The notes beneath the pieces are model-generated. The model did not search any database, had not been told where the DNA came from, and saw only the letters and a list, made by a program, of their open reading frames with translations. Below are positions 1 through 64,000 of a DNA stretch of 64,000 bases, in pieces. Source of the DNA: an uncultured bacterium. GTDB taxonomy: Bacteria > Patescibacteriota > Minisyncoccia > UBA6257 > 2-01-FULL-56-20. A program made the translations under genes and the position numbers. Position 1 is the first letter of the stretch; the number at the start of each line of letters is the position of its first letter. The stretch lies in contig OY970354.1 of assembly GCA_963718515.1 (NCBI GenBank), positions 566,808 to 630,807 on the forward strand. The letters are read 5' to 3'.

Positions 1-79
1 TCGCAATCTCCGCGAGGCCGAAAATGACCATGAGGACTGCAACGACCACGATGCCCGTGGGACGATTCTGATTTGTCAT
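1..79 (-). CDS. N-terminal end of a membrane protein continuing past the window start (partial)
   Basis: ATG at 79-77 on the minus strand, then MTNQNRPTGIVVVAVLMVIFGLAEIA (hydrophobic helix). Frame is open to base 1. Confidence 0.3.
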   Translation of the reverse strand, partial: MTNQNRPTGIVVVAVLMVIFGLAEIA

Positions 80-196
80 TGTGTTCTTATTCTACACCTT
101 CAACTATAGCACCCTGTTTTTACAGGACACTAGTTTATCCTAATGCCCGGAGTCCTAGCCAAGCCAGTACAACGCACCACCCTCCGCGAACTTTTT

Positions 197-418
197 TTAA
201 CGAAGATATCTGATTATTTGCAAACAACTAATGACAAGAAAGGAGGCTCCGATCAGAAAAATCAGTAGTGTTGCTATCCAAAACGTAATCGGGTTATCAC
301 GACGACGAAGTGGTATTCCAAATTTCTCTGAAAAAGCATTATCTTTGATGATGTGGGGAACGCTTGCAAGTAGTACTATCGCCAAAATAATTAGTACTGC
401 GATGGTTATAATTTGCAT
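197..418 (-). CDS. small two-helix membrane protein, unknown function
   Basis: 73-aa ORF with two hydrophobic helices separated by a basic loop (PLRRRDNP). Confidence 0.4.
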   Translation of the reverse strand: MQIITIAVLIILAIVLLASVPHIIKDNAFSEKFGIPLRRRDNPITFWIATLLIFLIGASFLVISCLQIIRYLR

Positions 419-449
419 ACAATATATAATTATTTTTCCTTCCTCGTAC

Positions 450-845
450 CTATACTTTCAAGTACACCACGCAGAGAAAGGCGCCAAACAGTGCATATTG
501 ACCAATAACATACGCTGTTTCCAGGAAAAAGAATCCTGGCTTTCGTGTGGTGGGATGTTGCGCCATTGAGGGAACTACAACCCTGCTCCAAAAGAAAATG
601 CCCATAATTGATGCAAAGATAAAGATGTTTGCAATTGATGCATGCTCAACTGGCAAGATCGCATACGTCACTGACAGAATGGTTCCCTGAATCACCATAG
701 CAATAAACGCGAGAGGAACGCTTCGGTCGGCGGGGAAATACTGCCAGTTGTCATACTGCTTCTTGAACACGGTCAAATGCCAGAAGTAGCCCAAGGGCAT
801 GGACGGGAGAATGTAGGCAAGCGCACCTAAGATAATTTTAATCAT
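450..845 (-). CDS. polytopic membrane protein, unknown function
   Basis: 131-aa ORF with 3-4 hydrophobic segments. No family recognised. Confidence 0.5.
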   Translation of the reverse strand: MIKIILGALAYILPSMPLGYFWHLTVFKKQYDNWQYFPADRSVPLAFIAMVIQGTILSVTYAILPVEHASIANIFIFASIMGIFFWSRVVVPSMAQHPTTRKPGFFFLETAYVIGQYALFGAFLCVVYLKV

Positions 846-1185
846 AATGTGTTTTAGTTGTATGTTAGTAATTGCTCAAACTCTAGCTTTCGACCCAGTC
901 AACCAGTCCGAAGTCTAGTCAAGTATCTTTACTAATATTAATCTACCTCGACAATAGATTGTGCTCAATATCACTGCGTGGCGGCCCGAACCGGAAGCTG
1001 CAATACCACAGGTACGCGCCTGTTTTGAAGCGCATAGCGACAAGCTCATCCATCTTGCTCCGTACACGATCAGCATCGAAAAAGGCCGGATGGCGTCGAT
1101 GGAGGCAATCGTTCCTGCTGTGCACGAAGAATGATTTCTCAACCCTAAGAATAGGCCCCCTTCAGCCATGCGCTGTCGCGGGGCC

Positions 1186-1644
1186 TTATCTCGTTATCGA
1201 TTCCGTCTTCCCAAGCTCCGCGTACGGCGCGGCGACGGTGATCTGCGTGGTGCTCGCGTTATAGACGATCGTGTAGTTGGTATCGTAGTTACTCGTAGAT
1301 AGATAGCCGCTGCTCGACGCTGACGGGTCGAAGGGCAGAGTCTGGAGATAATTGGGCACAAGACATGGTGCGATGTTGTAACTGCCCGACGCTGAAGACA
1401 TTGTTTTCGTGGTCGTCGGAAGCGATCCGGACGCGCAGGAAAAAACGCCGGTCGTCGTGTCCGCGATGTTGCCGCGCACCGCGTTCAGGATCCCTTCGAG
1501 GTCGAGGTTGCGCTCGGTGTTCCGTGCGGCGGCAAGTTGGCCGACAGGATTCAACGCCAACAAGCCGATACCGGCGGTGAGAACGACGAGCGCCGTAGCA
1601 ATCAATATTTCTATCAAAGACAAACCACGCCGTGACTTGAACAT
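1186..1644 (-). CDS. type IV pilin-like protein (prepilin-type N-terminal cleavage/methylation domain)
   Basis: MFKSRRG|LSLIEILIATALVVL: Gly-1, Glu+5 and a hydrophobic helix. Last gene of the pil operon. Confidence 0.8.
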   Translation of the reverse strand: MFKSRRGLSLIEILIATALVVLTAGIGLLALNPVGQLAAARNTERNLDLEGILNAVRGNIADTTTGVFSCASGSLPTTTKTMSSASGSYNIAPCLVPNYLQTLPFDPSASSSGYLSTSNYDTNYTIVYNASTTQITVAAPYAELGKTESITR

Positions 1645-1651
1645 TATTTAT

Positions 1652-3064
1652 CTATTGTATCTCATCCCATAGGATGATGGAATATTCGTTCGTGGACAAA
1701 GGAAAGCTTGGCGGCGGCCCATAAAGAAGGTTTGCGTCATAATTATAACTGCGGGACTGATAGCCGTTCGTCGTTGAATAATAGAACCCCGACTGCAAAT
1801 TGCTCGCGAGCATCCCGTCGGTCGTAAGGAGGGTACGCGCGGCATTCGTTCCACAGCCTGAATATGAATAGCGTTGGATCGCGCCGTTCACTGCGACGAG
1901 CGCCCCATCAATGGTGAGCGTGCTACTGCTCACGAGGCCAATGTTGATATTATTCTGCGAGATGAGCGCGAGCGTGTCACTGCCATTAAAGTTCGTATAG
2001 GTCAGATTGTTATTAACGGTAATGCTCGAATAGGTCGTTGGGTTTTCGGGAAAGCGCCCGGAAGCGATCGTCACCCGTTTATTATTGATCTTTCCTCGCA
2101 CCCATAGATTGTCCTGAAAGAACATATCCCCGTTCTGTGGGATCGTTCCGGTGGCCACGAGCGATTCCGCGCCCACGCTCCACGTCCCCCACCCCGTCTG
2201 GCCGGGGTTGTTGCATCCTCCCGGAGCCGCAGCAAGCGACGTCACTTTATAGACGCTGTAAATTCCGCTCGTCGCGAGGGCAAGATCATATCCATTAGCC
2301 GTTGAGCTCGGATAATAGGTTCCGCTCGCCTGTGCGAGCGCCTCAATGTCCGAAAGATTTTCCGTGAGCGAAGTGAAGTCGATCGCCGGAACACCGACCT
2401 CTCTTCCTGCCATAAAAATGGTCTGGTTCACCGGCATTGCCGTCGGCGGCGATGGATCGGCCGGCGGCCCATCAGTGAATACGCCCCATTCGACGGCTCC
2501 CGTATTTGGGTTGGTCGTCGTCGCAAGGGCGCTTTCGACCAAATTATGCGCGGTGCCGTCAAAATAGATGCCGTTATTTGACTGGATCGTGCCATAGACC
2601 TGCGCGCCGGTGCCGAATTCGACGAACGAGTTGAGCGCCCACGCATACTGCGCGAAGGATGGTATGGCCATCTCTACTTTAATGATCTTCGTGATGCTTG
2701 GATCGGCCACGATGTTACCCGTGCTTTCTATGAAGACGACCGTTGAACCGGGCGGCGGTGGCGTGATAGCGAGGGTAAATGTACCAATGAGATCTCCGCT
2801 CTCGTCGTAATAATTATGCACGTATGGACCGGCGTGCCCGGTGCCATCCTCAAAATCCTCCGGCGCATGGGCCAGATGCCAACGGTAATATTCAATCCCG
2901 GCTTCCGCGATGCTGAACGCGCGCAGTTCGTTCAGCGACCGGACGGAACTTTGCAGGAAGGATGACGCGAGGAAAATGAGCCCAGCAATAAAAGACACCG
3001 CAAGGGCGGCAAAAAAAACGATGGTGACTGCGATCTGCCCGGCGCGGCGCTGGCGTTTTGTCAT
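1652..3064 (-). CDS. large pilus-associated protein (PilX-like position), N-terminal anchor helix
   Basis: MTKRQRRAGQIAVTIVFFAALAV, then a 440-aa Gly/Thr/Asn-rich ectodomain. It sits 3-7 nt from the flanking pilin genes. Function is inferred from context. Confidence 0.55.
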   Translation of the reverse strand: MTKRQRRAGQIAVTIVFFAALAVSFIAGLIFLASSFLQSSVRSLNELRAFSIAEAGIEYYRWHLAHAPEDFEDGTGHAGPYVHNYYDESGDLIGTFTLAITPPPPGSTVVFIESTGNIVADPSITKIIKVEMAIPSFAQYAWALNSFVEFGTGAQVYGTIQSNNGIYFDGTAHNLVESALATTTNPNTGAVEWGVFTDGPPADPSPPTAMPVNQTIFMAGREVGVPAIDFTSLTENLSDIEALAQASGTYYPSSTANGYDLALATSGIYSVYKVTSLAAAPGGCNNPGQTGWGTWSVGAESLVATGTIPQNGDMFFQDNLWVRGKINNKRVTIASGRFPENPTTYSSITVNNNLTYTNFNGSDTLALISQNNINIGLVSSSTLTIDGALVAVNGAIQRYSYSGCGTNAARTLLTTDGMLASNLQSGFYYSTTNGYQSRSYNYDANLLYGPPPSFPLSTNEYSIILWDEIQ

Positions 3065-3067
3065 GGA

Positions 3068-3688
3068 TTACAAATTTCCGTTCAGGTTGCGTATGTTGAT
3101 CATTTGTGAAAAATATTCAGGCGTCGGCGAGCTGGACTGGTTGACCTCGGCATAGAAAGCAAACTGGATGAGCCGGATATTCGCGATGGTAAGCGGGTAG
3201 CTCATGGGTGATTGGGTACCCGTATAATTATAATCGTAAAAGGAGAAGAATGGCGTCGACGAGGTGAGCACCAGATCATTGATCTGCGTCGTGATGATCT
3301 CGGTGGACGTCACATACGCCAATGGATTTCCCGACGGGATAGTCACGCCTTCTTGTAGAGTGCTCGTTCCCAAAAAATATCGGACCCGTTCGAAAGTGCC
3401 ATTGTGATAGATATCGCTATAAAAGATGAACGAGCTTGTTCCTGCAGATTCGATGGGATATCCGCCCACGCTCGAAGGCCCTGCAGAGCGGATGGCGGAG
3501 GTCATAAGCTGTATCGTCTGCGTGATGTCCTGGTTCGATTGCAGGCGCTCCGTCGTGAAATTTTGGAGCGACGTGAGATTGCCGCTGAATGAGCTGATGA
3601 TAAAAATAAATGCGACACCGATAAGGCTCGCAATCAGAACCTCGATGAGTGAAAATCCCGCCCGCCCGTTTGGCGCTTGTTTATTCAT
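3068..3688 (-). CDS. minor pilin-like protein (prepilin-type N-terminal domain)
   Basis: MNKQAPNGRAG|FSLIEVLIASLIG: a canonical G/F-x-x-x-E prepilin signal. Confidence 0.8.
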   Translation of the reverse strand: MNKQAPNGRAGFSLIEVLIASLIGVAFIFIISSFSGNLTSLQNFTTERLQSNQDITQTIQLMTSAIRSAGPSSVGGYPIESAGTSSFIFYSDIYHNGTFERVRYFLGTSTLQEGVTIPSGNPLAYVTSTEIITTQINDLVLTSSTPFFSFYDYNYTGTQSPMSYPLTIANIRLIQFAFYAEVNQSSSPTPEYFSQMINIRNLNGNL

Positions 3689-3689
3689 A

Positions 3690-5456
3690 CTATTGATGCG
3701 TCATAAGTAACTGGGTCGACTGGCCACCGCCGGAGACACTGATGGATGACGTTGCCGTGATATAGTTGGGCGCGGTTGCTGTCAGAAGATATGAGCCGGA
3801 CGAAAGTCCTGAAAAGAGGACTTGTGCCGGCGGCACACATGGCGAAGAGAAGCCGATTGTGACGTCATTCACATACGGCGATGTGCTGGGATCCTGCGTG
3901 CTCAGGAATACTTCGTAGCGGAAGTAACGATCAACGTTCAAATTAATGATCGTGGATGATGCGGTATAGAACGTGTTACTTGTGCCGTCCGGCCCCACAA
4001 AATTCCATGTAGCATTATCATTATTTGCCGCAATCTGGAACTCTGCGCTTGTGGGACCCGTCGATACGGGTTCCGTGCCGGGATTCACCGTGAAGGAAAT
4101 ATAATTTGCCGTTGACGTGCCGAAATCGATCGTATTGGAAATCAGCCAGCTCGTCGTGGAAGTTGCATACGTTCCTGAGGCGTTCGCGAGGAGTTGGATC
4201 TCTCCGGGTGTTGAGGTGGTATCGATGCCGCCACTTTGTGATAAGTACGCGCCGTTATACCAATTGGTATCGGTCCACGTGCTTTGGCCCGCAACGAGCG
4301 TTCGTGAAAACGCACCGCCGCTCAGCGTAACGGTCGAGCTTGGCACTGCGGCACCTGACGCCGCATCTGCCATCGTGACGAGTAACGAATCCGGCACCTG
4401 CGGTGCAAGGACAAAATCAAATGACACCGTAGTGCTCGGATTGATCGTCAGCGGTGAGAATGGGATGGTTCCCATGAGCGCATATGAAGAAGAAGTGAGC
4501 GTGAGCGTATAGGTATCCCATTCCATCGCGGGGAATAGCGCGATCCCAGAACTGCTCGTCACCGAACTGGTCGAAAATTTAAGGACATTCGGACTGGTGC
4601 CTATCAATTTCGATCCGGAAATACTGAAACCGGTGCCGCCGATCGGCGCGCAGACGTTATTCGATGCGGATACGGTGAGCGCGCTCGTGCGGTCGATCGC
4701 AAAGCTCGCCGTGGAAAGTTCTTCCTGGGCGACCGTGATGTTCGGCTGTACGGGATTTGGGTTTGATGATGCATTCGCCGGATAGGTCTGCGCCGAGGAA
4801 TATCCCGTTTTTGAAATAAATATCTGGTATCCCTGCGTGCTCGTAGGAACCCCAACCAGCTGGAGCGTACCGCTATCATTCGTAGTATCGGTAAGGTCTA
4901 TCGCCGGCGTGATATTTGGATTTATGACGGTCACGTTCGCATCGGGGACGCCGTTGCCATTTGAATCAAAGACATTCACAAAGAGCGATCCTTGGCCAAG
5001 ATTACTTTGAAGACCCGGTGGTGCGAACGTGGTCGTAATGGAAAGTGGATTAAAATTTTGACACGTGGGGCAACCGATGGTGAGTTGCACCGTTTTATAG
5101 TCAACCGTGCCGGTCGGTTCGCCAAATCCTTGGCTTGCCGGATCTTCAATATTGAGAATGGCGGTCGAGAGTGTAAAGGTATAATTTCCATATTGTACCG
5201 TCTGTTGCGCCGGGATGACGCCGGACGGAATGCCGCCCACCGTGCCGATGCTCGCGTACGGAATGTTGCGCATTGTTTCTATTTGTTGGTTCAGAACGGC
5301 GGTTGCGGAATTACGCGCTTGGACATTTTCGATCGCGTTAAAAAGCGAGAAATATACTAAATAGATGGCACCGAAGAGAAATCCGACGATGCCGATGCTG
5401 ACGATCACGTCGATAAAACTCGCTCCCCTTCTTCTCCGATCGCTCGAAAAACTCAT
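3690..5456 (-). CDS. giant pilin-like protein (588 aa) with beta-sandwich (carboxypeptidase-regulatory-like) modules
   Basis: MSFSSDRRRRG|ASFIDVIVSIGIVGFLF is a prepilin-like leader with Asp at +5. An internal NVFDSNGNGVPDANVTV...DSGTLQL...GYQIFISKTGY module is present. There is a 4-nt ATGA overlap with pilC. Confidence 0.7.
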   Translation of the reverse strand: MSFSSDRRRRGASFIDVIVSIGIVGFLFGAIYLVYFSLFNAIENVQARNSATAVLNQQIETMRNIPYASIGTVGGIPSGVIPAQQTVQYGNYTFTLSTAILNIEDPASQGFGEPTGTVDYKTVQLTIGCPTCQNFNPLSITTTFAPPGLQSNLGQGSLFVNVFDSNGNGVPDANVTVINPNITPAIDLTDTTNDSGTLQLVGVPTSTQGYQIFISKTGYSSAQTYPANASSNPNPVQPNITVAQEELSTASFAIDRTSALTVSASNNVCAPIGGTGFSISGSKLIGTSPNVLKFSTSSVTSSSGIALFPAMEWDTYTLTLTSSSYALMGTIPFSPLTINPSTTVSFDFVLAPQVPDSLLVTMADAASGAAVPSSTVTLSGGAFSRTLVAGQSTWTDTNWYNGAYLSQSGGIDTTSTPGEIQLLANASGTYATSTTSWLISNTIDFGTSTANYISFTVNPGTEPVSTGPTSAEFQIAANNDNATWNFVGPDGTSNTFYTASSTIINLNVDRYFRYEVFLSTQDPSTSPYVNDVTIGFSSPCVPPAQVLFSGLSSGSYLLTATAPNYITATSSISVSGGGQSTQLLMTHQ

Positions 5457-6595
5457 TGTGAGACGTTCGCGGAGATGGTGTAGATCGGCGTGATGATAGA
5501 GATCGCGACGAAGCCGACAATAAGCCCCATAAACAACAACATGACCGGTTCGATGATCGTCGTCATGGCGTCCAATCCATAAGCGACCTCTTCTTCATAA
5601 TATTCACCAACATAGCTAAGGTTCTCATTAAGGTTGCCGGTGGCTTCCCCGATCTGGATCATTCCGGTCACAAACGGCGGGAAGAGTTTGGGACGTCTCT
5701 CAAGGAATGAAGCAAGCGCGCCGCCACGGCCGATTTCCGTGCTTGCCGACTCGACAAAACGGCGATATACCAAGTTGTCGAACGTCCGGCTCGTGATCGT
5801 GAGCGCTTCGGCTATTTTTACACCGCTTTTTAATAAAAGCGAAAAAATGCGCGAAAAATTCACCATATTGAGGCTTATGGAAAGTTTTGAAAGCGCCGGA
5901 GTGATGAGGATGACACTATGCATTGCATAACGGAACGGCCTCACGTGGTGAAGGACATAACGGAAAATAAGGATGAGGGCAATAATGATCACGATGCAGG
6001 TGATGCCGTACGCCTGAAAAAAATTGATCGCCGTAATGAGAAGCATCGTCGATTCCGGCAACTTTGCCCCGGACTCGGACAGTGCCGGAAGTAATTTGGG
6101 GAACACAAAAAATGCGAGGAATGCGGTGACGCCGAGCGTTGCCACCAGGATGATCGTCGGATAGACCATCGCCGATTTTATTTTACGCTTTAAATTCCTC
6201 CGCTTCTTGATCTCATCGGAAAGATAAAGCAAATTTTGCGCAAACGTACCGCTCGCCTCTCCCACCCGGACGATGCTGATAAAAAAATCCCCGAACACGC
6301 TGTTGTAATGTTCCAGACCGTCGGCAAAAGACATACCGTTCGAAACATCCCGAGCCAACTGGTCGGTGATCTTTACGACGTTCGGCGATTGGGATTGTTT
6401 TTTAAGGATGATCAGGCCGTCGTACAGCGGGATACCTGCCTTGATGATGATCGCAAGGTGACGCGCGAAGTCCACTTTTTCCTGGTCCGAGACGCCGCCG
6501 CTAAAAAAACCGAGCTTTGATGACTTTGGTATTCCTCCGGAAGTGGGAGGTGGTGCGGTGGGTTTGGGAGGTGTGGGGATGGGAACGTTATTCAT
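5453..6595 (-). CDS. pilC: type IV pilus assembly platform protein PilC / GspF family
   Basis: Two GspF-type repeats and 3 TM segments. I chose the start MNNVP at 6595 (8-nt ATGAATAA overlap with the pilB stop). The ORF track offers 6619. Confidence 0.9.
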   Translation of the reverse strand: MNNVPIPTPPKPTAPPPTSGGIPKSSKLGFFSGGVSDQEKVDFARHLAIIIKAGIPLYDGLIILKKQSQSPNVVKITDQLARDVSNGMSFADGLEHYNSVFGDFFISIVRVGEASGTFAQNLLYLSDEIKKRRNLKRKIKSAMVYPTIILVATLGVTAFLAFFVFPKLLPALSESGAKLPESTMLLITAINFFQAYGITCIVIIIALILIFRYVLHHVRPFRYAMHSVILITPALSKLSISLNMVNFSRIFSLLLKSGVKIAEALTITSRTFDNLVYRRFVESASTEIGRGGALASFLERRPKLFPPFVTGMIQIGEATGNLNENLSYVGEYYEEEVAYGLDAMTTIIEPVMLLFMGLIVGFVAISIITPIYTISANVSQ

Positions 6596-7859
6596 GGATG
6601 ATACGAAGTATCTCGCCAATGGTCGTGAGGCCTTCGGAAGCTTTCGCGATCCCGTCGCCGAACATGGTCACCATCCCCGCGCGCACAGCGGCAGCTTTGA
6701 TATCCTGAGCGCTTGCACGGGCGACGATAAGCTGGCGGATCTTTTCATCCACTTCAAGAACTTCGCGAATGCCCATGCGTCCTACGAATCCGGAATTGTC
6801 GCACTGCGGGCAACCGACCGAAGAATAAAATGTTTTTTCTTTGAGTGCCTGGACGTGCTCGAGGGCAGAAGCAAAAGGATTTTCACCTTCCGAAAAGGAT
6901 TCGGACAAGCTCGTAAGCTCTGCGGGCGTGAGCGCCGCCGGTATCTTGCACGCGGGGCAGAGTTTTCGGACAAGGCGCTGGCCCATTGCGATGTTTACGG
7001 TGGATGTCACAAGAAATGGCGGTACGCCCATGTCGATGAGCCGCGGGAATGTGGTAGCGGCGTCGTTTGTGTGAAGCGTCGAGAGCACAAGATGTCCGGT
7101 GAGCGCCGCGTTCACGGCGATGTTCGCCGTTTCCTCGTCGCGGATCTCGCCGACCATGATGATATTCGGATCTTGCCGGAGGATGGAACGTAATCCATTC
7201 GCAAAGGTGAGTCCGGTCTGCACGTCCGTCTGGATCTGCGTTGTGCCCGTGAGCGAGTATTCGATCGGATCCTCGATTGTGATGACGGAAATGTCCGGCT
7301 TGTTCAATTCTTTGAGGATGGTATAGAGCGTCGTCGTCTTTCCGGAACCGGTCGGGCCGTTCGCGAGGATCATGCCGTAGGGTTTGTGGATGGCCTTCTC
7401 CACCCTTTCCAGATCTTTCGGCCAGAATCCAAGGTCGCTCAAAGAAAAGGTATCGTTCGCGACGAGGACCCGCATAATCGAGTTCTCGCCGTGATACGTG
7501 GGCACGATGGAAACGCGCACGTCAAGCTCGCCTATCTCTGCAAGGCGCACGCGGAACCGCCCGTCCTGGGGCAAAAAGTGCGCGTCAGTGCGCAGACCCG
7601 ACATGACCTTGATGCGACTGATCACTTCATGGTGGAGCGCAAGAGAAATCGCTTTTTCATCGATCACATCGCGGAGAATGCCGTCGATTCTAAAACGGAG
7701 GCGGCAACCCTCTTCGCTCGGTTCAAGATGCACGTCGGATGCCTTCATCGTATACGCATATTCGATGATGATATTGACAAAATCGATGACGGAGAGCGAT
7801 TCGATCGGCTTCGCCAACATCTCATCCATGAGAGATTTTAAGGATTCGGCGCTACGCAT
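6588..7859 (-). CDS. pilB: type IV pilus assembly ATPase PilB / GspE family (short form, no N-terminal GSPII domain)
   Basis: Walker A GPTGSGKTTTLY, Walker B IIMVGEIRD, His box GHLVLSTLHTN, and tetra-Cys CPAC...CPQC. Confidence 0.9.
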   Translation of the reverse strand: MRSAESLKSLMDEMLAKPIESLSVIDFVNIIIEYAYTMKASDVHLEPSEEGCRLRFRIDGILRDVIDEKAISLALHHEVISRIKVMSGLRTDAHFLPQDGRFRVRLAEIGELDVRVSIVPTYHGENSIMRVLVANDTFSLSDLGFWPKDLERVEKAIHKPYGMILANGPTGSGKTTTLYTILKELNKPDISVITIEDPIEYSLTGTTQIQTDVQTGLTFANGLRSILRQDPNIIMVGEIRDEETANIAVNAALTGHLVLSTLHTNDAATTFPRLIDMGVPPFLVTSTVNIAMGQRLVRKLCPACKIPAALTPAELTSLSESFSEGENPFASALEHVQALKEKTFYSSVGCPQCDNSGFVGRMGIREVLEVDEKIRQLIVARASAQDIKAAAVRAGMVTMFGDGIAKASEGLTTIGEILRIIHE

Positions 7860-7876
7860 ATGTTTGATTATAGCAT

Positions 7877-8905
7877 ATGATAATGAGGGATATGGATAAC
7901 GATAACGATCCTGTTTTTAGCGAGATAGAAAATGAACCGACGCCGTATGGCCTTGGCGATGGTTCGCCGTCGCCCAGAAAAAGAGGAACGGAAAATGATG
8001 CCGTGGCGCTCAAAAAAAGGAATATAGCGATCTTTGCCAGCGCCGGAGCTGTCCTTATTATTTCTATTGCGGTCGGAATTTTCATCACCCATGACAAACC
8101 TGCTCCGCGGATAGCCTCCACGCCGCCGGGCGTCGCTTCCCCTACCTCAACACAAGCTCCGGCCGCGAACCCCACATCCTCGCTTCCCTCTATTACTATT
8201 AGTGGAGAAAAAACAAATGCTGGTTATGAGCTTTTTATACAATGGAGCGATCTCCCGAACGGCACGGTTAAGATAAATATTTATCATTCTGCAACAAAAA
8301 ACGGGCCGTACACTTTTGTCGGCAGTATTATCATCAATTCGGCTTCCGGCAATGGCAGTGGATCGCTCGACCTCCCCTCGGGAGATGCGGGCGGATATTA
8401 TTACGGTGTCGCGTCGGGCGATGGCGGATCTCCGCTCTGGACCTCTTCATCGACCCCTCCATCAACGGGTTCGGGTGACAACGGCGGCGGGAATTCCCCA
8501 CCAGAAAATAATGGCGGGAATAATAGCAGTAGCAGTAATAGTGGAAATGGTTCAGGCGATACCGGCAACGGTAACGGGGGTGGCGCCGGCGGGAGTGGTG
8601 GTGGCAACAGCACGTCCACAGGGCCGGCGGAAAATTTTCTTGTGGAGCATGACGATCAAAAGATCCAGATCAGTTGGCAATCTCTTCCGGCCAATACATA
8701 TGAGATCGTGGTCGCTCGCTCGGCATCGGATACCGACCCGTGGACACCCGTCCTTACCGAGACGAACATCTCAACCGACGGGCCATACTCCATTCAAATC
8801 GTGGATGATACCCTCGGTGATCCGTATTATTATGAAATGGATGCAGAAGACGTAAGCGGTAATATCATCACCACGTACGGTCCGACACTGCTTGAACCGC
8901 TCTAA
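7877..8905 (+). CDS. membrane-anchored protein with two FN3-like modules flanking a Gly/Asn/Ser low-complexity spacer
   Basis: TM helix IAIFASAGAVLIISIAVGIFI. A G/N/S-rich run lies at about residues 195-240. The true start may be ATG 7883. Confidence 0.6.
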   Translation: MIMRDMDNDNDPVFSEIENEPTPYGLGDGSPSPRKRGTENDAVALKKRNIAIFASAGAVLIISIAVGIFITHDKPAPRIASTPPGVASPTSTQAPAANPTSSLPSITISGEKTNAGYELFIQWSDLPNGTVKINIYHSATKNGPYTFVGSIIINSASGNGSGSLDLPSGDAGGYYYGVASGDGGSPLWTSSSTPPSTGSGDNGGGNSPPENNGGNNSSSSNSGNGSGDTGNGNGGGAGGSGGGNSTSTGPAENFLVEHDDQKIQISWQSLPANTYEIVVARSASDTDPWTPVLTETNISTDGPYSIQIVDDTLGDPYYYEMDAEDVSGNIITTYGPTLLEPL

Positions 8906-8920
8906 ATGCGGCTCTATGAT

Positions 8921-9307
8921 TTATTTTTTTAGATACGAATCAACGGTGGCAACGAGCGTATCGAGGTCTTCGGTCTTTTTAATATATCCGTCCGCGCCAA
9001 ATCGCTTTGCAAGCGCCTCGTCCGTCTCGGCATCGCCCTGATCACCGAGGCTCGTGAGAAATATTATTTTCGTATACAACGTTTTAGGATCCTTCCGAAG
9101 GGTGGCAAGCACTTCTTCGCCGGTGGTTCCCGGCATTTTTACATCAAGGAGCACGAGGTCAGGTTTTAATTCCTGAACTTTATTGATGCCCTCTTCGCCG
9201 CTCGCAGCGGTCTCGATATGATATCCTGCGGCGCCTAATTTCATGGAAAAAATCTCCCGAAAATCGGCGCTATCGTCAATAATAAGGATGGTTTTTGGTG
9301 AATTCAT
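8921..9307 (-). CDS. stand-alone response regulator receiver domain protein
   Basis: ILIIDDSADF, LVLLDVKMPG (phospho-Asp), FLTSLG, GYIKK. No output domain. Confidence 0.9.
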   Translation of the reverse strand: MNSPKTILIIDDSADFREIFSMKLGAAGYHIETAASGEEGINKVQELKPDLVLLDVKMPGTTGEEVLATLRKDPKTLYTKIIFLTSLGDQGDAETDEALAKRFGADGYIKKTEDLDTLVATVDSYLKK

Positions 9308-9368
9308 AAATAGTATGGCTCAAGTCTAGCATGGTTTATCTATATAAACTAGTGGTATTATACTACAC

Positions 9369-10499
9369 ATGATGCGTCATGGATTCGGGTCAAAGCATCT
9401 CCTGCTTGGTATCGGCGGGGTTTTTTTATGTGCCGTTGCGATTGTGTATTTTGCAACAAGCCGCCCACGCGCGATCGTCGTCGCTGGCGCGGGTGCGACG
9501 CAGACTTCAACCATTGATGCCGCGACCTCCGCGCCGTTGAACATTGCGGCATATGATGCAAAGTTACTCCAGATCGCGAATGTTCCCACGCGTACGATCA
9601 CGGTGACGGTCACGTCGACCATCCCGGGCACGACGACGATCTCACGGACGGAGGTTACCAAAACCGTTTCCATCCCTGATGGATGGCCGGCTAGCACAAC
9701 ATATCCAAATGGCGGCGCGATCCTTCCTTTTAATCGCATCGTCGCCTATTATGGGAATTTTTATTCCACGGCGATGGGGGTGCTCGGACAATATCCTCCG
9801 GACCAGGTACTCCAGATGCTCCAAGGTGTGGTGGCGCAATGGCAAGCCGCAGATCCCACAACGCCCGTCATCCCCGCAATCGATTACATTGCCGTCACGG
9901 CGCAAGGGACTCCCGGCTCCGATGGAAAATATCGCCTGCGGATGCCCGCGAGCCAGATCGAAAAGGCCATCCAAATGGCGGCGCAAGTGAACGGCTTGGT
10001 CTTCCTTGATGTGCAAGTTGCCCAGAGCAATGTGCAAACCGAAATTCCTCTGCTCGAACCATATCTGAAACTTCCACAAGTGGAGCTCGCGCTTGATCCG
10101 GAATTTTCCATAAAGAACGGCGCGGTGCCGGACAGCGAGATTGGAACGATGGATGCGAGCGACATCAACTTCGCCGCGAACTATTTGGCTAACCTCGTCA
10201 CGCAGTATAATTTGCCGCCAAAGATACTCGTCGTGCATCGATTCACATTGGATATGGTGACAAACTATAAAGAGATAATGCCACTCCCGCAGGTGCAGAT
10301 CGTGATGGACATGGATGGATGGGGTTCCCAGGCAAAGAAGATTAACACGTATGAGACGGTCATTGCGAGCGAGCCCGTACAATTCACCGGATTCAAGCTG
10401 TTCTATAAGAACGATCTTCTTCCGCCAAGCACGGGCATGCTCACGCCGCAACAAATATTGCAATTAAGCCCCCAACCGTCATTTATTCAGTATCAATAG
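9369..10499 (+). CDS. exported/anchored protein, unknown function
   Basis: N-terminal helix LLLGIGGVFLCAVAIVYFA followed by a 330-aa globular region. TGGTATTAT lies 7 nt upstream of the ATG. Confidence 0.6.
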   Translation: MMRHGFGSKHLLLGIGGVFLCAVAIVYFATSRPRAIVVAGAGATQTSTIDAATSAPLNIAAYDAKLLQIANVPTRTITVTVTSTIPGTTTISRTEVTKTVSIPDGWPASTTYPNGGAILPFNRIVAYYGNFYSTAMGVLGQYPPDQVLQMLQGVVAQWQAADPTTPVIPAIDYIAVTAQGTPGSDGKYRLRMPASQIEKAIQMAAQVNGLVFLDVQVAQSNVQTEIPLLEPYLKLPQVELALDPEFSIKNGAVPDSEIGTMDASDINFAANYLANLVTQYNLPPKILVVHRFTLDMVTNYKEIMPLPQVQIVMDMDGWGSQAKKINTYETVIASEPVQFTGFKLFYKNDLLPPSTGMLTPQQILQLSPQPSFIQYQ

Positions 10500-10501
10500 A
10501 A

Positions 10502-11602
10502 ATGGAAAAATCTTCACGTTTCGCGGGAGTGCGGGATTGGTATAAAAAGTTTGAGACGCCAATCTCTTCGCTCTCGCTCATCGGCGGTTTCGTTTTTGAC
10601 GCGCTCACGCTCACGCGCGTGGATCAGTTCTGGGAAAATTTTTGGGTGGGTGCGCATCTTCTCATCGTCGCCACCTGCATCATATTCATCAACGTGGTCG
10701 AGAATAAGGGGTCGGATGAGGCGGATCCGGAGCGGCTTCACTTTTGGCTCGTGAATGTTCTTCAATTCTTTTTTGGCGGACTGTTGAGCACCTACCTGGT
10801 ATTTTATTTTCGTAGCGGAACGATCGCCGTCAGCTGGCCGTTCTTCTTGGTGCTCGCGGCGGCATTTATTGCAAATGAGCGTTTAAAACGGCACTATGAA
10901 CGGCTCACCTTCCAGATATGTATCCTATTCCTTTCTATCTTATTATTTTCAATCTATATTGTTCCCGTACTCGTCCATGCGATCGGCCCGACGATCTTTA
11001 TCATAAGTACCATCCTCGGCTTTATCGTCTTGTTATGTTTCCTTCTAATCCTACGATACGCTTCGCGTGAAAATTTTAAAAAGAGCAGGATTCCGCTGTT
11101 TTTCTCCATCGCTACAATATTCATTGGAATCAATGCACTTTATTTTTTTGACCTCATCCCGCCGATCCCTCTTTCACTAAAAGACGCGGGTATCTATCAG
11201 ACCTTCATCGTGAACGGGCCCGGGAATTATACGGTTGGATACGAAGACCAGGGATTGTTTGGCTTCCTCAATCCTTCTCAAACGGTGCAGATCACTGCCG
11301 GGACTCCACTGTACGCCTATAGCGCCATATTCTCGCCTGCATCGTTTGCCACAAAGATCGCGCACGAATGGCAATACTACGACCCGGCCGCGGGCAAGTG
11401 GGTTACGCGCGACACTATAGATCTTTCTGTCGTGGGTGGGAATGACGGTGGCTATCGGACGTTTTCCGAGGTGGGTGACATCACTCCCGGCAAATGGCGC
11501 GTGAATATAGAAACTCTCCGGGGCCAGGTGATCGGCCGGCTTGCGTTTGATGTGGTCATCGTGGATACCCCGCCATCGCTCGATATAAAAAATATAGATT
11601 AA
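10502..11602 (+). CDS. polytopic membrane protein with a C-terminal beta domain (DUF2914-like, from memory)
   Basis: About 7 TM segments. The C-terminus reads HEWQYYDPAAGKWVTRD...GGYRTFSEV...GKWRVNIETLRGQVIGRLAFDV. Confidence 0.55.
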   Translation: MEKSSRFAGVRDWYKKFETPISSLSLIGGFVFDALTLTRVDQFWENFWVGAHLLIVATCIIFINVVENKGSDEADPERLHFWLVNVLQFFFGGLLSTYLVFYFRSGTIAVSWPFFLVLAAAFIANERLKRHYERLTFQICILFLSILLFSIYIVPVLVHAIGPTIFIISTILGFIVLLCFLLILRYASRENFKKSRIPLFFSIATIFIGINALYFFDLIPPIPLSLKDAGIYQTFIVNGPGNYTVGYEDQGLFGFLNPSQTVQITAGTPLYAYSAIFSPASFATKIAHEWQYYDPAAGKWVTRDTIDLSVVGGNDGGYRTFSEVGDITPGKWRVNIETLRGQVIGRLAFDVVIVDTPPSLDIKNID

Positions 11603-11621
11603 AAATCTATTAACTATTATT

Positions 11622-12128
11622 ATGCTTACTCCGCCAAAGCGCCGCTGGACCCGTTCGCAGATGCCGGATACGGGACCGGTTTACCTTACTCCGGAGGGCA
11701 TCAAGCGGCTCAAAGACCGGCTTGCGCGGCTAAAAAAAGACCTTCCCGGATTCGCGGAGGAAGCCGCGCGCACCGCGGCATACGGCGACCGTTCCGACAG
11801 TTCGGAATATAAAGAGGCAAAAGGAATCTTGCGTCGCACTCACCGTCAGATATTTGCTATAGAAGATCAGCTCAAGCGCGTGGTCGCTATCCCCTCCGGC
11901 GCGGGTGCTGAAGGAACGGTCCGGTTGGGATGCACGGTAAAAGTGGAATCGAAAGGCGTGATGAAAACCTTCCGCATACTTGGATCGCAGGAGACCAATC
12001 CGGGCAGAGGGCGCATTTCCCACGTTTCTCCGCTCGGCGTGGCGCTCCTCGGTCATGGCAAAGGCGATCTCGTGCACATAAAAACCCCGAACGGCGAAAA
12101 AGAATATAAAATAATAGAGGTTATATAG
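11622..12128 (+). CDS. greA: transcription elongation factor GreA
   Basis: Coiled-coil N-domain with the acidic tip AAYGDRSDSSEYKEAK. The C-terminal domain reads RISHVSPLGVALLGHGKGD. Confidence 0.85.
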   Translation: MLTPPKRRWTRSQMPDTGPVYLTPEGIKRLKDRLARLKKDLPGFAEEAARTAAYGDRSDSSEYKEAKGILRRTHRQIFAIEDQLKRVVAIPSGAGAEGTVRLGCTVKVESKGVMKTFRILGSQETNPGRGRISHVSPLGVALLGHGKGDLVHIKTPNGEKEYKIIEVI

Positions 12129-12290
12129 CTAAAATAATACGGCGGCATGGTGGTGCCGCCGTCTTGCGTTACTTCTGTTGTCTCGATGGCGTACCGGTGG
12201 ATCAAAGCCCATGAGGTAGGATGAGCTGGTAAAGTCGTCGCTCTCCCATTCCTCACGTTCAAATCCAAAGTCATCCAATTCTAGATTCAT
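12129..12290 (-). CDS. candidate small acidic protein (53 aa)
   Basis: AAGGAG lies 8 nt upstream of the ATG at 12290. Product MNLELDDFGFEREEWESDDF... TAG stop at 12129-12131. Below the ORF-track size cutoff. Confidence 0.3.
   Translation of the reverse strand: MNLELDDFGFEREEWESDDFTSSSYLMGFDPPVRHRDNRSNARRRHHHAAVLF
12139..12162 (+). terminator. hairpin downstream of greA
   Basis: ACGGCGGCA-tggtgg-TGCCGCCGT, a 9-bp stem. The U-tract after it is weak. Confidence 0.4.
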
Positions 12291-12358
12291 TTCCTGTCTC
12301 CTTTTTATATCCTATACAACACTTCCAAATATCACAAGCTTGCGGTACAATCAAGCGC

Positions 12359-13468
12359 ATGGAAAAAACGTATACGAAGCTCAAGAAGCTGAGCAATAAA
12401 AATGGCGACATTGAGTTCCAGGCGGAGGTGCCCGTAGAGATTCTCGACGCAGGCGTGCTCGCGGCACTCGCAGGAATCGCCGAAAATTTCAGCCTGCCGG
12501 GCTTCCGCACGGGCAAAGTGCCGCACGAGAAAGTGCGCGAGCATGTCGGCGAAATGGAGCTTTTAGAGAGTGCCGCGAATGATGCCGTGCGTGACGCCAT
12601 GGCCGAGATCGCAACCGATGAAAAGCTTGATGTGATCGGCCGACCGCAGGTCATCATCACAAAGATCGCGCCGAAAAATCCGCTCGAGTTCAAAATCCGC
12701 TATGCGCTCATGCCGGATATTTCCCTTCCCGACTATAAGAAGATCGGTAAAGCTATTTTTGAGCGCAAAGATCCCACGGACGTTACGGAAAAGGAGATCG
12801 ATGAGGCGATCGAGCGGATCCAGAAAGTGTTCATCGCGCCGGGCGTTACGGATCCGTCACCCACGGGCGGTGCCACTCCAAAAGACGTGCCCGCTCCCCC
12901 ACTCACTGACGAAACAGTGAAACAATTCGGCAATTTTGCCACGGTCGCTGATTTCCGGGCCGAACTCAAGCGCCAACTCGAGCAAGAAAAGACATTGCAT
13001 ATGAAGGATGGACGCCGCGAAGAGATCATAAAAGAGATTGTTAAGCATACAAAAATAAAAGTGCCGCCTTTGCTTGTGGACCAGGAGCTCTATGAATTTT
13101 TGGCCGACCGGGATGAACAGTTAAAAACCGCAGGACTCACGCTTGAGGCCTATCTTAAACAGATCGGCAAAACTGCCGAAGCATTGGAGAAGGATGAGCG
13201 AAAGTTAATAGAAGATGACCTAACGATGAGCTTGACCGTTCAGGCGATCAGAAAAAAAGAGAATATCGTGGCCGAGGATCGCGATATCCATATATTGATC
13301 GCAAAATTAAAACTTCGCTATCCGGAGCGCAGTGAAAAAGAGTTGCATCGCACCGCCGAGGCGATGATCGTCCAGGAGAAGCTGTTCTCGGTCCTGGAAG
13401 GCGTTCCGGTGGCGGATGTCACGAAGAAAGATTCTGCAATGGAAACAGTAGTAACTGATGGAGTCTAA
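12359..13468 (+). CDS. tig: trigger factor lacking the PPIase (FKBP) domain
   Basis: Ribosome-binding motif LPGFRTGKVP. The N- and C-domains align to E. coli TF from memory. The middle domain is replaced by a Pro-rich linker. Confidence 0.8.
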   Translation: MEKTYTKLKKLSNKNGDIEFQAEVPVEILDAGVLAALAGIAENFSLPGFRTGKVPHEKVREHVGEMELLESAANDAVRDAMAEIATDEKLDVIGRPQVIITKIAPKNPLEFKIRYALMPDISLPDYKKIGKAIFERKDPTDVTEKEIDEAIERIQKVFIAPGVTDPSPTGGATPKDVPAPPLTDETVKQFGNFATVADFRAELKRQLEQEKTLHMKDGRREEIIKEIVKHTKIKVPPLLVDQELYEFLADRDEQLKTAGLTLEAYLKQIGKTAEALEKDERKLIEDDLTMSLTVQAIRKKENIVAEDRDIHILIAKLKLRYPERSEKELHRTAEAMIVQEKLFSVLEGVPVADVTKKDSAMETVVTDGV

Positions 13469-13480
13469 CAATAACGAACC

Positions 13481-14191
13481 ATGGAAATAAAAAATAAAGT
13501 AATAATAGTGACGGGCGCATCGGACGGCATCGGCAAGGCCATAGCGGAAAAATTGGCGGGAGCGGGGGCAAAGGTGGTACTCGCCGCGCGCTCGGATGAC
13601 AAGCTCGCCGCGCTTGCGCATGAGCTTCCGGGTTCCATTGCCGTTCATGCCGATATGAGCAATCAGGCCGACATCAGGAATTTGATCGACCGGACAATGG
13701 CGATCGACGGCCGCATCGATGTGTTGATCAACAATGCCGCGCACGGCATGTATGGACCGGTTGAATCCATCGATATCGACAAGTATAAACAGATGATGAA
13801 CTTGAATTTGTACGGACCGCTCTACGCAATGCAACTCGCGATCCCCCACATGCGTGCGCAGGGCCATGGCATGATCCTTAATATCAGTTCACGCGTTTCG
13901 AAAAATTACTTTTCCAACCTCGCGGCATATGCTTCCACAAAATATGCTCTTAACGCAATCTCGCTCACCGCGCGCGCGGAACTCAAAAAAGATAATATCA
14001 TCGTGAGTGTCTTCCATCCCAAAATGACGGCGACGAGTTTCGGCAAAAATGCCGTCAATGCCGATCCGGCGACGCGCGAGGCATATGCCGAACGGGCACG
14101 GGCATCCGGCATGGAGGTGGACACCGCGGAACAGGTTGCGGATGCCGTCCTTAAGCAGATCGTATCAGAAGACGCGGAGGCGCAGATGTAG
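13481..14191 (+). CDS. short-chain dehydrogenase/reductase (SDR)
   Basis: TGASDGIGKAIA cofactor motif, NNAA motif and the catalytic YASTKYA (YxxxK) motif. Confidence 0.9.
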   Translation: MEIKNKVIIVTGASDGIGKAIAEKLAGAGAKVVLAARSDDKLAALAHELPGSIAVHADMSNQADIRNLIDRTMAIDGRIDVLINNAAHGMYGPVESIDIDKYKQMMNLNLYGPLYAMQLAIPHMRAQGHGMILNISSRVSKNYFSNLAAYASTKYALNAISLTARAELKKDNIIVSVFHPKMTATSFGKNAVNADPATREAYAERARASGMEVDTAEQVADAVLKQIVSEDAEAQM

Positions 14192-14206
14192 TAGGATGGA
14201 GAGGCA

Positions 14207-15169
14207 ATGTTAATAGATGACGTCAGTATTCGCATCTCGGCGGGACACGGAGGCAAAGGCTCCGTGGCTTTTAATAAAACTTTAATGAGTCTTGGGCCTG
14301 CCGGTGGAAAGGGCGGCCACGGCGGAAATGTGTATATGGAAGGCGTTTCCGACCTCTCGGCGCTCGGGCAGTTCAGGTTCAAAAAAGAATTTGCGGCGGA
14401 AGATGGTCTCTATGGCCGCGATCAATTCCGCGATGGCCATGATGGCAAAGACCTTATTTTAAAAGTGCCCGTCGGGACGATCGCACATAATCTTACGACC
14501 GGTGAGGATATTGAGATTGAACATGTGGCCCAGCGCGTCCTCATCGCCAAGGGCGGCAATGGCGGTAAGGGTAATTTTCTTTTCCGGTCTTCTCGCAACA
14601 CGACGCCCAAACAATTCCAGCCGGGACTTCCCGGAGAATCATTCGAATTCCGCCTGGAACTGAAATTCATTGCCGACGTTGGATTTGTCGGTTTGCCAAA
14701 CGTGGGCAAATCAAGCCTGTTGAATGAATTAACCAACGCAAAGAGCAAAGTGGCAAACTATGCTTTTACTACGCTCGAACCATATCTTGGCACTTATTAT
14801 GAGCTGATCCTTGCCGACATCCCGGGATTGATCGAGGGGTCTTCGGGTGGCAAAGGGCTTGGCACAAAATTCTTGCGCCATATCGAGCGGACAAAAACGA
14901 TCTTCCATTTTGTCTCGGCGGAATCCCCTACTCCGGTCGAGGATTATGATACGATCCGCACGGAACTCGGCACGTATAGCAAGACACTCCTTAAAAAGCC
15001 CGAATATTTATTTTTGACAAAATCAGATGTCGTGGACGCAAAGGAATTGAAAACGAAACTGGCGGCACTTAAAAAAATAAACACTAAAGCGATCGCAATT
15101 TCCATCATCGACGATGAGAGCATCAATAAAGTGCAAAAGATATTGAATGGTATCCAGGCGAATAAATAG
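14207..15169 (+). CDS. obg: GTPase Obg (no C-terminal TGS/extension domain)
   Basis: Gly-rich Obg fold (GGKGGHGGN, GGNGGKGN), G1 GLPNVGKSSLLN, G3 DIPGLIEG, G4 TKSD. Confidence 0.9.
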   Translation: MLIDDVSIRISAGHGGKGSVAFNKTLMSLGPAGGKGGHGGNVYMEGVSDLSALGQFRFKKEFAAEDGLYGRDQFRDGHDGKDLILKVPVGTIAHNLTTGEDIEIEHVAQRVLIAKGGNGGKGNFLFRSSRNTTPKQFQPGLPGESFEFRLELKFIADVGFVGLPNVGKSSLLNELTNAKSKVANYAFTTLEPYLGTYYELILADIPGLIEGSSGGKGLGTKFLRHIERTKTIFHFVSAESPTPVEDYDTIRTELGTYSKTLLKKPEYLFLTKSDVVDAKELKTKLAALKKINTKAIAISIIDDESINKVQKILNGIQANK

Positions 15170-15231
15170 CTGTACGGAAGATTAAAAATAGGTTATATTA
15201 TCTAGACAACGCGCCAACACGCGTTCTTATT

Positions 15232-16684
15232 ATGTCTAACAACGAAGTGATTCTCCGGTTTAATGATGTGTCGTTCGAGTATGGAAAGAAGCCCATTTTA
15301 CACGAGGCCACGTTTTCCGTGCGCCGCGGGGCTAAGATCACCCTGATGGGGCAAAATGGTGCCGGCAAGAGCACGATGTTCCAACTCATCCTCGGAAACA
15401 TCGTGACGGAACAAGGCAACGTCATTGTGGAAAAAGGATTGACGATGGCCATCGCGAAGCAGGTCATCCCGCGCGCCGAGCTGGACTCGACGGTGCTCCA
15501 ATTTTTTGAGAACGCGTTCCCCAAAAAGGTGTACGACATTGAGCCGCGCATAAAGAAAGTCCTCGAGGTGGTGAATCTCGTGGCCCCGCTCGATCGCGCA
15601 CTCAAGAGTTTTTCCGGCGGACAACAGGCGCGACTTCTTCTCGCACACGCCCTCATCCAAGACCCCGACATGCTCCTGCTTGACGAGCCGACCAATAATC
15701 TGGACAAGGCCGGCATCGAACATCTCACCAAATTTATCATCGATTCCAAAAAGACCTGCATCGTCATTTCTCACGACGCCGACTTCTTGAACTCATTCAC
15801 GCAAGGCGTGCTCTATTTGGACGTCTTTACCAAGAAGATCGAGCAGTACACTGGCAATTATTTTGACGTATTGAAAGAGATCACCGCGCGGCTTGAGCGC
15901 GAGCGCATGAAGAACGTGCGCCTCCAGCGCGACATCATTCACCGCAAAGAACAGATGAACTTCTTTGCACAAAAAGGCGGCCACATGCGCGACGTTGCCC
16001 GTAAGATGAACGAAAAGATCGAGGAACTCGAGGAAGAAGTCGTGGAGGTCCGCCAGGAAGACAGGACGATCCGCGGATTTGTCATCCCTTGCCAGGAAGA
16101 TATCAGCGGCCGCATCCTTGAGCTCACGTCGGTGAACGTCATCAGGAATCATAAACCGGCGGCAAAGAAAGTTGACTATCGCGCTCAAAAAAGGCGAGCG
16201 CTTGCACTTGGTAGGGCCGAACGGTATCGGAAAGACCACATTGCTTGAAGCGCTCGCGACCGGCCATGCAAAGGGCGAGCTCGTTGAACCGGGAATCCGC
16301 ATCGGCTATTATCGCCAGGATTTTTCCACACTCGATTTTGAGGCGACGGTTTGGGATACGCTCGCTCGCGCCATGCGCGAAGGCGATCAGGATCGATTGC
16401 GCTCCACCGCCGCAGGATTCCTGCTCGACGCGGACCTGCTTCGCGCGCGGATCGGCGCGCTCTCCGAAGGCCAGAAGGGCCTCGTCGCTTTTGCAAAACT
16501 ATCACTTGAGGCGCCGGGCCTCCTCATTCTCGATGAGCCGACGAACCACATCAACTTCCGCCATATTCCGGTCATCGCAAAAGCCCTCGACCGCTATGAA
16601 GGCGCCATGATCCTCGTGAGTCACGTCCCGGACTTTGTGAAGCAGATAAAGATCGATTACACGCTCGATTTGGCGGCGTTATAG
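15232..16684 (+). pseudogene. ABC-F family ATPase interrupted by a +1 frameshift near 16165-16172
   Basis: Domain 1: GQNGAGKST, FSGGQQARL, LLLDEPTNNLD (frame of 15232). Domain 2: GPNGIGKTTLL, LSEGQKGLV, LILDEPTNHINF (frame of 16172). Homology switches frame at AAKK|LTIALKKGERL. Confidence 0.7.
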
Positions 16685-16753
16685 ATAATATAAACACGAT
16701 GGGCGGACATCTTCCGTAGAAATTGCATACCGCCAGCCACTACTGAATCCAGT

Positions 16754-17140
16754 TTAGCTTTCTTTCTTCTCCAGCTCCAAACACACCGAGTTGATGCAAT
16801 ATCGCTTGCCGCCTTTGTCTTCTGGGCCGTCGTCGAAAACGTGTCCAAGATGCGCACCGCAGGTTTTGCAGATCACTTCGGTACGCTTCATGCCGTAGCT
16901 TGAATCGGTTTTCAATTCGACGTTCGCCAGATTGGCAGGTTCGGTAAAGCTCGGCCAGCCAGTGCCGGAATCGAATTTGGTGTCGGACGAGAATAGTTCC
17001 GTGCCACACACCGCGCACTTATACATACCCTTCGAATGCTCGTTCCAATATTTTCCTTTGAACGCGCCTTCAGTGCCGCCTTCGCGTGCAACGTGATAGA
17101 GCTCCGGCGATTCCTTTTTGAGTTCTTCGTCTGATTTCAT
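16754..17140 (-). CDS. msrB: peptide-methionine (R)-S-oxide reductase MsrB
   Basis: CAVCGTELF...GTGWPSF...[12 protein letters not shown], i.e. the Zn-Cys pairs plus the catalytic motif. Confidence 0.95.
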
Positions 17141-17144
17141 ATTT

Positions 17145-17681
17145 TTAATTTTTTAATAATGTTTTAAATTTCTCCTGCATCTTTTGGACTTTCGGCTCGA
17201 TGATCACCTGGCAATATCCCTGCTCGGGATGATTTTTGAAATACTGCCGGTGATAATCTTCCGCATCATAGAATTCGCCGAGCGGTATGACCTCCGTGAC
17301 GATCGGTTTACCGCCGGGATCGGATGCCGTGAGGTCGGCGATGAACTTCTCGGCGTCGGCTTTTTGTTCCGGCGTGGAATAAAAGATGGCCGAGCGATAC
17401 TGCGTGCCGACATCATTCCCTTGCCGATTGAGCGTCGTCGGATCATGCGTGGCAAAAAATACGGTTAAAAGATCTTTAAATGATATTTGACTTGGATCGA
17501 ATTCCACGCGCGTCGCTTCCGCATGGCCTGTCGTGCCGGTGCACACGGCGTCATAGCTCGGATTCTTGACGGTGCCACCGGTATAGCCCGGCATTACCGA
17601 AACCACACCGCGCAATTCTTCGAACACCGCCTCCGTACACCAGAAGCATCCGCCGCCGAATACCGCAATTTCATTTTTCAT
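17145..17681 (-). CDS. msrA: peptide-methionine (S)-S-oxide reductase MsrA
   Basis: [12 protein letters not shown] active-site motif. Confidence 0.95.
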
Positions 17682-18307
17682 GTTAGTGGATGTTCTTTTA
17701 GAAGATTTGCATAATACACGAGATTTTTTGCCATCACGCCCGTCATGTGCGGCGTTGCCTTATTCTTTAAGCGCCGCTCGCGATCGGTCTTTGGATCCTC
17801 GCCGACCTCGCCTACCCAATATGCCGCGCACTGCGGCGGGAGCGTAAAGTTCATAAACGTCAGCACCTCCATAATGCCGGCAAGCGTCGCCTGCGCGCCA
17901 TCCTCACTGCCTGTGATCACGACGCCTGCCACTTTATTCAAAAGCTCGGCGCGGCCGCCGGCGATTACCTCTTCATCGAATGCATCGAGGCGCTCTATCA
18001 CGCGTTGCATCAAGCTTGAGCGGCCGCCCCACCAGATCGGCGTGGCAAATATGACGATGTTCGCCTTGCGGATCTTGTCCACGATCGCGGGCCATTCATC
18101 GCCATCGCCTTCATTGAATCCCAGACCCACGGGAATATTTTTGTCCGCGAGCCGGACGATCTCCGATCGTATCGTTGCCTGTTTAAGGTCCTCCATATTT
18201 TTAATGAGCATCTGCGCGACCTCTTCGGTATTCGAAACCTCCCCGCCCTGGTGTTTAAGGGATGCATTCAAAACCAGGACATTAAGTTCGTTTTGCATTT
18301 GATCCAT
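17678..18307 (-). CDS. flavodoxin-like NAD(P)H-dependent FMN reductase family protein
   Basis: VLNASLKH...IVIFATPIWWGGRSSLMQRVIERLD. 4-nt overlap with the msrA start. Confidence 0.7.
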   Translation of the reverse strand: MDQMQNELNVLVLNASLKHQGGEVSNTEEVAQMLIKNMEDLKQATIRSEIVRLADKNIPVGLGFNEGDGDEWPAIVDKIRKANIVIFATPIWWGGRSSLMQRVIERLDAFDEEVIAGGRAELLNKVAGVVITGSEDGAQATLAGIMEVLTFMNFTLPPQCAAYWVGEVGEDPKTDRERRLKNKATPHMTGVMAKNLVYYANLLKEHPLT

Positions 18308-18337
18308 ATTATTTATGATTCTTAATATTGTTTTCGC

Positions 18338-19528
18338 TTATCCAAACGTGAATGTGAATGCTTGGAGCCCCGGAGTCTCAACCTTCAGCTCCAGCGTGTG
18401 CTCGCCGCCGCCATCCGGATTATTTACGATATTGTAGAGCCGGTTGCCCGATACCGTCATTTTACCATTTTGGACATCGCTTCCCGCCGCCGCGCCGATC
18501 GGCTGTCCGTCCTGCATGACATCGACGACCGTTCCGTTGGCGGCGCCTGCCGCCACCATATAAACCTTGCCTGCATCATACTCATACGTGATCGTGGCAC
18601 CGGCGCTCAAGTTCGTTGCATACTGATCCTCAAAATCCCATGCGCCGCCAAGATAGAGGGAATTCGGATTGATCGATGCCACGGCGGGCGTGGTGAGCGT
18701 CTGGGTGCCATTTACCAGATAAGTTCCATTTGCAAGAAGACTGTTCCGTTCTGCGCCAAAATATGTTTCAGGGCTGTTGATCTCATTCAAGTTTGCCGCG
18801 GCGACATTCACCGTCCCGGTCGGGATCGAGTTGGGATCGAGACCTAAGATCGTTGCCCGTTGCTGGAGCTCTTTTTGGATCTCCGCCTCGGACTCGGCAT
18901 AACTGCCTTCTCCGACCTGGTTGTGCACGATATACCCGGCCATGTCGATCAGATATTTATTCGGCCAATAAAGATTGTTGTATGCATCCCACGTGCCATA
19001 ATTACTGTCGAGAATGACCGGATAGTGGATGCCGTATTCCTGCACCGCATTCTGCACGTTTGAAAGTTCTTTTTCAAAATCAAACTCCGGCGTGTGGATA
19101 CCCACGATCTCGAGTCCGTAATCTTTATATTTTTGATACCACGCATTGAGATACGGAATGGTGCGCACGCAGTTGATGCAACTGTAGGTCCAAAAATCAA
19201 GCAAGACCACTTTTTTTCCTATCAGGCTGGAAAGGGTGAACGTCGAAGAAGTATTAATGAATCCTGTCGGATCCACGATCTCCACCGCGGGCTGATCACC
19301 GGCTGCCTTATCCGCCGCCGCGATCTCTACCAATGAGGTCTGGAGTGTGCTTGTGCTAAGGACTGCATTCCCACTGCCAGGCGTCGTGCTCGATGTTGCA
19401 CCGACATTCAGCGCCTGCACCGGCTGTCCGGAAGAACTGGGATGGACTTTTACGCTTTCTAAATACCATACCCCGCCAATAATAAGAATGATGACGATGA
19501 CCAGCCAGATTTTTTTTGTAGTGCTCAT
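18338..19528 (-). CDS. membrane-anchored thioredoxin-like protein (TlpA/DipZ C-terminal type) with an extra beta domain
   Basis: Anchor IWLVIVIILIIGGVWYL. Thioredoxin motif FWTYSCINCVRTIPYL (CxxC). A roughly 170-aa C-terminal domain follows. Confidence 0.8.
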   Translation of the reverse strand: MSTTKKIWLVIVIILIIGGVWYLESVKVHPSSSGQPVQALNVGATSSTTPGSGNAVLSTSTLQTSLVEIAAADKAAGDQPAVEIVDPTGFINTSSTFTLSSLIGKKVVLLDFWTYSCINCVRTIPYLNAWYQKYKDYGLEIVGIHTPEFDFEKELSNVQNAVQEYGIHYPVILDSNYGTWDAYNNLYWPNKYLIDMAGYIVHNQVGEGSYAESEAEIQKELQQRATILGLDPNSIPTGTVNVAAANLNEINSPETYFGAERNSLLANGTYLVNGTQTLTTPAVASINPNSLYLGGAWDFEDQYATNLSAGATITYEYDAGKVYMVAAGAANGTVVDVMQDGQPIGAAAGSDVQNGKMTVSGNRLYNIVNNPDGGGEHTLELKVETPGLQAFTFTFG

Positions 19529-19538
19529 AGTTTTTATT

Positions 19539-20261
19539 TTATACTTTGAATTTTAATAAAAGATCGTTCACAAAACCGAAATTGGCGATCAGCGGGAGAT
19601 CCTGCGTAAAAACCAACACGCCAAGCACAACGAGGATCGCGCCAAAGACCGGATTAACGTATTTGAGTTTGTCCGCATACTTATTGATGAGGTTCGCGCT
19701 TTGCGCGACGAACAGTCCTACGATAAGGAACGGAATGCCGAGCCCTATCGCATATGAAAGTAGAAGCCAGAACGCCTCGCCCGGTGCTGATGCCGCGATG
19801 CCGAGGATGCCACCGAGCACCGGACCCACGCACGGTGTCCATCCCGCGGCAAACGCGAGGCCGAATAGGAATGAAGTAAGATAGCGGGATTTCGACCTCG
19901 TGGGATTCAGATTGAGCTTATGGTCCATTTCGAACATGCGGATCCTGAAGAATCCCATAAGATAGAGCCCAAAGAAGATCACGATCGTGCCGCCGATCCA
20001 CGCGAGCCATGATTGCACCGCGTACGCCACGTGCGCGAGTGCACCGTTCAGCAATACGCCGAGGAGCGCAAATATCACCGAAAAGCCGATCACAAAAAAG
20101 AGGCTGTTCAAAAATATGCTGAGGCGCGATGGCTTCACGGTCGTTGAAGATGATTCCCCGGCCAAATATGCCAGGAATCCGGGAATGATGGGGAGAATGC
20201 ACGGCGAAAGGAATGAGACGATGCCGGCAAAGAATGCGATGAAGATCGGAATGTCTGTCAT
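19539..20261 (-). CDS. ccdA: cytochrome c biogenesis / thiol-disulfide transporter CcdA (DsbD core)
   Basis: FLSPCILPIIPGFLAY and GWTPCVGPVLGGIL motifs; 6 TM segments. Confidence 0.9.
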   Translation of the reverse strand: MTDIPIFIAFFAGIVSFLSPCILPIIPGFLAYLAGESSSTTVKPSRLSIFLNSLFFVIGFSVIFALLGVLLNGALAHVAYAVQSWLAWIGGTIVIFFGLYLMGFFRIRMFEMDHKLNLNPTRSKSRYLTSFLFGLAFAAGWTPCVGPVLGGILGIAASAPGEAFWLLLSYAIGLGIPFLIVGLFVAQSANLINKYADKLKYVNPVFGAILVVLGVLVFTQDLPLIANFGFVNDLLLKFKV

Positions 20262-20272
20262 AAAAAATTCAG

Positions 20273-20635
20273 TTACAATTTATTTTTGCTATAGATAAGC
20301 CCTACGACCTTGGCGATCACCATGATGGCGAGTGCAAATACGAGCCATGGATCAAGCGCATGCTGGAGTTCACCCGCGACGATGCCGATGAGCAAAAGCG
20401 CGGAGCCGGCAAGATAGGCAATGCGATCCGCAAATAAGCGATGAAATTCCTCACGTTCATCGCCGTGATTTTCTTTCCATAAAAATACCGCGAAGGCGGT
20501 ATAGAGCACGACCGCCGCAATAAGAAATCCCATAATGATGTACCCCGGCATAAAGAGATTCCACGGGTTGAAAATAATATACAGCAATGCCACCAAACCG
20601 AGTCCCACCGATAATTCCCCCTTAAATGTATTCAT
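20273..20635 (-). CDS. four-helix membrane protein paired with an XRE regulator (DUF2178-like arrangement, from memory)
   Basis: 120 aa, 4 TM segments, 3 nt downstream of the HTH gene. Confidence 0.5.
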   Translation of the reverse strand: MNTFKGELSVGLGLVALLYIIFNPWNLFMPGYIIMGFLIAAVVLYTAFAVFLWKENHGDEREEFHRLFADRIAYLAGSALLLIGIVAGELQHALDPWLVFALAIMVIAKVVGLIYSKNKL

Positions 20636-20638
20636 GAT

Positions 20639-20839
20639 TTATAGATAAAAAAGATCCTCGACGGGTTTTTTAAAGAATTTTGCCAGTTTGAGCGCGAGGA
20701 GAACCGAAGGGACGTAATTCCCTTTTTCGATGGCAATGATCGTCTGCCGGCTCACGCCGATCTTTTCCGAAAGTTTTTCCTGCGTGATGTCGGATCCCAT
20801 CCGTATCTCATATATTTTATTCCGCACCGCCTCTTTCAT
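20639..20839 (-). CDS. XRE-family helix-turn-helix transcriptional regulator (66 aa)
   Basis: ITQEKLSEKIGVSRQTIIAIEKGNYVPSVLLALKLAKFF. Confidence 0.85.
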   Translation of the reverse strand: MKEAVRNKIYEIRMGSDITQEKLSEKIGVSRQTIIAIEKGNYVPSVLLALKLAKFFKKPVEDLFYL

Positions 20840-20890
20840 ACATTTTATTGTAACGCGATGGAAGTGTATGTCAAGCAGGCTTTACATAGA

Positions 20891-22516
20891 CTATTGGACG
20901 AGGGGCAATGTGACCTTAAATGTGCTTCCGAGGCCTTCTCCTGGCGACTCGGCGGAGAGAGTGCCCCCATGTGCTTCCGTGATCTTGCGGGCAATGTAGA
21001 GTCCCAAGCCGGTGCCGCGGATCTCTTTCTTTACCCTCTCATCGCGGATGAATTCTTCAAAAAGATGCGGAATGAGCAATGCCGGAATGCCCAACCCGGA
21101 ATCCGTGACAGTGATTAAGGCAAATGTTCCTTCCCTTTTTAATGTCACCTTAATGAAGCCGCTCGGAGTATATTTTATGGCATTATCCACAAGGTTCTGG
21201 ACGACCTGCTTGAATTTCTCCCTATCGATATTAACAAACATAGCCTCTTGGGGCGGCTCACAGGTAAGCGTAAGATTTTTTGCCTGGGCGAGCGGCGACA
21301 CAAGATCCACCGTGCCCGTGATAAGCTGGGTCAGGTCAACGCGTTCAAAAACATATTCCATCTTGCCTTCTTCCACCTTGCGTATGTCAAGAAGCGTGTT
21401 GATAAGCTCGATGAGCTCATCTGCGGATCCCTGCACTTTTCCAAGCGTTTCCTTCACCTTATCCCCCACCGGCCCGTATGCGCCGCCCATGATAAGCGTA
21501 ATGAAGCCTTTTATTGCCGCGAGCGGCGATCGTATCTGATGCGACGCGAGCGACAAAAGCTGACTCTTGAAGCGGCCAAGTTCTTCGAGCTGTTTATTAT
21601 CCGCCTCGATCTTTTCGTTGAGGCGCTGAAGTTCCTCGCGCTGTTCGACTTCTTTCTGGACGCTCTGAATGAGGAGTAAACCAAAGATCAGAACAAGAAT
21701 GAATTCACCGATCCTGAATAACGTCTCCGGAAAGGTCTGCGAGAAAATAATCTCGGAAAACGTCGTGACGGTCAGAAGGAAGGCTAATATTTCCACGGAG
21801 ATCACCTTTACGCTCAACAAATGATATTTGGTGATCGCATAGGTGGTGAATGCGATGAACGGGAAAAAGAATACCGCGGCGAGAGGAATAAAGCGGACAT
21901 CCTGAAAGACGATCGGCAGGACGAGGTTGAAGATGATCAACAGCAGGAATGTGATCGCCGCGCCGCACAGCACAAAAATGAATTGTGTTCTTTCCAATCC
22001 TTTTGTCTTTATCATCTTTTTTATCAAAAGTATGAGTGCGGCGATGACGAGACCGAAGGCGGTTATCCCGAAGAGCGGGATGCCTGGCCCGAGGATAGCC
22101 TGCGAGACCATTCCCACCTGCTCGGGCTTTTCAATCCCGGCAAAGATGAACGGAGTGAGAGTGAGCAGCGATACCAAGCCTACCGCGGGAACAAGCAACC
22201 ATTTATAGAGTGATGGATAGGTCGCCGACTCCCGCGGAAATACGTAAGAAAAATGAAAGAATGAGAACGCGTGCCAGAGGGCGAAAAAGATAGTGAACCG
22301 CAGGACCCACAAGATAATGCTCGGGGTATTGAGTTGATAGCTCACATAATTTACCGCGCTGTAGAATACCGTCAGGCCTGATAAAAAAAGGAACGCGCGA
22401 GCGGTTGAACTCTTTGGATTGTTCAAGAATACCACAACACCAAGCACGCAAATGGCCGCTATCGTCACCCCAACCGCAAGAAGATATATATTTAAAAATG
22501 CCGAGAGGAAGTTCAT
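20891..22516 (-). CDS. sensor histidine kinase with a multi-pass membrane sensor domain
   Basis: About 290 aa of TM helices and a coiled coil. H-box SLASHQIRSPLAAI, N-box DNAIKYT, G-boxes DSGLGI and GTGLGLYIA. Confidence 0.9.
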   Translation of the reverse strand: MNFLSAFLNIYLLAVGVTIAAICVLGVVVFLNNPKSSTARAFLFLSGLTVFYSAVNYVSYQLNTPSIILWVLRFTIFFALWHAFSFFHFSYVFPRESATYPSLYKWLLVPAVGLVSLLTLTPFIFAGIEKPEQVGMVSQAILGPGIPLFGITAFGLVIAALILLIKKMIKTKGLERTQFIFVLCGAAITFLLLIIFNLVLPIVFQDVRFIPLAAVFFFPFIAFTTYAITKYHLLSVKVISVEILAFLLTVTTFSEIIFSQTFPETLFRIGEFILVLIFGLLLIQSVQKEVEQREELQRLNEKIEADNKQLEELGRFKSQLLSLASHQIRSPLAAIKGFITLIMGGAYGPVGDKVKETLGKVQGSADELIELINTLLDIRKVEEGKMEYVFERVDLTQLITGTVDLVSPLAQAKNLTLTCEPPQEAMFVNIDREKFKQVVQNLVDNAIKYTPSGFIKVTLKREGTFALITVTDSGLGIPALLIPHLFEEFIRDERVKKEIRGTGLGLYIARKITEAHGGTLSAESPGEGLGSTFKVTLPLVQ

Positions 22517-22518
22517 TG

Positions 22519-23595
22519 CTACGATAGGGTTGTGATCGCCGGCGGCTTCTTGAGCGACGACGCGGTCGGCGGGTCGGCATAGCCGATGCGGAACATCATG
22601 ACGATCGTTTTTCCGTCGGTATCAAATATCGACTGTATGCCTTCATATGCTTTTTCGACCGCTTCCTTTTGGCCATCGGTGAATACATCACCTTCACCCG
22701 CCACTATGCGTTGGTAGAAAAAGAGGACGCCGGTGAGCGGTTGCATGCTCAATCCTTCCTTTGTTGCAGTGAGCCATAATCGTTGTAACACCCTCCCTGC
22801 GTCGATGAAGGAACGGGTTCGCTCATCGGTGATCGTAATGATCCCTATCGCGGAAGCGGATGCATATATCTTGCTATTTTCCTTCGCCCCCATTTTTGCG
22901 GCACCGAGCGCATTAAAGATCCTCATAATTGCCCAATGTTTAAAAAGACGGAACATCGCCCGGGCGGGAGGAAGCAGTTCGAGCACTTCAATATAAAATC
23001 CGGAGCGTTCTTTTACCTCTTCTTCCAATGTCCAGTGCACATGGGAAAAGAAAAAATCGTGGAGCGATTTGTTTTCAAGGAGAAGTGAATCATTGACGCT
23101 CGCGATATTCGCCAGGCGTTTAATATTGGAAGGTTCCGTGACGAACGCCACCTCGATGCCTTCCATTTCTTTGCCAGCATCCGAAAGTGTTTTGATCACC
23201 GGCGCCGGGATCGCCCCTCCTTTATATATCTTTCGGTTCGTTGAACGCTCCGCGATGAATGGATAAAGGAAAAACCCATCGTTTCCGCTTCCATCGCCCA
23301 CTTCACTCAGTAAGATCGTGGCGACGAGATTCGTGTCGTCGCCCTTGGACATAATTGTGACGGATGCCATAAGACCGAAGTGTCCGGCGGCGATACTGAT
23401 ATTTTCTATCACCGCACCATGGGCTATGGACGATGCCCGTTGCTGAAAATTATAAAGGGATTGATCGTTCTCGGGAACATTAAAAAGGGATATCTCGTTC
23501 CCGCGGACGGCAAACCGCCACGGTTGGGCGTTTTCCCCGGAAGGTGCTTGGACGGCAGACTCAAGGATGCGTTGTATCGTCTCGGGAGACATCAT
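22519..23595 (-). CDS. double-domain nitroreductase-fold FMN oxidoreductase (Acg / Rv1355c C-terminal type)
   Basis: AVQAPSGENAQPWRFAV; 358 aa, about twice a simple nitroreductase. 2 nt upstream of the HK start. Confidence 0.7.
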   Translation of the reverse strand: MMSPETIQRILESAVQAPSGENAQPWRFAVRGNEISLFNVPENDQSLYNFQQRASSIAHGAVIENISIAAGHFGLMASVTIMSKGDDTNLVATILLSEVGDGSGNDGFFLYPFIAERSTNRKIYKGGAIPAPVIKTLSDAGKEMEGIEVAFVTEPSNIKRLANIASVNDSLLLENKSLHDFFFSHVHWTLEEEVKERSGFYIEVLELLPPARAMFRLFKHWAIMRIFNALGAAKMGAKENSKIYASASAIGIITITDERTRSFIDAGRVLQRLWLTATKEGLSMQPLTGVLFFYQRIVAGEGDVFTDGQKEAVEKAYEGIQSIFDTDGKTIVMMFRIGYADPPTASSLKKPPAITTLS

Positions 23596-23612
23596 CCTTT
23601 ATAGTATATCAC

Positions 23613-24809
23613 TCACAGTCCGAATATTTTACGAAATTCCTTTGCGGTTTTTGCCCGGCCCCTGCGTGCTGCCGGCGAATTGTAGCCCGGGAGCAATCGT
23701 TCGTCGAGCGAAACGATCGAACGGTTATCGATGACCGGCTGGCCATTCACGATTTTGCGCACGCAATAAGCGACGGATGCGCCGGAGAGCATCGCTGCAC
23801 CGCCAAGCTGTGGCCATGAGACGATCGTCTTCCCAAGTTGGAGCAATGATTGGCGCATGCGCTCCGTGACGTTCTCGGGACCAACGTGTTTCGTGATCAT
23901 TTTTCCGATCTCGAACTTTTTGAGGTCGCTCAGGCTCTCATACGAAACATTCCCCAATCTGCCATGAAAAAATTTTGTCTTTGGGTTTTTATCATATCGC
24001 TCGACGTCCACAACCGCGCTATCGCCATTGTCTGCGGCCATCACGACCGCGAGGCGATTCTTCTTCGCGTGCTCGCGAATGAGATATTTCATGCCGAGAT
24101 GATCAACTTCGTCGACGACGATATCCAATTTTGGCGCACCGTTAAAAAAGCGCGCGATGTTCTTTGGGTTTAGGCCGTCCTCGAATATCTCGACGGTTGC
24201 ATACGGATTCATCTCGTAAATCTGCCGCGCGGCCATCTCTACTTTTAACAAGCCGAGATTTTGAATGCCCGAACGGATGCGGTTCGTGTTTGAAAGCGCG
24301 AGCCGGTCATGGTCGGCAAGCCGGATATGTCGCCCCCCGCCCTGGAGGGCGATCGCGAGCGCCACATTGGAGCCGACGCTCAACCCAGCGATGCCGATCA
24401 CCGCGTCATAGAATTTTTCTTGCTCTCCATCACTCACCAGATATCGGTTCCGCGCGGTGCGGACGCGTTGGAAATCATGTTCATGCAAAATATGCGAAAT
24501 TGCGAAGAGCCATGGAAGATATACCCATATGCCATGGTAGATAAGCGGTGCCTTCTTAGTGATCGATGCGATATATTTTTGGAAGAGCGCCTCAAATTCC
24601 GGGCTCTGTGCGAGCGTGGGATTGTTTATGGCAAACAACTCTCGCTGTTCTTCCATATAATCATCCACGACGGAACGAATGGCGTGGGTTTTAAGCAATG
24701 CGGAGACCTTCGAGCGATCATTCGCACGTGAGAGATCGAATAATAATGGCTTCTGCGGTCCCCCTGCGGCAGTCATCTTCTTTAATTTTTTTTGCAGTAT
24801 ATTATCCAT
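23613..24809 (-). CDS. ThiF/MoeB/E1-like adenylyltransferase-fold protein (Rv1355c N-terminal type)
   Basis: IGIAGLSVGSNVALAIALQGGG...LADHDRLALSNTNR Rossmann/adenylation motif, preceded by a roughly 130-aa N-domain (WVYLPW). Confidence 0.7.
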   Translation of the reverse strand: MDNILQKKLKKMTAAGGPQKPLLFDLSRANDRSKVSALLKTHAIRSVVDDYMEEQRELFAINNPTLAQSPEFEALFQKYIASITKKAPLIYHGIWVYLPWLFAISHILHEHDFQRVRTARNRYLVSDGEQEKFYDAVIGIAGLSVGSNVALAIALQGGGRHIRLADHDRLALSNTNRIRSGIQNLGLLKVEMAARQIYEMNPYATVEIFEDGLNPKNIARFFNGAPKLDIVVDEVDHLGMKYLIREHAKKNRLAVVMAADNGDSAVVDVERYDKNPKTKFFHGRLGNVSYESLSDLKKFEIGKMITKHVGPENVTERMRQSLLQLGKTIVSWPQLGGAAMLSGASVAYCVRKIVNGQPVIDNRSIVSLDERLLPGYNSPAARRGRAKTAKEFRKIFGL

Positions 24810-24816
24810 GGCAATA

Positions 24817-26322
24817 TTATTTTATATTTGAGTGACGTTCGATATAGTGCGGTTTCAATCCGGGTTTAAAGTAGCGGGTATGCTGATATGGCCACAACTT
24901 GATGCGCGGGCGCACATCTTTCTTGATGTGAGCACTCATATCCAGGTATTCAAGATTGATCCTGCGCAACGTTTCCGTGACGCTTGCTCGGATCTCCGCG
25001 GCAAAGGTTGCATTTGGCTTGATAGCCTGGCATAGCTCAATGTTGATCGTCCAATATTGGTCCATCCCCTCGTCCAGGGATTTCGTGATCACAAACTTTC
25101 CGGTCAATGCCCGCATCAGGCGCTTCGTATTCAAGCCTGCTTTGATATGCTCCGGATAGATATTCACGCCATAGAATTTTATCGTGTCGTCGCTCCGGCC
25201 AGAGAAGCAGACGAGCGGCAGCTGACGAGATGGTTCCGAAAGACCTGAGGGCTTGCCACCAGCGCGCATCATCGCGCTCTTGACCTCTTCTGCGGAAAAC
25301 ACTTTTCCCCGATCGTGGATATTAAAGCGGATAAGCGGAATGCCACTCGAGGAAGAAAAAATAAGTTCGTTCTTTATTGATTCGATATAGCGAAGCGACG
25401 GATGATATTGAAAAAATTGGGGCGCGACGGGATCCCCCGTGAGTACTTCGAGGAATTCCGGATGCTGTTCCGCAAACCGCTTTACGGAAATACTAAATGG
25501 AGTTTCATATCCCATAAGGAGCATCTCGGATGAACCATAGGTGTTAAATATCCGCATGGCAGACGCCGGGATCCCAGCTTTTTCCGCGATATAACTCCGC
25601 CACACTTCGTTGAATCCTTCGCTACAGAACATCAGGCCGAGATGCTTTTTGGACCATGCGATCCCCTCTCGTGCGCCAGATTCGATCACATCTTTAATAA
25701 AGAATGGATGCCCGATCAAAACGGTCTGATCATAGTGGTGAGAAAGATTTTGCACCCCGCGGAGCATCTCTTTTTTATTATTCCCCACGCTCATAATCGT
25801 CATCTGGTATTTTTTGAGCGCGGTGAGCCAGCTCGGCAGGAGCGTCGCAACGCCCGAGATATAGATCCCCATGGGGAATCCAATCAGCAATAAGGTTGAG
25901 TGTTTTTGGATATTAAAATATTCCCGGTATAAGAATTCGTGAACGAGCGCCGCCTCGAGATCTTGTTCTACAGTCCGCGGCCAGAACTTAGGCTCGCCGG
26001 TGGTCCCTGAACTTGTGGCGATGAACTGGGCCGAGGAAATATTGCCGTCCCAGCATCGCGCTTCCACCGGATAGCGGGCGATATAATTTTTAGCATCCGT
26101 GAGCGGCACGGCGGAAAAGTCCGCCATGGTTTTTACGCGCGCGTGATTCACGCGCTCCGATTTAAGGAATGCCTTATACGCAGGCACGCGCTCCGCCGCA
26201 GAATGGAAAAGTGCGAGCGCTTTTTTGCCCGCACGATCCGGCAACAGCCATTCGCCGCGGGCCAGCAATAATCCCTTAAGCGATCCGAGTGTTCTATTTG
26301 ATATCAACAGTTCCTTATTCAT
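24817..26322 (-). CDS. adenylate-forming ligase, PaaK / coenzyme F390 synthetase-like
   Basis: ATSSGTTGEPKFWPR (P-loop-like A3 motif), YGSSE. Start trimmed to MNKELL at 26322, giving an 8-nt overlap with the lyase stop. Confidence 0.75.
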   Translation of the reverse strand: MNKELLISNRTLGSLKGLLLARGEWLLPDRAGKKALALFHSAAERVPAYKAFLKSERVNHARVKTMADFSAVPLTDAKNYIARYPVEARCWDGNISSAQFIATSSGTTGEPKFWPRTVEQDLEAALVHEFLYREYFNIQKHSTLLLIGFPMGIYISGVATLLPSWLTALKKYQMTIMSVGNNKKEMLRGVQNLSHHYDQTVLIGHPFFIKDVIESGAREGIAWSKKHLGLMFCSEGFNEVWRSYIAEKAGIPASAMRIFNTYGSSEMLLMGYETPFSISVKRFAEQHPEFLEVLTGDPVAPQFFQYHPSLRYIESIKNELIFSSSSGIPLIRFNIHDRGKVFSAEEVKSAMMRAGGKPSGLSEPSRQLPLVCFSGRSDDTIKFYGVNIYPEHIKAGLNTKRLMRALTGKFVITKSLDEGMDQYWTINIELCQAIKPNATFAAEIRASVTETLRRINLEYLDMSAHIKKDVRPRIKLWPYQHTRYFKPGLKPHYIERHSNIK

Positions 26323-27883
26323 CGCGCCGATGCATATCCAAAATCGCACTCTCTTTTGCGTAGTGTACGACACGCGCGAGCTGATGCGAAGCTTCGCGGT
26401 CGTCGATGATCGGCGGGAATATTTTTTGGATGTCGCGGATGAGCGCACGGGAAGATAAGGAATACTTATTCTTTGCCCCGAGGCACTCGGCAAGCTGCCC
26501 TAATGCCACGAGTTCTATTGAAAGCACGATGTATGCGTTTTCTATGACCTCCGCCGTCATGATCGACGCGTCGGTGCCCATGCTTACGATATCCTGATTG
26601 TCCGCGTTCGTGGGAATGGAATGGATATGTTGAGGAAAGGCCAATGTCTGGCTACGGGCCGTCGTGGAGGTCGCAACAAACTGAAGCCCCTGGAGCCCCA
26701 TCGTAAGACCCGGGGTTTTCATGTTGAGAAACGGAGGAAATGACTTATTGACGGCGCGATTCATAAAAAAGTTGATCCGGCGCTCCGAAAGCATGGTGAG
26801 TTTGACAATAGCCGCCTTCAGCTGGTCGACGCCCGCCGCGATATATTCCCCGTGAAAATTTCCGCCATGCAAGAATGCTTTTCCCTTAACATCAATGATC
26901 GGATTATCCGTCACCGAATTCACTTCTACCACCACTTCGCGGGCAAATATTCTTAGGGTATCAAGCACAGGCCCAACCACCTGCGGAATACATCGGAACG
27001 AATACACTTCCTGAACGCTCTCTGGAATCGTGTGGGTTTTATCAGTGAGCGCCACCGAATCCTGAAATTTTTGCCGGCTGCGCATCAGCTTTGATGAAGC
27101 GGTGAGCGAGCGCAACATTCGCGCAATATCCTTTTGCCCGGGATGCGGACGAAGTGCGTGTAATTGTTCCGAGATGCCGTCAGTGAATGAATTTACTGAT
27201 TCCAAGGCGCATGCGGCATTCCGAACGGCAAGACTCACAAGGCGCTCCGCTTCCACGCAAAGCAATGCCGAGATGCCGGTCATCATCGACGTGCCATTGA
27301 TGAGAGAAAGTCCCTCCTTGGCTTTTAATACATACGGCCCCATATGTAACTTCTTTAACACTCCCGCAATCGGTTGACGCTTTCCTTTATAGAACACCTC
27401 GCCCTCCCCGATGATCGCGAGGCCAATGTGCGCAAGCTGTACCAGATCGCCGCTTGTTCCGACCGCGCCATGTTCCGGGACGACGGGAACTACCCGTTCA
27501 TTGATAAAACGGGCAAGTCGCTGTAGTGGCGCCACAGAGATCCCGGAATATCCTTTGAGCAATGTGTTCAAGCGGACGACCATTGCGGCAACCACATACT
27601 CTTCCGGCAGAGGCTCACCCATGCCCATCGCGTGGCCATGAATGAGATTTTTTTGGAGCGCAATGAGCTCATCGCGGCCAATGATGTGCGATGCCATAGG
27701 ACCAAAGCCGGTGTTCACGCCGTAGATGATCTTTTTGCGCGTCGCCGCTTCCAAAAACCGCTCCGCCCGCGTGACGCGCGCGAGCGCGGCGGGGTCGATC
27801 CTCACCCGTGCCGCGGCATCGTGGGCGATCAAATAAATGTCTTCAAGCGAAATGTCACTTCCTGTAAGCGTAATGGTCTTCAT
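26315..27883 (-). CDS. MIO-dependent aromatic amino acid ammonia-lyase family (HAL/PAL/TAL/aminomutase)
   Basis: YGVNTGFG, GAVGTSGDLVQLAH (MIO triad T143-S144-G145 at 27449-27457), LQKNLIHGHAMGMG. Start trimmed to MKTITL at 27883. Confidence 0.9.
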   Translation of the reverse strand: MKTITLTGSDISLEDIYLIAHDAAARVRIDPAALARVTRAERFLEAATRKKIIYGVNTGFGPMASHIIGRDELIALQKNLIHGHAMGMGEPLPEEYVVAAMVVRLNTLLKGYSGISVAPLQRLARFINERVVPVVPEHGAVGTSGDLVQLAHIGLAIIGEGEVFYKGKRQPIAGVLKKLHMGPYVLKAKEGLSLINGTSMMTGISALLCVEAERLVSLAVRNAACALESVNSFTDGISEQLHALRPHPGQKDIARMLRSLTASSKLMRSRQKFQDSVALTDKTHTIPESVQEVYSFRCIPQVVGPVLDTLRIFAREVVVEVNSVTDNPIIDVKGKAFLHGGNFHGEYIAAGVDQLKAAIVKLTMLSERRINFFMNRAVNKSFPPFLNMKTPGLTMGLQGLQFVATSTTARSQTLAFPQHIHSIPTNADNQDIVSMGTDASIMTAEVIENAYIVLSIELVALGQLAECLGAKNKYSLSSRALIRDIQKIFPPIIDDREASHQLARVVHYAKESAILDMHRRDE

Positions 27884-27896
27884 AATAATGGTCTTA

Positions 27897-28295
27897 CTAT
27901 CTATCGTGCATGAATTTACGCAGATTCTCACTCAACGTAGAAACGTCTAATTTACTAAAGAATACAACGCCAGCAAGTTCCTCCGCAAGCCGCGCCCGCT
28001 CCGCCTGCGGGATCTCCGCCATCGGATCGCGTAAGCTCGTAAAAAAAGCGAACTGGATCCTTTGTATCTTAGGATTGCGCCGCACCGCCATGGCAAATTC
28101 CCAGCCGCTCGGGCCCGGCGGCATATAAATATCGCTCAAAATAAGGTCTGGCAGGAGCTCTTCCGCCTTGGTGAGCGCCTCATCCACGCTACGGGTGATC
28201 ACCGTATCAAAACCTTCGGATCGTAATTGCACCGAGGCGATCTCTAAAAAGTCTTCTTCGTCATCGATCAGAAGGACAAGGGGATGTTCTCTCAT
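27897..28295 (-). CDS. stand-alone response regulator receiver domain protein
   Basis: LLIDDEEDF, LILSDIYMP (phospho-Asp), FFTSL, FFSKLD. No output domain. First gene of the operon. Confidence 0.9.
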   Translation of the reverse strand: MREHPLVLLIDDEEDFLEIASVQLRSEGFDTVITRSVDEALTKAEELLPDLILSDIYMPPGPSGWEFAMAVRRNPKIQRIQFAFFTSLRDPMAEIPQAERARLAEELAGVVFFSKLDVSTLSENLRKFMHDR

Positions 28296-28334
28296 GGGGT
28301 AATATTATATTACCATACGGGGTATACTGATGGC

Positions 28335-28838
28335 ATGAAGCTGTTCCAGGAAAAAAATTACCGCGCGCTTTTTAGAATAGGCATTCTTGTAAAAGCGGTG
28401 GATGGAATCATCGAGGCCGGCGCCGGGGTTTTCCTTTATTTTGTAAATTATTCCACGGTGAACGCGATCCTCTTCTCGGCGTTTCGGGAAGAAATAGCGG
28501 AGAATCCGAGAGATGCTTTTTGGCAATATCTCATCAATGAGTGGCACGCACTCTCGTTGTCCCGGCATTCCTTTTGGGGAATATTATTTTTTGTGCACGG
28601 AATAACGAAATTTTTATTATCCATAGCCCTTTTAAAAAACCAGCTGTGGGCATATCCAACGTCCGCAGCGATCTTCACGCTTTTCGTGGCGTACGAAATA
28701 TATTCGTGCGTCTATCATCCATCGCTATTCCTTGGGCTCATCGCCGTGTTTGACGCCTCCGTCGTCATTTTGATCCTGCACGAATATCGTCACTTGATAA
28801 AAAATAATTCTGGTCTTCTTTTTACTAAAATTAAATAA
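28335..28838 (+). CDS. four-helix membrane protein (DUF2127-like, from memory)
   Basis: Start trimmed to MKLFQEKNYRALFRIGILVKAVDGIIE; 4 TM segments. Confidence 0.55.
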   Translation: MKLFQEKNYRALFRIGILVKAVDGIIEAGAGVFLYFVNYSTVNAILFSAFREEIAENPRDAFWQYLINEWHALSLSRHSFWGILFFVHGITKFLLSIALLKNQLWAYPTSAAIFTLFVAYEIYSCVYHPSLFLGLIAVFDASVVILILHEYRHLIKNNSGLLFTKIK

Positions 28839-28977
28839 AGTCCGGGCTGAGAAGTTTGCGGAGGCAATGCCGGCTTGGTCGTTCATTCTGATGAACGCGG
28901 CATTGCCGAGCACACAGGCTGGCGGGTGCCGCAGGAGCACCTGAACAGCCGGTTCTCAGCCCGGACTTTATTTAATT
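28829..28977. terminator. compound inverted repeat: a bidirectional terminator-like 25-bp outer stem enclosing a 99-nt two-hairpin insert (candidate structured RNA or MITE)
   Basis: AATTAAATAAAGTCCGGGCTGAGAA (28829-28853) is the perfect reverse complement of 28953-28977. Inner stems: 28863-72/28898-907, 28880-86/28891-97, 28917-21/28946-50 and 28925-29/28937-41. Confidence 0.55.
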
Positions 28978-30789
28978 ATTTTTTCCCGCCTTCTTCCGTT
29001 CGTTCTCGTTCAAATATTTCTTGCGGATGCGAACGTTCTGCGGGGTGATCTCCACAAGCTCGTCATCGCTGATATAATCGAGCGCATCTTCGAGCGTGAG
29101 CGTGAGCGGCACCTCGAGCTGATCCGCCAATCCTTCGTTCTTCGCGCGGAAGTTGGTGAGTTCTTTCTCCCGCGCCACGTGCACGAGCACATCGCCTTCG
29201 CGGGGCGTTTCGCCCACCACCATGCCTTCATAGACCGCAACGCCGGCGCTGATGAAAAGTATCCCCCTGCCCTGCGCCGTCACAAGGCCATAATTATTTG
29301 ACGTGCCCGCCTGCGTGGCGACGATCGAACCGTGAAGCAACGGCGGGAGGTCGCCTTTGTACGGTTCATATCCCAAAAATATCGTGTTCATGATGCCGGT
29401 GCCTTTTGTGGCGGTCAGAAATTTATTCCGAATGCCGATAAGGCCGCGCGTCGGAATTGTAAAGTCCATGTAGGCATTCTTATTATCGTCCACACGCATA
29501 TTCGTCATCAGACCCAAGCGCTTGCCCAACATCTCAATGACAGTGCCGGAATACATCTCCGGAACTTCGATTGAAACGAGTTCGATCGGCTCGGTCTTCT
29601 TGCCATCCACTTCTTTATAAATAACCTGCGGCTTGGAAACCTCGAGCTCAAACCCTTCGCGGCGCATTTTTTCGATAAGAATAGCGAGGTGCAGTTCACC
29701 GCGCCCCGCGACCACCCAGCGATCGCTCGCTTCGGTCGGCGTCACCGCGAGCGCCACGTCAGTCTCCAATTCTTTTTCGAGACGATCCTTAAGATTGCGC
29801 GACGTCGTAAACTTTCCTTCCTTGCCGCGGAACGGCGACGTGTTCACGGAGAATGTCATTTTGATCGTCGGCTCGTCGATGTGGATTGTCGGCAAGCGCG
29901 ATCGGACGCGGCCGGGTCAGCGATCGTTTCGCCGATCGAGACGTCCGGAATGCCCGCGATGCAAACGATCTCCCCCGCCTCGGCGGACTCTACTTCTATC
30001 TTTCCCAAGACCATCAAAAAGCATCACCGACGTGAGTTGCGACATTTTTTATGTCGCCCGCGCGATTGATATGCGCGACCGTCATATTCTTTTTGAGAGT
30101 GCCGGAATATAAACGCCCGATCGCGATCTTGCCTTTATAGTTATCGTAGGCCAAATTAACCGTGAGCATCTGCAATGTATCGATCTCGCTCTTTTTGGGC
30201 GCCGGCAGATAGTTCACAATCGTTTCAAATACCGGCAAAATGTCTGTCATCTTGGAAAGATCTTTTTCGCATGCCTGCCTTGCCATCACGCGCAGCGGCG
30301 TAGATCACCGGGAATTCGATCTGCTCTTCCGTGGCGTCGAGCTCAAAGAAAAGATCGTAGGTGGCGTTCAACGCCCACTCCACACGCGCATCCGGCTTGT
30401 CGATCTTGTTCACCACGACGACCACTCTTGTGGCCGGCCTGAATGGCTTTGCGCAAAACGAACTTTGTCTGCGGCATCGGGCCTTCTTTTGCATCGATGA
30501 GCAAAAGCACGCCATCCACCATTCGCATGATGCGCTCTACCTCGCCGCCAAAGTCCGCGTGGCCGGGCGTATCCACGATGTTGATCTTTGTATCTTTATA
30601 GATAACCGATGCGTTCTTGGAAAAAATCGTAATGCCGCGCTCGCGCTCGAGCTCGTTCGAATCCATGATAAGGTCGCCGTTGGTCGCCGTCTTCTGCTTA
30701 AAACTTGCAGATTGCTTTAATAAGGCATCGACGAGGGTCGTCTTGCCGTGGTCAACGTGTGCAATAATGGCGATGTTTCGGATATCCAT
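28972..30789 (-). pseudogene. typA: translational GTPase TypA/BipA, disrupted by at least 5 frameshifts between about 29890 and 30435
   Basis: N-terminus [26 protein letters not shown]. Homology then hops frames: NKIDKPDAR / DILPVFETIVNYLPAP / LFDGLGK / IEVESAEAGEIVCIAGIPD / LPTIHIDEPTIKMTF... through to the C-terminus. Confidence 0.85.
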
Positions 30790-30947
30790 TGATTAAATAT
30801 CCATTAAACAAACAGAAGCCGTGCCCGGGCGGCACGGTATTCGGCCTGATGGGAGAATTATAATAAAAATATGGGGAAATAGCAATATTCATCCGATCAG
30901 ACTCAAATTTGCCCTCGACCCGACTATGGTATTATAGAGATATAGCC

Positions 30948-31421
30948 ATGGAGCCTCTTGCAACAAACATGCAGGCGCCGGACTTTAGCCTTCCCGACCA
31001 GGACGGGAGGGAACACACGCTGTCGCGGTACCGTGGCCAATGGGTACTGCTTTATTTTTATCCCAAGGACGACACGGCGGGATGCACAAAAGAGGCTTGC
31101 TCTATCCGCGACGCGTTCCCAAATTTTCAAAGCCTCAATATAAAAGTGATCGGTGTGAGTGTGGATTCCGTGGAGAGCCACAAAGAATTTGCTGAGAAAT
31201 ATAAATTGCCATTCACGCTCCTTGCCGATACGAATAAAAAAGTGGTCACCCGCTACGGCGTGTGGGCCGATAAAAAATTCATGGGGCGTGAATACGAGGG
31301 CACACTTCGCTCATCATTTCTGATCGACCCGACCGGCATGATCGAAAAGATCTACACCGACGTAAAGCCCGAGAAACACGCGGAGGAAGTTCTGCGCGAT
31401 CTGAAGCGACTGGAGGAATAA
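30948..31421 (+). CDS. bcp: thiol peroxidase / peroxiredoxin Bcp
   Basis: FYPKDDTAGCTKEAC. Start trimmed to MEPLATNMQAPDF. Confidence 0.9.
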   Translation: MEPLATNMQAPDFSLPDQDGREHTLSRYRGQWVLLYFYPKDDTAGCTKEACSIRDAFPNFQSLNIKVIGVSVDSVESHKEFAEKYKLPFTLLADTNKKVVTRYGVWADKKFMGREYEGTLRSSFLIDPTGMIEKIYTDVKPEKHAEEVLRDLKRLEE

Positions 31422-31611
31422 AAAGCTTTATAAAAGGCTTAATTTACAGGCTTTTTTAGCATAATCGAGGCTCTTGCAAAAGCGCCGCTCATTTGGTGTA
31501 TACTATACGCAGAAACTTAACAGATCCTTCCGCTCTTTGACAGCCTTATATTTTTCCAAAAGGCCGTCATTATTGCAGTCTTATAGTAAATAATTAACCA
31601 ATTAACGATTT

Positions 31612-32577
31612 ATGAAAAAATTATTTTTTCTTGCAGCAGCATTAGTTGCAATAGGGAGCATTGGAGGGCATATGGTAGTAAACACTGCGCACGCGCAGAC
31701 GACCTCAACGCTCACGCCGAGCCAGGTCGCGGCGATGGAGCAAGAGCTCGCAGTCGCGAAGGCGACGCTCGCAAATCTTGAGATGGAGGCAGGGATGATC
31801 CCTGCCGGTGACTCCGGATCGGCGACGGTCGCAGTCGTAACGGCACCGACAACTCCGGCAACGGTTCCGATGGTAACCCCGGGCACCCAGCTTTCCGCAA
31901 GCCAGATCAGCGAGGTTCGCGCCACATTGGGCACGCTCGCGACGATGCTCGGACAGTTGGGCACTTCGCTCGCGGCCAACACGACGCTCACCCCCTCGCA
32001 AGACCTCGCCGTACACGCAACGCTGAACGGCATGGAGGGCACGCTCGCAGCAATGGTAACTGACGTTGCGAACGGCACGGAAATGACCGGCACATCCGCC
32101 GCATCCGCACCGATCGCGATGAACACCGAGCCGAGCAAGGCTTCGACGCCGGCCGCAACCGCGCCGACCGTCACCGTCACTCCGTCAGCAGGCACACCGC
32201 CAAGCGTGGCGGCAAACACCGGACTCACGCCGACCGTGCAAACGACGCCTACTCCGGTAGCGGCGGCGGCTGTAGCAAACGGCGCTCCGCAGACCGCACA
32301 GGCATCGTCGTTCTGGTCGTTCACCAAAGCACACTGGCCGACGATCGTGATTGTATTGCTCGTGATAGCGATCCTCGCGATCCTATTCTGGCCGGAGAAA
32401 GAAGAAATGAGGACCGTCACCACAACGACGACCATGCCGAGCAAGCCTAAGGCTTCGGCGCAACCGTCAGTCACGGTGATCCAAACGACGGTATCTCCTT
32501 CCAATCTGCCAAACAACACCCACTCCGCACCTCCGACCCCCGTCGCGAATGCAGTGGCAGCACCAGCGCAAAAATAG
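31612..32577 (+). CDS. secreted, C-terminally anchored Ala/Thr/Pro-rich protein
   Basis: Signal peptide MKKLFFLAAALVAIGSIGG...AHA, low-complexity A/T/P body, TM helix WPTIVIVLLVIAILAILFW. Confidence 0.65.
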   Translation: MKKLFFLAAALVAIGSIGGHMVVNTAHAQTTSTLTPSQVAAMEQELAVAKATLANLEMEAGMIPAGDSGSATVAVVTAPTTPATVPMVTPGTQLSASQISEVRATLGTLATMLGQLGTSLAANTTLTPSQDLAVHATLNGMEGTLAAMVTDVANGTEMTGTSAASAPIAMNTEPSKASTPAATAPTVTVTPSAGTPPSVAANTGLTPTVQTTPTPVAAAAVANGAPQTAQASSFWSFTKAHWPTIVIVLLVIAILAILFWPEKEEMRTVTTTTTMPSKPKASAQPSVTVIQTTVSPSNLPNNTHSAPPTPVANAVAAPAQK

Positions 32578-32608
32578 TTTGCCGTAAGAATACGTCAAAT
32601 AGAAAAAG

Positions 32609-32639
32609 CCGCTTTTACCGTATGTAAGGGCGGTTTTTT
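32609..32639 (+). terminator. rho-independent terminator
   Basis: CCGCTTTTAC-cgtat-GTAAGGGCGG followed by TTTTTT. Confidence 0.6.
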
Positions 32640-32768
32640 CTATGGCGATGAGCATTTTTCTATAATGATCGGCGCGTGGTTGAACTGCCGGTTGGTAACA
32701 TACCCAAGGCCGAAGCTAAGCGATGCCACAAAAAATATAATCGCGCCAAGAACAAATCGTTTTTTCAT
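32640..32768 (-). CDS. candidate 42-aa membrane peptide
   Basis: ATG at 32768; MKKRFVLGAIIFFVASLSFGLGYV...; below the ORF-track cutoff. Confidence 0.3.
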   Translation of the reverse strand: MKKRFVLGAIIFFVASLSFGLGYVTNRQFNHAPIIIEKCSSP

Positions 32769-32825
32769 GCCAATACGCTAGCATGCAGGCCATTAAAACT
32801 ATCTAAAAAAAGAACTTGTTTATGG

Positions 32826-32854
32826 TTGACATTACCCACGCTCTAACATAAAAT
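32826..32854 (+). promoter_or_regulatory. sigma70-type promoter of rpmA (leaderless geometry)
   Basis: TTGACA, 17-nt spacer, TAAAAT. The -10 box ends 8 nt before the ATG at 32863. No SD. Confidence 0.5.
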
Positions 32855-32862
32855 GGAACCTT

Positions 32863-33141
32863 ATGGCACATACCAAAGCCATCGGCTCAACTAAATTAGG
32901 ACGCGATTCCATCGCAAAGCGCCTCGGCGTCAAGCTTCAGGACGGCCAAAAAGTGATGGTCGGCCAGATCATCATCCGCCAGCGCGGCACCAAATACACT
33001 CCCGGAGCGAACGTCATTCGCGCCGATGACGACACCCTCTTTGCCGGCAAGAACGGCACGGTCAAGTTCACGACCAAAACGAAGACGCATTTTGACGGTT
33101 CGCGGAAGAAAGCGACGTTTGTGCAGGTGGTCGCGGCATAA
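32863..33141 (+). CDS. rpmA: 50S ribosomal protein L27
   Basis: [24 protein letters not shown]...[10 protein letters not shown]. Confidence 0.95.
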
Positions 33142-33163
33142 CGGAATAGTATTCAAAAACTTG

Positions 33164-33196
33164 ACACTATAGCATTTTGTATGCTATAGTGTTTTT
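33164..33196 (+). terminator. rho-independent terminator of rpmA, overlapping a TTGACA/TATAGT promoter-like pair
   Basis: ACACTATAGCAT-tttgt-ATGCTATAGTGT followed by TTTT. TTGACA at 33161-66. Confidence 0.6.
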
Positions 33197-33220
33197 AGTA
33201 CGGCGACGCAGAACGTCGCA

Positions 33221-33619
33221 TTGGCATCCGCAGATCGGATGCCGGAAAGGAACAGTATGGCGGCCTGGATGTTATCCATCTTCGAGAACCTCAACCCGTT
33301 TCGGAAAGAACCTTTCGAGGAGTACTTCAGCAAGAAGTCTCCTAAAAAGGAAGGTGATATTCCCACGATGCAAGCGTTGGTCGATAAGACGCTTTGCGAT
33401 TACGCAATCAGTTTCCAGAATGCGGCCATGGCACAGATCAAGCTTCTGAACGAAATAAAGGCCTGCAGAGAAGGACTTCTCCAAAAAGATCAGCGCGAAC
33501 TTCATCTTGAGCTTCATCGAGCACGCGTGCGGGTCACAAAAAATGCGTTCTGGGACGCTCGGAACGCGGCGCGCGACAAGGGCTTCACCGTGCGCGATCA
33601 GGTTTCCGATTATTACTAG
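33221..33619 (+). CDS. hypothetical helical protein
   Basis: 132-aa ORF (possibly starting at MAAWML, 33257). No family recognised. Confidence 0.4.
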   Translation: MASADRMPERNSMAAWMLSIFENLNPFRKEPFEEYFSKKSPKKEGDIPTMQALVDKTLCDYAISFQNAAMAQIKLLNEIKACREGLLQKDQRELHLELHRARVRVTKNAFWDARNAARDKGFTVRDQVSDYY

Positions 33620-33632
33620 AGATGAGACAAAA

Positions 33633-33668
33633 GGGCCTGAGGCAAAAACCTCGGGCCCCTATTTTTTT
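33633..33668. terminator. bidirectional rho-independent terminator
   Basis: GGGCCTGAGG-caaaaa-CCTCGGGCCC flanked by an A-run and a T-run, between convergent genes. Confidence 0.6.
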
Positions 33669-33679
33669 ACCGCCGGCCG

Positions 33680-34129
33680 TTACTCGCTCTTCGCCACGAT
33701 CACCCCGAGTTTTGCGGTCACGCCTTTTTTAAGATCGATCATCACGGTATATTCGCCTAACTCTTTGATGGGATATTTCAAATCGATGTCGACACGCTCG
33801 GTGCCGATCAGTTTGTGCTCGCGCAGGCCCTTAAGGATGGATTCTTTATTGACCGAACCAAAGACCACACCCGACTTGTCGGCCTTGAGCTCGAATTGAA
33901 GTTTTGTCCGGGCGATCTTGTCCGCAAGGTCCTGCAAGTGCTTGAGCGCTTCTTTATCCTCTTTCTCATGCTCCGCGCGCAGGAAATCGAGCTTTTTTAT
34001 CGCCGCAGGCGTGGCGGTCTCGGCAAGCTTGTTCGGGAAAAGAAAATTGCGTGCGTAGCCGTCGCTCACGTCTTTTACTTCATATTTTTTTCCGACGTTG
34101 CGCACGTCGCTCAGGAATATCACTTTCAT
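33680..34129 (-). CDS. rplI: 50S ribosomal protein L9
   Basis: [40 protein letters not shown] overlap with the upstream protease gene. Confidence 0.9.
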
Positions 34130-35457
34130 AATCCGGTTGTGGTCGTTGTGGTGGCAACGTCTCCATAACTATTACTGCCCGGGGTGCTCGTCGCGACGCT
34201 TGAGAGCGTGCCGTTGATCTCCGCGGTCACCACCTGCAAAGCCTTCGCCATTTGCGGGTCTTGGCCGGCGGCGATCTCCGCGTCGGTAAGCGCCACCGGA
34301 TAGTTCGGCACGAGACCATCGTGATCAAGGATGCGTCCGGACGGCAATACCCAGTGCGCCACGGTGATCTTGAGCGATGAACCATCGGGAAGGCCGATCA
34401 ATTGCTGAACCGTCCCTTTTCCGAAGCTCTTTTGGCCGACGAGCGGCACCGCACGGTCGTCGTTCAAAGCACCGGACAAAATTTCTGCTGCAGACGCCGA
34501 GCCGCTATTGACCAATATCGCCATCGGCATGGTGTCGAGCGCGCCACTGCCCGATGCCGTGTAATCCACCTCCGGTATCGCACGGCCGACTTCTTTGACC
34601 ACGGGCGAACCGGGCTTAAGGAAATATCCGGAGATGTCCACCGCCACTTGGAGATAGCCTCCCGGATCATTCCGCAGATCCAATACTATTCCCTGCGCAT
34701 TGTTGTTCACCGCCTTTTGAAGCGCCGCGTAAAAAAGCGAATCCGAATCCTGCGTAAATTCTTCAAGCGTGATGACCGCGATATTTTCCTTCATAGCAAA
34801 TTCCACCGTCGGTTCCTGGATGTTCGCGCGAACGATCGTAAAGTTCTTCGGCGCGCTCCAGCCCGCGCGGAAGATGCCCAGCGTAACCGGCGTGCCTACC
34901 GCACCGCGGATCAAATTGACCGCATCATCCACCTGCATACCTTCGGTGGATGTACCGTTGATCGATGTAATCACGTCTTCCGGTTTTAATCCTGCCGTCG
35001 CGGCGGGGGTGCCGTCGATGGGCGCAATGACGACGACTTCCGTGCTCGTGTTCTCGCCAAGCTCTGCGCCGATACCGCCAAAATTTCCCGTGATATCCTG
35101 ATTGAACTGATCGCTGTCGACGGGGGTGAAAAATTCTGTATACGGATCGCCGAGCGATGCGACCATGCCGCTGATCGCGCCGTACATCATCTGTTGGGGC
35201 GTCGTGCTCGGGATCCACAGCGACTCGCTCTGGATATCCTGCCAGGCCTGCCAGAACACGCTAAAATCCGCAGCGCTCGCGCTTGTGGAGGCGTTGGGCT
35301 CAATGTTCGCCGCGGTCGTCACCACGAGGTTTTGCGGATAATTCCTGCCAATATCCCATCCCACAAATCCTCCGCCGGCAAAAATAATAAGGCCGAGCAA
35401 TATGATCGTCCCGACCTCAAATATCTTCCTTTTAGACTCCCTGGTCATTTTTATCAT
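34126..35457 (-). CDS. S41 family C-terminal processing peptidase
   Basis: N-terminal anchor, [11 protein letters not shown] region, [25 protein letters not shown]. Confidence 0.9.
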
Positions 35458-35528
35458 GTAGCCATTTTATCACTATTTTGGGATTTCAAAAAGGATGCTT
35501 TTGGTCATTAAAAAACCATTAAAAGATA

Positions 35529-35557
35529 TTTGACTGAAACTAAGATTTTCTTATACT
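35529..35557 (+). promoter_or_regulatory. near-consensus promoter pointing antisense into the MazF-like gene
   Basis: TTGACT (35529-34), 17-nt spacer, TATACT (35552-57). Followed by the palindrome CCCCGTGTCGA-att-TCGACACGGGG at 35586-35610. Confidence 0.4.
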
Positions 35558-35618
35558 GAAAGGGAATTGGGAAGTACCCACTGATCCCCGTGTCGAATTT
35601 CGACACGGGGTGGCTAAT

Positions 35619-36020
35619 TTAAGGGCAATAGAATTCATGGAACGATCTCTTTATAGAAAGGAATGTGGAAGTCTGAATAAGTCTAATCCTCCCTCTTAAA
35701 CGCTTTTTATCAATTATTCTCGCCTGATTAAGCATCGCAAAACTTCGATGACCGGGAAGCTCAATAGCAACATACCAACTTCCTTTTTTCTCGGAACCGG
35801 TAAGTGGCAATCCTAAAAACGAATTCTTGGTTAATTTCTTAAACACTAAAATGGGGCGAGCGAAATGAACCCCTTTTCCATAAACCTCCTCTCCTATATT
35901 TAGCCCGATCGAACACCACCAAACCTCACCTTCATGAAAGATACTTTTCGCTTCCTTATTGCGTAATAAAAATTTTAGTCTGCACCAATCCAGCAGTTCT
36001 AAAACATAATCTTTGATCAT
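35619..36020 (-). CDS. PemK/MazF-family toxin-like protein (solitary)
   Basis: GEVWWCSIGLNIGEEVYGKG...ARPILVFKK...PLTGSEKKGSWYV...LNQARIIDKKRL pattern recalled from MazF-like annotations. No adjacent antitoxin ORF. Confidence 0.55.
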   Translation of the reverse strand: MIKDYVLELLDWCRLKFLLRNKEAKSIFHEGEVWWCSIGLNIGEEVYGKGVHFARPILVFKKLTKNSFLGLPLTGSEKKGSWYVAIELPGHRSFAMLNQARIIDKKRLRGRIRLIQTSTFLSIKRSFHEFYCP

Positions 36021-36100
36021 CCGGCAACAGTATCATTTTCATATTAAAAGAAGATTAACGCCGAGTCGCAAATAATCCAAAAGGGCGTTAAAATGGAGCC

Positions 36101-36388
36101 ATGGCAGGAACGCGGAAGAAATATGTAGAAGAGCTCAAGCGGCGCGGGAAGGAATCCCACGTATATCGGAAATATCAGCTTATTGGGCTTGAGATCTCCC
36201 AGTTATTGGCCGATGAGAAGCATAAAGCGCTCTATATTAAGCTCGCCAAGGAACAGAGCGCCGAGCGGCTGATGAGCCTGGCAAAAGATATCGCGGAGCG
36301 CAAGAACGTCAAAAATAAGGGCGCATATTTTATGACCTTGTTAAAAGAGCAGAATACTAACGCAAAAAATCCGGCAAAATCTAAATAA
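36101..36388 (+). CDS. hypothetical Lys-rich helical protein
   Basis: 95-aa ORF. TAAAAT lies 6 nt upstream of the ATG. Confidence 0.5.
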   Translation: MAGTRKKYVEELKRRGKESHVYRKYQLIGLEISQLLADEKHKALYIKLAKEQSAERLMSLAKDIAERKNVKNKGAYFMTLLKEQNTNAKNPAKSK

Positions 36389-36389
36389 T

Positions 36390-36893
36390 ATGGTTCCGGA
36401 AATTGTTACCGTTGCAGAAAAAAAAGATGAAAAGTTTTTGCGAAAAAAAACCGTGCCGTTCGATTTTAAACAATTCACGCGGAAGGAAGTGAATGACCTG
36501 ATCGTGCGCATGCGCCGCGTCATGCATGCCGCGAATGGCATCGGACTTTCCGCCAACCAGATCGGTTTGAGCTTTGCAGTGTTCGTGGCCGAGGTTCCCG
36601 ACGCGCAGGGTGGCACAAAATTTTACGTGGTGTTCAATCCTAAAATAGATAAAGTGGAGAAAACGACGATTACTTTTGAAGAAGGCTGTTTGAGCATCCC
36701 GGGCGTGTGGGGCGAAGTAACGCGCGCGGAACAGATCGTCGTGAGCGGCTTCAATAAGATGGGCAAACCGGTCAAAGTGAAGGCGTGGGGATTGCTCTCG
36801 CGGATATTCCAACATGAGATCGACCATTTGAATGGAAAGCTGTTCATTGATCGCGCGAAGAAGGTATATACGTCGGAACAAACCTCCGAATGA
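36390..36893 (+). CDS. def: peptide deformylase
   Basis: GIGLSANQIG, EGCLSIPG, HEIDHLNG. Confidence 0.95.
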   Translation: MVPEIVTVAEKKDEKFLRKKTVPFDFKQFTRKEVNDLIVRMRRVMHAANGIGLSANQIGLSFAVFVAEVPDAQGGTKFYVVFNPKIDKVEKTTITFEEGCLSIPGVWGEVTRAEQIVVSGFNKMGKPVKVKAWGLLSRIFQHEIDHLNGKLFIDRAKKVYTSEQTSE

Positions 36894-37777
36894 ACGGCGA
36901 AGCAACCATGAAATATATTTTCTTTGGCACGCCGCGCTTTGCGGAGATCGTCTTGCGCGGGTTGATCCTCAATGGAGGCATGCCGCCGCCCGTCGCGCTC
37001 GTTTGTAATCCAGACCGGCCGCTCGGCAGGAAGCATATCATCACTCCCCCGCCAACAAAGCAGTTGATCCAGAAATCCCAGACCGTGTCCGGCGAAAACG
37101 CGCCCACGAAAATCCTTCAGCCGGAAAAACTGGACGAGAATTTTATTGCCGAACTCCGCGCCCTTGCTCCCGATTTTTTTGTGGTCGCGGCGTATGCAAA
37201 GATCATTCCGGCGTCGGTGCTTGCAATCCCGCGCTTGGGCACGCTCGGCACTCATCCGTCGCTCTTGCCCCAATATCGCGGCGCATCGCCCATACAGTCG
37301 GCCATTTTGGCAGGCGAGACAACCACCGGCTCGACGATTTACCAGATGGATGAAAAGATGGACCATGGCGGAATCTTTACTCAGGGGGATTTGCCGCTTG
37401 ATGCACTCGCGACGAATTATCTCGCGCTCGAAGAACAGTTAGCCACGCTCTCCGCAGAGCTTTTGATAAAAATAATTCCTACGTTGTTGGACGGCACTGC
37501 TCAGGCACAAACGCAGGATGAGTCGCTTGCAACATTTACAAAAAAATTCACCACGGAAAGCGGTTTCGTAAAAGAGAGCGAGCTCGATGCGGCGCTTGCG
37601 GGCAATAGCGATAAGACGGAACTGATCCTGCGGACTATCCACGCGCTCACGCCCGAGCCGGGAGCCTGGACGATCAAAGATGGCAAGCGGATAAAATTAC
37701 TCGAGGCGCGAATAGATGGCGGCGCATTAAAATTTATTAAAATTCAGGAAGAAGGCCAAAAGCCCAGGCAGGCATAG
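36890..37777 (+). CDS. fmt: methionyl-tRNA formyltransferase
   Basis: IFFGTPRFA, HPSLLPQYRGASPIQSAIL. ATGA overlap with def (alternative start 36908). Confidence 0.9.
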   Translation: MNGEATMKYIFFGTPRFAEIVLRGLILNGGMPPPVALVCNPDRPLGRKHIITPPPTKQLIQKSQTVSGENAPTKILQPEKLDENFIAELRALAPDFFVVAAYAKIIPASVLAIPRLGTLGTHPSLLPQYRGASPIQSAILAGETTTGSTIYQMDEKMDHGGIFTQGDLPLDALATNYLALEEQLATLSAELLIKIIPTLLDGTAQAQTQDESLATFTKKFTTESGFVKESELDAALAGNSDKTELILRTIHALTPEPGAWTIKDGKRIKLLEARIDGGALKFIKIQEEGQKPRQA

Positions 37778-37806
37778 GCGCACATGGCCATATAAAAATC
37801 CCTTTT

Positions 37807-38433
37807 CTATAAAAGGGATTTTTTGTACGCTTCTTCCACCGCTTCCCAGTTCACCACATTCCACCAGGCCTCGATATAATCCGGGCGCTTGTTCTGATAT
37901 TTTAAATAGTACGCGTGCTCCCAGACGTCGAGCGCGAGCACCGGCTTTTGATGTTTACTGATCGGGCTGTCCTGATTCGGCGTGGAGGTCACAAGAAGTT
38001 TCCCGCTCCCAGGATCCATCACGAGCCATACCCAACCGGAGCCGAAGACACCGGTGGCGGCCTTTGTAAACTCTTCTTTGAATTTTGCCACATCACCAAA
38101 AGTACTCTTGATCGCATCAGCCACGGCACCCACCGGCTCCTTGCCGACGTTCGGCATATTGGCGCCCATGATCGTCCAAAAGAACGAATGATTGCTGTGT
38201 CCGCCGCCATGGTTACGCACCGCCGTGCGGATATCCTCCGACACCGCGTCGAGATCGCCAAGCAACTCCTCGAGCGGCTTGTCCGCGATCTCGGGATGCT
38301 TACCAAGCGCCTCGTTTAGCTTCGTCACGTAGGTCTGATGATGCTTGGTGTAGTGGATCTCCATCGTCTTCGCATCGATGTACGGCTCGAGCGCGTCGTA
38401 GCCATAAGGAAGTTTTGGAAGTTCGTATTTCAT
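37807..38433 (-). CDS. Fe/Mn superoxide dismutase
   Basis: [32 protein letters not shown]. Confidence 0.95.
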
Positions 38434-38499
38434 ATTTTTATGATTTTATTATATCACAGGGTTGCGAGATGCTATGGTTTATAATAGATTATACAAGAA

Positions 38500-38570
38500 T
38501 GCGGGGTCGTCTAACGGCAGGACATGGGACTTTGAATCCCAGTATGAAGGTCCGACTCCTTCCCCCGCAG
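38500..38570 (+). tRNA. tRNA-Gln (anticodon UUG), CCA not encoded
   Basis: Manual cloverleaf. Acceptor stem TGCGGGG/CCCCGCA (U1-A72). Anticodon arm TGGGA-CTTTGAA-TCCCA. T arm GAAGG-TCCGACT-CCTTC. Confidence 0.85.
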
Positions 38571-38611
38571 CCGATTGCATTTACTCTCCTTATGAAATTC
38601 TTCCAAAACAT

Positions 38612-38794
38612 TTATTTCTTGGAACTCACCTTCCTCTCTGCCTTCTCTAAGGCTTTACTCAAAGAGGAAAAACCCTCTTTTTTTAAGAATTTTCCCAACG
38701 TCATATCTGATCTGACGCCAAAGCCAACCCCATATTTTTTTTCTATGGTGCCTATTTTTGTATCTGTCCGTTTTTTTCTAAAATTTGTTGCCAT
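38612..38794 (-). CDS. small basic protein, unknown function
   Basis: MATNFRKKRTDTKIGTIEKKYGVGFG...; the ORF track gives 38806 as an alternative start. Confidence 0.4.
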   Translation of the reverse strand: MATNFRKKRTDTKIGTIEKKYGVGFGVRSDMTLGKFLKKEGFSSLSKALEKAERKVSSKK

Positions 38795-38854
38795 ATATTT
38801 GTACACTCATTATATCACGAGTGCATTAAAAGAATATTAACCAACTAAAACTCC

Positions 38855-39538
38855 CTAAAACTCTTTAGACTCCCCTGCGCCGAGTGCGACGAATTCTGAT
38901 CCGTCTTCCTTCAGAAAATTATTAAGCATCGTGGCGACAAATCCGCCGAAGCCGGGAACGATCATGCCGTCGTGCACGGGGAACGCGATGCGTGGCTTGA
39001 CCGCGCGCGCAAAGTCGATCGCCTCGCTGATCTTCATCCATGGGCCGGCCGTGGGGAGCGCGAGCACGTCAACGGGCCGCGCCGGGTTATGAAATGAATC
39101 ACCGGGGAAATAAAATTTGCCAGCAACCATATAGCCGGTGTTCTCGCACTGCCCCATCGTGCCGTAGATGATCGCGTGATCTTTGCCGAAGCCTTCTATC
39201 AAGACGCCGGCGACCGTTGCGGATTGTCCGTCGCCCACCACCGTGCACGGAATGTTCTTCTCCGCGAGCAGTTTGGCCACCGCGCTGTTACTCACCACCG
39301 TTGCCGTCGGATTGTTCTTGAGTACCGCCTCGATCGATTCGATATGGAAGTGATCCGCGTGCTCGTGGGTTATTAAAATAACATTAACGCCTGTCACCGC
39401 CTTGACTGGCTCGGTTGTAAATGTACCCGGGTCGGTGAGGACCTTAACGCCCACGGCACTTCCCGCGCCTGCCGCGCCGCTAGCGCCTTCTTTTATTTCG
39501 AGAACCAGGCAACAATGTCCAAATTTTGTGATGTTCAT
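38855..39538 (-). CDS. MBL-fold metallo-hydrolase
   Basis: ILITHEHADHFH motif. Start trimmed to MNITKFGHCCLVLEI. Confidence 0.8.
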   Translation of the reverse strand: MNITKFGHCCLVLEIKEGASGAAGAGSAVGVKVLTDPGTFTTEPVKAVTGVNVILITHEHADHFHIESIEAVLKNNPTATVVSNSAVAKLLAEKNIPCTVVGDGQSATVAGVLIEGFGKDHAIIYGTMGQCENTGYMVAGKFYFPGDSFHNPARPVDVLALPTAGPWMKISEAIDFARAVKPRIAFPVHDGMIVPGFGGFVATMLNNFLKEDGSEFVALGAGESKEF

Positions 39539-39574
39539 ATAGGTATTATAGCAGAAAAGTGATAGTTTTATTTC

Positions 39575-39823
39575 ATGGCCACCTATTATTTCGTCTATCT
39601 GCTGCAATGCGCCGACGATACCATCTACACCGGGATCACGACGGACGTCGCGCGGCGGTTTGCGGAACACAAGCGCGGCATCGGCGCGCGCTACACCCGC
39701 TCGCGCGGTGCGCTTAAAATGCTTTACACGGAACGATATCGCACGCGAAGCCGCGCACAGAAGCGTGAAGCGGAGATAAAGAAGTGGAGGAGGGGGAGGA
39801 AATTAAGGATTGCTGGCTTATAA
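39575..39823 (+). CDS. GIY-YIG nuclease-domain protein (UPF0213/YhbQ-like)
   Basis: YYFVYLLQC..DTIYTGITTDVARRFAEHK...YTERY...AQKREAEIKKW. Confidence 0.85.
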   Translation: MATYYFVYLLQCADDTIYTGITTDVARRFAEHKRGIGARYTRSRGALKMLYTERYRTRSRAQKREAEIKKWRRGRKLRIAGL

Positions 39824-40390
39824 AAGCGATTCTTTTTTGCCGTATGCAATAAGTGCGTCGGATATATCCGTTTTGCGAGTGTCCCCAAAGACGCGCATTA
39901 CGTAGTGATGCTTGATGGCGATAATACTTATCGCCCAGAGGAATTATTGCGCCTCATCGAACCCATCGATTCGGGTTTTTGTAATGTGGTCATTGGATCG
40001 CGGCTCACCGGCCGGATACTCGAGGGGTCAATGACGCTTTTCAATCGTTTTGGCAATTGGCTGTATTCGGGCCTCGTCCGGTGGTTCTATGGCGTAAATG
40101 TGACGGATGTTTTAACCGGTTACTTTGCATGGAATCGTGAAGCGGTCGAGCGATTGCTCCCTCATTTAAAATCCGACGGCTTTGCTATAGAGATGGAGAT
40201 GATAACGAAGATGGCACGCTTGGGTGAAGATATCTATTCCGTGCCCGTCACATATCATCCCCGCATTGGCGAAACCAATTTAAATCCCATATCGGATGGG
40301 ATACGAATTCTGTGGATGTTCGCGAAAAATCTGCGCTGGAAACCTTTTGCGGAGGATCCGAGACGAAGAAGTCAGGTTGAGGAAGCATAG
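39824..40390 (+). pseudogene. 5'-truncated family-2 glycosyltransferase (Dpm1-like C-terminal part)
   Basis: Homology starts at ...HYVVMLDGDNTYRPEEL (the DxD region). The roughly 90-100-aa N-terminal Rossmann part is absent. The frame opens directly after the GIY-YIG stop codon. Confidence 0.6.
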
Positions 40391-40399
40391 ATCATAAGC

Positions 40400-41542
40400 A
40401 TGATGTCCAGGTCGAAAAACATCGTCATAGTCACCCACCACTACCCTCCGCATATCACGGGGGTTGGTTTTGTTGCGCAAAGCCAGGCGAAGCGCCTCGC
40501 CGCGCTCGGATATACCGTGACACTCATTACGAGCAAAACCGCCCCCGACGAAGTAAGCCGCATTGATAATGGTATCAACGTGATCGGGGTTCCTGCGTGG
40601 AATATTTCAGAAAAGTGGGGCGCCCCGTTCCCATTCTTTTCGCCGATGCTCTTGCTCGTACTTTTTAAATATATTCGCCGTGGGGACATCGTACATATCC
40701 ATGACTCTTTTTATATGAGCTCATTCTTTGCCACCATCGTTGCCAAGCTTTATAGGAAACCACTTGCCCTCACCCAACACGTTGCAATGATAAACCATCC
40801 GAGCAAGATTGTTATGATTGTGCAGAAAGCCATGTATGCGACGATGGGGACGGCGATATATCGGATGAGCGATGTTATCTATACCTTTAACGACCGCATC
40901 GAACAATTTCTTATACAGCGAGGGGTTCCACGAGAAAAGATCGTTTCGCTCCCGAATGGCGTTGATACCGAAATCTTCCATCCTATAACATCGGCCGAAA
41001 AGAAACTGCTCCGCAAAAAACTCGGCATTGAGCCGAATAAAAAAATGATCCTGTTCGTGGGAAGGCCCGTACCAAAAAAGGGTTTTGATAAGGTGCTCGC
41101 CGCGCGCAGTGATGAATATCAAATCGTGTGCGCCGGTGGGAATGTTCCCAAAGAAAAATTCGGGAATGTAATCTTCCTTGGAACACTTGACCAAATAAAG
41201 TTGGCACAGGTGTATCAAGCGGCGGATATTTTTTTATTGCCTTCCGAGAGCGAAGGGTTCCCTCTCTCTGTCCAAGAAGCAATGGCATCGGGTCTGCCAA
41301 TTATCACGAGTAATGACGAAGGGTATAAACGCTATAATCTTGATAAGGCGCTCGTGTGTCTCATTGACCACCCAAACGAGGCATCTGTTCGCGCTGCCAT
41401 TAGATCATTGATAGATGATCATGCCCGACTCAAAAAGATGAGCGACTATTCGGAACAGTACGCAAAAAAACACTTCAGTTGGCAGTTGATCATTGCCCGA
41501 CTTGATAAGACCTACGATAATCTTCTTTCGCAAAAAGCATGA
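40400..41542 (+). CDS. GT4-family (GT-B) glycosyltransferase
   Basis: IVIVTHHYPPHITGVG; ESEGFPLSVQEAMASGLPIITS. Confidence 0.85.
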   Translation: MMSRSKNIVIVTHHYPPHITGVGFVAQSQAKRLAALGYTVTLITSKTAPDEVSRIDNGINVIGVPAWNISEKWGAPFPFFSPMLLLVLFKYIRRGDIVHIHDSFYMSSFFATIVAKLYRKPLALTQHVAMINHPSKIVMIVQKAMYATMGTAIYRMSDVIYTFNDRIEQFLIQRGVPREKIVSLPNGVDTEIFHPITSAEKKLLRKKLGIEPNKKMILFVGRPVPKKGFDKVLAARSDEYQIVCAGGNVPKEKFGNVIFLGTLDQIKLAQVYQAADIFLLPSESEGFPLSVQEAMASGLPIITSNDEGYKRYNLDKALVCLIDHPNEASVRAAIRSLIDDHARLKKMSDYSEQYAKKHFSWQLIIARLDKTYDNLLSQKA

Positions 41543-44442
41543 AACCGATATTCGTAACCACGAGCTGGGATGACGGCCATAAGCTCGACGTGCGGTTGGC
41601 CGCATTGCTAAAAAAATATGGCATTAAGGGAACTTTTTATATTGCCCCAAAAGATTACGAAGCCGCGTCAGAAGAGCGCCTCACGGAAACGCAGATAAAA
41701 ACGCTCAGCGAGTCATTTGAGATCGGCGCGCATACGATGACGCACGCGCACCTTACAAAACTCTCCGACTCCGAGGCAAAAAAAGAAATTGAGGATTCAA
41801 AACACCATCTCGAATCGGTGACCGGCAAACTCGTGACTGCATTCTGCTATCCGCGCGGTGAATACCGTAAAAAACACGTGGAGATGGTCCGTGGCGCTGG
41901 CTTTGTTTATGCACGCACCGTCGAACGGAACTCGATGGCGCTCAACGATCCCCCACTTGAGGCGCGCACCACGGTCAATACCTATAATCATTATTCGGAT
42001 CTTTCGAACATCGTATATAACTTCCAATGGGATACATTGGCCAAAGCGCGGTTCGATGAAGTACTCGCAAACGGCGGTGTGTTCCACTTATGGGGTCATT
42101 CGTGGGAAATAGAAGAGCACAACGACTGGGAAAAATTGGAAGACGTGTTGGCTTATATTGCACACAAAGAGAAGGTGAAGTATGTAACAAACAGCGAACT
42201 GATCTCTCTCCGGCCGAGAAAACTTCTCATCGCCATCCCTTATTTTCCTCCGTATCATGGGGGCACGCAGGTCTATGCCTACAATATCGCAAAGCGTCTG
42301 CAAAACAACTTCGGATGGGACGTACGCATCGCAACCTCTGGTGAGCGAGGCGGAAAAGTCGTCGAGGATGAATATGACGGTTTAAAAATATATCGCCTCC
42401 CCTATTGGTTTAAGATATCAAACACCCCGATAAATTTTATGTGGCCATTCATGCTGAGGCGGATCATAAATAAAGAGGAGTTTTCCGTCATCAATGCGCA
42501 CGGCCCGGTGCCATTCATGAGCGATATGGTCGGCATGGTCGCAGGAAAAATCCCCTTCATACTGACGTATCACACCGGCAGTATGAAGAAAAAGTACATC
42601 ATGCCGAATATCTTGATCTGGCTGTACGAGAACGGCCCGCTCCACTTACTACTCCGCCGCGCGGACTTCATTGCCTGTCCCTCCGACTTTGTACGGTTTG
42701 GGTTCCTGAATTATTACTCATACAAGAGCACAACGATCACGCCGGGCGTGGATATGGATATATTTCAGCCGGGGCCGCGTGGTGATGGCCCACGAACGAT
42801 TCTTTTTGTTGCAGGACTCACCCGATCGGAACAACACAAGGGTCTTCCTATCCTTATAGACGCCTTCGCCATGTTGCATAAAGAAATGCCGGACGTTCAA
42901 TTGATGATCGTGGGCGAGGGCAATATGAGACCCGAGTACGAAGAGAGCGTCACAAAGCTTGGCCTACAAGAACGCGTTACATTCACAGGCAGGTTGGATA
43001 ATCAACAGCTCGTGCGTGCGTATCAACATTCGGATCTTTTTGTCCTGCCATCGCTCGCGCCGGCGGAAAGCTTTGGCATGGTGCTCGTGGAAGCCATGGC
43101 ATCGGGCAAACCGGTAATCGGCTCAAAAGCGGGTGGTATTCCTCTCGTTATTGATGATGAAAAAACGGGCCTGCTCGTAGAGTCGAACAATTCCAAATCA
43201 CTAGCATCCGCCATTAAACGGTTATTGGATGACCCAGCACTTGCAAAACAATTGAGCGAGGCCGGCCGGGAAAAAGCGGCGACTCAATATAACTGGGGAG
43301 CAAAAGCAAAACAATATAATCTTCTTTTTAAGACGATGCCTAGTAGAATGCAAAGAATTATCCAGGTCGTCGGATACTATCCGCCACATATCGGAGGTAT
43401 GGAAGTGGTGGCAAAAGAGATTTCGCTTGAACTTGCCCAGCAAAATTATCCAATAACAGTCTTCACTTCGGATGTTGGTGCAAAGAATATGATTGACGAC
43501 GAACGGAATTATCGGGTGGAGCGTTTCTATACGAATGAGATTGCGCATACTCCAATTCTCTGGTCATTGCCGTTCCGCCTGCTTACGCTACCCAAAAATT
43601 CCCTACTGCACGTCCACGCTGCGCAAGCAGGAATCCCTGAGGCGGCATTACTGGCAGCAAAAATAAGAAAATTCCCGCTCGTCATCCACTTCCATCTCGA
43701 TATCGGACCGTCAGGCTCCATGGGAGCATTACTCCCCTTCTATAAAAAATATTTCCTCGGCCGCGTATTACGCGGAGCAAGTAAGGTGATCGTTTTTTCG
43801 GAAGCTCAAGTGCAATTGCTCGAAGAAAAATATCGCGTTAAAAGATCGAATATCGCCATCGTTCCAAATGGTGTAAGCGATGTATTCTTTAATAAGAAGC
43901 GCCCGCTTGATGCGCACGATCCATTGCGCATTCTTTATGTCGGACGCCTTTCTGTGCAAAAACGGGCCGAGCGGCTTATTGAAGCGGTCTCACTTATCAA
44001 GATGCCCGTTGAACTTGCTCTCGTGGGCGATGGCGAAGACCGCGAAAAACTTGAGGATATGACCAAAAAACTTGGCCTTACTAATGTGTCGTTTAAGGGT
44101 AAAAGGTACGGAAGCAAGCTTATCTGCCAATATAATAAAGCTGATGCGTTTGCTATTGCTTCCGACATTGAAGGAATGCCACTCGTCGTCCTAGAAGCTA
44201 TGGCTAGTGGTTTACCGATCGTGGGATCGGACGTCCCCGGCATCCGCGAACTTGTTAAAGGCACCGGGATCCTCGTCAACGAACCATACCCAGAAAAATT
44301 TGCTGAAGCATTCACGCAATTGGCACAAAACCCCGCAGAACTCAAGAAACTTTCCATACAGAGCATGGAAAAGGCAAAAAACTATTCATGGAGAAATCTT
44401 ATCGAAAAATTGGCAATGATCTATGCTGAAATAACTCCATAA
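41539..44442 (+). CDS. 967-aa fusion: NodB-type polysaccharide deacetylase + two GT4 glycosyltransferase modules
   Basis: TTSWDDGH and GAHTMTHAH (NodB). ESFGMVLVEAMASGKPVIGS (GT4-1). EGMPLVVLEAMASGLPIVGS (GT4-2). One uninterrupted ORF. Confidence 0.85.
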   Translation: MKPIFVTTSWDDGHKLDVRLAALLKKYGIKGTFYIAPKDYEAASEERLTETQIKTLSESFEIGAHTMTHAHLTKLSDSEAKKEIEDSKHHLESVTGKLVTAFCYPRGEYRKKHVEMVRGAGFVYARTVERNSMALNDPPLEARTTVNTYNHYSDLSNIVYNFQWDTLAKARFDEVLANGGVFHLWGHSWEIEEHNDWEKLEDVLAYIAHKEKVKYVTNSELISLRPRKLLIAIPYFPPYHGGTQVYAYNIAKRLQNNFGWDVRIATSGERGGKVVEDEYDGLKIYRLPYWFKISNTPINFMWPFMLRRIINKEEFSVINAHGPVPFMSDMVGMVAGKIPFILTYHTGSMKKKYIMPNILIWLYENGPLHLLLRRADFIACPSDFVRFGFLNYYSYKSTTITPGVDMDIFQPGPRGDGPRTILFVAGLTRSEQHKGLPILIDAFAMLHKEMPDVQLMIVGEGNMRPEYEESVTKLGLQERVTFTGRLDNQQLVRAYQHSDLFVLPSLAPAESFGMVLVEAMASGKPVIGSKAGGIPLVIDDEKTGLLVESNNSKSLASAIKRLLDDPALAKQLSEAGREKAATQYNWGAKAKQYNLLFKTMPSRMQRIIQVVGYYPPHIGGMEVVAKEISLELAQQNYPITVFTSDVGAKNMIDDERNYRVERFYTNEIAHTPILWSLPFRLLTLPKNSLLHVHAAQAGIPEAALLAAKIRKFPLVIHFHLDIGPSGSMGALLPFYKKYFLGRVLRGASKVIVFSEAQVQLLEEKYRVKRSNIAIVPNGVSDVFFNKKRPLDAHDPLRILYVGRLSVQKRAERLIEAVSLIKMPVELALVGDGEDREKLEDMTKKLGLTNVSFKGKRYGSKLICQYNKADAFAIASDIEGMPLVVLEAMASGLPIVGSDVPGIRELVKGTGILVNEPYPEKFAEAFTQLAQNPAELKKLSIQSMEKAKNYSWRNLIEKLAMIYAEITP

Positions 44443-44446
44443 AACC

Positions 44447-45217
44447 ATGATTATTAAACGGGGCCATTTCTTAATCGCAATCTTAGCCTGGTTTGGAATA
44501 TTCCTTGCGCTTTCGCTCACAAACTACAACGGCTTTGAATTGCTCAATATCGTCGGATTTATTTCCTTGGCAATTTTGCCGGGGCTTTTGACTATCGTCA
44601 TCAGCAAGATAAAAGGCCTTCCCTTCTGGGGATATACGTCGCTCACGGTCGGCTTCAGTCTTCTTGAGCTTATGCTCATAGCGCTCATCGGCAACACATT
44701 CCTGCCATTTGCAGGGATCGCGCGGCCGCTCGACAAGCCAGTGCTCCTGCTTGAACTCTATCTTTTGATTGGCATACTTGCCGCAATCGCATGGATACGG
44801 ATGCAAGATTTCCAGATTACCGTAAAAAAATATTTTTTCTTTGATAATCTCCGCGATCTTTTGCTGGCGTTCACTCCGATCGTCTTTGTAGTACTCAGTA
44901 TTCTAGGAGCCATCCGGCTGAACAACGGGGGCAGTGATATTTTAACAATGATCATGTTAGGCGGAATGGGTGCTTATATTTTGGTATTGATCCACTATAA
45001 CCAAGAGTGCGACGAGAATACGCTTCCGACGGCAATATTCTTCATGGCGTTATCCTTGCTTTTAATGACCAGCTTCCGCGGCTGGTTCGTAACAGGACAC
45101 GATATTCAAACGGAGACTCAATTCTTTGAATTGGCAAAGAACAGCGGTTTTTGGAATATATCGGCTACGAGCGACGCGTATAACGCCGTATTCGAAGCAT
45201 GGTCGCTAATACGGTAG
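44447..45217 (+). CDS. polytopic membrane protein, probably the N-terminal part of a larger glycan-assembly membrane protein (truncated?)
   Basis: About 8 TM segments. The ORF ends inside sequence that encodes the opposite-strand pyruvyl-transferase fragment. Confidence 0.4.
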   Translation: MIIKRGHFLIAILAWFGIFLALSLTNYNGFELLNIVGFISLAILPGLLTIVISKIKGLPFWGYTSLTVGFSLLELMLIALIGNTFLPFAGIARPLDKPVLLLELYLLIGILAAIAWIRMQDFQITVKKYFFFDNLRDLLLAFTPIVFVVLSILGAIRLNNGGSDILTMIMLGGMGAYILVLIHYNQECDENTLPTAIFFMALSLLLMTSFRGWFVTGHDIQTETQFFELAKNSGFWNISATSDAYNAVFEAWSLIR

Positions 45218-45956
45218 CGTGAAGTTTTAATCCAATAAATAAGTCGCATTTGTCTAGCTCCTGTAGATAATATGAAACTGTGTTGTAAGCTGTAATGATC
45301 CGACACTTCGGATCATTAATTTGTTCCGAAACATACTGGGATAAAGCGAGATCGTCTCTCCAAATAGGCAAAATCCTGATATCAAAGCCATCGTTAATGA
45401 GCTTTTGCACGCTCATTAATATTTCTTTTTTAAATATATCTGGATTGCCCCACATCGCGTTGTCGGCCCCAAGAGAAATATTGAGTCCAATGATTTTTCT
45501 TCCCTTTCTTTCTCGATAGCTTTCGCTCGCAAGCGTCAACGCGGTATCTCCAACAACCTCCACATCAAGTCCTGCTTCCGCAAGACGTTTTCGTGATAGA
45601 GGACCCCTTACTCCAACGTAAATAAATTTTTTTAATAACAATACCCATTTTTTGATCTCATTTGCTGTGTGTACCGTTTGATGATCTTTCCAAAATTCCC
45701 GTGCCGCAACTCCTGTGCCGAGACAAAACATTGGAATGTTTCTATTAACGATATGCTCTGTTTGCGCCAGATAATCTTTGGACTGATTAATAAGCGTGCC
45801 ACCACCCAGGGCAACATACCCAAATGGAATGTCACGACCTAATAAAGAGCTTACCAATTTCGTAGGTCTACCCATTCTGAACTCTATAAAGTTACTATCA
45901 GGGAAAAGTTTCTGATATGCTTCGTAGATAGCCTCATCTCCGAGATTCCCATAACC
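45165..45956 (-). pseudogene. polysaccharide pyruvyl transferase fragment (no start codon, disturbed C-terminus)
   Basis: The frame opens right after a TGA with GYGNLGDEAIYEAYQKLFPD (the normal near-N-terminal motif). The C-terminal homology may continue in another frame to about 45118. Confidence 0.55.
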
Positions 45957-45958
45957 TC

Positions 45959-46489
45959 ATGCCGCGCTCGACGGGAAAATTTCAAAAACGTTATCCCCGC
46001 AAAATAATCCTTTTTAATCCGGAATTCCTCCGCACAAAAACCGCATATCAAGATTTTTTAAAACCGCAACGCCAGATCGTCGGCTACGTAATGCCAAAGG
46101 GCAAACTCGCCGCCAAGAAAGTGCTTGCGATATTGCCCCGCGCACCATACGAAAAAATCATGAAATCCACCGAAGCGGAGATGGTGAAATATTTTGGTAA
46201 TGCATTCCTAGCCACCCGCGTCATCTTTGGAAATCAAATCTATGATATCTGTAAGGCGGCAGGTATTGATTACGATACTGTACGAGAAGGCGCTGGGCTT
46301 GACGCTCGTGTAGGCACGAGTCACTTCGACGTCTTTGCCGATGTCTTTAAGGAAGGTCAGCGCGGCTATGGCGGCGCATGCCTGCCAAAAGATGTCCGCG
46401 CGCTCATGCAATTCGGAAAATCCGTGCATGCGAAGCTGGATCTTCTTACATCGCTTGAAAAGATAAATAAGAAGCTCCGGGGTGTATAA
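45959..46489 (+). pseudogene. UDP-glucose/GDP-mannose dehydrogenase family, 5'-truncated (central and C-terminal domains only)
   Basis: NPEFLRTKTA, AEMVKYFGNAFLATRV, catalytic GYGGACLPKD. The N-terminal GxGxxG Rossmann domain is absent. Confidence 0.6.
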
Positions 46490-46496
46490 CTTGTAG

Positions 46497-47852
46497 ATGA
46501 CTTCCTCCCCCGATTATCTCGAAAAGGACACTATCGACATTTTAAGAGATGCGGTAAAAAAGCTTGAGGCAAACTTTATTGATCTGCCGCCCATCGATAC
46601 CAAGCTTCATGACGCGGCCGCTATAAAAGAGATCTTGTTGCAGATAGCAGAGCGCTTTAAAACCGACTATCCCTACTTTCATCCTTTATATGCTGGCCAG
46701 ATGCTCAAACCGCCGCATCCCATGGCGCGGGCGGCATACATGCTTGCACTCTGGATAAACCCCAACAATCATGCGCTCGACGGCGGGCGTACGAGCTCGG
46801 CAATGGAGAAAGAGGCGGTAGCCGAGATCGCGGGAATGTTTGGCTGGAAAGAGCATCTCGGACATCTTACGAGCGGCGGCACGATGGCGAATTTGGAAGC
46901 ACTCTGGATCGCGGGCCAGCTCAATCCCAGCAAAAAAGTTGTCGCGTCCAGGCAGGCGCATTATACGCACAGCCGCATCAGTAATGTCCTTGGTTTAATA
47001 TTCGAACCCATTGATCATGATGACAAAGGACGAATGAACCTGGCTAAGCTTGAGGAAAAATTACGCGAGGGCGATGTTGGCACCGTGGTCGTCACGCTCG
47101 GCACGACCGCAACCGGATCCGTCGATCCGCTCGGCGGCGTTTTAAAACTTCGTGAGAAATATGGATTTCGGATACATGTTGACGCCGCCTTTGGCGGCTA
47201 TTTTATGCTGATAAATAATTTGGGTAATGAAGCGCGTCGCGAGTACGATCATTTAAACGAAGCTGATTCAATTGTCATTGATCCCCATAAGCATGGACTT
47301 CAACCCTATGGATGCGGGTGCGTCATCTTCCGCGATTCTTCCGTGGGACGATTTTATAAACACGATTCCCCGTATACCTACTTTACTTCCGACGAACTTC
47401 ATTTGGGCGAGATCAGCTTGGAATGCTCGCGACCCGGCGCTTCTGCGGTAGCATTGTGGGCAACCCAAAAATTATTGCCACTCATAAAAGACGGCGACTT
47501 TGCAAAAGAACTTGGAATGAGCCGCCATGCGGCGCTCACATTTTATGGCAAATTAAAAAATGATGAACGTTTCATTCCTCCATTCGAACCGGAATTAGAT
47601 ATCGTCGTTTGGGCAGTCAACGCTCCGTCTGTCAGCGATGCCTCGGAGAAAGCAAGAAAACTATTCGACGCGGCGGCGAAACGTAATCTCCATTTGGCAC
47701 TCGTTGATCTGCCTGTCTCATTATTTGATTTTAAAGAGGGCAAGATGAAACTCGATAAACCCACGATCACCTGTTTGCGCTCTACACTTATGAAGCCAGA
47801 ACATGACGAGTGGCTCGATCGCATCTGGGAAATCTTAAGCGAGGTTAGCTGA
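46497..47852 (+). CDS. PLP-dependent group II decarboxylase-like enzyme
   Basis: SGGTMANLEALW; DPHKHGLQPYGCG (PLP-binding Lys). Confidence 0.8.
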   Translation: MTSSPDYLEKDTIDILRDAVKKLEANFIDLPPIDTKLHDAAAIKEILLQIAERFKTDYPYFHPLYAGQMLKPPHPMARAAYMLALWINPNNHALDGGRTSSAMEKEAVAEIAGMFGWKEHLGHLTSGGTMANLEALWIAGQLNPSKKVVASRQAHYTHSRISNVLGLIFEPIDHDDKGRMNLAKLEEKLREGDVGTVVVTLGTTATGSVDPLGGVLKLREKYGFRIHVDAAFGGYFMLINNLGNEARREYDHLNEADSIVIDPHKHGLQPYGCGCVIFRDSSVGRFYKHDSPYTYFTSDELHLGEISLECSRPGASAVALWATQKLLPLIKDGDFAKELGMSRHAALTFYGKLKNDERFIPPFEPELDIVVWAVNAPSVSDASEKARKLFDAAAKRNLHLALVDLPVSLFDFKEGKMKLDKPTITCLRSTLMKPEHDEWLDRIWEILSEVS

Positions 47853-47874
47853 ATATCATCCCCCGATAGAAAAT

Positions 47875-47904
47875 CCCCCGCGCGCAATATTTCGCACGCG
47901 GGGG
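47875..47904. terminator. GC-rich hairpin between convergent genes
   Basis: CCCCCGCG-cgcaatatttcgca-CGCGGGGG, followed by TTGTTG on the plus strand and by ATTTTC on the minus strand. Confidence 0.45.
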
Positions 47905-47938
47905 TTGTTGGGCGGCTGTCATGAACGGGCGGTGGGCA

Positions 47939-48388
47939 TTACGAGTAATTCCCCACCCACTCCTCTACCTCCTTCAGGATGGAGTCCAATCGCGCCGACC
48001 ATCTGTCTGGCTGACGAATGATCCCTATGGGATTACCAGGCGTCCTTAGGCCTAAGCGGAGCGTTCCCATTTCACGATACGCGGGACATGCGGTACCCCA
48101 TGTGATCGTACACTCCACGATGAGCACTCCACCCTGGAAAAGGCGGTAGTGGCAATCTGCCCACGCGCCTCCCTCTACTGCAACTTCGATGGATGTGCCA
48201 AATTGGTTTTTCTTAAGCCATCCACCGCACCCTTTGAATTCTTCGGTGAAGAGCCGGTGAATGCGATGCCTCCGCCATGCCGTCCGCATCAAGAACGAAC
48301 AATACACGGGGAACGCAACCAGGAAAGCGATGGCGTCCACAACCATCGTTGAGAGCCAGTACTCACTGGAAATTACCGAGATGATCAT
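47939..48388 (-). CDS. hypothetical protein with an N-terminal membrane helix
   Basis: 149-aa ORF. No family recognised. Confidence 0.4.
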   Translation of the reverse strand: MIISVISSEYWLSTMVVDAIAFLVAFPVYCSFLMRTAWRRHRIHRLFTEEFKGCGGWLKKNQFGTSIEVAVEGGAWADCHYRLFQGGVLIVECTITWGTACPAYREMGTLRLGLRTPGNPIGIIRQPDRWSARLDSILKEVEEWVGNYS

Positions 48389-48445
48389 GCGACACCTCCA
48401 ACCGTCATTCTAGCATAAAGGCAACGCTATGCCGCTCCGGAAAAG

Positions 48446-49318
48446 CTATACTACCCGCACTTCCCTGCCCGGATGCTCGTGCTCGCGCTCGCGGCCCGCG
48501 CGCACATGCGGCCGCGCAAAGTGGCCGATCTTGATCGCCACAAAATATGTGATCGCGGCAAGCGCGGCGATGTAGAAGCTGACGGGCCAGCTGGTGGCGA
48601 GCGCGAGGAGCAGTCCGCACCATGTGAAGGCGACGCCGAGCGCGGCGCTGATCACGATCGCGGAGAAGGGTTTGCGCGTCAGATGTTGCGCGGCCGCGGC
48701 AGGTGCCACGATGAGCGCGAAGACGAGTAAAACGCCGACCACCTGAATGGATTCCGCCACCGTGATCGCGAGCAAGAACATAAAAATAATGGATAGGACT
48801 TTTATTGGCACGCCGCGCGCTTCCGCGACCTCCGGGTCGATCGAGCTAAAGAGCAATGGCCGGAAAATCGCGGCTAAAATAATGAGCGTCCCCACGCCGA
48901 ACGCGAGCGTGAGCGCGATGTCGCCCGGCGTCACGCTCAAGATCGATCCAAAGAGCACGCTCACCGTCTCGCTCGACGAACTCGTGTAGAGCCGCAAGAA
49001 GAGCACGCCGAGGCCGAGCGCGAACGATAATATCATGCCGATCTCGACGTCGCGTCCGCGGATGCGCTTGCCGAGCGCGCCCATCCCGAGCGCCGCTATT
49101 ACGGTGAATCCGCTCATGCCAAGCAATCCGCTTATGCCGAGGAGCGCCGAAAGCGTCGCCCCCGCGAAGCCGACGTGCGAGAGCGCGTGCGCGGCAAACG
49201 CCTGCGCGCGGAGCACCACGAAGTAGCCCACGATCGCGGCGACGATCGCAATGAGCGTTCCCGCGATGAACGCGTTAATTACGAAAGGCTGGGTTAAAAG
49301 TTCCGCAAAATTATTCAT
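48446..49318 (-). CDS. metal ABC transporter permease (TroD/ZnuB-like) with a His/Arg/Glu-rich tail
   Basis: Start trimmed to MNNFAELLTQPF. AHALSHVGFAGA motif. C-terminus reads RPHVRAGREREHEHPGREVRVV. Confidence 0.9.
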   Translation of the reverse strand: MNNFAELLTQPFVINAFIAGTLIAIVAAIVGYFVVLRAQAFAAHALSHVGFAGATLSALLGISGLLGMSGFTVIAALGMGALGKRIRGRDVEIGMILSFALGLGVLFLRLYTSSSSETVSVLFGSILSVTPGDIALTLAFGVGTLIILAAIFRPLLFSSIDPEVAEARGVPIKVLSIIFMFLLAITVAESIQVVGVLLVFALIVAPAAAAQHLTRKPFSAIVISAALGVAFTWCGLLLALATSWPVSFYIAALAAITYFVAIKIGHFARPHVRAGREREHEHPGREVRVV

Positions 49319-49323
49319 AAACG

Positions 49324-50112
49324 TTATGTTAATAGTCGCACCGGTAAATATACGCCGAACGAGATCGTTGCGATAAAAAAGCTGACGGGCCACGTGCCCG
49401 TTGCCGCCAGAAATATTCCCGCCCATGTGTACACGAGGCCCAGTCCAACCGCGAGCGCGATTGCGGCGATTGGGCTATGCACCAGGCGCGTGGCGGTGGC
49501 GGCTGGTCCCACGAGTAGTGTAAAGATGAGCAGAACGCCGACAACCTGCACCGACATCGAAACGGCGATGGCGACGAGTACTAAAAAGATGATGCCGAGC
49601 GCCTGCACCGGCACACCGCGCGCTTCTGCCACCTCGGGGTCTATAGAGCTAAAGAGCAAAGGCCGAAATATCGCTATAAGCGCCGCAATCGTGATCAACC
49701 CGAATATGGCCGTTATAACCACATCCGGCCTGCTAATGCCCAAAATCGTGCCAAAAAGGATGCTATAGGCCTGCTCCGCATACCCTGCATAGAGCGAAAT
49801 AAAGAGTGCGCCAAGGCCAAGCGCGAGCGTCATCACGATGCCGATATTGATGTCTTCTTCCTGCAAGTCCTTGCCAAAGATACCAATGCCGATCCCTGCC
49901 ACGATGGTAAAGACGAGGAGTCCGAATATCGGATCAACGCCAACGAGCAACGCGGCGGCTGCACCCGCAAAACCGATGTGCGAAAGCGCGTGCCCCGCGA
50001 ACGTGAGCCCGCGCGTGATCAAAAAATATCCCACGATGCCACCCACGATCGCCACGATCGATCCGGCAAAGAACGCGTTCTGAATAAAAGTGTATTGGAA
50101 GATGGATGGCAT
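49324..50112 (-). CDS. metal ABC transporter permease (TroC/ZnuB-like)
   Basis: MPSIFQYTFIQNAFFAG...GHALSHIGFAGA. Paralog of the downstream permease. Confidence 0.9.
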   Translation of the reverse strand: MPSIFQYTFIQNAFFAGSIVAIVGGIVGYFLITRGLTFAGHALSHIGFAGAAAALLVGVDPIFGLLVFTIVAGIGIGIFGKDLQEEDINIGIVMTLALGLGALFISLYAGYAEQAYSILFGTILGISRPDVVITAIFGLITIAALIAIFRPLLFSSIDPEVAEARGVPVQALGIIFLVLVAIAVSMSVQVVGVLLIFTLLVGPAATATRLVHSPIAAIALAVGLGLVYTWAGIFLAATGTWPVSFFIATISFGVYLPVRLLT

Positions 50113-50156
50113 AGAATATTTTATCGCGCGCGAATGCGGCACGCACGGCCGCTTCG

Positions 50157-50927
50157 CTAAATCTCCGCGCCGACCACGAAGACGTGGCCGCCGCTCCGTA
50201 TCACTTCCACCTTGGTGTCATACAACTTGGAGAGCGTGGCGCTTGTGACGACCTCATCCGGCGTGCCCATCACGCCATGCCCATGCGCCATGTAGAGTAC
50301 GCGGTTCGCCGCCGGCAATAGCGGATTGATATCATGCGACACGAGCATGATCGTCACCTCGCGGCTATGGGAAATCTTCGTAAGCAATGCGATGATCTCC
50401 TGCGCGTGACTGATGTCCAGATTAGAAAGCGGCTCATCGAGCAATAATAGTTTTGGATTCGTGATGAGCGCCTGCGCAATAAGTAGCCGCTGTTGCTCGC
50501 CGCCGGATAGTTGCCCCACCGGCGCGTTCGCAAATTGGTACGCGTCCACTTCCCTGAGCACCGCGTCGATCATTTCATCGCGCGCGCGACTGCCGAACCC
50601 GATCCCCCATTTATTACCGTCCAGGCCGAATCCCACGACATCGCGCGCGCGGAGCGCGAGATCGGTCTCGAGCACGCGATGTTGGGGCGCGTAGCCGATC
50701 GCGCTGTCGCCGCGGTGCGGCACGGCGCCGAGCACGGAGATCGTGCCGCGCGTGGGCTTCAACAGTCCAAGTAGTAATTTGAACAGCGTCGTCTTCCCCG
50801 CGCCGTTCGGTCCCAGGATCGCCACAAATTCGCCTTTCTTTACCTCAAAACTGACCTTATCGAGAATAATGCGGCCGCCAAGCTCCACGGTGACCCCGTC
50901 AAGAGATATCACGATATTCGTGTCCAT
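50157..50927 (-). CDS. metal ABC transporter ATP-binding protein (TroB/ZnuC-like)
   Basis: GPNGAGKTTLFK, LSGGEQQRLLIAQAL, LLLLDEP. Confidence 0.95.
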   Translation of the reverse strand: MDTNIVISLDGVTVELGGRIILDKVSFEVKKGEFVAILGPNGAGKTTLFKLLLGLLKPTRGTISVLGAVPHRGDSAIGYAPQHRVLETDLALRARDVVGFGLDGNKWGIGFGSRARDEMIDAVLREVDAYQFANAPVGQLSGGEQQRLLIAQALITNPKLLLLDEPLSNLDISHAQEIIALLTKISHSREVTIMLVSHDINPLLPAANRVLYMAHGHGVMGTPDEVVTSATLSKLYDTKVEVIRSGGHVFVVGAEI

Positions 50928-50964
50928 ATGTTCTTCTATATCCTTATTATACCCGACTACTCTA

Positions 50965-51900
50965 CTAATGCCCCGTCGCTTGCGCGAGCGCCCGTTGAAG
51001 CGTCGTAAGCTCGCTCATCATCCACGTCTGATACGTATCACCCGGCGGCATTGTTTCGCTCACGGGCACGACAGGAATGCCGTTCGCGAGCGCGGCATTT
51101 TGCAAATTCGTCGTGATCGGCGTCACGGTCTGGCTGTTATAGATCAGCACTTTTATCTGCTTACCGCTCACCTGCTGATCCGTCGTGTTCACGCTTTGCG
51201 CCGACGGGTCGTTGCCCTCGGCGATCGCTTTCTCGAAATCAAAGGGAGTCAGCACGTCGAGCGCCATCGGCCCGGTCTGATAGAGATAGATCGTCTCCGT
51301 GAGTCCCACCGGCGTGCCGGCGTAGTCCGCCTTGATCTCATTCATTTTTGCCGTGATCGGCGCGAGCGAGGCGTCGAACGCCGCAAGATTACTTTGGAAC
51401 ATAGTGGCGTCCGCAGGATCCACCTGCGTGAGCGCGGTCGTGATTGCCTGCGCGATCGCCACAATATTATCCACGCCATACCAGACGTGTGGATTCTCCG
51501 GCAACGGATCGGGCGCGATCGTGCCGCCCACGAGCACGATGCGGCTAGGGTTCGGCGCGGCGGCGATCAACTTGTCCATCCACGTGTCGTATTCCAATCC
51601 GTTCTCTATCACAATGTTCGCGTTCGTGATGGCGATGCCGTCCTGCACATCGGACTCATACTCGTGCGGATCGACGTTCGGATCAGAAAGAATGCTCGTG
51701 ACGGAAACCTTATCGCCGCCCAGCTGTTGCGCAATGTTGCCATAAAAGTTCTCGGCAGCCACGATGCGGATCGTCGCGCCGGAGGGTGTTATACCACTGC
51801 TCGTCGCGGGCTGGCCATTATTGCCAAGCCGTATAAAGAGATAGACGCCGAGGGCGATGACTATCAGAATCGCAATTAATACAAACGTTGTTTTCTTCAT
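50965..51900 (-). CDS. metal ABC transporter substrate-binding protein (TroA/ZnuA cluster A-I type)
   Basis: Start trimmed to MKKTTFVLIAILIVIALGVYLF. DPHEYE and NPHVWY metal-site motifs. Confidence 0.9.
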   Translation of the reverse strand: MKKTTFVLIAILIVIALGVYLFIRLGNNGQPATSSGITPSGATIRIVAAENFYGNIAQQLGGDKVSVTSILSDPNVDPHEYESDVQDGIAITNANIVIENGLEYDTWMDKLIAAAPNPSRIVLVGGTIAPDPLPENPHVWYGVDNIVAIAQAITTALTQVDPADATMFQSNLAAFDASLAPITAKMNEIKADYAGTPVGLTETIYLYQTGPMALDVLTPFDFEKAIAEGNDPSAQSVNTTDQQVSGKQIKVLIYNSQTVTPITTNLQNAALANGIPVVPVSETMPPGDTYQTWMMSELTTLQRALAQATGH

Positions 51901-51907
51901 AAGATTC

Positions 51908-51959
51908 AGTATACGGCGGCACCCTCCGGCGTCAATGAATTTGCAAGTAATTTGCAAGT
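51908..51959 (-). promoter_or_regulatory. tro operon promoter plus a tandem 11-bp repeat (candidate metalloregulator operator)
   Basis: Minus strand: (ACTTGCAAATT)x2 at 51938-51959, then TTGACG, 16-nt spacer, TATACT. The -10 box ends 7 nt before the ATG. Confidence 0.45.
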
Positions 51960-51970
51960 AAAAAAACCGC

Positions 51971-52147
51971 TCAGGAGGAATATTTCCTGAGCGGGGCGGG
52001 ACGGCACCCTGATGGCGCCTGGGCTGCGGATCGTTTGTTCTCTTCGCGTTCCCGAATCTGCCGGCGATTACGCCGGAGCTGGTAGATCGCCGTTAACGTC
52101 GCAAAAACAACGATGATGAAATAAAGAACTCCGTACCCTTCGAACAT
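51971..52147 (-). CDS. small single-helix membrane protein (58 aa)
   Basis: GGAGG lies 7 nt upstream of the ATG at 52147. MFEGYGVLYFIIVVFATLTAIY... The hairpin CCGCTCAGGA/TCCTGAGCGG plus a T-run sits at its 3' end. Confidence 0.45.
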   Translation of the reverse strand: MFEGYGVLYFIIVVFATLTAIYQLRRNRRQIREREENKRSAAQAPSGCRPAPLRKYSS

Positions 52148-52263
52148 TTTGAATCCTCCGAATTGCAGGTTGTAATATAGCATAAAAAAATAACTTGGTC
52201 AATGACGCTTGACAAGCATAATAATATTTAGTATGCTTAGTACCAGATTAAGGAGAGAAAACT

Positions 52264-52539
52264 ATGAGCTCAGGATGGCTGTGGTTTCTCGTAGCGGTAG
52301 CGCTTATTCTTTGGATCTGCCTCGGAAGATGGGGTCATGAATTTCTCCTTCGTTCGGATGAGATAAATTTGACCACGCGGATCTTCAAAGACTCACTCGT
52401 AACGGAAGACCCACGGGCAATGCAGGGGTGCATACTCTTTGGTCCAATCACCTACTTCCTCGGGTGGCTGGTTTTATCGGCAGCCCTCAAAGACTTGGAA
52501 AAGACTCAGACCCTGCGGCATCCTAACGCGCGCCGGTGA
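52264..52539 (+). CDS. small membrane protein (91 aa)
   Basis: TTGACA-17-TATGCT promoter and AGGAG SD upstream. Two hydrophobic helices. Confidence 0.45.
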   Translation: MSSGWLWFLVAVALILWICLGRWGHEFLLRSDEINLTTRIFKDSLVTEDPRAMQGCILFGPITYFLGWLVLSAALKDLEKTQTLRHPNARR

Positions 52540-52548
52540 TCGAAATGA

Positions 52549-53223
52549 TCACCTGCGCGCCCTTTTTTTATTCTTCGGCGTCTTGATCACCCCTATCACT
52601 TTTCCATTGACCGCAAAGTCGTCGTTCTCGTGGATGTGGATCGCAGGAAAGTCGTGTGTGGACTCGGACATGAGAAGGATCTGATTATTTTCCTTATCCA
52701 CATAATATTTTTTGATATTCGCCATGCCCTCAATGACCGAGAGCACGATGTCGTCGTTGGCCGCCTCGCGGTCCTCGCTGTCGATGATGACGTAATCCCC
52801 ATCCTCAATGCGCTTGTTGCCGATATACGCCATGTTCATGGACGGGCCGTCCACCTTGAGCGCAAACAGGCGGTGCGTGGTGCGGCGGCGCTTGAGCAAA
52901 CTGCTCGACACGCGGAGATAACCCTCTATATTAGAGTTGGCAAAGACCATCGCAGGTCCGGCGTTCGCCGATCCCAAAATAGGAAGGGAGAGCAACCGCG
53001 CGTTCTTTAAGATGCCCTTCACCGTGCCGCCTTCATCGATCTTCTCGATTATTTGATTGGCTTTATTGATGCGGATGAATCCGCGCTTCTCGAGCTGCTG
53101 CAAATGATGCTTTATCTTCTGCGGCGACGTCTCGCCCACAAACGCGCCAATCTCGCGGAGCGTGTATTTGCCCAAGTTTTTCTTTTCCGACAACTGCAAT
53201 AGTTTTTGTTGTATGGTGTGCAT
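52549..53223 (-). CDS. lexA: LexA-like S24 repressor
   Basis: N-terminal winged HTH (REIGAFVGETSPQKIKHHLQQLEKRGFI), Ala-Gly cleavage site (SANAGP), catalytic GPSM serine and the NGKVIGVIK lysine. Confidence 0.85.
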   Translation of the reverse strand: MHTIQQKLLQLSEKKNLGKYTLREIGAFVGETSPQKIKHHLQQLEKRGFIRINKANQIIEKIDEGGTVKGILKNARLLSLPILGSANAGPAMVFANSNIEGYLRVSSSLLKRRRTTHRLFALKVDGPSMNMAYIGNKRIEDGDYVIIDSEDREAANDDIVLSVIEGMANIKKYYVDKENNQILLMSESTHDFPAIHIHENDDFAVNGKVIGVIKTPKNKKRARR

Positions 53224-53229
53224 ACTTAC

Positions 53230-53257
53230 AGTGTACGCCCTTAATTATTACTGTCAA
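53230..53257 (-). promoter_or_regulatory. lexA promoter (leaderless geometry) with ACAGT/ACTGT repeats
   Basis: Minus strand: TTGACA, 16-nt spacer, TACACT, then GTAAGT and the ATG. ACAGT...ACTGT inverted copies overlap the -35 and -10 boxes. Confidence 0.45.
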
Positions 53258-53308
53258 GCGTAACTGTGGACAAGTTTGACATGCCGTAAAAGCCGAAAAA
53301 TAGGGGCT

Positions 53309-54748
53309 CTATCTGCGAGGATAACGGCTTGCGCCGGAGCTTGGCCGGCGTGAGCCGCCGCTAAAACCTCCCGGTTTGTGGAATGGTTTGCGTGCACCAC
53401 CGGAACTTGATCCACTGAACGACGGGCGCGGCGAAGTGCCATACGCTGGGCGAGGAGTATACGCCGGCTTACTCGTATTGAACGCGGGGCGATTGCCGTA
53501 CGATGGACGACGCGCGCCGGTACTGCCATAGGAAGACCTATTGCCACCCGATGAACCTGCGCCCTTGCTGAATCGATTTGGCACAAACGGTCCCCGTGGC
53601 ACGAACGCCTCTGCGCGCGCCGGCGGTAATTCCGGAGTTTTGGAAAGTGGCAAACGCGTGCGCATCAGGCGCTCGATGCCATAAACATCACTGCGCTGAT
53701 CGGGTGTGGCGAAGGAGATCGCATGGCCCGCTGCGCCGGCGCGCCCCGTGCGGCCGATGCGATGCACGTAATCCTCGGCATTATCCGGAAGGTCGTAGTT
53801 GATCACAAGCTCGATGCCTTTTACGTCGATGCCCCGCGCGGCGATGTCGGTTGCCACGAGGATGCGATATTTGCCGTTGCGGAACCCGTCGAGCGCTTCA
53901 CGGCGCTGGCCGAGCGAGCGGTTGGCGTGGAGCTCGGCTGCGGTGTGGCCGAGCGCGCGCACGGATGCGGCGATTTTTTTTGCGCCATGCTTGGTGCGCG
54001 AGAAGACGAGCACCGAGCCGCGATATTCGTACAATAATTTTTCGAGCAACCGCGATTTATCGGTTTTTGAAATAAAATAAAGTTCCTGGGTGATCTTTTC
54101 GATCGCGGTACCCGGCGGCGCGATCTCAATACGTAACGGCAACTTCATATACGACTGTGCGAGAGAGAGAATGCTTTGCGGCATGGTGGCGGAAAAGAGC
54201 ATGGTCTGGCGCTCGCGCGGAACACCCACCATGATGCGCTTTAACTGTGGCGCGAATCCCATATCAAGCATCCGATCGGCCTCATCAAGTATGAGCACGC
54301 TCGTTTTATTTAAATTTAATGTCTTCTGTTGCATGTGGTCCATAATACGGCCCGGTGTGCCGATGATAATCTGTGGGAGCCGGTGAATGGCCTGTACTTG
54401 CCGATAATTTGACTCACCGCCCACGAGAAGTGCGGTTCTGATGCCCAACGGCCCACCGACCTTATTGATCGTTTCCTGTACTTGTAGTGCCAATTCCCGC
54501 GTGGGAAGGATAATAAGCCCGTGTTTGCCTGCAAGCGCCGCCTGTATCAAAGGGATGCCAAAGGCCAACGTCTTGCCGGTGCCCGTCTGCGCGAGCCCCA
54601 TCACGTCTTTGCCTTCTATGCCCGGCGGAATAGATTTCTCCTGGATAGGCGTCGGCGTCTTGAACTGCAATTTTTCCAAAATGCCAAGAATGTTGGGCGC
54701 AATACCGAGCCCATAAAAACCTTGACTAGAACTTGAAGATGATTCCAT
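53309..54748 (-). CDS. DEAD-box ATP-dependent RNA helicase with an Arg/Gly/Ser/Pro-rich C-terminal tail
   Basis: AQTGTGKT, DEAD, SAT, HRIGRTGRAG. Start trimmed to MESSSSSSQGFYGLG. Confidence 0.95.
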   Translation of the reverse strand: MESSSSSSQGFYGLGIAPNILGILEKLQFKTPTPIQEKSIPPGIEGKDVMGLAQTGTGKTLAFGIPLIQAALAGKHGLIILPTRELALQVQETINKVGGPLGIRTALLVGGESNYRQVQAIHRLPQIIIGTPGRIMDHMQQKTLNLNKTSVLILDEADRMLDMGFAPQLKRIMVGVPRERQTMLFSATMPQSILSLAQSYMKLPLRIEIAPPGTAIEKITQELYFISKTDKSRLLEKLLYEYRGSVLVFSRTKHGAKKIAASVRALGHTAAELHANRSLGQRREALDGFRNGKYRILVATDIAARGIDVKGIELVINYDLPDNAEDYVHRIGRTGRAGAAGHAISFATPDQRSDVYGIERLMRTRLPLSKTPELPPARAEAFVPRGPFVPNRFSKGAGSSGGNRSSYGSTGARRPSYGNRPAFNTSKPAYTPRPAYGTSPRPSFSGSSSGGARKPFHKPGGFSGGSRRPSSGASRYPRR

Positions 54749-54784
54749 GTGCGCTAACCATACCACGGAAAGCCAATAATAGCT

Positions 54785-54828
54785 AATAAAACAGCAACCC
54801 TCCACTCGGGTCGAAGCGAGGGAGGGTT
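54785..54828 (-). terminator. rho-independent terminator (minus strand)
   Basis: AACCCTCCCTCG-cttcgacc-CGAGTGGAGGGTT (one bulge), followed by GCTGTTTTATT. Confidence 0.55.
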
Positions 54829-55004
54829 TGCCCTATTTATGCATGATGTAGTTTTTTCCTTTTTTAATTTCCCCCTAATGGGTCATATGTTATTTATGTG
54901 AGGTTATGGTTTAGGACCTTTGATGTGCTCGCCGGCTCCATGGCTCCGGTTCATCAATTACTACACTCACGCAATCGGTTTATTTCACGGACGACCATCG
55001 AACA

Positions 55005-55703
55005 TTAGTACGCACCATCCATCCTTTGAATACCGAACACTTCGATCGTTGCCGTCGCATAAGGATGTCCAAAAATGATGACATAATCCCCCACATTAAA
55101 GGCATTCTCCCCTGTGCCCGTATCAGAAGCAATAATAACGGTGGATGTCTCCCCATCAGCTTCCTGAATGATAAACCCGCCCGGAATCAGCTCAGCGATC
55201 TCGCCGCGGTAGATACCGCCCGGAGGCGGAGCCATCTCGAATTGATAGACCCCCTGAACGAATGGGAGATGATCCTCCGAGGCATAACGGAAAATTCCCT
55301 GATGGAATGACGTGGCGGCAAGAAGGAAGCTTCCTAACGAAACCACCACTATCAATATCAACAGCGAATAAAGAAATGGTTGATGATAGATGAACGCATA
55401 CCGCTTGAGGAGCAGGGCGAGGGTAAGGATGAGGGCGACGGAAAGGAAGAGCAAACTCCAAGGCAATGCATGCAGGAAAACGTACCATCCGGTGAAACCG
55501 TAATTGACGGCGAGCAACCCCCCGTCTTCCTTAAGCGCGAATAGCATAAAGCTCAGCAAGAACAGCACGAGTAAAAAGAGCACTACCGCGCCGATGATCG
55601 CGAGTACCGCGCGGATAATAAAATACCAGCGCGGGCGCATTTTGGTGTGATGGCTCTTTATTTGGTCTATGACGTTATTAACGTCCTTATCAGTAGTATC
55701 CAT
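55005..55703 (-). CDS. four-TM membrane protein with a C-terminal beta domain, co-transcribed with the ECF sigma factor (possible non-canonical anti-sigma)
   Basis: 6 nt downstream of the sigma gene. No HxxxCxxC anti-sigma motif was seen. Confidence 0.55.
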   Translation of the reverse strand: MDTTDKDVNNVIDQIKSHHTKMRPRWYFIIRAVLAIIGAVVLFLLVLFLLSFMLFALKEDGGLLAVNYGFTGWYVFLHALPWSLLFLSVALILTLALLLKRYAFIYHQPFLYSLLILIVVVSLGSFLLAATSFHQGIFRYASEDHLPFVQGVYQFEMAPPPGGIYRGEIAELIPGGFIIQEADGETSTVIIASDTGTGENAFNVGDYVIIFGHPYATATIEVFGIQRMDGAY

Positions 55704-55709
55704 GGTGTT

Positions 55710-56288
55710 CTAATCTTTTTTAACAACTTTTTTGAGCATCGCGCGCCCGCGCTGTAAACGCACCCCCACGGTGGACACGGGGATGTGTAAAATATCGGCG
55801 ATCTCGCGATAATCCATATCTTCAAAATAATACAATACAAGCGGCTCTTTGTATTTTTGTCCGATCGTGTTGAGAGACGCGTCAAGCATCTTCTTCATCT
55901 CATCCCTGCTCATGCTTTCGTCGGTGGTATCCTTCGCCGCGAGGTGGGGAAAAAGGACGTCGAAATCAAAAATGGAAATATTTTCCCGATCCTTCTGGCG
56001 CTTTTTTATGCCGTTCACAAACTCGTTATGCGCAATGCGGTAGACCCACGGCGAGAAGCGGCGGGATGCGTCGAAACTTTTGATATTCACGTAGGCCTTG
56101 ATAAAGACCTCCTGCACGAGGTCTTTGCCATCATCTCCCTCAAAAAAGAACCGCTTTGCGTAGCGGGTCATCTTTGGTTCATACCGCTCCACAAGCACCC
56201 GAAATGCTTCTATGTCGCCCTCCTGGACTTGCTTGGCGATATCCTCGTCGCTCCGCTCGGGTGTGGTCATAGTGGGAGTGCCTGTCAT
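55710..56288 (-). CDS. ECF-type RNA polymerase sigma-70 family factor
   Basis: Region 2: DLVQEVFIKAYVNI...WVYRIAHN. Region 4: YREIADILHIPVSTVGVRLQRGRAML. Confidence 0.9.
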   Translation of the reverse strand: MTGTPTMTTPERSDEDIAKQVQEGDIEAFRVLVERYEPKMTRYAKRFFFEGDDGKDLVQEVFIKAYVNIKSFDASRRFSPWVYRIAHNEFVNGIKKRQKDRENISIFDFDVLFPHLAAKDTTDESMSRDEMKKMLDASLNTIGQKYKEPLVLYYFEDMDYREIADILHIPVSTVGVRLQRGRAMLKKVVKKD

Positions 56289-56333
56289 CTTATTACAATA
56301 GTATTATCGATTTATTTCGGGACTGATAGTATC

Positions 56334-56780
56334 ATGAAGTATACTCCAATAATGGAAAAAACTCCGACCGCACCCACAGAACAGCAAAAAAAGGACTTGC
56401 GACGGATAAAATATGCCATTTTGATCATGCTGGTTATATGTGCCGTGCTGGCCATATATGTATATACGCAGGGATTGCCTCCTCCGGCGCATCTATACGA
56501 TGCACTGGCCAAATGTATAGCCCAAAGCAGTACCACATTCTACGGCGCGTTTTGGTGCCCTCATTGCGCCGCCCAAAAGACCAAGTTCGGCACAGGGGCG
56601 CAATATCTTCCCTACGTCGAATGCTCGCTCCCCAGCGGCTCCGGGCAAACGCAGGTGTGCATCGATAACAACATCACCCGATACCCGACGTGGGTGTTCA
56701 AGGATGGCTCGCGCCTGGTGGGCGTGCAAACGCCGCAGACGCTGGCAACCAAGACCGGATGCGCCTTGCCAACCGATTAA
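56334..56780 (+). CDS. membrane-anchored thioredoxin-fold protein (CPHC)
   Basis: Start trimmed to MKYTPIMEK. TM helix YAILIMLVICAVLAIYVY. FYGAFWCPHCAAQK. Confidence 0.75.
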   Translation: MKYTPIMEKTPTAPTEQQKKDLRRIKYAILIMLVICAVLAIYVYTQGLPPPAHLYDALAKCIAQSSTTFYGAFWCPHCAAQKTKFGTGAQYLPYVECSLPSGSGQTQVCIDNNITRYPTWVFKDGSRLVGVQTPQTLATKTGCALPTD

Positions 56781-56801
56781 TTTAATTTTAATCTCTACCC
56801 C

Positions 56802-57383
56802 ATGACTCCCCTCGTCCAAGCCGTCACCAATATTCTTTGCTTCTGCACCGTCGTTGCCGATGTGCTTATAGCATTTTTACTTGTCATCATCCTCACGCCA
56901 CTGAGCGAGCGCGGCTGGGGCAAAAAAATTGCCGCGTTCTTTGGCGACCACGCGATCGTATTCTCTTTTATCATCACCGCGGGTTCTGTCGTTGGCAGCC
57001 TGTTCTATTCCGAGTATGCGCACTTCGCACCCTGCGAACTCTGCTGGATAGAGCGCGGACTTATCTACCCGCAGGCGATCATTTTGCTCTTTGCGCTTGT
57101 GGCGCGCGGGAAAACGTTTGCCGGCAAGCTCGACACCTTTGCGCGGCGCGCGTGCCTCGTCCTCTCGGGCATCGACTTTCCAGTGAGCGCCTATCACACG
57201 TATATTCAGCTCGGCGGTGGCGACATCATCCCCTGCTCCGCAACGGGGCCAAGCTGTCAGTATGTGTATTTTATTCAGTACGGCTATGTGACCATTCCTT
57301 CAATGGCGCTCACCGCGGCGACGCTCATCTTATTGTTTATGCTTTTTAAGACGCCGGGCGTGAGCGACATAAAAGAAAAATAA
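56802..57383 (+). CDS. disulfide bond formation protein DsbB/BdbC family
   Basis: 4 TM segments. FAPCELCWIERGLIYPQ (CxxC) and a second Cys pair, CSATGPSC. Confidence 0.8.
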   Translation: MTPLVQAVTNILCFCTVVADVLIAFLLVIILTPLSERGWGKKIAAFFGDHAIVFSFIITAGSVVGSLFYSEYAHFAPCELCWIERGLIYPQAIILLFALVARGKTFAGKLDTFARRACLVLSGIDFPVSAYHTYIQLGGGDIIPCSATGPSCQYVYFIQYGYVTIPSMALTAATLILLFMLFKTPGVSDIKEK

Positions 57384-57426
57384 AGGGGCCATCGCCGTAT
57401 AGCGATGACCCCCCGTCTGCCGGATC

Positions 57427-57969
57427 CTATCGAAGGACCGGCGCCTCGACCGCACGCGGAAATTTCAATGGCCCGTCGGGGTTCTGGTTAACCTCCCGCG
57501 CCGCTTCTGCAAAAAAACGGCGGAAGTCCTCTACCGTATGGTGTGGACACATCTTTTCCGTGACGCAACTGCGAAGATAGGATCTCTGGATAACGGGCTT
57601 CAGGGATACTGCCTTCTCTCCCGGAATTCTAAGAATGTCGCCCTCCTCGAATTGGTACGCATCGATGGCCGGCATCGGCCCCTTCTCGTCGTAGGTAAAG
57701 ACGCGCGAAGTATGGTGAGGGTAATGGTCCCAGAAAAAAATGACCCTTTTTGTTTCACTCCCGTACGTCACGGGAATTGCCTTGTCGTCTTCCCAAGAGA
57801 AAATGTCCGCAAAGAGCCTGTCAAAGAAAAACTCTTCGCAGAGAAAGAACGCCGATCCATCGACGTCCACGACCTCGATCGTGTGAAAAAACAAAATTTC
57901 CCTATCCACAATCACCCCCTGATGTTGAATTGCTGCACGGATTCTACAAATAAAAAAGAAAAGCGTCAA
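57427..57969 (-). CDS. hypothetical protein downstream of the phosphoesterase gene
   Basis: 180-aa ORF starting 18 nt after the upstream stop. No family recognised. Confidence 0.4.
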   Translation of the reverse strand: MTLFFFICRIRAAIQHQGVIVDREILFFHTIEVVDVDGSAFFLCEEFFFDRLFADIFSWEDDKAIPVTYGSETKRVIFFWDHYPHHTSRVFTYDEKGPMPAIDAYQFEEGDILRIPGEKAVSLKPVIQRSYLRSCVTEKMCPHHTVEDFRRFFAEAAREVNQNPDGPLKFPRAVEAPVLR

Positions 57970-57987
57970 TTGACCGGACGGGATGCG

Positions 57988-59100
57988 CTACACGAACTTC
58001 ACGATCACGATCTCGGACTTTGTGCCGAGGCGAAGGGGCGGGCCCCATGTGCCGACGCCGCTCGAGGTATAGACCTGCAGGGCGCCGTGTGGTTTAAGTC
58101 CATAATCAAACCCTTTATAGATCTGCTTGGTAAAGAGCGAGAGCGGGAAAATCTGGCCCTGGTGCGTATGGCCAAAGAATCCGAGCGAGATGCCGGCGCT
58201 TTCCGCAACATCCAGGTCCTTCGGCTCGTGCTTTATAAGAATATTCGGCCGCGATCGGTCGATGCCGATCGTCCCCAGTATTTTTTTGAATGGGTCGGGT
58301 TTATTCGTCGCCTGGTAATCGACGCCGACAAAATCGATCCCGCCGATCGCCGTTTTTTCGTTGTTCAATATCCGGACGCCGACCGCGCGGATCGCGGCGA
58401 GCGCGCGCTCCACGCTCGGGAGATAGAACTCGTGATTGCCCGTCACGAAATAAACGCCGCCCGGGGGCTTGAGCGAGCGCAAAGGCTCTACCATGCGCGC
58501 TTCGTCGCACGCGGTGCCGTCAAAAAGATCTCCGCCGATGAAAACCGCTTCCGGTGCCGCCGCCTGAAGCTTTTTTACGATGCGAGCCAGAAATGCATCG
58601 TGTCGGACATTGCCAAGATGCACATCGCTCACAAAAGCGATTGTCTTGTCACTCCAAAACGCTCTATCAAATCCCGGCGTTTTTGAGAGCGGTATGGAAA
58701 TGTACACGACTTCCGCGCGCCAACTATTGAACGTGCCGTAGAGATGAATAAGGAAAAATATCCCGAATGCGATCGCACCAACGAGCGCGGGCGAAACGTA
58801 AACATTATTGTGATAGAAAATAAAAAGGGTGAAGTAGAACGCCACCGATCCCATAAAGAGGAAATGTACAAGTCCGAACCAATATGCCGAGAACGTGTAA
58901 TACCAGTCCAATAGTTTGGACCGGAAAAAATGGCTGAGGAATGAAGCGGAAATAAATGTGACGGCAAGGATAATGAACAACCATTCAAAGAATGGCCCGC
59001 TTATGCCAAACGCCGCGGCAAGCGTCGCATATACGGCAAGGTGGACGAAAATAAGTAATAGTTGGAACGCAATGAGACTTCCGATGACGGCGATGGGCAT
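57988..59100 (-). CDS. membrane-bound metallophosphoesterase (YkuE-like)
   Basis: 4-5 N-terminal TM segments. FVSDVHLG, GGDLFDG, TGNHE, GHTHQG. Confidence 0.85.
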   Translation of the reverse strand: MPIAVIGSLIAFQLLLIFVHLAVYATLAAAFGISGPFFEWLFIILAVTFISASFLSHFFRSKLLDWYYTFSAYWFGLVHFLFMGSVAFYFTLFIFYHNNVYVSPALVGAIAFGIFFLIHLYGTFNSWRAEVVYISIPLSKTPGFDRAFWSDKTIAFVSDVHLGNVRHDAFLARIVKKLQAAAPEAVFIGGDLFDGTACDEARMVEPLRSLKPPGGVYFVTGNHEFYLPSVERALAAIRAVGVRILNNEKTAIGGIDFVGVDYQATNKPDPFKKILGTIGIDRSRPNILIKHEPKDLDVAESAGISLGFFGHTHQGQIFPLSLFTKQIYKGFDYGLKPHGALQVYTSSGVGTWGPPLRLGTKSEIVIVKFV

Positions 59101-59117
59101 GGTGATAATACGATAGT

Positions 59118-60614
59118 TTATTCCGCGACCACGTGATGTCCCGTATTGATCGCCTCTTTGGGGACGTTGATGAGAAGCGCGGTGAACGATCCGAGGATCA
59201 CGATGATCGCGGCGACCTCGAACACCGTCGCATAGCCCGCCACCTGCGCCTTGAGCTCTATCAACCCGATGAACTCTTGCATGATCTGCGGATTGATGGA
59301 AGTGATGGTACTGTGGACGGCGGTCTTTAATACATTCGCATTGATGGAATTATTGAGAAGCGTGCTGAAGATGGCGACGCCGAACGCGCCGGAAATATTG
59401 CGCACGAGCGCGAGGATGGCGGATGCCTCCCCAATCTCATTTTGCGGGACGACGACCGCGACGATGTTCGTGCGCTGTGCCATACCGAAGCCGAGCGAGA
59501 AGGCCATCACGCACATGGGAATGATAATATCGAGCGCTGTCGAGCGTGGGTCGATATACGAGAGCAGGAATATCCCGATGCCGCAGAAGAATGTGCTCAG
59601 GAATATCACGTAGCTTGGCTTCACTTTCCCGATCAAGCGCCCGCCGATCGGAGCGGCGGCCATGAGGGATATGGCGAGGGGAATAAAAAGGTAACCGGTC
59701 TGCGTGGCGTCATATCCCAAAAATGTTTCCGCGAAGATCGGAATAAGGAATATCGAACCGATGAGCGCCATAAAGACAATAAAATTATTGAGGAGCGTGG
59801 TCGTATAGGCGCTGATCTTGAAGAACTTGAAGTCGACGATCGGTTCATCCTGTCGTGTCTCGATGATATAGAAAAGGATGCTGAATGCGATCGTGCCGAC
59901 ATAGCAAAGAATACTTGAGAGCGACGACCACCCCCACGTCTGCCCCTGGTCGAGCACGAGGGTGAGCGTAAAGAGGGCGGCGCCGAGCGTTGACGCGCCC
60001 CACCAGTCGAACTTTGCGCTTCGTTTTTCCCCCACCGATTCGTCAATGAAGGTGAGCGCGAGGAACAACCCTATGATGCCCAACGGGATATTAATGATGA
60101 ACACCGAGCGCCAGCTGAAATTATCAATGAGCGGACCTCCGATGAGCGGGCCAAAAACCGATGCTACCGCAAACGCCGCCGACCAGATGCCGAGCGCCTG
60201 TGCGCGTTCTTTCGCGTCGGTAAAGGTGATCGCAAGGATGGCCATAGCGGTCGGGTAGTCGGCGGATACCGCAAACCCCTGGATGATGCGAAATGCGATC
60301 ATTGAAGGAAGATTCCACGCAACGGCGCACAGTCCGGACGCAATGATGAACCCTATGAAGCCGATCAAATATATCTTTTTCCGCCCGGCGGTGTCTCCAA
60401 GTTTTCCCCACACCGGCACGAACACTGCATTCGCCAAAATATATGCCGTGGAGATCCACGCCGCATCGGTGACGGTGATGCCGAAATCCGTGATGATCTT
60501 TGGCAAAGCGAGATTAACCACCGTCTGGTCAAGACGTCCAAGGAACGTGCCGAAGATAACTGTGGCAAGCACTATCCACCGCAGATTATTTTTATTTCCT
60601 GTCGCTTCGGCCAC
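59118..60614 (-). CDS. MFS transporter, DHA2 (EmrB/QacA, 14-TMS) type
   Basis: WGKLGDTAGRKKIYLIG (motif A). About 14 hydrophobic segments. GTG start. Confidence 0.9.
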   Translation of the reverse strand: MAEATGNKNNLRWIVLATVIFGTFLGRLDQTVVNLALPKIITDFGITVTDAAWISTAYILANAVFVPVWGKLGDTAGRKKIYLIGFIGFIIASGLCAVAWNLPSMIAFRIIQGFAVSADYPTAMAILAITFTDAKERAQALGIWSAAFAVASVFGPLIGGPLIDNFSWRSVFIINIPLGIIGLFLALTFIDESVGEKRSAKFDWWGASTLGAALFTLTLVLDQGQTWGWSSLSSILCYVGTIAFSILFYIIETRQDEPIVDFKFFKISAYTTTLLNNFIVFMALIGSIFLIPIFAETFLGYDATQTGYLFIPLAISLMAAAPIGGRLIGKVKPSYVIFLSTFFCGIGIFLLSYIDPRSTALDIIIPMCVMAFSLGFGMAQRTNIVAVVVPQNEIGEASAILALVRNISGAFGVAIFSTLLNNSINANVLKTAVHSTITSINPQIMQEFIGLIELKAQVAGYATVFEVAAIIVILGSFTALLINVPKEAINTGHHVVAE

Positions 60615-60648
60615 AATAAAATATTTTTAATGATTTATTAACTTATAA

Positions 60649-60727
60649 AAATGAGGATGTCTTGTCTTTTTGCACACACACCGTCCTCGGTGGCATTGGT
60701 GTGCAAAAAGACAAGCCATCCTCATTT
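60649..60727 (-). terminator. 79-nt near-perfect hairpin (29-position stem) inside the efflux operon
   Basis: 60649-60677 pairs with 60699-60727 (28 pairs, 1 mismatch at 60660/60716). An inner 5-bp stem sits at 60679-83/60688-92. On the minus strand it is followed by TTTTTATAAGTT. Confidence 0.6.
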
Positions 60728-60728
60728 C

Positions 60729-61352
60729 TTACTGCTTGTAGACCCAGATGCGCGCCGACATGCCATTTTTCAATTGAGGATATTGCGAGGGATCGAAACG
60801 CACGTAGATGGCAAATTCGTTTGTTGGCCGTTGGTCGGAGATGTTGAACACCACATCGCTCTCTTCTGACGTAGGGCTCACCTCGTCAATAACGCCCTTG
60901 AAGGTCATGCCGCCAAATGCATCAACGGTGAAGGTTGCCGGATCGCCGACCTGGATTTCGGACAATCCCTTATTTTCATCAAGATTTCCTACCACACGGA
61001 GCTGTGTCGGATCGATCATGGTCGCCACCGTGCCGTTGCCGGTCAGCGTGTTCACATACTCACCGATATTATTGTCCACGGAAACGATCTCGCCGGCGGT
61101 CGTCGCTTTGACCACTTCGTCTCCCACGAGTGCCACCGGCTCGTCTGCCGTCACCGTATCTCCCGCATTCACATAGATCGCTTGGAGTATGCCGGAATTG
61201 ACCGGCGAAAGGTCGATGAGCGGCGCAGTAATTACCGAGTCATCGATGTAGATCGTCTTTGAGGAAACGTAGTAAAAAATTCCCCCGCCCACTCCGGCCA
61301 CGATGACGAATGCGACAATGACCCACGTAATGATCTTTTTTCGGTTGTTCAT
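60729..61352 (-). CDS. HlyD/EmrA-family periplasmic adaptor-like protein, short form (no alpha-hairpin)
   Basis: N-terminal anchor. Lipoyl-like ...ITAPLIDLSPVNSGILQAIYVNAGDTV... Beta-barrel domain. 207 aa. Confidence 0.75.
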   Translation of the reverse strand: MNNRKKIITWVIVAFVIVAGVGGGIFYYVSSKTIYIDDSVITAPLIDLSPVNSGILQAIYVNAGDTVTADEPVALVGDEVVKATTAGEIVSVDNNIGEYVNTLTGNGTVATMIDPTQLRVVGNLDENKGLSEIQVGDPATFTVDAFGGMTFKGVIDEVSPTSEESDVVFNISDQRPTNEFAIYVRFDPSQYPQLKNGMSARIWVYKQ

Positions 61353-61356
61353 ATTC

Positions 61357-62850
61357 TTAGAAGTTAGTGATCGTTTCTCCCGCGGTCAGACCTGACGTGA
61401 TCTCGGTCATGCCATTATCACCCGCGAGGCCTATCTGCACTGGCTGTTTTTGCGTAGTGTTGCCGTTCTGCACCAGCACAAAATACTCATTATCATCATT
61501 GATGACGAGATTGGTCGGCACCTCGAGAACGTTGTCATCTTCTCCAAGGATGATATGGACATTTCCCGTCATGCCGTCCTTAAGACTGCTGTTCGGGCTT
61601 ATAAAATGCAATGTAACGAGATATGCAGCAGAACCATTCACCTGCGTCTGTGCCGCGTCGACGGTCGTTACCGTTGCCGGGAATATGGTAGCGCCAAAAG
61701 CGTCGAGCGTTACATTTGCCGCTTCGCCAGCCTGTATCTTAGCGACATCATCCTCGGGCACATATGCCTCGATCTTCAGCCCACCGTTATTCACGAGCGT
61801 GAGCACTGGGGCGCCGGGCGAAACCACTTGCCCCACTTGCGCGGTCAGGTTCTGCACCGTGCCCGAGAATGGCGCCACAAGCGACGCATTATTGAGCGCC
61901 ACCTGCGCACTCGCCGCCGCGGCCTGCGCCTGCTGTACGGCCGCCTGCTGTGCCGCGATCTGCTGGGGTGTCGATCCCGCCTGCGCGAGTGTCAGCACAT
62001 TTTGCGCGGCGGTGAGCGCCGAGCTATCCCCGGAAATGGCACTGATGGAGCTCTGCACTTCGGTACGTGCGGTCGCGATGTCGGCTTTATATGTGGCAAG
62101 GGTCGTCGCCGGGACCGTCGCACCGGGCGTCGCATCATTCACCACAAGCGCGATGGCATCGATATATGATTGGATCTGCTGGAGTGCCGTCTCTGCCATG
62201 CCTGAAAGCGATGCGGGATCGGTGCTCGTGCCATTCAGTGCCATATACCATTCCTTGAGCGCACTGCCGATCGCGAGCCGCTGGCTTTGAATGTCATTGA
62301 GCGTTTGGGAATTGCTGTCCGGTACCAGGAATAGCGGATTGTTCGATTGCGGATTTGAAAACATGGTGTCGATCTGGTTCGTGACCGCATCATCAGCGGA
62401 GCTATACGCATCCCCCACCGCGATCGCGAGCGACTGGTCCGCACTTGTGACACTACTCTCGTCAATCTGCAACTGCTGGGGACGCGTGCCGCTCGTCAGC
62501 TGGTCAAGCTCTGCTTGCGCAGCCGCGAGCGCGGCGTTTGCCTGCTGGAGCGCGGCATTCAACTGCGCCGCGTCAAGCTGTGCGAGCACCGCTCCCGCGA
62601 CAACCGTGCTCCCTTCCTGCACATTCACCGCCGCGATCAGGCCACTCTCCTGGAACGAAATGGCGGCGCTGTTCTCGGCGAGTACGTTGGCCGGCTCATC
62701 GATCGATTCGACAACATTTCCCGCTTGGACCGTGGTCGTCGTGAACGTGGGCGCCGCGCTCGAGCTGATATACCAATACGCACCGCCGATCGCGAGAATG
62801 ACCACGATGATGGCGATGACGATCTTATTTTGTAGGAAGAATTTCTTCAT
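61357..62850 (-). CDS. HlyD/MacA-family adaptor-like protein with a very long Ala/Gln coiled coil
   Basis: N-terminal anchor, LDAAQLNAALQQANAALAAAQAELDQL-type heptads, C-terminal beta-barrel / MP domain. Confidence 0.8.
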   Translation of the reverse strand: MKKFFLQNKIVIAIIVVILAIGGAYWYISSSAAPTFTTTTVQAGNVVESIDEPANVLAENSAAISFQESGLIAAVNVQEGSTVVAGAVLAQLDAAQLNAALQQANAALAAAQAELDQLTSGTRPQQLQIDESSVTSADQSLAIAVGDAYSSADDAVTNQIDTMFSNPQSNNPLFLVPDSNSQTLNDIQSQRLAIGSALKEWYMALNGTSTDPASLSGMAETALQQIQSYIDAIALVVNDATPGATVPATTLATYKADIATARTEVQSSISAISGDSSALTAAQNVLTLAQAGSTPQQIAAQQAAVQQAQAAAASAQVALNNASLVAPFSGTVQNLTAQVGQVVSPGAPVLTLVNNGGLKIEAYVPEDDVAKIQAGEAANVTLDAFGATIFPATVTTVDAAQTQVNGSAAYLVTLHFISPNSSLKDGMTGNVHIILGEDDNVLEVPTNLVINDDNEYFVLVQNGNTTQKQPVQIGLAGDNGMTEITSGLTAGETITNF

Positions 62851-62854
62851 GCGA

Positions 62855-63289
62855 TCAGTGATTATTTTTTATTATCTTCTTTAATAATATCGCAAATTGA
62901 TTTCGTTCGGCAGGGGTCAGCGTACTGAATATCTTTTTGAACTCATTTGTCTTCTGCGCCATCCGTTTTTCGAACAATTCCCTTCCCTGCCGGGTGAGCT
63001 CTACCCGTACCGAGCGGCGATCTTTCGAATCGAGCACCCGCATGAGCAATTTTTGTTTTACCAAGGAGTCGACGAGCAGTGTCGCCGCGGGCGGCGTCAC
63101 AAGAAACTTCTCCGCAACGTCACGCATATGGGGGCTCCCCTTATCTTTTATATATCGGAGGGTCTCAAATTCTAAAAGCGAATCGCACTTGCCGTCCTTT
63201 ATCTTTTTCTGCATTTTGTCACGCATAAAACGCCCCATCGCAAACATGAGGGATGCCAGATCGGAAGCATTGTTTTGTCGCTTTGGCAT
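62855..63289 (-). CDS. MarR-family transcriptional regulator
   Basis: Winged HTH: MRDVAEKFLVTPPAATLLVDSLVKQKLLMRVLDSKDRRSVRVELT. Confidence 0.9.
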   Translation of the reverse strand: MPKRQNNASDLASLMFAMGRFMRDKMQKKIKDGKCDSLLEFETLRYIKDKGSPHMRDVAEKFLVTPPAATLLVDSLVKQKLLMRVLDSKDRRSVRVELTRQGRELFEKRMAQKTNEFKKIFSTLTPAERNQFAILLKKIIKNNH

Positions 63290-63303
63290 TAACTTTAAAG
63301 ATA

Positions 63304-63352
63304 TAACTATTAGGCTACTTAACTATTATACTCCCAAGGAAGTAAAGGTCAA
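63304..63352 (-). promoter_or_regulatory. promoter of the marR-efflux operon with a 9-bp direct repeat (candidate MarR operator)
   Basis: Minus strand: TTGACC (63347-52), 16-nt spacer, TATAAT (63325-30). TAACTATTA (plus-strand reading) occurs at 63304-12 and 63320-28; the second copy overlaps the -10 box. Confidence 0.5.
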
Positions 63353-63379
63353 TGTGGACAAAAAGGGCGCGAGGAAAGT

Positions 63380-64000
63380 TTAGAAATCCCCTGACTTTGC
63401 CTCGCGCACAAGGCCTTCTATAAGGAAATCGACATCGATCGAGGCGACACCCACCACTTTGTCCGCTCCGCCATAGTACACAAAAAGCTCGTGCTTTATT
63501 ACCACGGCGCCGCACGGGAAGACCACGTTATTCACAATGCCTTCGCGTTCGTAGGGCATTTTGGGCTCGAGCAAGGGATCATGCGTGCGATATAAAATTT
63601 TTGAAGGATCCTTTTTATCGAGCAATGCCGCACGGATATTGTAATGACCGGTCCGTCGGGATATGCCGTGATACAAAAGCAGCCAGCCATACTTGGTCTC
63701 TATCGGCGGACCGGAGATGCCGATCCGCTTCGAATCCCATGCCGTGTCGCGAGGGTGCATCAAAACGCTCCCACCCAGATATTTCCCCTCTTTGAAGTCC
63801 AGATCGTCCACCCGGTCGATCCATATCTCCGAGCCGAGCCGGTGGAGGATGACATATTTCCCGTCGATCTTTTTGGAGAACAGCGCCGCGTCCTTATCGT
63901 CCATACCCGGCGGCGAGATCAATATCGGTGGAGCCCAGTTCCAACGGTGTTCGACAAAGTCCTTCGCGCTGATGGAGGTGAGCGCGACGCGGGGATGATC
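63380..64000 (-). CDS. GH130-family glycoside phosphorylase/hydrolase (partial, continues past the window end)
   Basis: GWLLLYHGI, VVFPCGAVV, LFVYYGGADKVVGVA. The frame stays open from 63922 to base 64000. Confidence 0.8.
   Translation of the reverse strand, partial: DHPRVALTSISAKDFVEHRWNWAPPILISPPGMDDKDAALFSKKIDGKYVILHRLGSEIWIDRVDDLDFKEGKYLGGSVLMHPRDTAWDSKRIGISGPPIETKYGWLLLYHGISRRTGHYNIRAALLDKKDPSKILYRTHDPLLEPKMPYEREGIVNNVVFPCGAVVIKHELFVYYGGADKVVGVASIDVDFLIEGLVREAKSGDF

What the first reader, a model, noticed from the sequence alone, without database searches (positions are those of the whole stretch)
20891..28295. Two-component-bracketed operon: MIO ammonia-lyase + PaaK/F390-type ligase + split Rv1355c-type ThiF/E1 and double nitroreductase
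Seen: six same-strand genes with very tight junctions. Receiver/lyase is 13 nt apart. Lyase/ligase has an 8-nt ATGAATAA overlap. Ligase/E1-like is 7 nt, E1-like/nitroreductase 17 nt, and nitroreductase/kinase 2 nt. I noticed no internal terminator hairpin. Diagnostic motifs are GAVGTSGDLVQLAH (MIO lyase), SSGTTGEPK (adenylating ligase), GLSVGSNVA...LADHDRLALSNTNR (E1-like) and AVQAPSGENAQPWRF (nitroreductase fold, 358 aa). Knowledge: an N-terminal ThiF-like half plus a C-terminal nitroreductase half is the domain composition of the uncharacterised M. tuberculosis Rv1355c (MoeY)-type proteins, about 715 aa. Here it appears as two genes of 398 and 358 aa. MIO lyases make urocanate, cinnamate or coumarate, and PaaK-type enzymes adenylate aryl acids. 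Inference: the cassette could turn an aromatic amino acid into an acrylate, activate it with two different adenylating enzymes, and redox-tailor it. The flanking multi-pass kinase and output-less receiver would then sense or control that step. None of the known contexts for these enzymes fits. There is no hutU/hutI, no YcaO, no obvious precursor peptide and no PAS/PYP partner.
Basis: partly seen in the sequence, partly recalled or inferred. Interest (0 to 1): 0.85.

Follow-up and report, generated by a model that had tools for sequence, protein, structure and literature searches.

The report
CPR oxazolone-type operon with sensor kinase
A tightly packed six-gene operon in a tiny-genome (Patescibacteria/CPR) bacterium joins a tyrosine-ammonia-lyase-like enzyme and an unusual acid-activating ligase to the recently characterised oxazolone-forming enzyme pair and a seven-helix membrane sensor kinase, which looks like an undescribed, self-contained unit for making and probably sensing a small molecule built from two amino acids.

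Summary
In detail: six minus-strand genes (20891-28295) with junctions of 13, -8, 7, 17 and 2 nt, and every domain call holds. Rv1355c-type proteins are characterised: Rv1355c is TrzS, a ThiF-like ATP-dependent cyclase fused to a flavin oxidase that converts N-acyl amino acids into oxazolones (OxzB 2020/21, TyzBC 2023, TrzS 2025). The window carries a split TrzS. The usual OxzA/TyzA/TrzA acyltransferase is missing. In its place sit a FlxA-like MIO lyase (not HutH) and a divergent PaaK-family ligase. The set lyase-ligase-ThiF-oxidase-7TM kinase recurs in over 100 Patescibacteria loci, including permuted orders. In close relatives a branched-chain aminotransferase or a Leu/Phe/Trp-type dehydrogenase replaces the lyase, and the ligase changes with it. 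Natural fusions exist (dehydrogenase+ligase+ThiF; ThiF+ligase). The kinase sensor domain co-varies with the ligase and oxidase, not with its own kinase core. Best reading: an amino acid is deaminated to an acid, ligated to a second amino acid, then cyclised and desaturated to an oxazolone. The kinase is its candidate receptor. This is a new variant of a known kind. The chemistry and the sensing are inferred, not shown.

The parts
27897..28295 (-). Single-domain response regulator (132 aa), first gene of the operon. Acidic pocket D11/D12, phospho-acceptor D55, T86 and K115 read from the sequence. No output domain.
   Evidence: Pfam Response_reg 1.4e-10, the only domain. An RR of this family is adjacent, upstream or downstream, in about 14 of 43 ligase-anchored loci and directly upstream of the first enzyme in L123, L124, L126, L127, L129 and L130. 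A divergent DUF2127 gene at 28335-28838(+) bounds the operon.
26315..27883 (-). MIO-dependent aromatic amino-acid ammonia-lyase (522 aa), FlxA-type TAL-like. Proposed supplier of the acyl donor (an aryl-acrylate, most likely p-coumarate).
   Evidence: PF00221 6e-154. NCBIfam best hit is FlxA TAL at 578 bits (cutoff 700) against hutH at 441 (cutoff 539). It is 44% identical to a sequence that passes the FlxA cutoff. The MIO triad TSG is nearly invariant. The switch residues are S-H in orthologs and G-H here. The motif is NQD(I/V), not the NQEDH seen in the HAL-annotated structure 7tqr.
24817..26322 (-). Divergent PaaK-family (ANL) adenylating ligase (501 aa). Proposed to N-acylate a second amino acid with the lyase product. 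It overlaps the lyase stop by 8 nt.
   Evidence: Only weak PaaK/FlxY/GH3 hits. ANL motifs SSGTxGxPK, YGSSE, GRSDD and a conserved C-terminal Lys are invariant in 32 homologs. The AF2 model has pLDDT 85.7. Foldseek top hits are BT_0428, PaaK1/2, HCL, NatL2 (6six), AjiA1 and ClxA. The family has 498 cluster representatives at E<=1e-30. Natural fusions to ThiF and to ELFV dehydrogenase+ThiF exist.
23613..24809 (-). ThiF/E1-like ATP-dependent cyclase (398 aa), the N-terminal half of the Rv1355c/TrzS family. Proposed to adenylate the N-acyl amino acid carboxylate and close the oxazolone ring.
   Evidence: NCBIfam PRK07877 (Rv1355c family) 4.9e-93, 312.7 bits, profile positions 5-349 of 722. The best PDB match is TcdA, the t6A cyclodehydratase, at 2e-12. 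The Gly-rich loop GIAGLSVG, LADxDxLALSNTNR and DExD are invariant in 39 orthologs.
22519..23595 (-). Monomeric double-nitroreductase-fold flavin-dependent oxidase (358 aa), the C-terminal half of the Rv1355c/TrzS family. Proposed O2-dependent Calpha-Cbeta desaturase.
   Evidence: PRK07877 9.1e-59, profile positions 374-713; PRK14851 3.9e-75; Acg family 1.1e-44. The best PDB match is Acg 2YMV, the same nearest structure reported for TrzS. APSGENxQPWRF, RxTNRK, QPLTG and FRIG are conserved.
20891..22516 (-). Seven-TM sensor histidine kinase (541 aa), 2 nt after the oxidase gene. Candidate receptor for the pathway product.
   Evidence: HisKA_7TM + HisKA + HATPase_c. It lies directly downstream of the oxidase, often with a 4-8 nt overlap, in 30/36 ligase-anchored loci and 9/9 kinase-anchored loci. 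The sensor domain co-varies with the oxidase and ligase but not with its own kinase core. The AF2 sensor model has pLDDT 88.2, with 7-8 helices plus a beta-hairpin.

Best explanation
The cassette is a variant oxazolone biosynthetic operon coupled to a two-component sensor.

Shown by homology to characterised enzymes: genes 4 and 5 are a split TrzS/OxzB-type oxazolone synthetase. One is a ThiF-like ATP-dependent cyclase and the other a flavin-dependent oxidase. In the characterised systems this pair converts an N-acyl aromatic amino acid into a 2-substituted 4-arylidene-oxazol-5-one.

Inferred from context: the OxzA/TyzA/TrzA acyl-CoA N-acyltransferase of the known systems is replaced by two genes. 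First, an amino-acid-deaminating enzyme makes a carboxylic acid. Here it is a FlxA-like MIO lyase, most likely converting Tyr to p-coumarate. In sister loci it is a branched-chain aminotransferase or a Leu/Phe/Trp-type dehydrogenase that would make a 2-oxo acid. Second, a dedicated PaaK-family ligase adenylates that acid and transfers it to the amino group of a second amino acid. The transfer is probably direct, as in the PaaK-like amide/ester ligases NatL2 and ClxA. The ThiF enzyme then cyclises the N-acyl amino acid and the oxidase desaturates it. For this window the expected product is a 2-(4-hydroxystyryl)-4-arylidene-oxazolone: conjugated, electrophilic and hydrolytically labile. Some relatives add a SAM methyltransferase.

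Inferred more weakly: the translationally coupled 7TM kinase, with the single-domain receiver, senses this product or a close derivative. The operon would then be a small-molecule signal-plus-receptor unit laid out like agr/com quorum-sensing operons.
For: (1) ThiF and the oxidase match the two halves of the NCBIfam Rv1355c equivalog at 312.7 + 199.4 bits. A fused ortholog from the same cassette (L034) scores 500.1, above the 476 cutoff.
(2) Rv1355c = TrzS, TyzB/TyzC and OxzB are biochemically shown oxazolone synthetases.
(3) The five-gene set is conserved with tiny gaps across more than 100 loci at 36-75% identity. It occurs in permuted orders (THIF-LYA-LIG-NTR-HK; RR-ThiF-LIG-LYA-NTR-HK) and with different flanks.
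(4) No acyltransferase or any other family is conserved in the neighbourhood.
(5) In syntenic close relatives the lyase slot holds IlvE-type aminotransferases (366 and 381 bits, cutoff 279) or ELFV dehydrogenases whose best hit is ScyB. There the ligase drops to 31-35% identity while ThiF stays at 57-65%. The three enzyme types share only the removal of an alpha-amino group.
(6) Rosetta-stone fusions exist: ELFV-DH+ligase+ThiF (1242 aa), ThiF+ligase and ligase+ThiF.
(7) The ligase has a PaaK fold with intact ANL motifs. PaaK-like ClxA and NatL2 form amide/ester bonds without CoA.
(8) The lyase is closest to FlxA TALs and lacks the NQEDH motif of the HAL-annotated structure 7tqr.
(9) For the kinase: adjacency in 30/36 and 9/9 contexts. 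In the 8-locus near clade, sensor-domain similarity tracks the oxidase (Mantel r=0.71, p~0.002) and the ligase (r=0.49, p~0.02) but not its own kinase core (r=-0.20). In 21 GTDB loci, partial r for sensor~oxidase given core is 0.66 and for sensor~ligase given core 0.58, against 0.11 and 0.19 for the core.
Against: No step is shown experimentally for these proteins. The ligase's acceptor (amino acid, CoA or something else) cannot be read from sequence. N-acylation with a 2-oxo acid or an aryl-acrylate by a PaaK-type enzyme has no direct precedent. The lyase substrate is uncertain: G-H/S-H switch residues occur both in the HAL-annotated structure 7tqr and in the FlxA-family reference sequence, so urocanate is not excluded. 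The oxidase needs O2, whereas, from general knowledge, many Patescibacteria are thought to be anaerobic fermenters. The oxidase is the most divergent component (22-68% identity within one clade). Some loci lack a deaminase (L029, L046, L129), and one Acidobacteria-labelled MAG has lyase+ligase alone (L038). The sensor/enzyme co-variation rests on few, non-independent loci. It could also reflect recombination of a DNA block spanning the oxidase gene and the 5' end of the kinase gene. The receiver has no output domain, so no regulatory target is visible. The sensor fold gives no ligand clue: there is no PDB match at E<=1e-3.
Confidence: 0.55

Rival explanations
1. The same oxazolone-type biosynthesis occurs, but the kinase and receiver do not sense the product. 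They respond to another cue (envelope, redox/O2 or nutrient status), and co-expression simply ties production or an unrelated response to that cue.
For: HisKA_7TM is a widespread sensor domain with no ligand named in the papers consulted. The receiver has no output domain. In the window's own clade the operon sits beside MsrA/MsrB, DsbD, thioredoxin-like and FMN-reductase genes, with glutaredoxin/thioredoxin reductase in L126 and SOD in L129. The Mtb tyz locus has genetic links to oxidative stress.
Against: The redox neighbours occur in only 1 of 44 ligase-anchored GTDB loci, so they are local synteny. The sensor domain diverges with the ligase and oxidase while the kinase core stays constant. 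The kinase stays attached through gene-order permutations.
Confidence: 0.25
2. The ligase is an ordinary aryl-CoA ligase and the end product is not an oxazolone. The ThiF/oxidase pair acts on a different carboxylate, for example a peptide, a protein C-terminus or a CoA-derived intermediate, or an unlinked acyltransferase completes N-acylation.
For: The nearest sequence and fold relatives are phenylacetate-CoA ligases. FlxA/FlxY-type TAL + CoA-ligase pairs exist (NCBIfam names). L038 has lyase+ligase alone, next to pantothenate genes.
Against: The ThiF and oxidase halves match the TrzS equivalog specifically. No acyltransferase is conserved nearby in more than 100 loci. Ligase-ThiF fusions argue for consecutive steps. 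Established knowledge, not tested here: CPR bacteria generally lack fatty-acid and often CoA biosynthesis.
Confidence: 0.12
3. The product is a chromophore rather than a diffusible signal. TAL plus ligase would supply p-coumarate as in PYP systems, or the electrophilic arylidene-oxazolone would react with a protein amine to form a GFP/Kaede-like imidazolinone, making the 7TM kinase or another protein light-sensitive.
For: TAL + coumarate-activating ligase is the PYP chromophore module (established knowledge). Tyrazolones absorb at 360 nm and tryptazolones at 400 nm. A styryl substituent should red-shift this (inference). Azlactone + amine gives an imidazolinone, the textbook route to synthetic GFP chromophores (knowledge).
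Against: There is no PAS/PYP domain. No Cys is conserved in the sensor domain, and the only well-conserved Lys residues lie at helix ends. The aminotransferase and dehydrogenase variants would give non-aromatic, less conjugated acyl groups.
Confidence: 0.04
4. It is a catabolic or RiPP system: histidine/aromatic amino-acid degradation, or a TOMM-like peptide heterocyclisation using an E1-like protein plus an FMN dehydrogenase.
For: The MIO lyase scores 441 bits on hutH. E1-like + nitroreductase-fold dehydrogenase is also the McbB/McbC pairing of TOMM systems (established knowledge).
Against: The hutH cutoff is not met and the NQEDH motif is absent. There is no hutU/hutI, no YcaO, and no conserved small ORF other than antisense shadows inside the conserved genes. 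Intergenic gaps are at most 17 nt. The ThiF/oxidase pair matches the TrzS family rather than Ocin-ThiF/SagB models.
Confidence: 0.04

Closest known systems
Oxazolone biosynthesis: OxzAB (Pseudoalteromonas rubra), TyzACB and TrzAS (Rv1356c-Rv1355c, M. tuberculosis)
   Same: A ThiF-like ATP-dependent cyclase plus a nitroreductase-superfamily flavin oxidase, either fused (OxzB, TrzS) or split (TyzB/TyzC). The window pair matches the Rv1355c-family profile end to end, and fused orthologs occur in the same cassette. The nearest structures are the same ones cited for the characterised enzymes: TcdA/ThiF and Acg.
   Different: There is no OxzA/TyzA/TrzA acyl-CoA N-acyltransferase. An amino-acid deaminating enzyme (MIO lyase, IlvE-type aminotransferase or ELFV dehydrogenase) plus a PaaK-family ligase occupy that role. 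The acyl group would come from an amino acid rather than from the fatty acyl-CoA pool. A 7TM kinase and often a receiver are co-operonic. The hosts are Patescibacteria. None of this appears in the three papers.
FlxA/FlxY starter module of flexirubin biosynthesis, and the TAL + p-coumarate ligase pair of PYP systems
   Same: An MIO tyrosine ammonia-lyase sits immediately next to an aryl-acid adenylating ligase. The lyase is 44% identical to a sequence that passes the FlxA cutoff and shares its S/G-H and NQD signatures.
   Different: The lyase is below the FlxA cutoff (578 vs 700). The ligase shares only remote PaaK-family similarity with FlxY (42 bits vs cutoff 520). There is no polyketide machinery and no PYP/PAS protein.
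PaaK-like amide/ester ligases NatL2, AjiA1 and ClxA of benzoxazole pathways
   Same: A PaaK fold, and ATP-dependent adenylation of an aromatic acid followed by direct transfer to a small-molecule O/N nucleophile without CoA. This is the chemistry proposed for the cassette ligase.
   Different: Only 14-16% identity in the structural alignments. The cassette ligase is about 70 residues longer, forms its own family of about 500 clusters, and its acceptor is unknown.
agr / comQXPA-type quorum-sensing operons
   Same: Signal-biosynthesis genes, a polytopic membrane histidine kinase and a response regulator share one operon. The receptor's sensor domain diversifies together with the signal-specifying genes (comparison from established knowledge; co-variation).
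   Different: The signal would be a non-ribosomal small molecule, not a modified peptide. The receiver has no DNA-binding domain. The sensor belongs to the HisKA_7TM family. No signalling has been demonstrated.

Membership tests
MIO-dependent aromatic amino-acid lyase/aminomutase (PF00221) | Full-length match above the Pfam gathering score | tested here: met
   513.6 bits against a 27.3 cutoff, residues 12-486.
MIO-dependent aromatic amino-acid lyase/aminomutase (PF00221) | MIO-forming tripeptide (Ala/Thr)-Ser-Gly and the catalytic Tyr/Asn/Arg motifs | tested here: met
   GAVGTSGDLVQLAH occurs in 38/43 orthologs. YGVNTGFG, LINGTS and YSFRCIPQ are conserved.
Histidine ammonia-lyase HutH (TIGR01225) | Score above the curated equivalog cutoff | tested here: not met
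   440.8 bits against a 539.15 cutoff. The FlxA model scores higher at 578.4.
Histidine ammonia-lyase HutH (TIGR01225) | HAL-type NQEDH motif (catalytic Glu; its role is from established knowledge) and hutU/hutI partners | tested here: not met
   The window has TNADNQDIVSMG. The HAL-annotated structure 7tqr has SANQEDHVSMG at the same place. No hutU/hutI family is conserved in the neighbourhood. The rest of the genome was not searched.
FlxA-type tyrosine ammonia-lyase (NF053541) | Score above the curated cutoff of 700 | tested here: not met
   578.4 bits. This is the closest family. The lyase is 44% identical to a reference that scores 901.5.
FlxA-type tyrosine ammonia-lyase (NF053541) | Tyr to p-coumarate activity | not testable with these tools
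   Switch residues S-H (orthologs) or G-H (window) are shared with the FlxA reference (S-H) and with the HAL-annotated 7tqr (S-H), so they do not settle the substrate.
PaaK family of ANL adenylating enzymes | PaaK-type two-domain fold and ANL core motifs, including the C-terminal catalytic Lys | tested here: met
   Foldseek probability 1.0, E 1e-23, TM 0.65/0.76 to BT_0428 and PaaK1. SSGTxGxPK, YGSSE, GRSDD and K490 are invariant.
PaaK family of ANL adenylating enzymes | Phenylacetate-CoA ligase equivalog score / CoA thioester formation | tested here: not met
   42.3 bits against a 646.3 cutoff. It is a separate subfamily. CoA use cannot be tested here.
Oxazolone synthetase (OxzB / TyzB+TyzC / TrzS; NCBIfam Rv1355c family PRK07877) | ThiF-like half and flavin-oxidase half both match the family profile | tested here: met
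   ThiF: 312.7 bits, profile positions 5-349. Oxidase: 199.4 bits, profile positions 374-713, of 722.
Oxazolone synthetase (OxzB / TyzB+TyzC / TrzS; NCBIfam Rv1355c family PRK07877) | Whole-protein curated cutoff (476 bits) | tested here: inconclusive
   Each split half is below the cutoff on its own, and their sum is 512. Fused orthologs from the same cassette score 500.1 (L034, passes) and 474.2 (L022, just under).
Oxazolone synthetase (OxzB / TyzB+TyzC / TrzS; NCBIfam Rv1355c family PRK07877) | ThiF adenylation site: Gly-rich loop, Arg finger, and the conserved Asp equivalent to TrzS D217 | tested here: met
   GIAGLSVG, LSNTNR and VDEVD are invariant or nearly so in 39 orthologs and align to the TcdA active-site region. 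Direct alignment to TrzS was not possible because no TrzS sequence was in hand.
Oxazolone synthetase (OxzB / TyzB+TyzC / TrzS; NCBIfam Rv1355c family PRK07877) | Adjacent OxzA/TyzA/TrzA-type N-acyltransferase that supplies the N-acyl amino acid | tested here: not met
   No such family is conserved in about 125 loci. The slot is filled by deaminase + ligase.
Oxazolone synthetase (OxzB / TyzB+TyzC / TrzS; NCBIfam Rv1355c family PRK07877) | ATP- and O2-dependent conversion of an N-acyl amino acid to an oxazolone; bound FMN | not testable with these tools
   Only conserved nitroreductase motifs and Acg similarity can be shown.
Two-component system | Kinase with H-box (HisKA) and HATPase_c; receiver with an intact acidic pocket and phospho-acceptor Asp | tested here: met
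   HisKA 4.8e-12 and HATPase_c 6.5e-27, with SHQIRSPL conserved. Receiver D11, D12, D55, T86 and K115 were read. Response_reg 1.4e-10.
TOMM / RiPP heterocyclisation (E1-like + YcaO + FMN dehydrogenase) | YcaO cyclodehydratase and a precursor peptide gene | tested here: not met
   Neither is found in the conserved neighbourhood. The only conserved short ORFs (at least 50 aa) are antisense to the enzyme genes. ORFs shorter than 50 aa in the variable flanks were not examined.

The most novel reading that the evidence does not exclude
The operon encodes a quorum-sensing-like or host-sensing circuit unique to CPR bacteria. An oxazolone assembled from two scavenged amino acids, with no need for a fatty-acyl-CoA pool, would act as a labile autoinducer read by a dedicated 7TM histidine kinase. 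The kinase's sensor domain would diversify together with the ligase and oxidase that set the signal's structure. This would be the first receptor assigned to any oxazolone and the first small-molecule signalling system defined in Patescibacteria. The lyase, aminotransferase and dehydrogenase variants would represent different 'dialects'.
Probability: 0.3. Interest if true: 0.85.

Novelty: new variant of a known kind. Interest (0 to 1): 0.72.

Why it matters
Oxazolones are a recently discovered class of bacterial metabolites, and the authors of the 2025 TrzS paper call their physiological role a major unresolved question. This cassette makes that question testable by genetics and biochemistry, because a specific membrane kinase is kept next to the synthetase through gene-order permutations and enzyme swaps. 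It also shows a second, acyltransferase-independent route to the N-acyl amino acid precursor. Its modular acid supply suggests a family of unknown two-amino-acid oxazolones and a new PaaK-type ligase subfamily that may be useful as an amide-bond biocatalyst. Finally, Patescibacteria have genomes under 1 Mb and almost no secondary metabolism (established knowledge). A six-gene metabolite-plus-sensor unit conserved across many of their lineages is therefore likely to matter for their episymbiotic lifestyle.

Tried and rejected
(1) Canonical histidine utilisation was rejected. The hutH cutoff is not met, the NQEDH motif is absent, and there are no hut neighbours.

(2) A TOMM/RiPP reading was rejected. 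There is no YcaO, no conserved small ORF, and gaps are at most 17 nt.

(3) PYP-like covalent coumaroylation of the kinase is unlikely. There is no PAS domain and no conserved Cys in the sensor.

(4) A general link to oxidative-stress genes was rejected. MsrAB, DsbD and Trx neighbours occur in only 1 of 44 ligase-anchored loci, so they are clade-specific synteny.

(5) A homology search with the sensor domain alone failed. It returned only 4 hits because the word prefilter was saturated by hydrophobic words. The full-length kinase search replaced it.

(6) A fold search of the sensor model gave no significant PDB match. The top hits are GPCR 7TM bundles at E>=0.014 and TM 0.3-0.5, which is generic helical-bundle similarity, not homology.

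(7) Promoter and terminator scans were uninformative, with counts equal to shuffled expectation.

(8) Literature searches for this cassette in Patescibacteria found nothing.

(10) The 'Gammaproteobacteria' label on P0057 is probably a binning artefact, because its flanks (DnaJ upstream, TrpRS downstream) match CPR loci. The 'Bryobacteraceae' locus L038 looks genuinely non-CPR (panB/panC and GT4 neighbours) but carries only the lyase and ligase.

Full report
OBSERVATION.
- receiver, 27897-28295
- MIO lyase, 26315-27883
- ligase, 24817-26322
- ThiF-like, 23613-24809
- double nitroreductase, 22519-23595
- 7TM histidine kinase, 20891-22516

The junctions are 13 nt, an 8-nt overlap, 7, 17 and 2 nt. 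Pfam and NCBIfam confirm each domain call. A divergent DUF2127 membrane-protein gene (28335-28838, +) bounds the operon upstream. Promoter and terminator pattern counts equal the shuffled expectation, so they add nothing. The source is a Patescibacteria (CPR) genome. The identical ligase sits on an 829-kb contig and on a Logan contig from run ERR11630394, and nearly all named homologs carry Patescibacteria-type labels.

Rv1355c-type proteins are no longer uncharacterised.
- The ThiF-nitroreductase didomain was identified as the oxazolone synthetase OxzB in Pseudoalteromonas rubra (bioRxiv 10.1101/2020.06.11.147165).
- The split pair TyzB (ThiF) and TyzC (flavin-dependent oxidase, FDO) makes N-acyl tyrazolones in M. 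tuberculosis (PMC10404671).
- Rv1355c itself is TrzS. It cyclises N-acyl-Trp in an ATP-dependent step and then desaturates it in an O2-dependent step (PMC12856293).

In all three systems the N-acyl amino acid comes from an acyl-CoA-dependent N-acyltransferase (OxzA, TyzA or TrzA) encoded next door.

The window ThiF matches profile positions 5-349 of the NCBIfam Rv1355c equivalog (312.7 bits). The nitroreductase matches positions 374-713 (199.4 bits). Fused 726-747 aa versions occur in the same cassette in other CPR genomes. One passes the curated cutoff (500.1 vs 476) and one falls just short (474.2). The nucleotide-binding loop, the Arg finger and the active-site Asp of the ThiF half are invariant across 39 orthologs. 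The nearest solved structures are TcdA, an ATP-dependent cyclodehydratase, and Acg. These are the same neighbours reported for the characterised enzymes. Genes 4 and 5 are therefore best described as a split TrzS-type oxazolone synthetase.

THE TWO UPSTREAM ENZYMES. The lyase is a genuine MIO enzyme. Its TSG triad is nearly invariant in orthologs and the catalytic motifs are conserved. It is not a HutH. It scores 441 bits against a 539 cutoff, and at the relevant motif it reads NQDI, where the HAL-annotated structure 7tqr reads NQEDH. Its best family is the flexirubin TAL FlxA (578 bits, cutoff 700). It is 44% identical to a reference that passes the FlxA cutoff (901 bits) and shares that reference's S/G-H and NQD signatures. 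Tyr to p-coumarate is therefore the most likely reaction, but urocanate or cinnamate formation is not excluded.

The ligase has only weak sequence hits to PaaK, FlxY and GH3. It keeps all ANL core motifs. Its confident AF2 model (pLDDT 85.7) superposes best on PaaK-family enzymes. These include NatL2 (6six), AjiA1 and ClxA, which couple aryl adenylates directly to small-molecule O/N nucleophiles without CoA. An exhaustive HMMER scan finds only 498 cluster representatives at E<=1e-30, so this is a small, distinct subfamily.

CONSERVATION. A pattern scan of one genome per GTDB species found 44 loci, 43 of them non-redundant. All are labelled Patescibacteria except one Bryobacteraceae MAG. Where contigs are long enough, the counts on the same strand are:
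- lyase next to the ligase: 41/43
- ThiF: 36/40
- oxidase: 31/38
- 7TM kinase: 30/36

Upper bounds on the intergenic gaps have medians of 13-88 nt. Seventy-two further metagenome loci repeat the pattern. Flanking genes differ between lineages. The gene order is sometimes permuted: THIF-LYA-LIG-NTR-HK in L014 and L027, and RR-ThiF-LIG-LYA-NTR-HK in L130. Clustering all ORFs of at least 50 aa in these loci finds no other conserved family. There is no acyltransferase, transporter, YcaO or precursor peptide. The only recurring additions are a single-domain receiver (about 14 loci) and a SAM methyltransferase inserted between the oxidase and the kinase (5-6 loci).

THE MOST INFORMATIVE RESULT. Searching from the kinase and reading nine contexts showed the oxidase gene directly upstream of the kinase in every case. 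It also showed that the first enzyme is exchangeable. Some loci are otherwise syntenic with the window (TypA upstream; HTH, DsbD and MsrAB downstream). In these, the lyase slot holds one of two alternatives:
- a branched-chain aminotransferase (L123, L127), passing the IlvE equivalog cutoffs at 366 and 381 bits against 279
- an ELFV-family dehydrogenase (L124, L126), whose best hit is the tryptophan dehydrogenase ScyB at about 291 bits

In these loci the ligase is only 31-35% identical to the MIO-type ligases, but 52-72% identical among themselves. ThiF stays at 57-65% and the kinase core at 62-74%. The three alternative first enzymes share one thing: each removes the alpha-amino group of an amino acid and leaves a carboxylic acid, either a 2-enoate or a 2-oxo acid. 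The ligase, which changes with them, is the obvious consumer of that acid.

Natural fusion proteins support consecutive action: ELFV dehydrogenase + ligase + ThiF (1242 aa), ThiF + ligase (880 aa) and ligase + ThiF (863 aa).

MECHANISM PROPOSED.
1. Inferred: amino acid 1 is converted to an acid by the lyase. Here this is probably Tyr to p-coumarate.
2. Inferred, with the NatL2/ClxA precedent: the ligase adenylates the acid and acylates the amino group of amino acid 2.
3. By homology to TrzS, TyzB and OxzB: ThiF adenylates the free carboxylate, and the amide oxygen closes the oxazolone ring.
4. By homology: the FDO introduces the Calpha-Cbeta double bond using O2.

The expected product here is a 2-(4-hydroxystyryl)-4-arylidene-oxazol-5-one. 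It would be strongly conjugated, electrophilic and water-labile, as tyrazolones are. The replacement of the acyltransferase has a rationale from general knowledge, not tested here. CPR bacteria usually lack fatty-acid and often CoA biosynthesis, so an acyl donor made from a scavenged amino acid and activated by ATP alone would suit them.

THE KINASE. The kinase gene follows the oxidase gene with 0-27 nt gaps or 4-8 nt overlaps. It remains attached through permutations, fusions, a restriction-modification insertion (L122) and first-enzyme swaps.

In the 8-locus near clade, domain-wise comparison gives the following:
- The kinase core is uniformly 62-79% identical.
- The sensor domain is 64-74% identical among MIO-type loci.
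- The sensor domain is only 44-51% identical between MIO-type and non-MIO loci.

Sensor similarity correlates with oxidase similarity (Mantel r=0.71, p about 0.002) and with ligase similarity (r=0.49, p about 0.02). It does not correlate with its own kinase core (r=-0.20). The core correlates with none of the enzymes.

In 21 GTDB loci the partial correlations point the same way. Given the core, sensor~oxidase is 0.66 and sensor~ligase is 0.58. Given the sensor, core~oxidase is 0.11 and core~ligase is 0.19. ThiF lies between the ligase and the sensor-coding DNA yet co-varies least (0.25), which argues against pure physical linkage.

The pairs are not independent and the sample is small, so this is suggestive, not proof. 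The sensor model is confident (pLDDT 88.2; seven to eight helices plus a beta-hairpin). It has no significant match in the PDB, and the papers consulted name no ligand for HisKA_7TM. The layout (biosynthetic genes, polytopic kinase and receiver in one operon, with a sensor that diversifies alongside the specificity-determining enzymes) resembles agr/com quorum-sensing operons. I rate product sensing at roughly 0.3-0.4. The receiver has no output domain, so the downstream response is unknown.

WHAT IT IS NOT. It is not Hut catabolism, not a TOMM/RiPP system and not a PYP-type photoreceptor module (see 'tried and rejected'). The oxidative-stress genes next to the operon in the window are clade-specific neighbours, found in 1 of 44 loci.

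NOVELTY AND SCORE. The enzymology of genes 4 and 5 is known. The rest was not found in the literature searched:
- a deaminase-plus-ligase route to the N-acyl amino acid
- its modular variants
- the dedicated ligase subfamily
- the conserved kinase
- the restriction to Patescibacteria

I class it as a new variant of a known kind. Interest is 0.72. The cassette links oxazolones to a candidate receptor, which addresses the open question of their role. It also represents rare, conserved specialised metabolism in CPR bacteria.

Noticed in passing
window 28972-30789 (minus strand): The typA/bipA GTPase gene is broken into at least four overlapping ORFs in different frames (30343-30789, 30225-30515, 30014-30289, 28972-29895). 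The orthologs in the syntenic loci L123 and L124 are intact (602 and 619 aa). This is either a set of assembly frameshifts or a pseudogene.
   Followed up: partly
window 16754-20839 (minus strand): Directly downstream of the kinase lie an XRE-type HTH gene (20639-20839), a 120-aa membrane protein (20273-20635), DsbD/CcdA-like (19539-20261), a thioredoxin-like lipoprotein (18338-19528), an FMN reductase (17678-18307), MsrA (17145-17681) and MsrB (16754-17140). This oxidative-damage repair block is syntenic in L006, L123, L124, L127 and L128 but absent from the other 43 GTDB loci.
   Followed up: yes
L015:13637-14362, L017:8490-9224, L021:13658-14377, L040:13675-14403, L041:5318-6136: A 240-aa class I SAM methyltransferase (motif LDVACGPG) is inserted between the oxidase and the kinase, overlapping the kinase start. 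It is a likely tailoring step in a subset of cassettes. L055, L057 and L063 in the metagenome set also have it.
   Followed up: partly
L122:5408-7673: A restriction-modification pair (DNA methylase + EcoRII-C endonuclease) is inserted between ThiF and the oxidase of an otherwise canonical cassette. The lyase and ligase genes in this locus are each split by a frameshift.
   Followed up: no
L038 (Bryobacteraceae-labelled MAG DATDHK010000034.1): 8332-11407: The lyase-ligase pair occurs alone, without ThiF, oxidase or kinase within 4.5 kb. It is flanked by panC, panB and a GT4 glycosyltransferase, so the pair can exist as an independent module outside CPR.
   Followed up: partly
L129:1910-2857 and L129:8683-10101: This is a cassette variant with no deaminase (RR-ligase-ThiF-oxidase-kinase). 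An AstE/AspA-family protein (aspartoacylase-like, a possible N-acyl amino acid hydrolase) lies upstream. A 472-aa protein with a PanD aspartate decarboxylase domain and a faint F420-ligase hit lies downstream.
   Followed up: no
L028:15167-17446; L029 and L046: L028 carries a second, divergent ligase (33% identity) plus ThiF pair 4 kb downstream of the first cassette. L029 and L046 have the order oxidase-ligase-kinase with no lyase, and ThiF is absent or 7.6 kb away.
   Followed up: no
window 28305-28568 (minus) vs 28335-28838 (plus): The public gene call on the Logan contig places an 87-aa minus-strand ORF upstream of the receiver. The opposite strand encodes a clear DUF2127 membrane protein (4e-24), so the 87-aa call is probably spurious. 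The divergent intergenic region is then only about 39 nt.
   Followed up: yes
window 9041-9307 (minus strand): A second receiver-like sequence, 39% identical to the cassette receiver over 90 residues, lies elsewhere in the window.
   Followed up: no
P0286, P0306, P0325, P0368, P0381: These are long proteins that contain the ligase. Three are fusions with ThiF, one of them also with an ELFV dehydrogenase. Two (619 and 665 aa) have N-terminal extensions of 170-200 residues with no Pfam match.
   Followed up: partly

What the first reader, a model, noticed from the sequence alone, without database searches (positions are those of the whole stretch)
28829..28977. 149-nt compound inverted repeat filling a convergent intergenic gap: structured RNA, elaborate bidirectional terminator, or MITE
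Seen: a perfect 25-bp inverted repeat (28829-28853 versus 28953-28977) swallows both stop codons of the convergent genes (TAA 28836-38 and TAA 28974-72). Its GC core is GTCCGGGCTGAGAA, and T-rich runs follow it on both strands. Instead of a small loop, the stem encloses 99 nt. Those 99 nt fold into two further arms. Arm A is GGCAATGCCG/CGGCATTGCC, with a 7-nt bulge and CGTTCAT-tctg-ATGAACG on top. Arm B is GGCTG/CAGCC, with an internal loop GCG/TGAA and GGTGC-cgcagga-GCACC. Together they form a three-way junction. All pairs are Watson-Crick, so the strand cannot be inferred. Ordinary terminators elsewhere in this window have 9-12 bp stems and 4-8 nt loops, so this element is an outlier.
Basis: seen in the sequence. 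Interest (0 to 1): 0.7.

Follow-up and report, generated by a model that had tools for sequence, protein, structure and literature searches.

The report
Oversized branched terminator hairpin between convergent genes
A real and very stable 149-base nested hairpin sits where related bacteria have a small two-way transcription stop signal, so it is most likely an enlarged one-off version of that signal; no evidence was found that it is a known RNA or a proven jumping element.

Summary
A perfect 25-nt inverted repeat (28829-28853 / 28953-28977) encloses 99 nt that fold into two perfect hairpins. It is the most stable 150-nt stretch in the window and folds equally on both strands (z about -10).

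It lies between convergent DUF2127 and typA genes. Five distinct relatives keep this gene pair. Four have only a 3-17 nt gap there, holding a compact A-tract/GC-stem/4-6 nt loop/T-tract bidirectional terminator. The fifth has a sigma-factor gene inserted, with a small hairpin after DUF2127.

The window's outer stem has the same layout: A/T-rich ends, a 14-bp GC core and U-rich tails on both strands. Its 3' arm abuts the typA stop exactly as in relatives. The net gain is about 135 nt.

Nothing else matched:
- No Rfam family matched.
- No second copy is in the window or in relatives' flanks.
- Exact arm-pair scans of genome, metagenome and viral collections gave only unrelated hits.
- No target-site duplication or parent IS was found.

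Best reading: a lineage-specific bidirectional intrinsic terminator and 3'-end protector whose loop has become a folded three-way junction. A low-copy MITE or a separate small RNA is not excluded, because the rest of the source genome was unreachable. Frameshifts in typA and ABC-F point to assembly indel errors, so the DUF2127 stop may lie upstream of the repeat.

The parts
28335..28838 (+). DUF2127 membrane-protein gene (167 aa as called). Its last codons and TAA stop (28836-38) lie in the A/T-rich outer part of the 5' arm. The stop may really lie near 28805 if the A6 run at 28799-28804 is one base short.
   Evidence: Pfam PF09900, E=5.5e-24. An exact 167-aa match, P0001, is in the protein database. 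Homologues end ...HEYRHIKK plus 0-7 aa, most of them 3-5.
28829..28853 (.). Outer 5' arm: AATTAAATAAA (A/T-rich extension) plus GTCCGGGCTGAGAA (14-nt GC-rich core, 28840-28853).
   Evidence: Perfect 25-nt inverted repeat. Closed with a GAAA loop, the outer stem alone gives -39.7 kcal/mol and the GC core alone -27.9.
28854..28916 (.). Arm A: extended hairpin built from GGCAATGCCG / CGGCATTGCC (10 bp), a 7-nt bulge GCTTGGT, CGTTCAT / ATGAACG (7 bp) and the loop TCTG. Five weaker basal pairs (GU.UGC / GCA.AC) sit below it.
   Evidence: Folds alone at -30.2 kcal/mol (+) and -26.8 (-). The same helices appear in the full MFE on both strands.
28918..28951 (.). Arm B: GGCTG / CAGCC (5 bp), an internal loop, GGTGC / GCACC (5 bp) and a 7-nt loop.
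   Evidence: Folds alone at -22.3 kcal/mol (+) and -16.0 (-). Present in the MFE of both strands.
28953..28977 (.). Outer 3' arm: TTCTCAGCCCGGAC plus TTTATTTAATT. It overlaps the typA stop (TTA, 28972-74) and last codon.
   Evidence: In the alignment with relatives, this arm falls where their terminator 3' arm and T-tract abut the typA stop.
28967..28984 (+). U-rich tail for + strand transcripts (TTTATTTAATTATTTTTT). It is partly paired with the A-rich 5' extension.
28825..28839 (-). U-rich tail for - strand transcripts (UUUAUUUAAUUUUAG, read on the - strand).
28972..30789 (-). typA/bipA translational GTPase gene, convergent with DUF2127. It is broken into four frame segments by three indels.
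   Evidence: Pfam BipA_C, EFG_C and EFG_III. tblastn with the relative's TypA gives four pieces in frames -2, -1, -3 and -2 at 72-97% identity.

Best explanation
The element is a lineage-specific, enlarged bidirectional intrinsic (Rho-independent) terminator and 3'-end-protecting structure, shared by the convergent DUF2127 and typA transcripts.

**Proposed mechanism (inferred).**
1. RNA polymerase arriving from either side first transcribes an A-rich stretch and the 14-nt GC-rich arm.
2. It then transcribes 99 nt that collapse locally into two independent hairpins. This keeps the two outer arms close together.
3. It then transcribes the complementary arm followed by a U-rich tract.
4. The 14-bp GC core zips up, extended by 11 A-U pairs, directly upstream of the U tract. 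This releases the transcript and leaves a very stable 3' three-way junction that blocks 3'-to-5' exonucleases.

Because it must fold when read in both directions, every helix is restricted to Watson-Crick pairs, as observed.

**Shown here.** The structure, its stability on both strands, its position, the layout it shares with relatives' terminators, and the roughly 135-nt gain relative to them.

**Inferred only.** Actual termination or stabilisation, and the origin of the extra 99 nt (an insertion into, or stepwise growth of, an ordinary terminator loop).
For: 1. **Relatives.** Four distinct relatives with the same convergent DUF2127/typA pair (L001, L002, L008, L010) have a 3-17 nt gap. It holds one compact hairpin with an A-tract, an 8-13 bp GC stem, a 4-6 nt loop carrying the DUF2127 stop, and a T-tract abutting the typA stop. 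A fifth, L011, has a sigma-factor gene inserted at the junction and a similar small hairpin after DUF2127.
2. **Same order of parts.** The window's outer stem has the same layout. MAFFT places its 3' arm and T-rich tail on the relatives' 3' arm and T-tract next to the typA stop.
3. **Tails.** U-rich tails follow the GC core on both strands.
4. **House style.** The same genome uses A-tract/hairpin/T-tract terminators at other convergent junctions: 33633-58, 37794-826, 47874-905 and 51963-95. It also has another very long hairpin at 60649-60727.
5. **Folding pathway.** Prefix folding shows that the inner hairpins form on their own. The three-way junction becomes the MFE as soon as 10-14 nt of the second arm exist, on both strands.
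6. **Strand symmetry.** The main stems contain only Watson-Crick pairs, and both strands have z about -10.
7. **Literature.** Upstream A-tracts mark bidirectional terminators (PMC12207403). Extragenic palindromes between convergent genes act as terminator-stabilisers (bioRxiv 10.64898/2026.03.23.713779).
Against: - The structure lies far outside canonical terminator geometry. Terminator loops have a median of 4 nt, and TransTermHP limits are loop <=13 nt and stem-loop <=59 nt (PMC12207403). My searches found no description of a branched terminator.
- On the - strand, the first arm transiently pairs with the interior before the second arm appears. This could slow hairpin closure.
- Nothing explains why 99 structured nucleotides should be kept in a gene-dense genome if termination were the only role.
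- No transcript data are available.
- There is a single example, so there is no covariation or conservation test.
Confidence: 0.5

Rival explanations
1. It is a MITE-like, non-autonomous mobile element, or a relic of one, of about 140-149 bp with 21-25 bp terminal inverted repeats. It inserted at the 3' ends of the two genes, replacing the ancestral small terminator and now supplying stop codons and terminator function. This would compare with Correia elements or the pneumococcal terminator-like SPRITE repeats.
For: - Its size and perfect terminal inverted repeat fit a MITE.
- It is absent from the orthologous junction in every relative examined.
- The locus is remodelled in this clade. An island of about 8 kb lies upstream of DUF2127 in the window, and a sigma-factor gene is inserted at this junction in L011.
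- Small repeats, especially SPRITE, are enriched between convergent genes close to 3' ends (PMC3049150).
- Palindromic AATT, TTAA or TA inside the outer arms could hide a target-site duplication.
Against: - No second copy exists in the 64-kb window, even at 3 mismatches or with blastn-short, nhmmer or the covariance model.
- No copy exists in 107 kb of relatives' and other loci.
- The arm-pair pattern found only one unrelated Anaerolineae site in 185,579 species genomes and in JGI metagenomes, and nothing in IMG/VR.
- Phage and plasmid collections gave no homologue: nothing in phages and one 30-nt chance match (E=0.4) in plasmids.
- No direct repeat of 2 nt or more lies outside the inverted repeat.
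- No transposase or IS with matching ends lies in the window.
- Any simple 'empty site' would leave DUF2127 without a stop for about 30 codons.
- The arm composition (A/T tract plus GC core) is that of a terminator.
- If copies were spread evenly, finding none in the remaining 7.7% of the contig has probability about 0.92^N. This argues against more than 40 copies but not against a few.
Confidence: 0.25
2. The 99-nt core, or the whole 149 nt, is a discrete functional RNA. It could be a stable small RNA or a 3'-UTR-derived regulator whose closing stem doubles as its terminator, transcribed from one strand.
For: - The fold is extremely stable, with two well-defined arms and 9-nt single-stranded junction strands.
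- The + strand is 7.5 kcal/mol more stable than the - strand.
- The interior is not needed for termination in the relatives.
Against: - There is no Rfam match on either strand at E<=10. The only hits are generic hairpin similarities at 8-15 bits against gathering scores of 35-80.
- No promoter-like site lies in the gap.
- There are no homologues anywhere, so there is no conservation or covariation.
- The main stems have no G-U pairs, which is unusual for an RNA selected on one strand.
- ARAGORN finds no tRNA or tmRNA.
Confidence: 0.1
3. It works at the DNA level, as nested palindromes that form a cruciform or bind a dimeric protein. Examples would be a recombination site, a replication-related site or an operator-like site.
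For: - All helices are perfect Watson-Crick pairs.
- The DNA fold has z = -13.8.
- The 10-bp palindromic pair GGCAATGCCG ... CGGCATTGCC could be a dimer-binding site.
Against: - No recombinase, relaxase, replication gene or adjacent regulator targets this site in the annotated neighbourhood.
- The arms of the same 10+10 motif in viral contigs are unrelated chance hairpins.
- Its position at two 3' ends fits RNA-level function better.
Confidence: 0.05
4. It is related to RNase P RNA. The 5' arm contains AAAGUCCGGGCU, identical to the universally conserved CR-I/P4 strand. The element could then be a fragment, a mimic or an extreme miniature of rnpB.
For: There is an exact 12-nt match to E. coli rnpB positions 65-76. 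Only 1.4% of shuffled elements reach that local score.
Against: - No RNase P covariance model matches, even at E<=10 on 163 nt.
- The match to the P4 3' strand is a necessary consequence of the inverted repeat, so it is not independent evidence.
- The conserved bulged U of P4 is paired here.
- Other CR-like fragments are short and in the wrong order.
- The resemblance was noticed post hoc.
Confidence: 0.02

Closest known systems
Bidirectional Rho-independent terminators at convergent genes (A-tract / GC hairpin / U-tract)
   Same: - It lies between two convergent stop codons.
- A GC-rich stem is flanked by complementary A- and U-rich tracts, so both strands give a hairpin plus U tail.
- The layout and position match the terminators at the orthologous junction in relatives.
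   Different: - A 99-nt interior folded into two hairpins replaces the 3-8 nt loop, making a three-way junction.
- The stem is 25 bp, against roughly 8-13 bp.
[quoted passage not shown] 2011, PMC3049150)
   Same: - It is about 105-150 bp and terminator-like, with an unusually long duplex and a U-rich tract.
- It lies close to 3' ends and between convergent genes.
- The target-site duplication is undetermined.
   Different: - SPRITE is a repeat family with 30 copies per genome, is AT-rich, and has only AAAA/TTTT termini.
- The element here is a singleton in all data searched, has 54% GC, and has a branched interior.
Bacterial MITEs such as Neisseria Correia elements (about 104-157 bp), ERIC and RUP (Delihas 2011, PMC3184786)
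   Same: - The size range and long terminal inverted repeats match.
- It folds into a long stem-loop, is intergenic, and can alter gene 3' ends and transcription.
   Different: MITEs are defined by multiple copies, target-site duplications and a transposase acting in trans. None of these could be shown here.
REP / BIME / REPIN extragenic palindromes
   Same: They are palindromic elements in 3' UTRs, often between convergent genes, that act as context-dependent terminators and mRNA stabilisers.
   Different: REPs are short (about 35 nt), imperfect and highly repeated, and are linked to RAYT transposases. This element is a single copy with perfect arms and a complex interior.

Membership tests
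Bidirectional intrinsic (Rho-independent) terminator | GC-rich stem immediately followed by a U-rich tract, on both strands (A-tract upstream) | tested here: met
   A 14-bp core with 9 G-C pairs is followed by TTTATTTAATTATTTTTT on the + strand and TTTATTTAATTTTAG on the - strand.
Bidirectional intrinsic (Rho-independent) terminator | Located at the 3' ends of convergent transcription units | tested here: met
   It lies between the DUF2127 (+) and typA (-) stops. Relatives have a terminator at the same place.
Bidirectional intrinsic (Rho-independent) terminator | Simple hairpin with a short loop (TransTermHP criteria: loop 3-13 nt, stem-loop <=59 nt; median loop 4) | tested here: not met
   99 nt lie between the arms and the total is 149 nt. 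The criteria come from PMC12207403. The consensus terminator scan does not report it.
Bidirectional intrinsic (Rho-independent) terminator | Transcript 3' ends map to the U tract (actual termination) | not testable with these tools
   No transcript data are available for this organism.
MITE | Terminal inverted repeats flanking a short core with no transposase (<400 bp) | tested here: met
   Perfect 25-bp inverted repeat and a 99-nt core.
MITE | Multiple dispersed copies in the genome | tested here: inconclusive
   - No further copy is in the 64-kb window.
- No copy is in the relatives' loci.
- Exact arm-pair scans of genome, metagenome and viral collections gave no related sequence.
- About 92% of the source contig could not be read.
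MITE | Target-site duplication (direct repeat) flanking the inverted repeats | tested here: not met
   The flanks are ...CTAAA | element | ATTTT..., with no direct repeat of 2 nt or more. Only the palindromic AATT, TTAA or TA inside the arms could serve, and this cannot be resolved without a second copy.
MITE | Presence/absence polymorphism with a recognisable empty site | tested here: inconclusive
   It is absent in all relatives. These share only 63-73% DUF2127 identity, and the junction is otherwise rearranged, so no clean empty site can be reconstructed.
MITE | Parent IS or transposase with matching ends | tested here: not met
   The arm sequence occurs nowhere else in the window at up to 3 mismatches. 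The rest of the genome was not searched.
Any Rfam 15 RNA family | Covariance-model score at or above the family's gathering threshold | tested here: not met
   No hit reaches a gathering score. At E<=10 there are only 8-17 bit hits to unrelated models, mostly eukaryotic miRNA/lncRNA and archaeal snoRNA.
RNase P RNA | CR-I to CR-V, a P4 helix with the bulged U, and an overall covariance-model match | tested here: not met
   Only the 12-mer AAAGTCCGGGCT matches. The U is paired, and no RNase P model hits.
REP/REPIN | Short imperfect palindromes present in many copies | tested here: not met
   It is single-copy in the window, and the arms are not themselves hairpins.

The most novel reading that the evidence does not exclude
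The 99-nt core is an independent module nested in the loop of a bidirectional terminator. It could be either a small hairpin-type mobile cassette that targets terminator loops, or a stable RNA released from the 3' ends of both convergent mRNAs. Either would be an undescribed class of terminator-nested element in a small-genome, probably ultra-small bacterium.
Probability: 0.1. Interest if true: 0.55.

Novelty: new variant of a known kind. Interest (0 to 1): 0.25.

Why it matters
If it does terminate in both directions, it shows that an intrinsic terminator can tolerate a loop of about 100 nt, provided the loop folds into its own hairpins. Standard terminator predictors discard that geometry, and I found no description of it. 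It would also show how 3'-end signals are rebuilt in gene-dense, reduced genomes.

As a single unreplicated example with no transcript data, its present value is modest. It is a candidate for a terminator assay, and a reminder to search the full genome for copies.

Tried and rejected
- **Rfam.** I ran cmscan on 601 nt, on 163 nt and on the whole window. It found nothing but one tRNA elsewhere and sub-threshold hairpin look-alikes.
- **Ribozyme and intron ideas.** I considered a hammerhead (CUGAUGA at 28884-28890) and group II intron domain V. No covariance model matched, and the GAAA / A15.1 core is absent.
- **RNase P link.** The 12-mer match is real but isolated.
- **Copy searches in held sequence.** I used a 16-mer at up to 3 mismatches, blastn-short, nhmmer and a purpose-built covariance model (R1) over 171 kb. 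Only the element itself and GC-rich hairpins in an Anaerolineae locus were found.
- **Collection scans.** The 12+12 arm pattern in genome contigs and metagenome-contig hit one Anaerolineae sequence (L006 = L007) with an unrelated, rod-like interior. A 10+10 arm pattern in viral contigs gave one unrelated phage hairpin, L028. The 17-mer arm gave no viral hits. The inner 10+10 arm pattern gave 16 viral hits, all unrelated. Phage and plasmid blastn gave nothing meaningful.
- **Source genome.** An exact-protein look-up was not on record, so the genome-wide copy number could not be measured.
- **Other checks.** ARAGORN and TRF found nothing in the element. A 25-aa ORF in arm A (MPAWSFILMNAALPSTQAGGCRRST) with GGAGG only 2 nt upstream was considered as a type I toxin. 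I rejected it because the spacing is poor, the hydrophobic stretch is short and there is no promoter.
- **Adapter or artefact.** I saw no resemblance to the common sequencing-adapter sequences I recall from memory. I did not run a search for this.

Full report
**1. What is there**

The repeat finder gives a 25-nt, 100% complementary inverted repeat (28829-28853 / 28953-28977) with 99 nt between the arms, plus an inner 10-nt perfect pair at 28863-72 / 28898-907.

Folding gives the same three-way junction in all three conditions:

| Folded as | MFE (kcal/mol) | z-score | Shuffles as stable |
|---|---|---|---|
| + strand RNA | -89.8 | -10.2 | 0 of 200 |
| - strand RNA | -82.3 | -10.9 | 0 of 200 |
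| DNA | -57.7 | -13.8 | 0 of 200 |

In a scan of all 2554 overlapping 150-nt windows it is the most stable. It scores -88.1 against a mean of -40.1 and sd 9.5, at only 54% GC. The next best windows are 63-70% GC. The feature is real and far beyond chance.

**2. Context**

- The left gene is a DUF2127 membrane protein (PF09900). The right gene, convergent, is typA/bipA (BipA_C, EFG_C).
- The outer arms consist of an 11-nt A/T-rich part plus a 14-nt GC-rich core. U-rich tails follow the core on both strands.
- Other convergent junctions in the window carry ordinary A-tract/hairpin/T-tract terminators with 10-13 bp stems and 4-8 nt loops.
- One more unusually long hairpin exists at 60649-60727, with 29-nt arms.

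**3. Comparison with relatives**

The DUF2127 protein has an exact database entry on an 829,201-bp contig. Its nearest homologues are only 73% identical or less, so no close relative exists.

Contigs carrying homologues of 63-73% identity (L001-L005, L008-L011) show conserved synteny: ABC-F, MsrB, MsrA, a thioredoxin-like gene, DsbD, DUF2127, then typA convergent, then a peroxiredoxin. In these contigs:

- The DUF2127/typA gap is 3-17 nt. The exception is L011, where a sigma-factor gene is inserted.
- The junction is a compact hairpin, for example AAAAACGCCGCGaCC-TATA-GGcCGCGGCGTTTTT. The DUF2127 stop lies in the loop and the typA stop sits immediately after the T-tract.

A multiple alignment keeps homology up to the A-tract (about 28806) and resumes at the typA stop. 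It places the window's 3' arm and T-rich tail on the relatives' 3' arm and T-tract. The window has therefore gained about 135 nt at the exact site of a bidirectional terminator, and its outer stem keeps that terminator's architecture.

**4. Tests of the alternatives**

*Known RNA families.* No Rfam family matches, whether at gathering thresholds on the whole window or at E<=10 on 601 nt or 163 nt. ARAGORN finds nothing.

*Further copies.* None turned up in any search:

| Search | Result |
|---|---|
| 16-mer arm, up to 3 mismatches, in the window | only the two arms |
| blastn-short and nhmmer over window plus loci | only the element itself |
| Covariance model R1, 171 kb held | only the element and GC-rich hairpins in L006 |
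| 12+12 arm pattern, 185,579 species genomes and JGI metagenomes | one Anaerolineae sequence (L006 = L007), unrelated rod-like interior |
| 12+12 arm pattern, IMG/VR | nothing |
| Looser arm and inner-arm patterns, IMG/VR | unrelated hairpins |
| Phage and plasmid blastn | no homologue |

*MITE features.* No direct repeat flanks the arms, no IS in the window shares them, and a simple empty site would leave DUF2127 without a stop codon. These points weaken the MITE reading.

*RNase P resemblance.* The arm contains AAAGUCCGGGCU, identical to CR-I of E. coli RNase P RNA. I treat this as coincidence for four reasons. RNase P models do not match. The similarity in the complementary arm follows automatically from the inverted repeat. 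The P4 bulged U is paired here. Other similarities are short and out of order.

**5. Mechanism**

Prefix folding was used as a proxy for co-transcriptional folding. Both inner hairpins form on their own: arm A at -30.2 / -26.8 kcal/mol and arm B at -22.3 / -16.0. The full junction becomes the minimum-energy fold once 10-14 nt of the second arm are made, in both directions.

The most economical explanation has three parts:

- The outer stem is the working bidirectional terminator and 3'-end protector.
- The inner hairpins keep its two halves close despite the 99-nt separation.
- The need to fold on both transcripts explains the complete absence of G-U pairs in the main stems.

This goes beyond canonical terminator geometry (loop median 4 nt, stem-loop <=59 nt; PMC12207403), and I found no described branched terminator. 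The nearest analogues are terminator-like interspersed repeats such as pneumococcal SPRITE (PMC3049150), MITEs (PMC3184786) and REP elements that act as dual terminator-stabilisers between convergent genes. Termination itself is inferred, not shown.

**6. Caveat on sequence quality**

typA is split into four frame segments, and ABC-F has one frame change relative to intact orthologues. Two of the typA sites sit at A5-A6 runs. This is typical of long-read indel errors. The relatives' ENA records carry names such as contig_8009, which I take to be a long-read assembler's naming (my inference).

One extra A in the run at 28799-28804 would end DUF2127 at ...LIKK*. That matches homologues, which stop 0-7 residues (most often 3-5) after the KK. 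The statement that the repeat contains the DUF2127 stop should therefore be held loosely. The perfect pairing of all helices argues that the element itself is not affected.

**7. Verdict**

This is a real, strongly structured, lineage-specific element. It is best read as an enlarged, branched variant of the bidirectional terminator found at the same junction in relatives (confidence about 0.5). A mobile origin (about 0.25) and an independent RNA function (about 0.1) remain open. It is a new variant of a known kind and of modest interest unless copies or a discrete transcript are found.

Noticed in passing
window 28972-30789 (typA) and 15232-16684 (ABC-F): typA is broken by three frame changes (about 30047, 30275 and 30440) and ABC-F by one (about 16166-16209), although both are 72-97% identical to intact orthologues. 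Two of the typA sites are at A5-A6 runs. Assembly indel errors seem likelier than pseudogenes.
   Followed up: partly
window 28793-28838: The DUF2127 C-terminus (…HLIKNNSGLLFTKIK) is about 7 aa longer than in most homologues, which end …IKK plus 0-7 aa. One more A in the A6 run at 28799-28804 would give …LIKK*. An 11-nt inverted match (AAAAAATAATT at 28799-28809 against AATTATTTTTT at 28974-28984) also brackets the whole non-homologous segment.
   Followed up: partly
window 20273-28295: An island of about 8 kb lies between DsbD and DUF2127, which are adjacent or nearly adjacent in most relatives. It encodes a 120-aa unknown protein, a 7TM histidine kinase, a nitroreductase-like protein, a ThiF-like protein, a 500-aa protein with no Pfam hit, an aromatic amino-acid lyase and a response regulator. 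It could be a horizontally acquired modification or biosynthesis cluster.
   Followed up: partly
window 60649-60727: A second unusually long hairpin has 29-nt arms (97% complementary) and a 21-nt loop containing its own 5-bp mini-hairpin. It is flanked by A- and T-rich runs and lies between co-directional HlyD-like and MFS transporter genes (-48.5 kcal/mol).
   Followed up: partly
L006 2922-3047 (Anaerolineae MAG DAOTVS010000147.1), identical to L007 2412-2537: A GC-rich, rod-like hairpin of about 105 nt is closed by the same CCGGGCTGAGAA / TTCTCAGCCCGG. It is flanked by a 21-nt direct repeat (GGCGGCTyrAGCCCCGGGCTG) and lies just upstream of a radical-SAM-like ORF. It has no Rfam match and its interior is unrelated to the window element.
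   Followed up: partly
window 28837-28848 and 28958-28969: The 12-mer AAAGTCCGGGCT in both arms is identical to the CR-I/P4 strand of E. coli RNase P RNA. No RNase P gene was detected anywhere in the 64-kb window.
   Followed up: yes
window 31612-32577: A 321-aa Ala/Thr/Pro-rich, low-complexity protein with no Pfam hit is conserved at 49% identity in the relative L002. A long antisense ORF covers the same region.
   Followed up: no
L011 10534-11178: In one relative, a sigma-70 family gene is inserted between DUF2127 and typA. This junction therefore appears to be a recurrent site of rearrangement in the clade.
   Followed up: no
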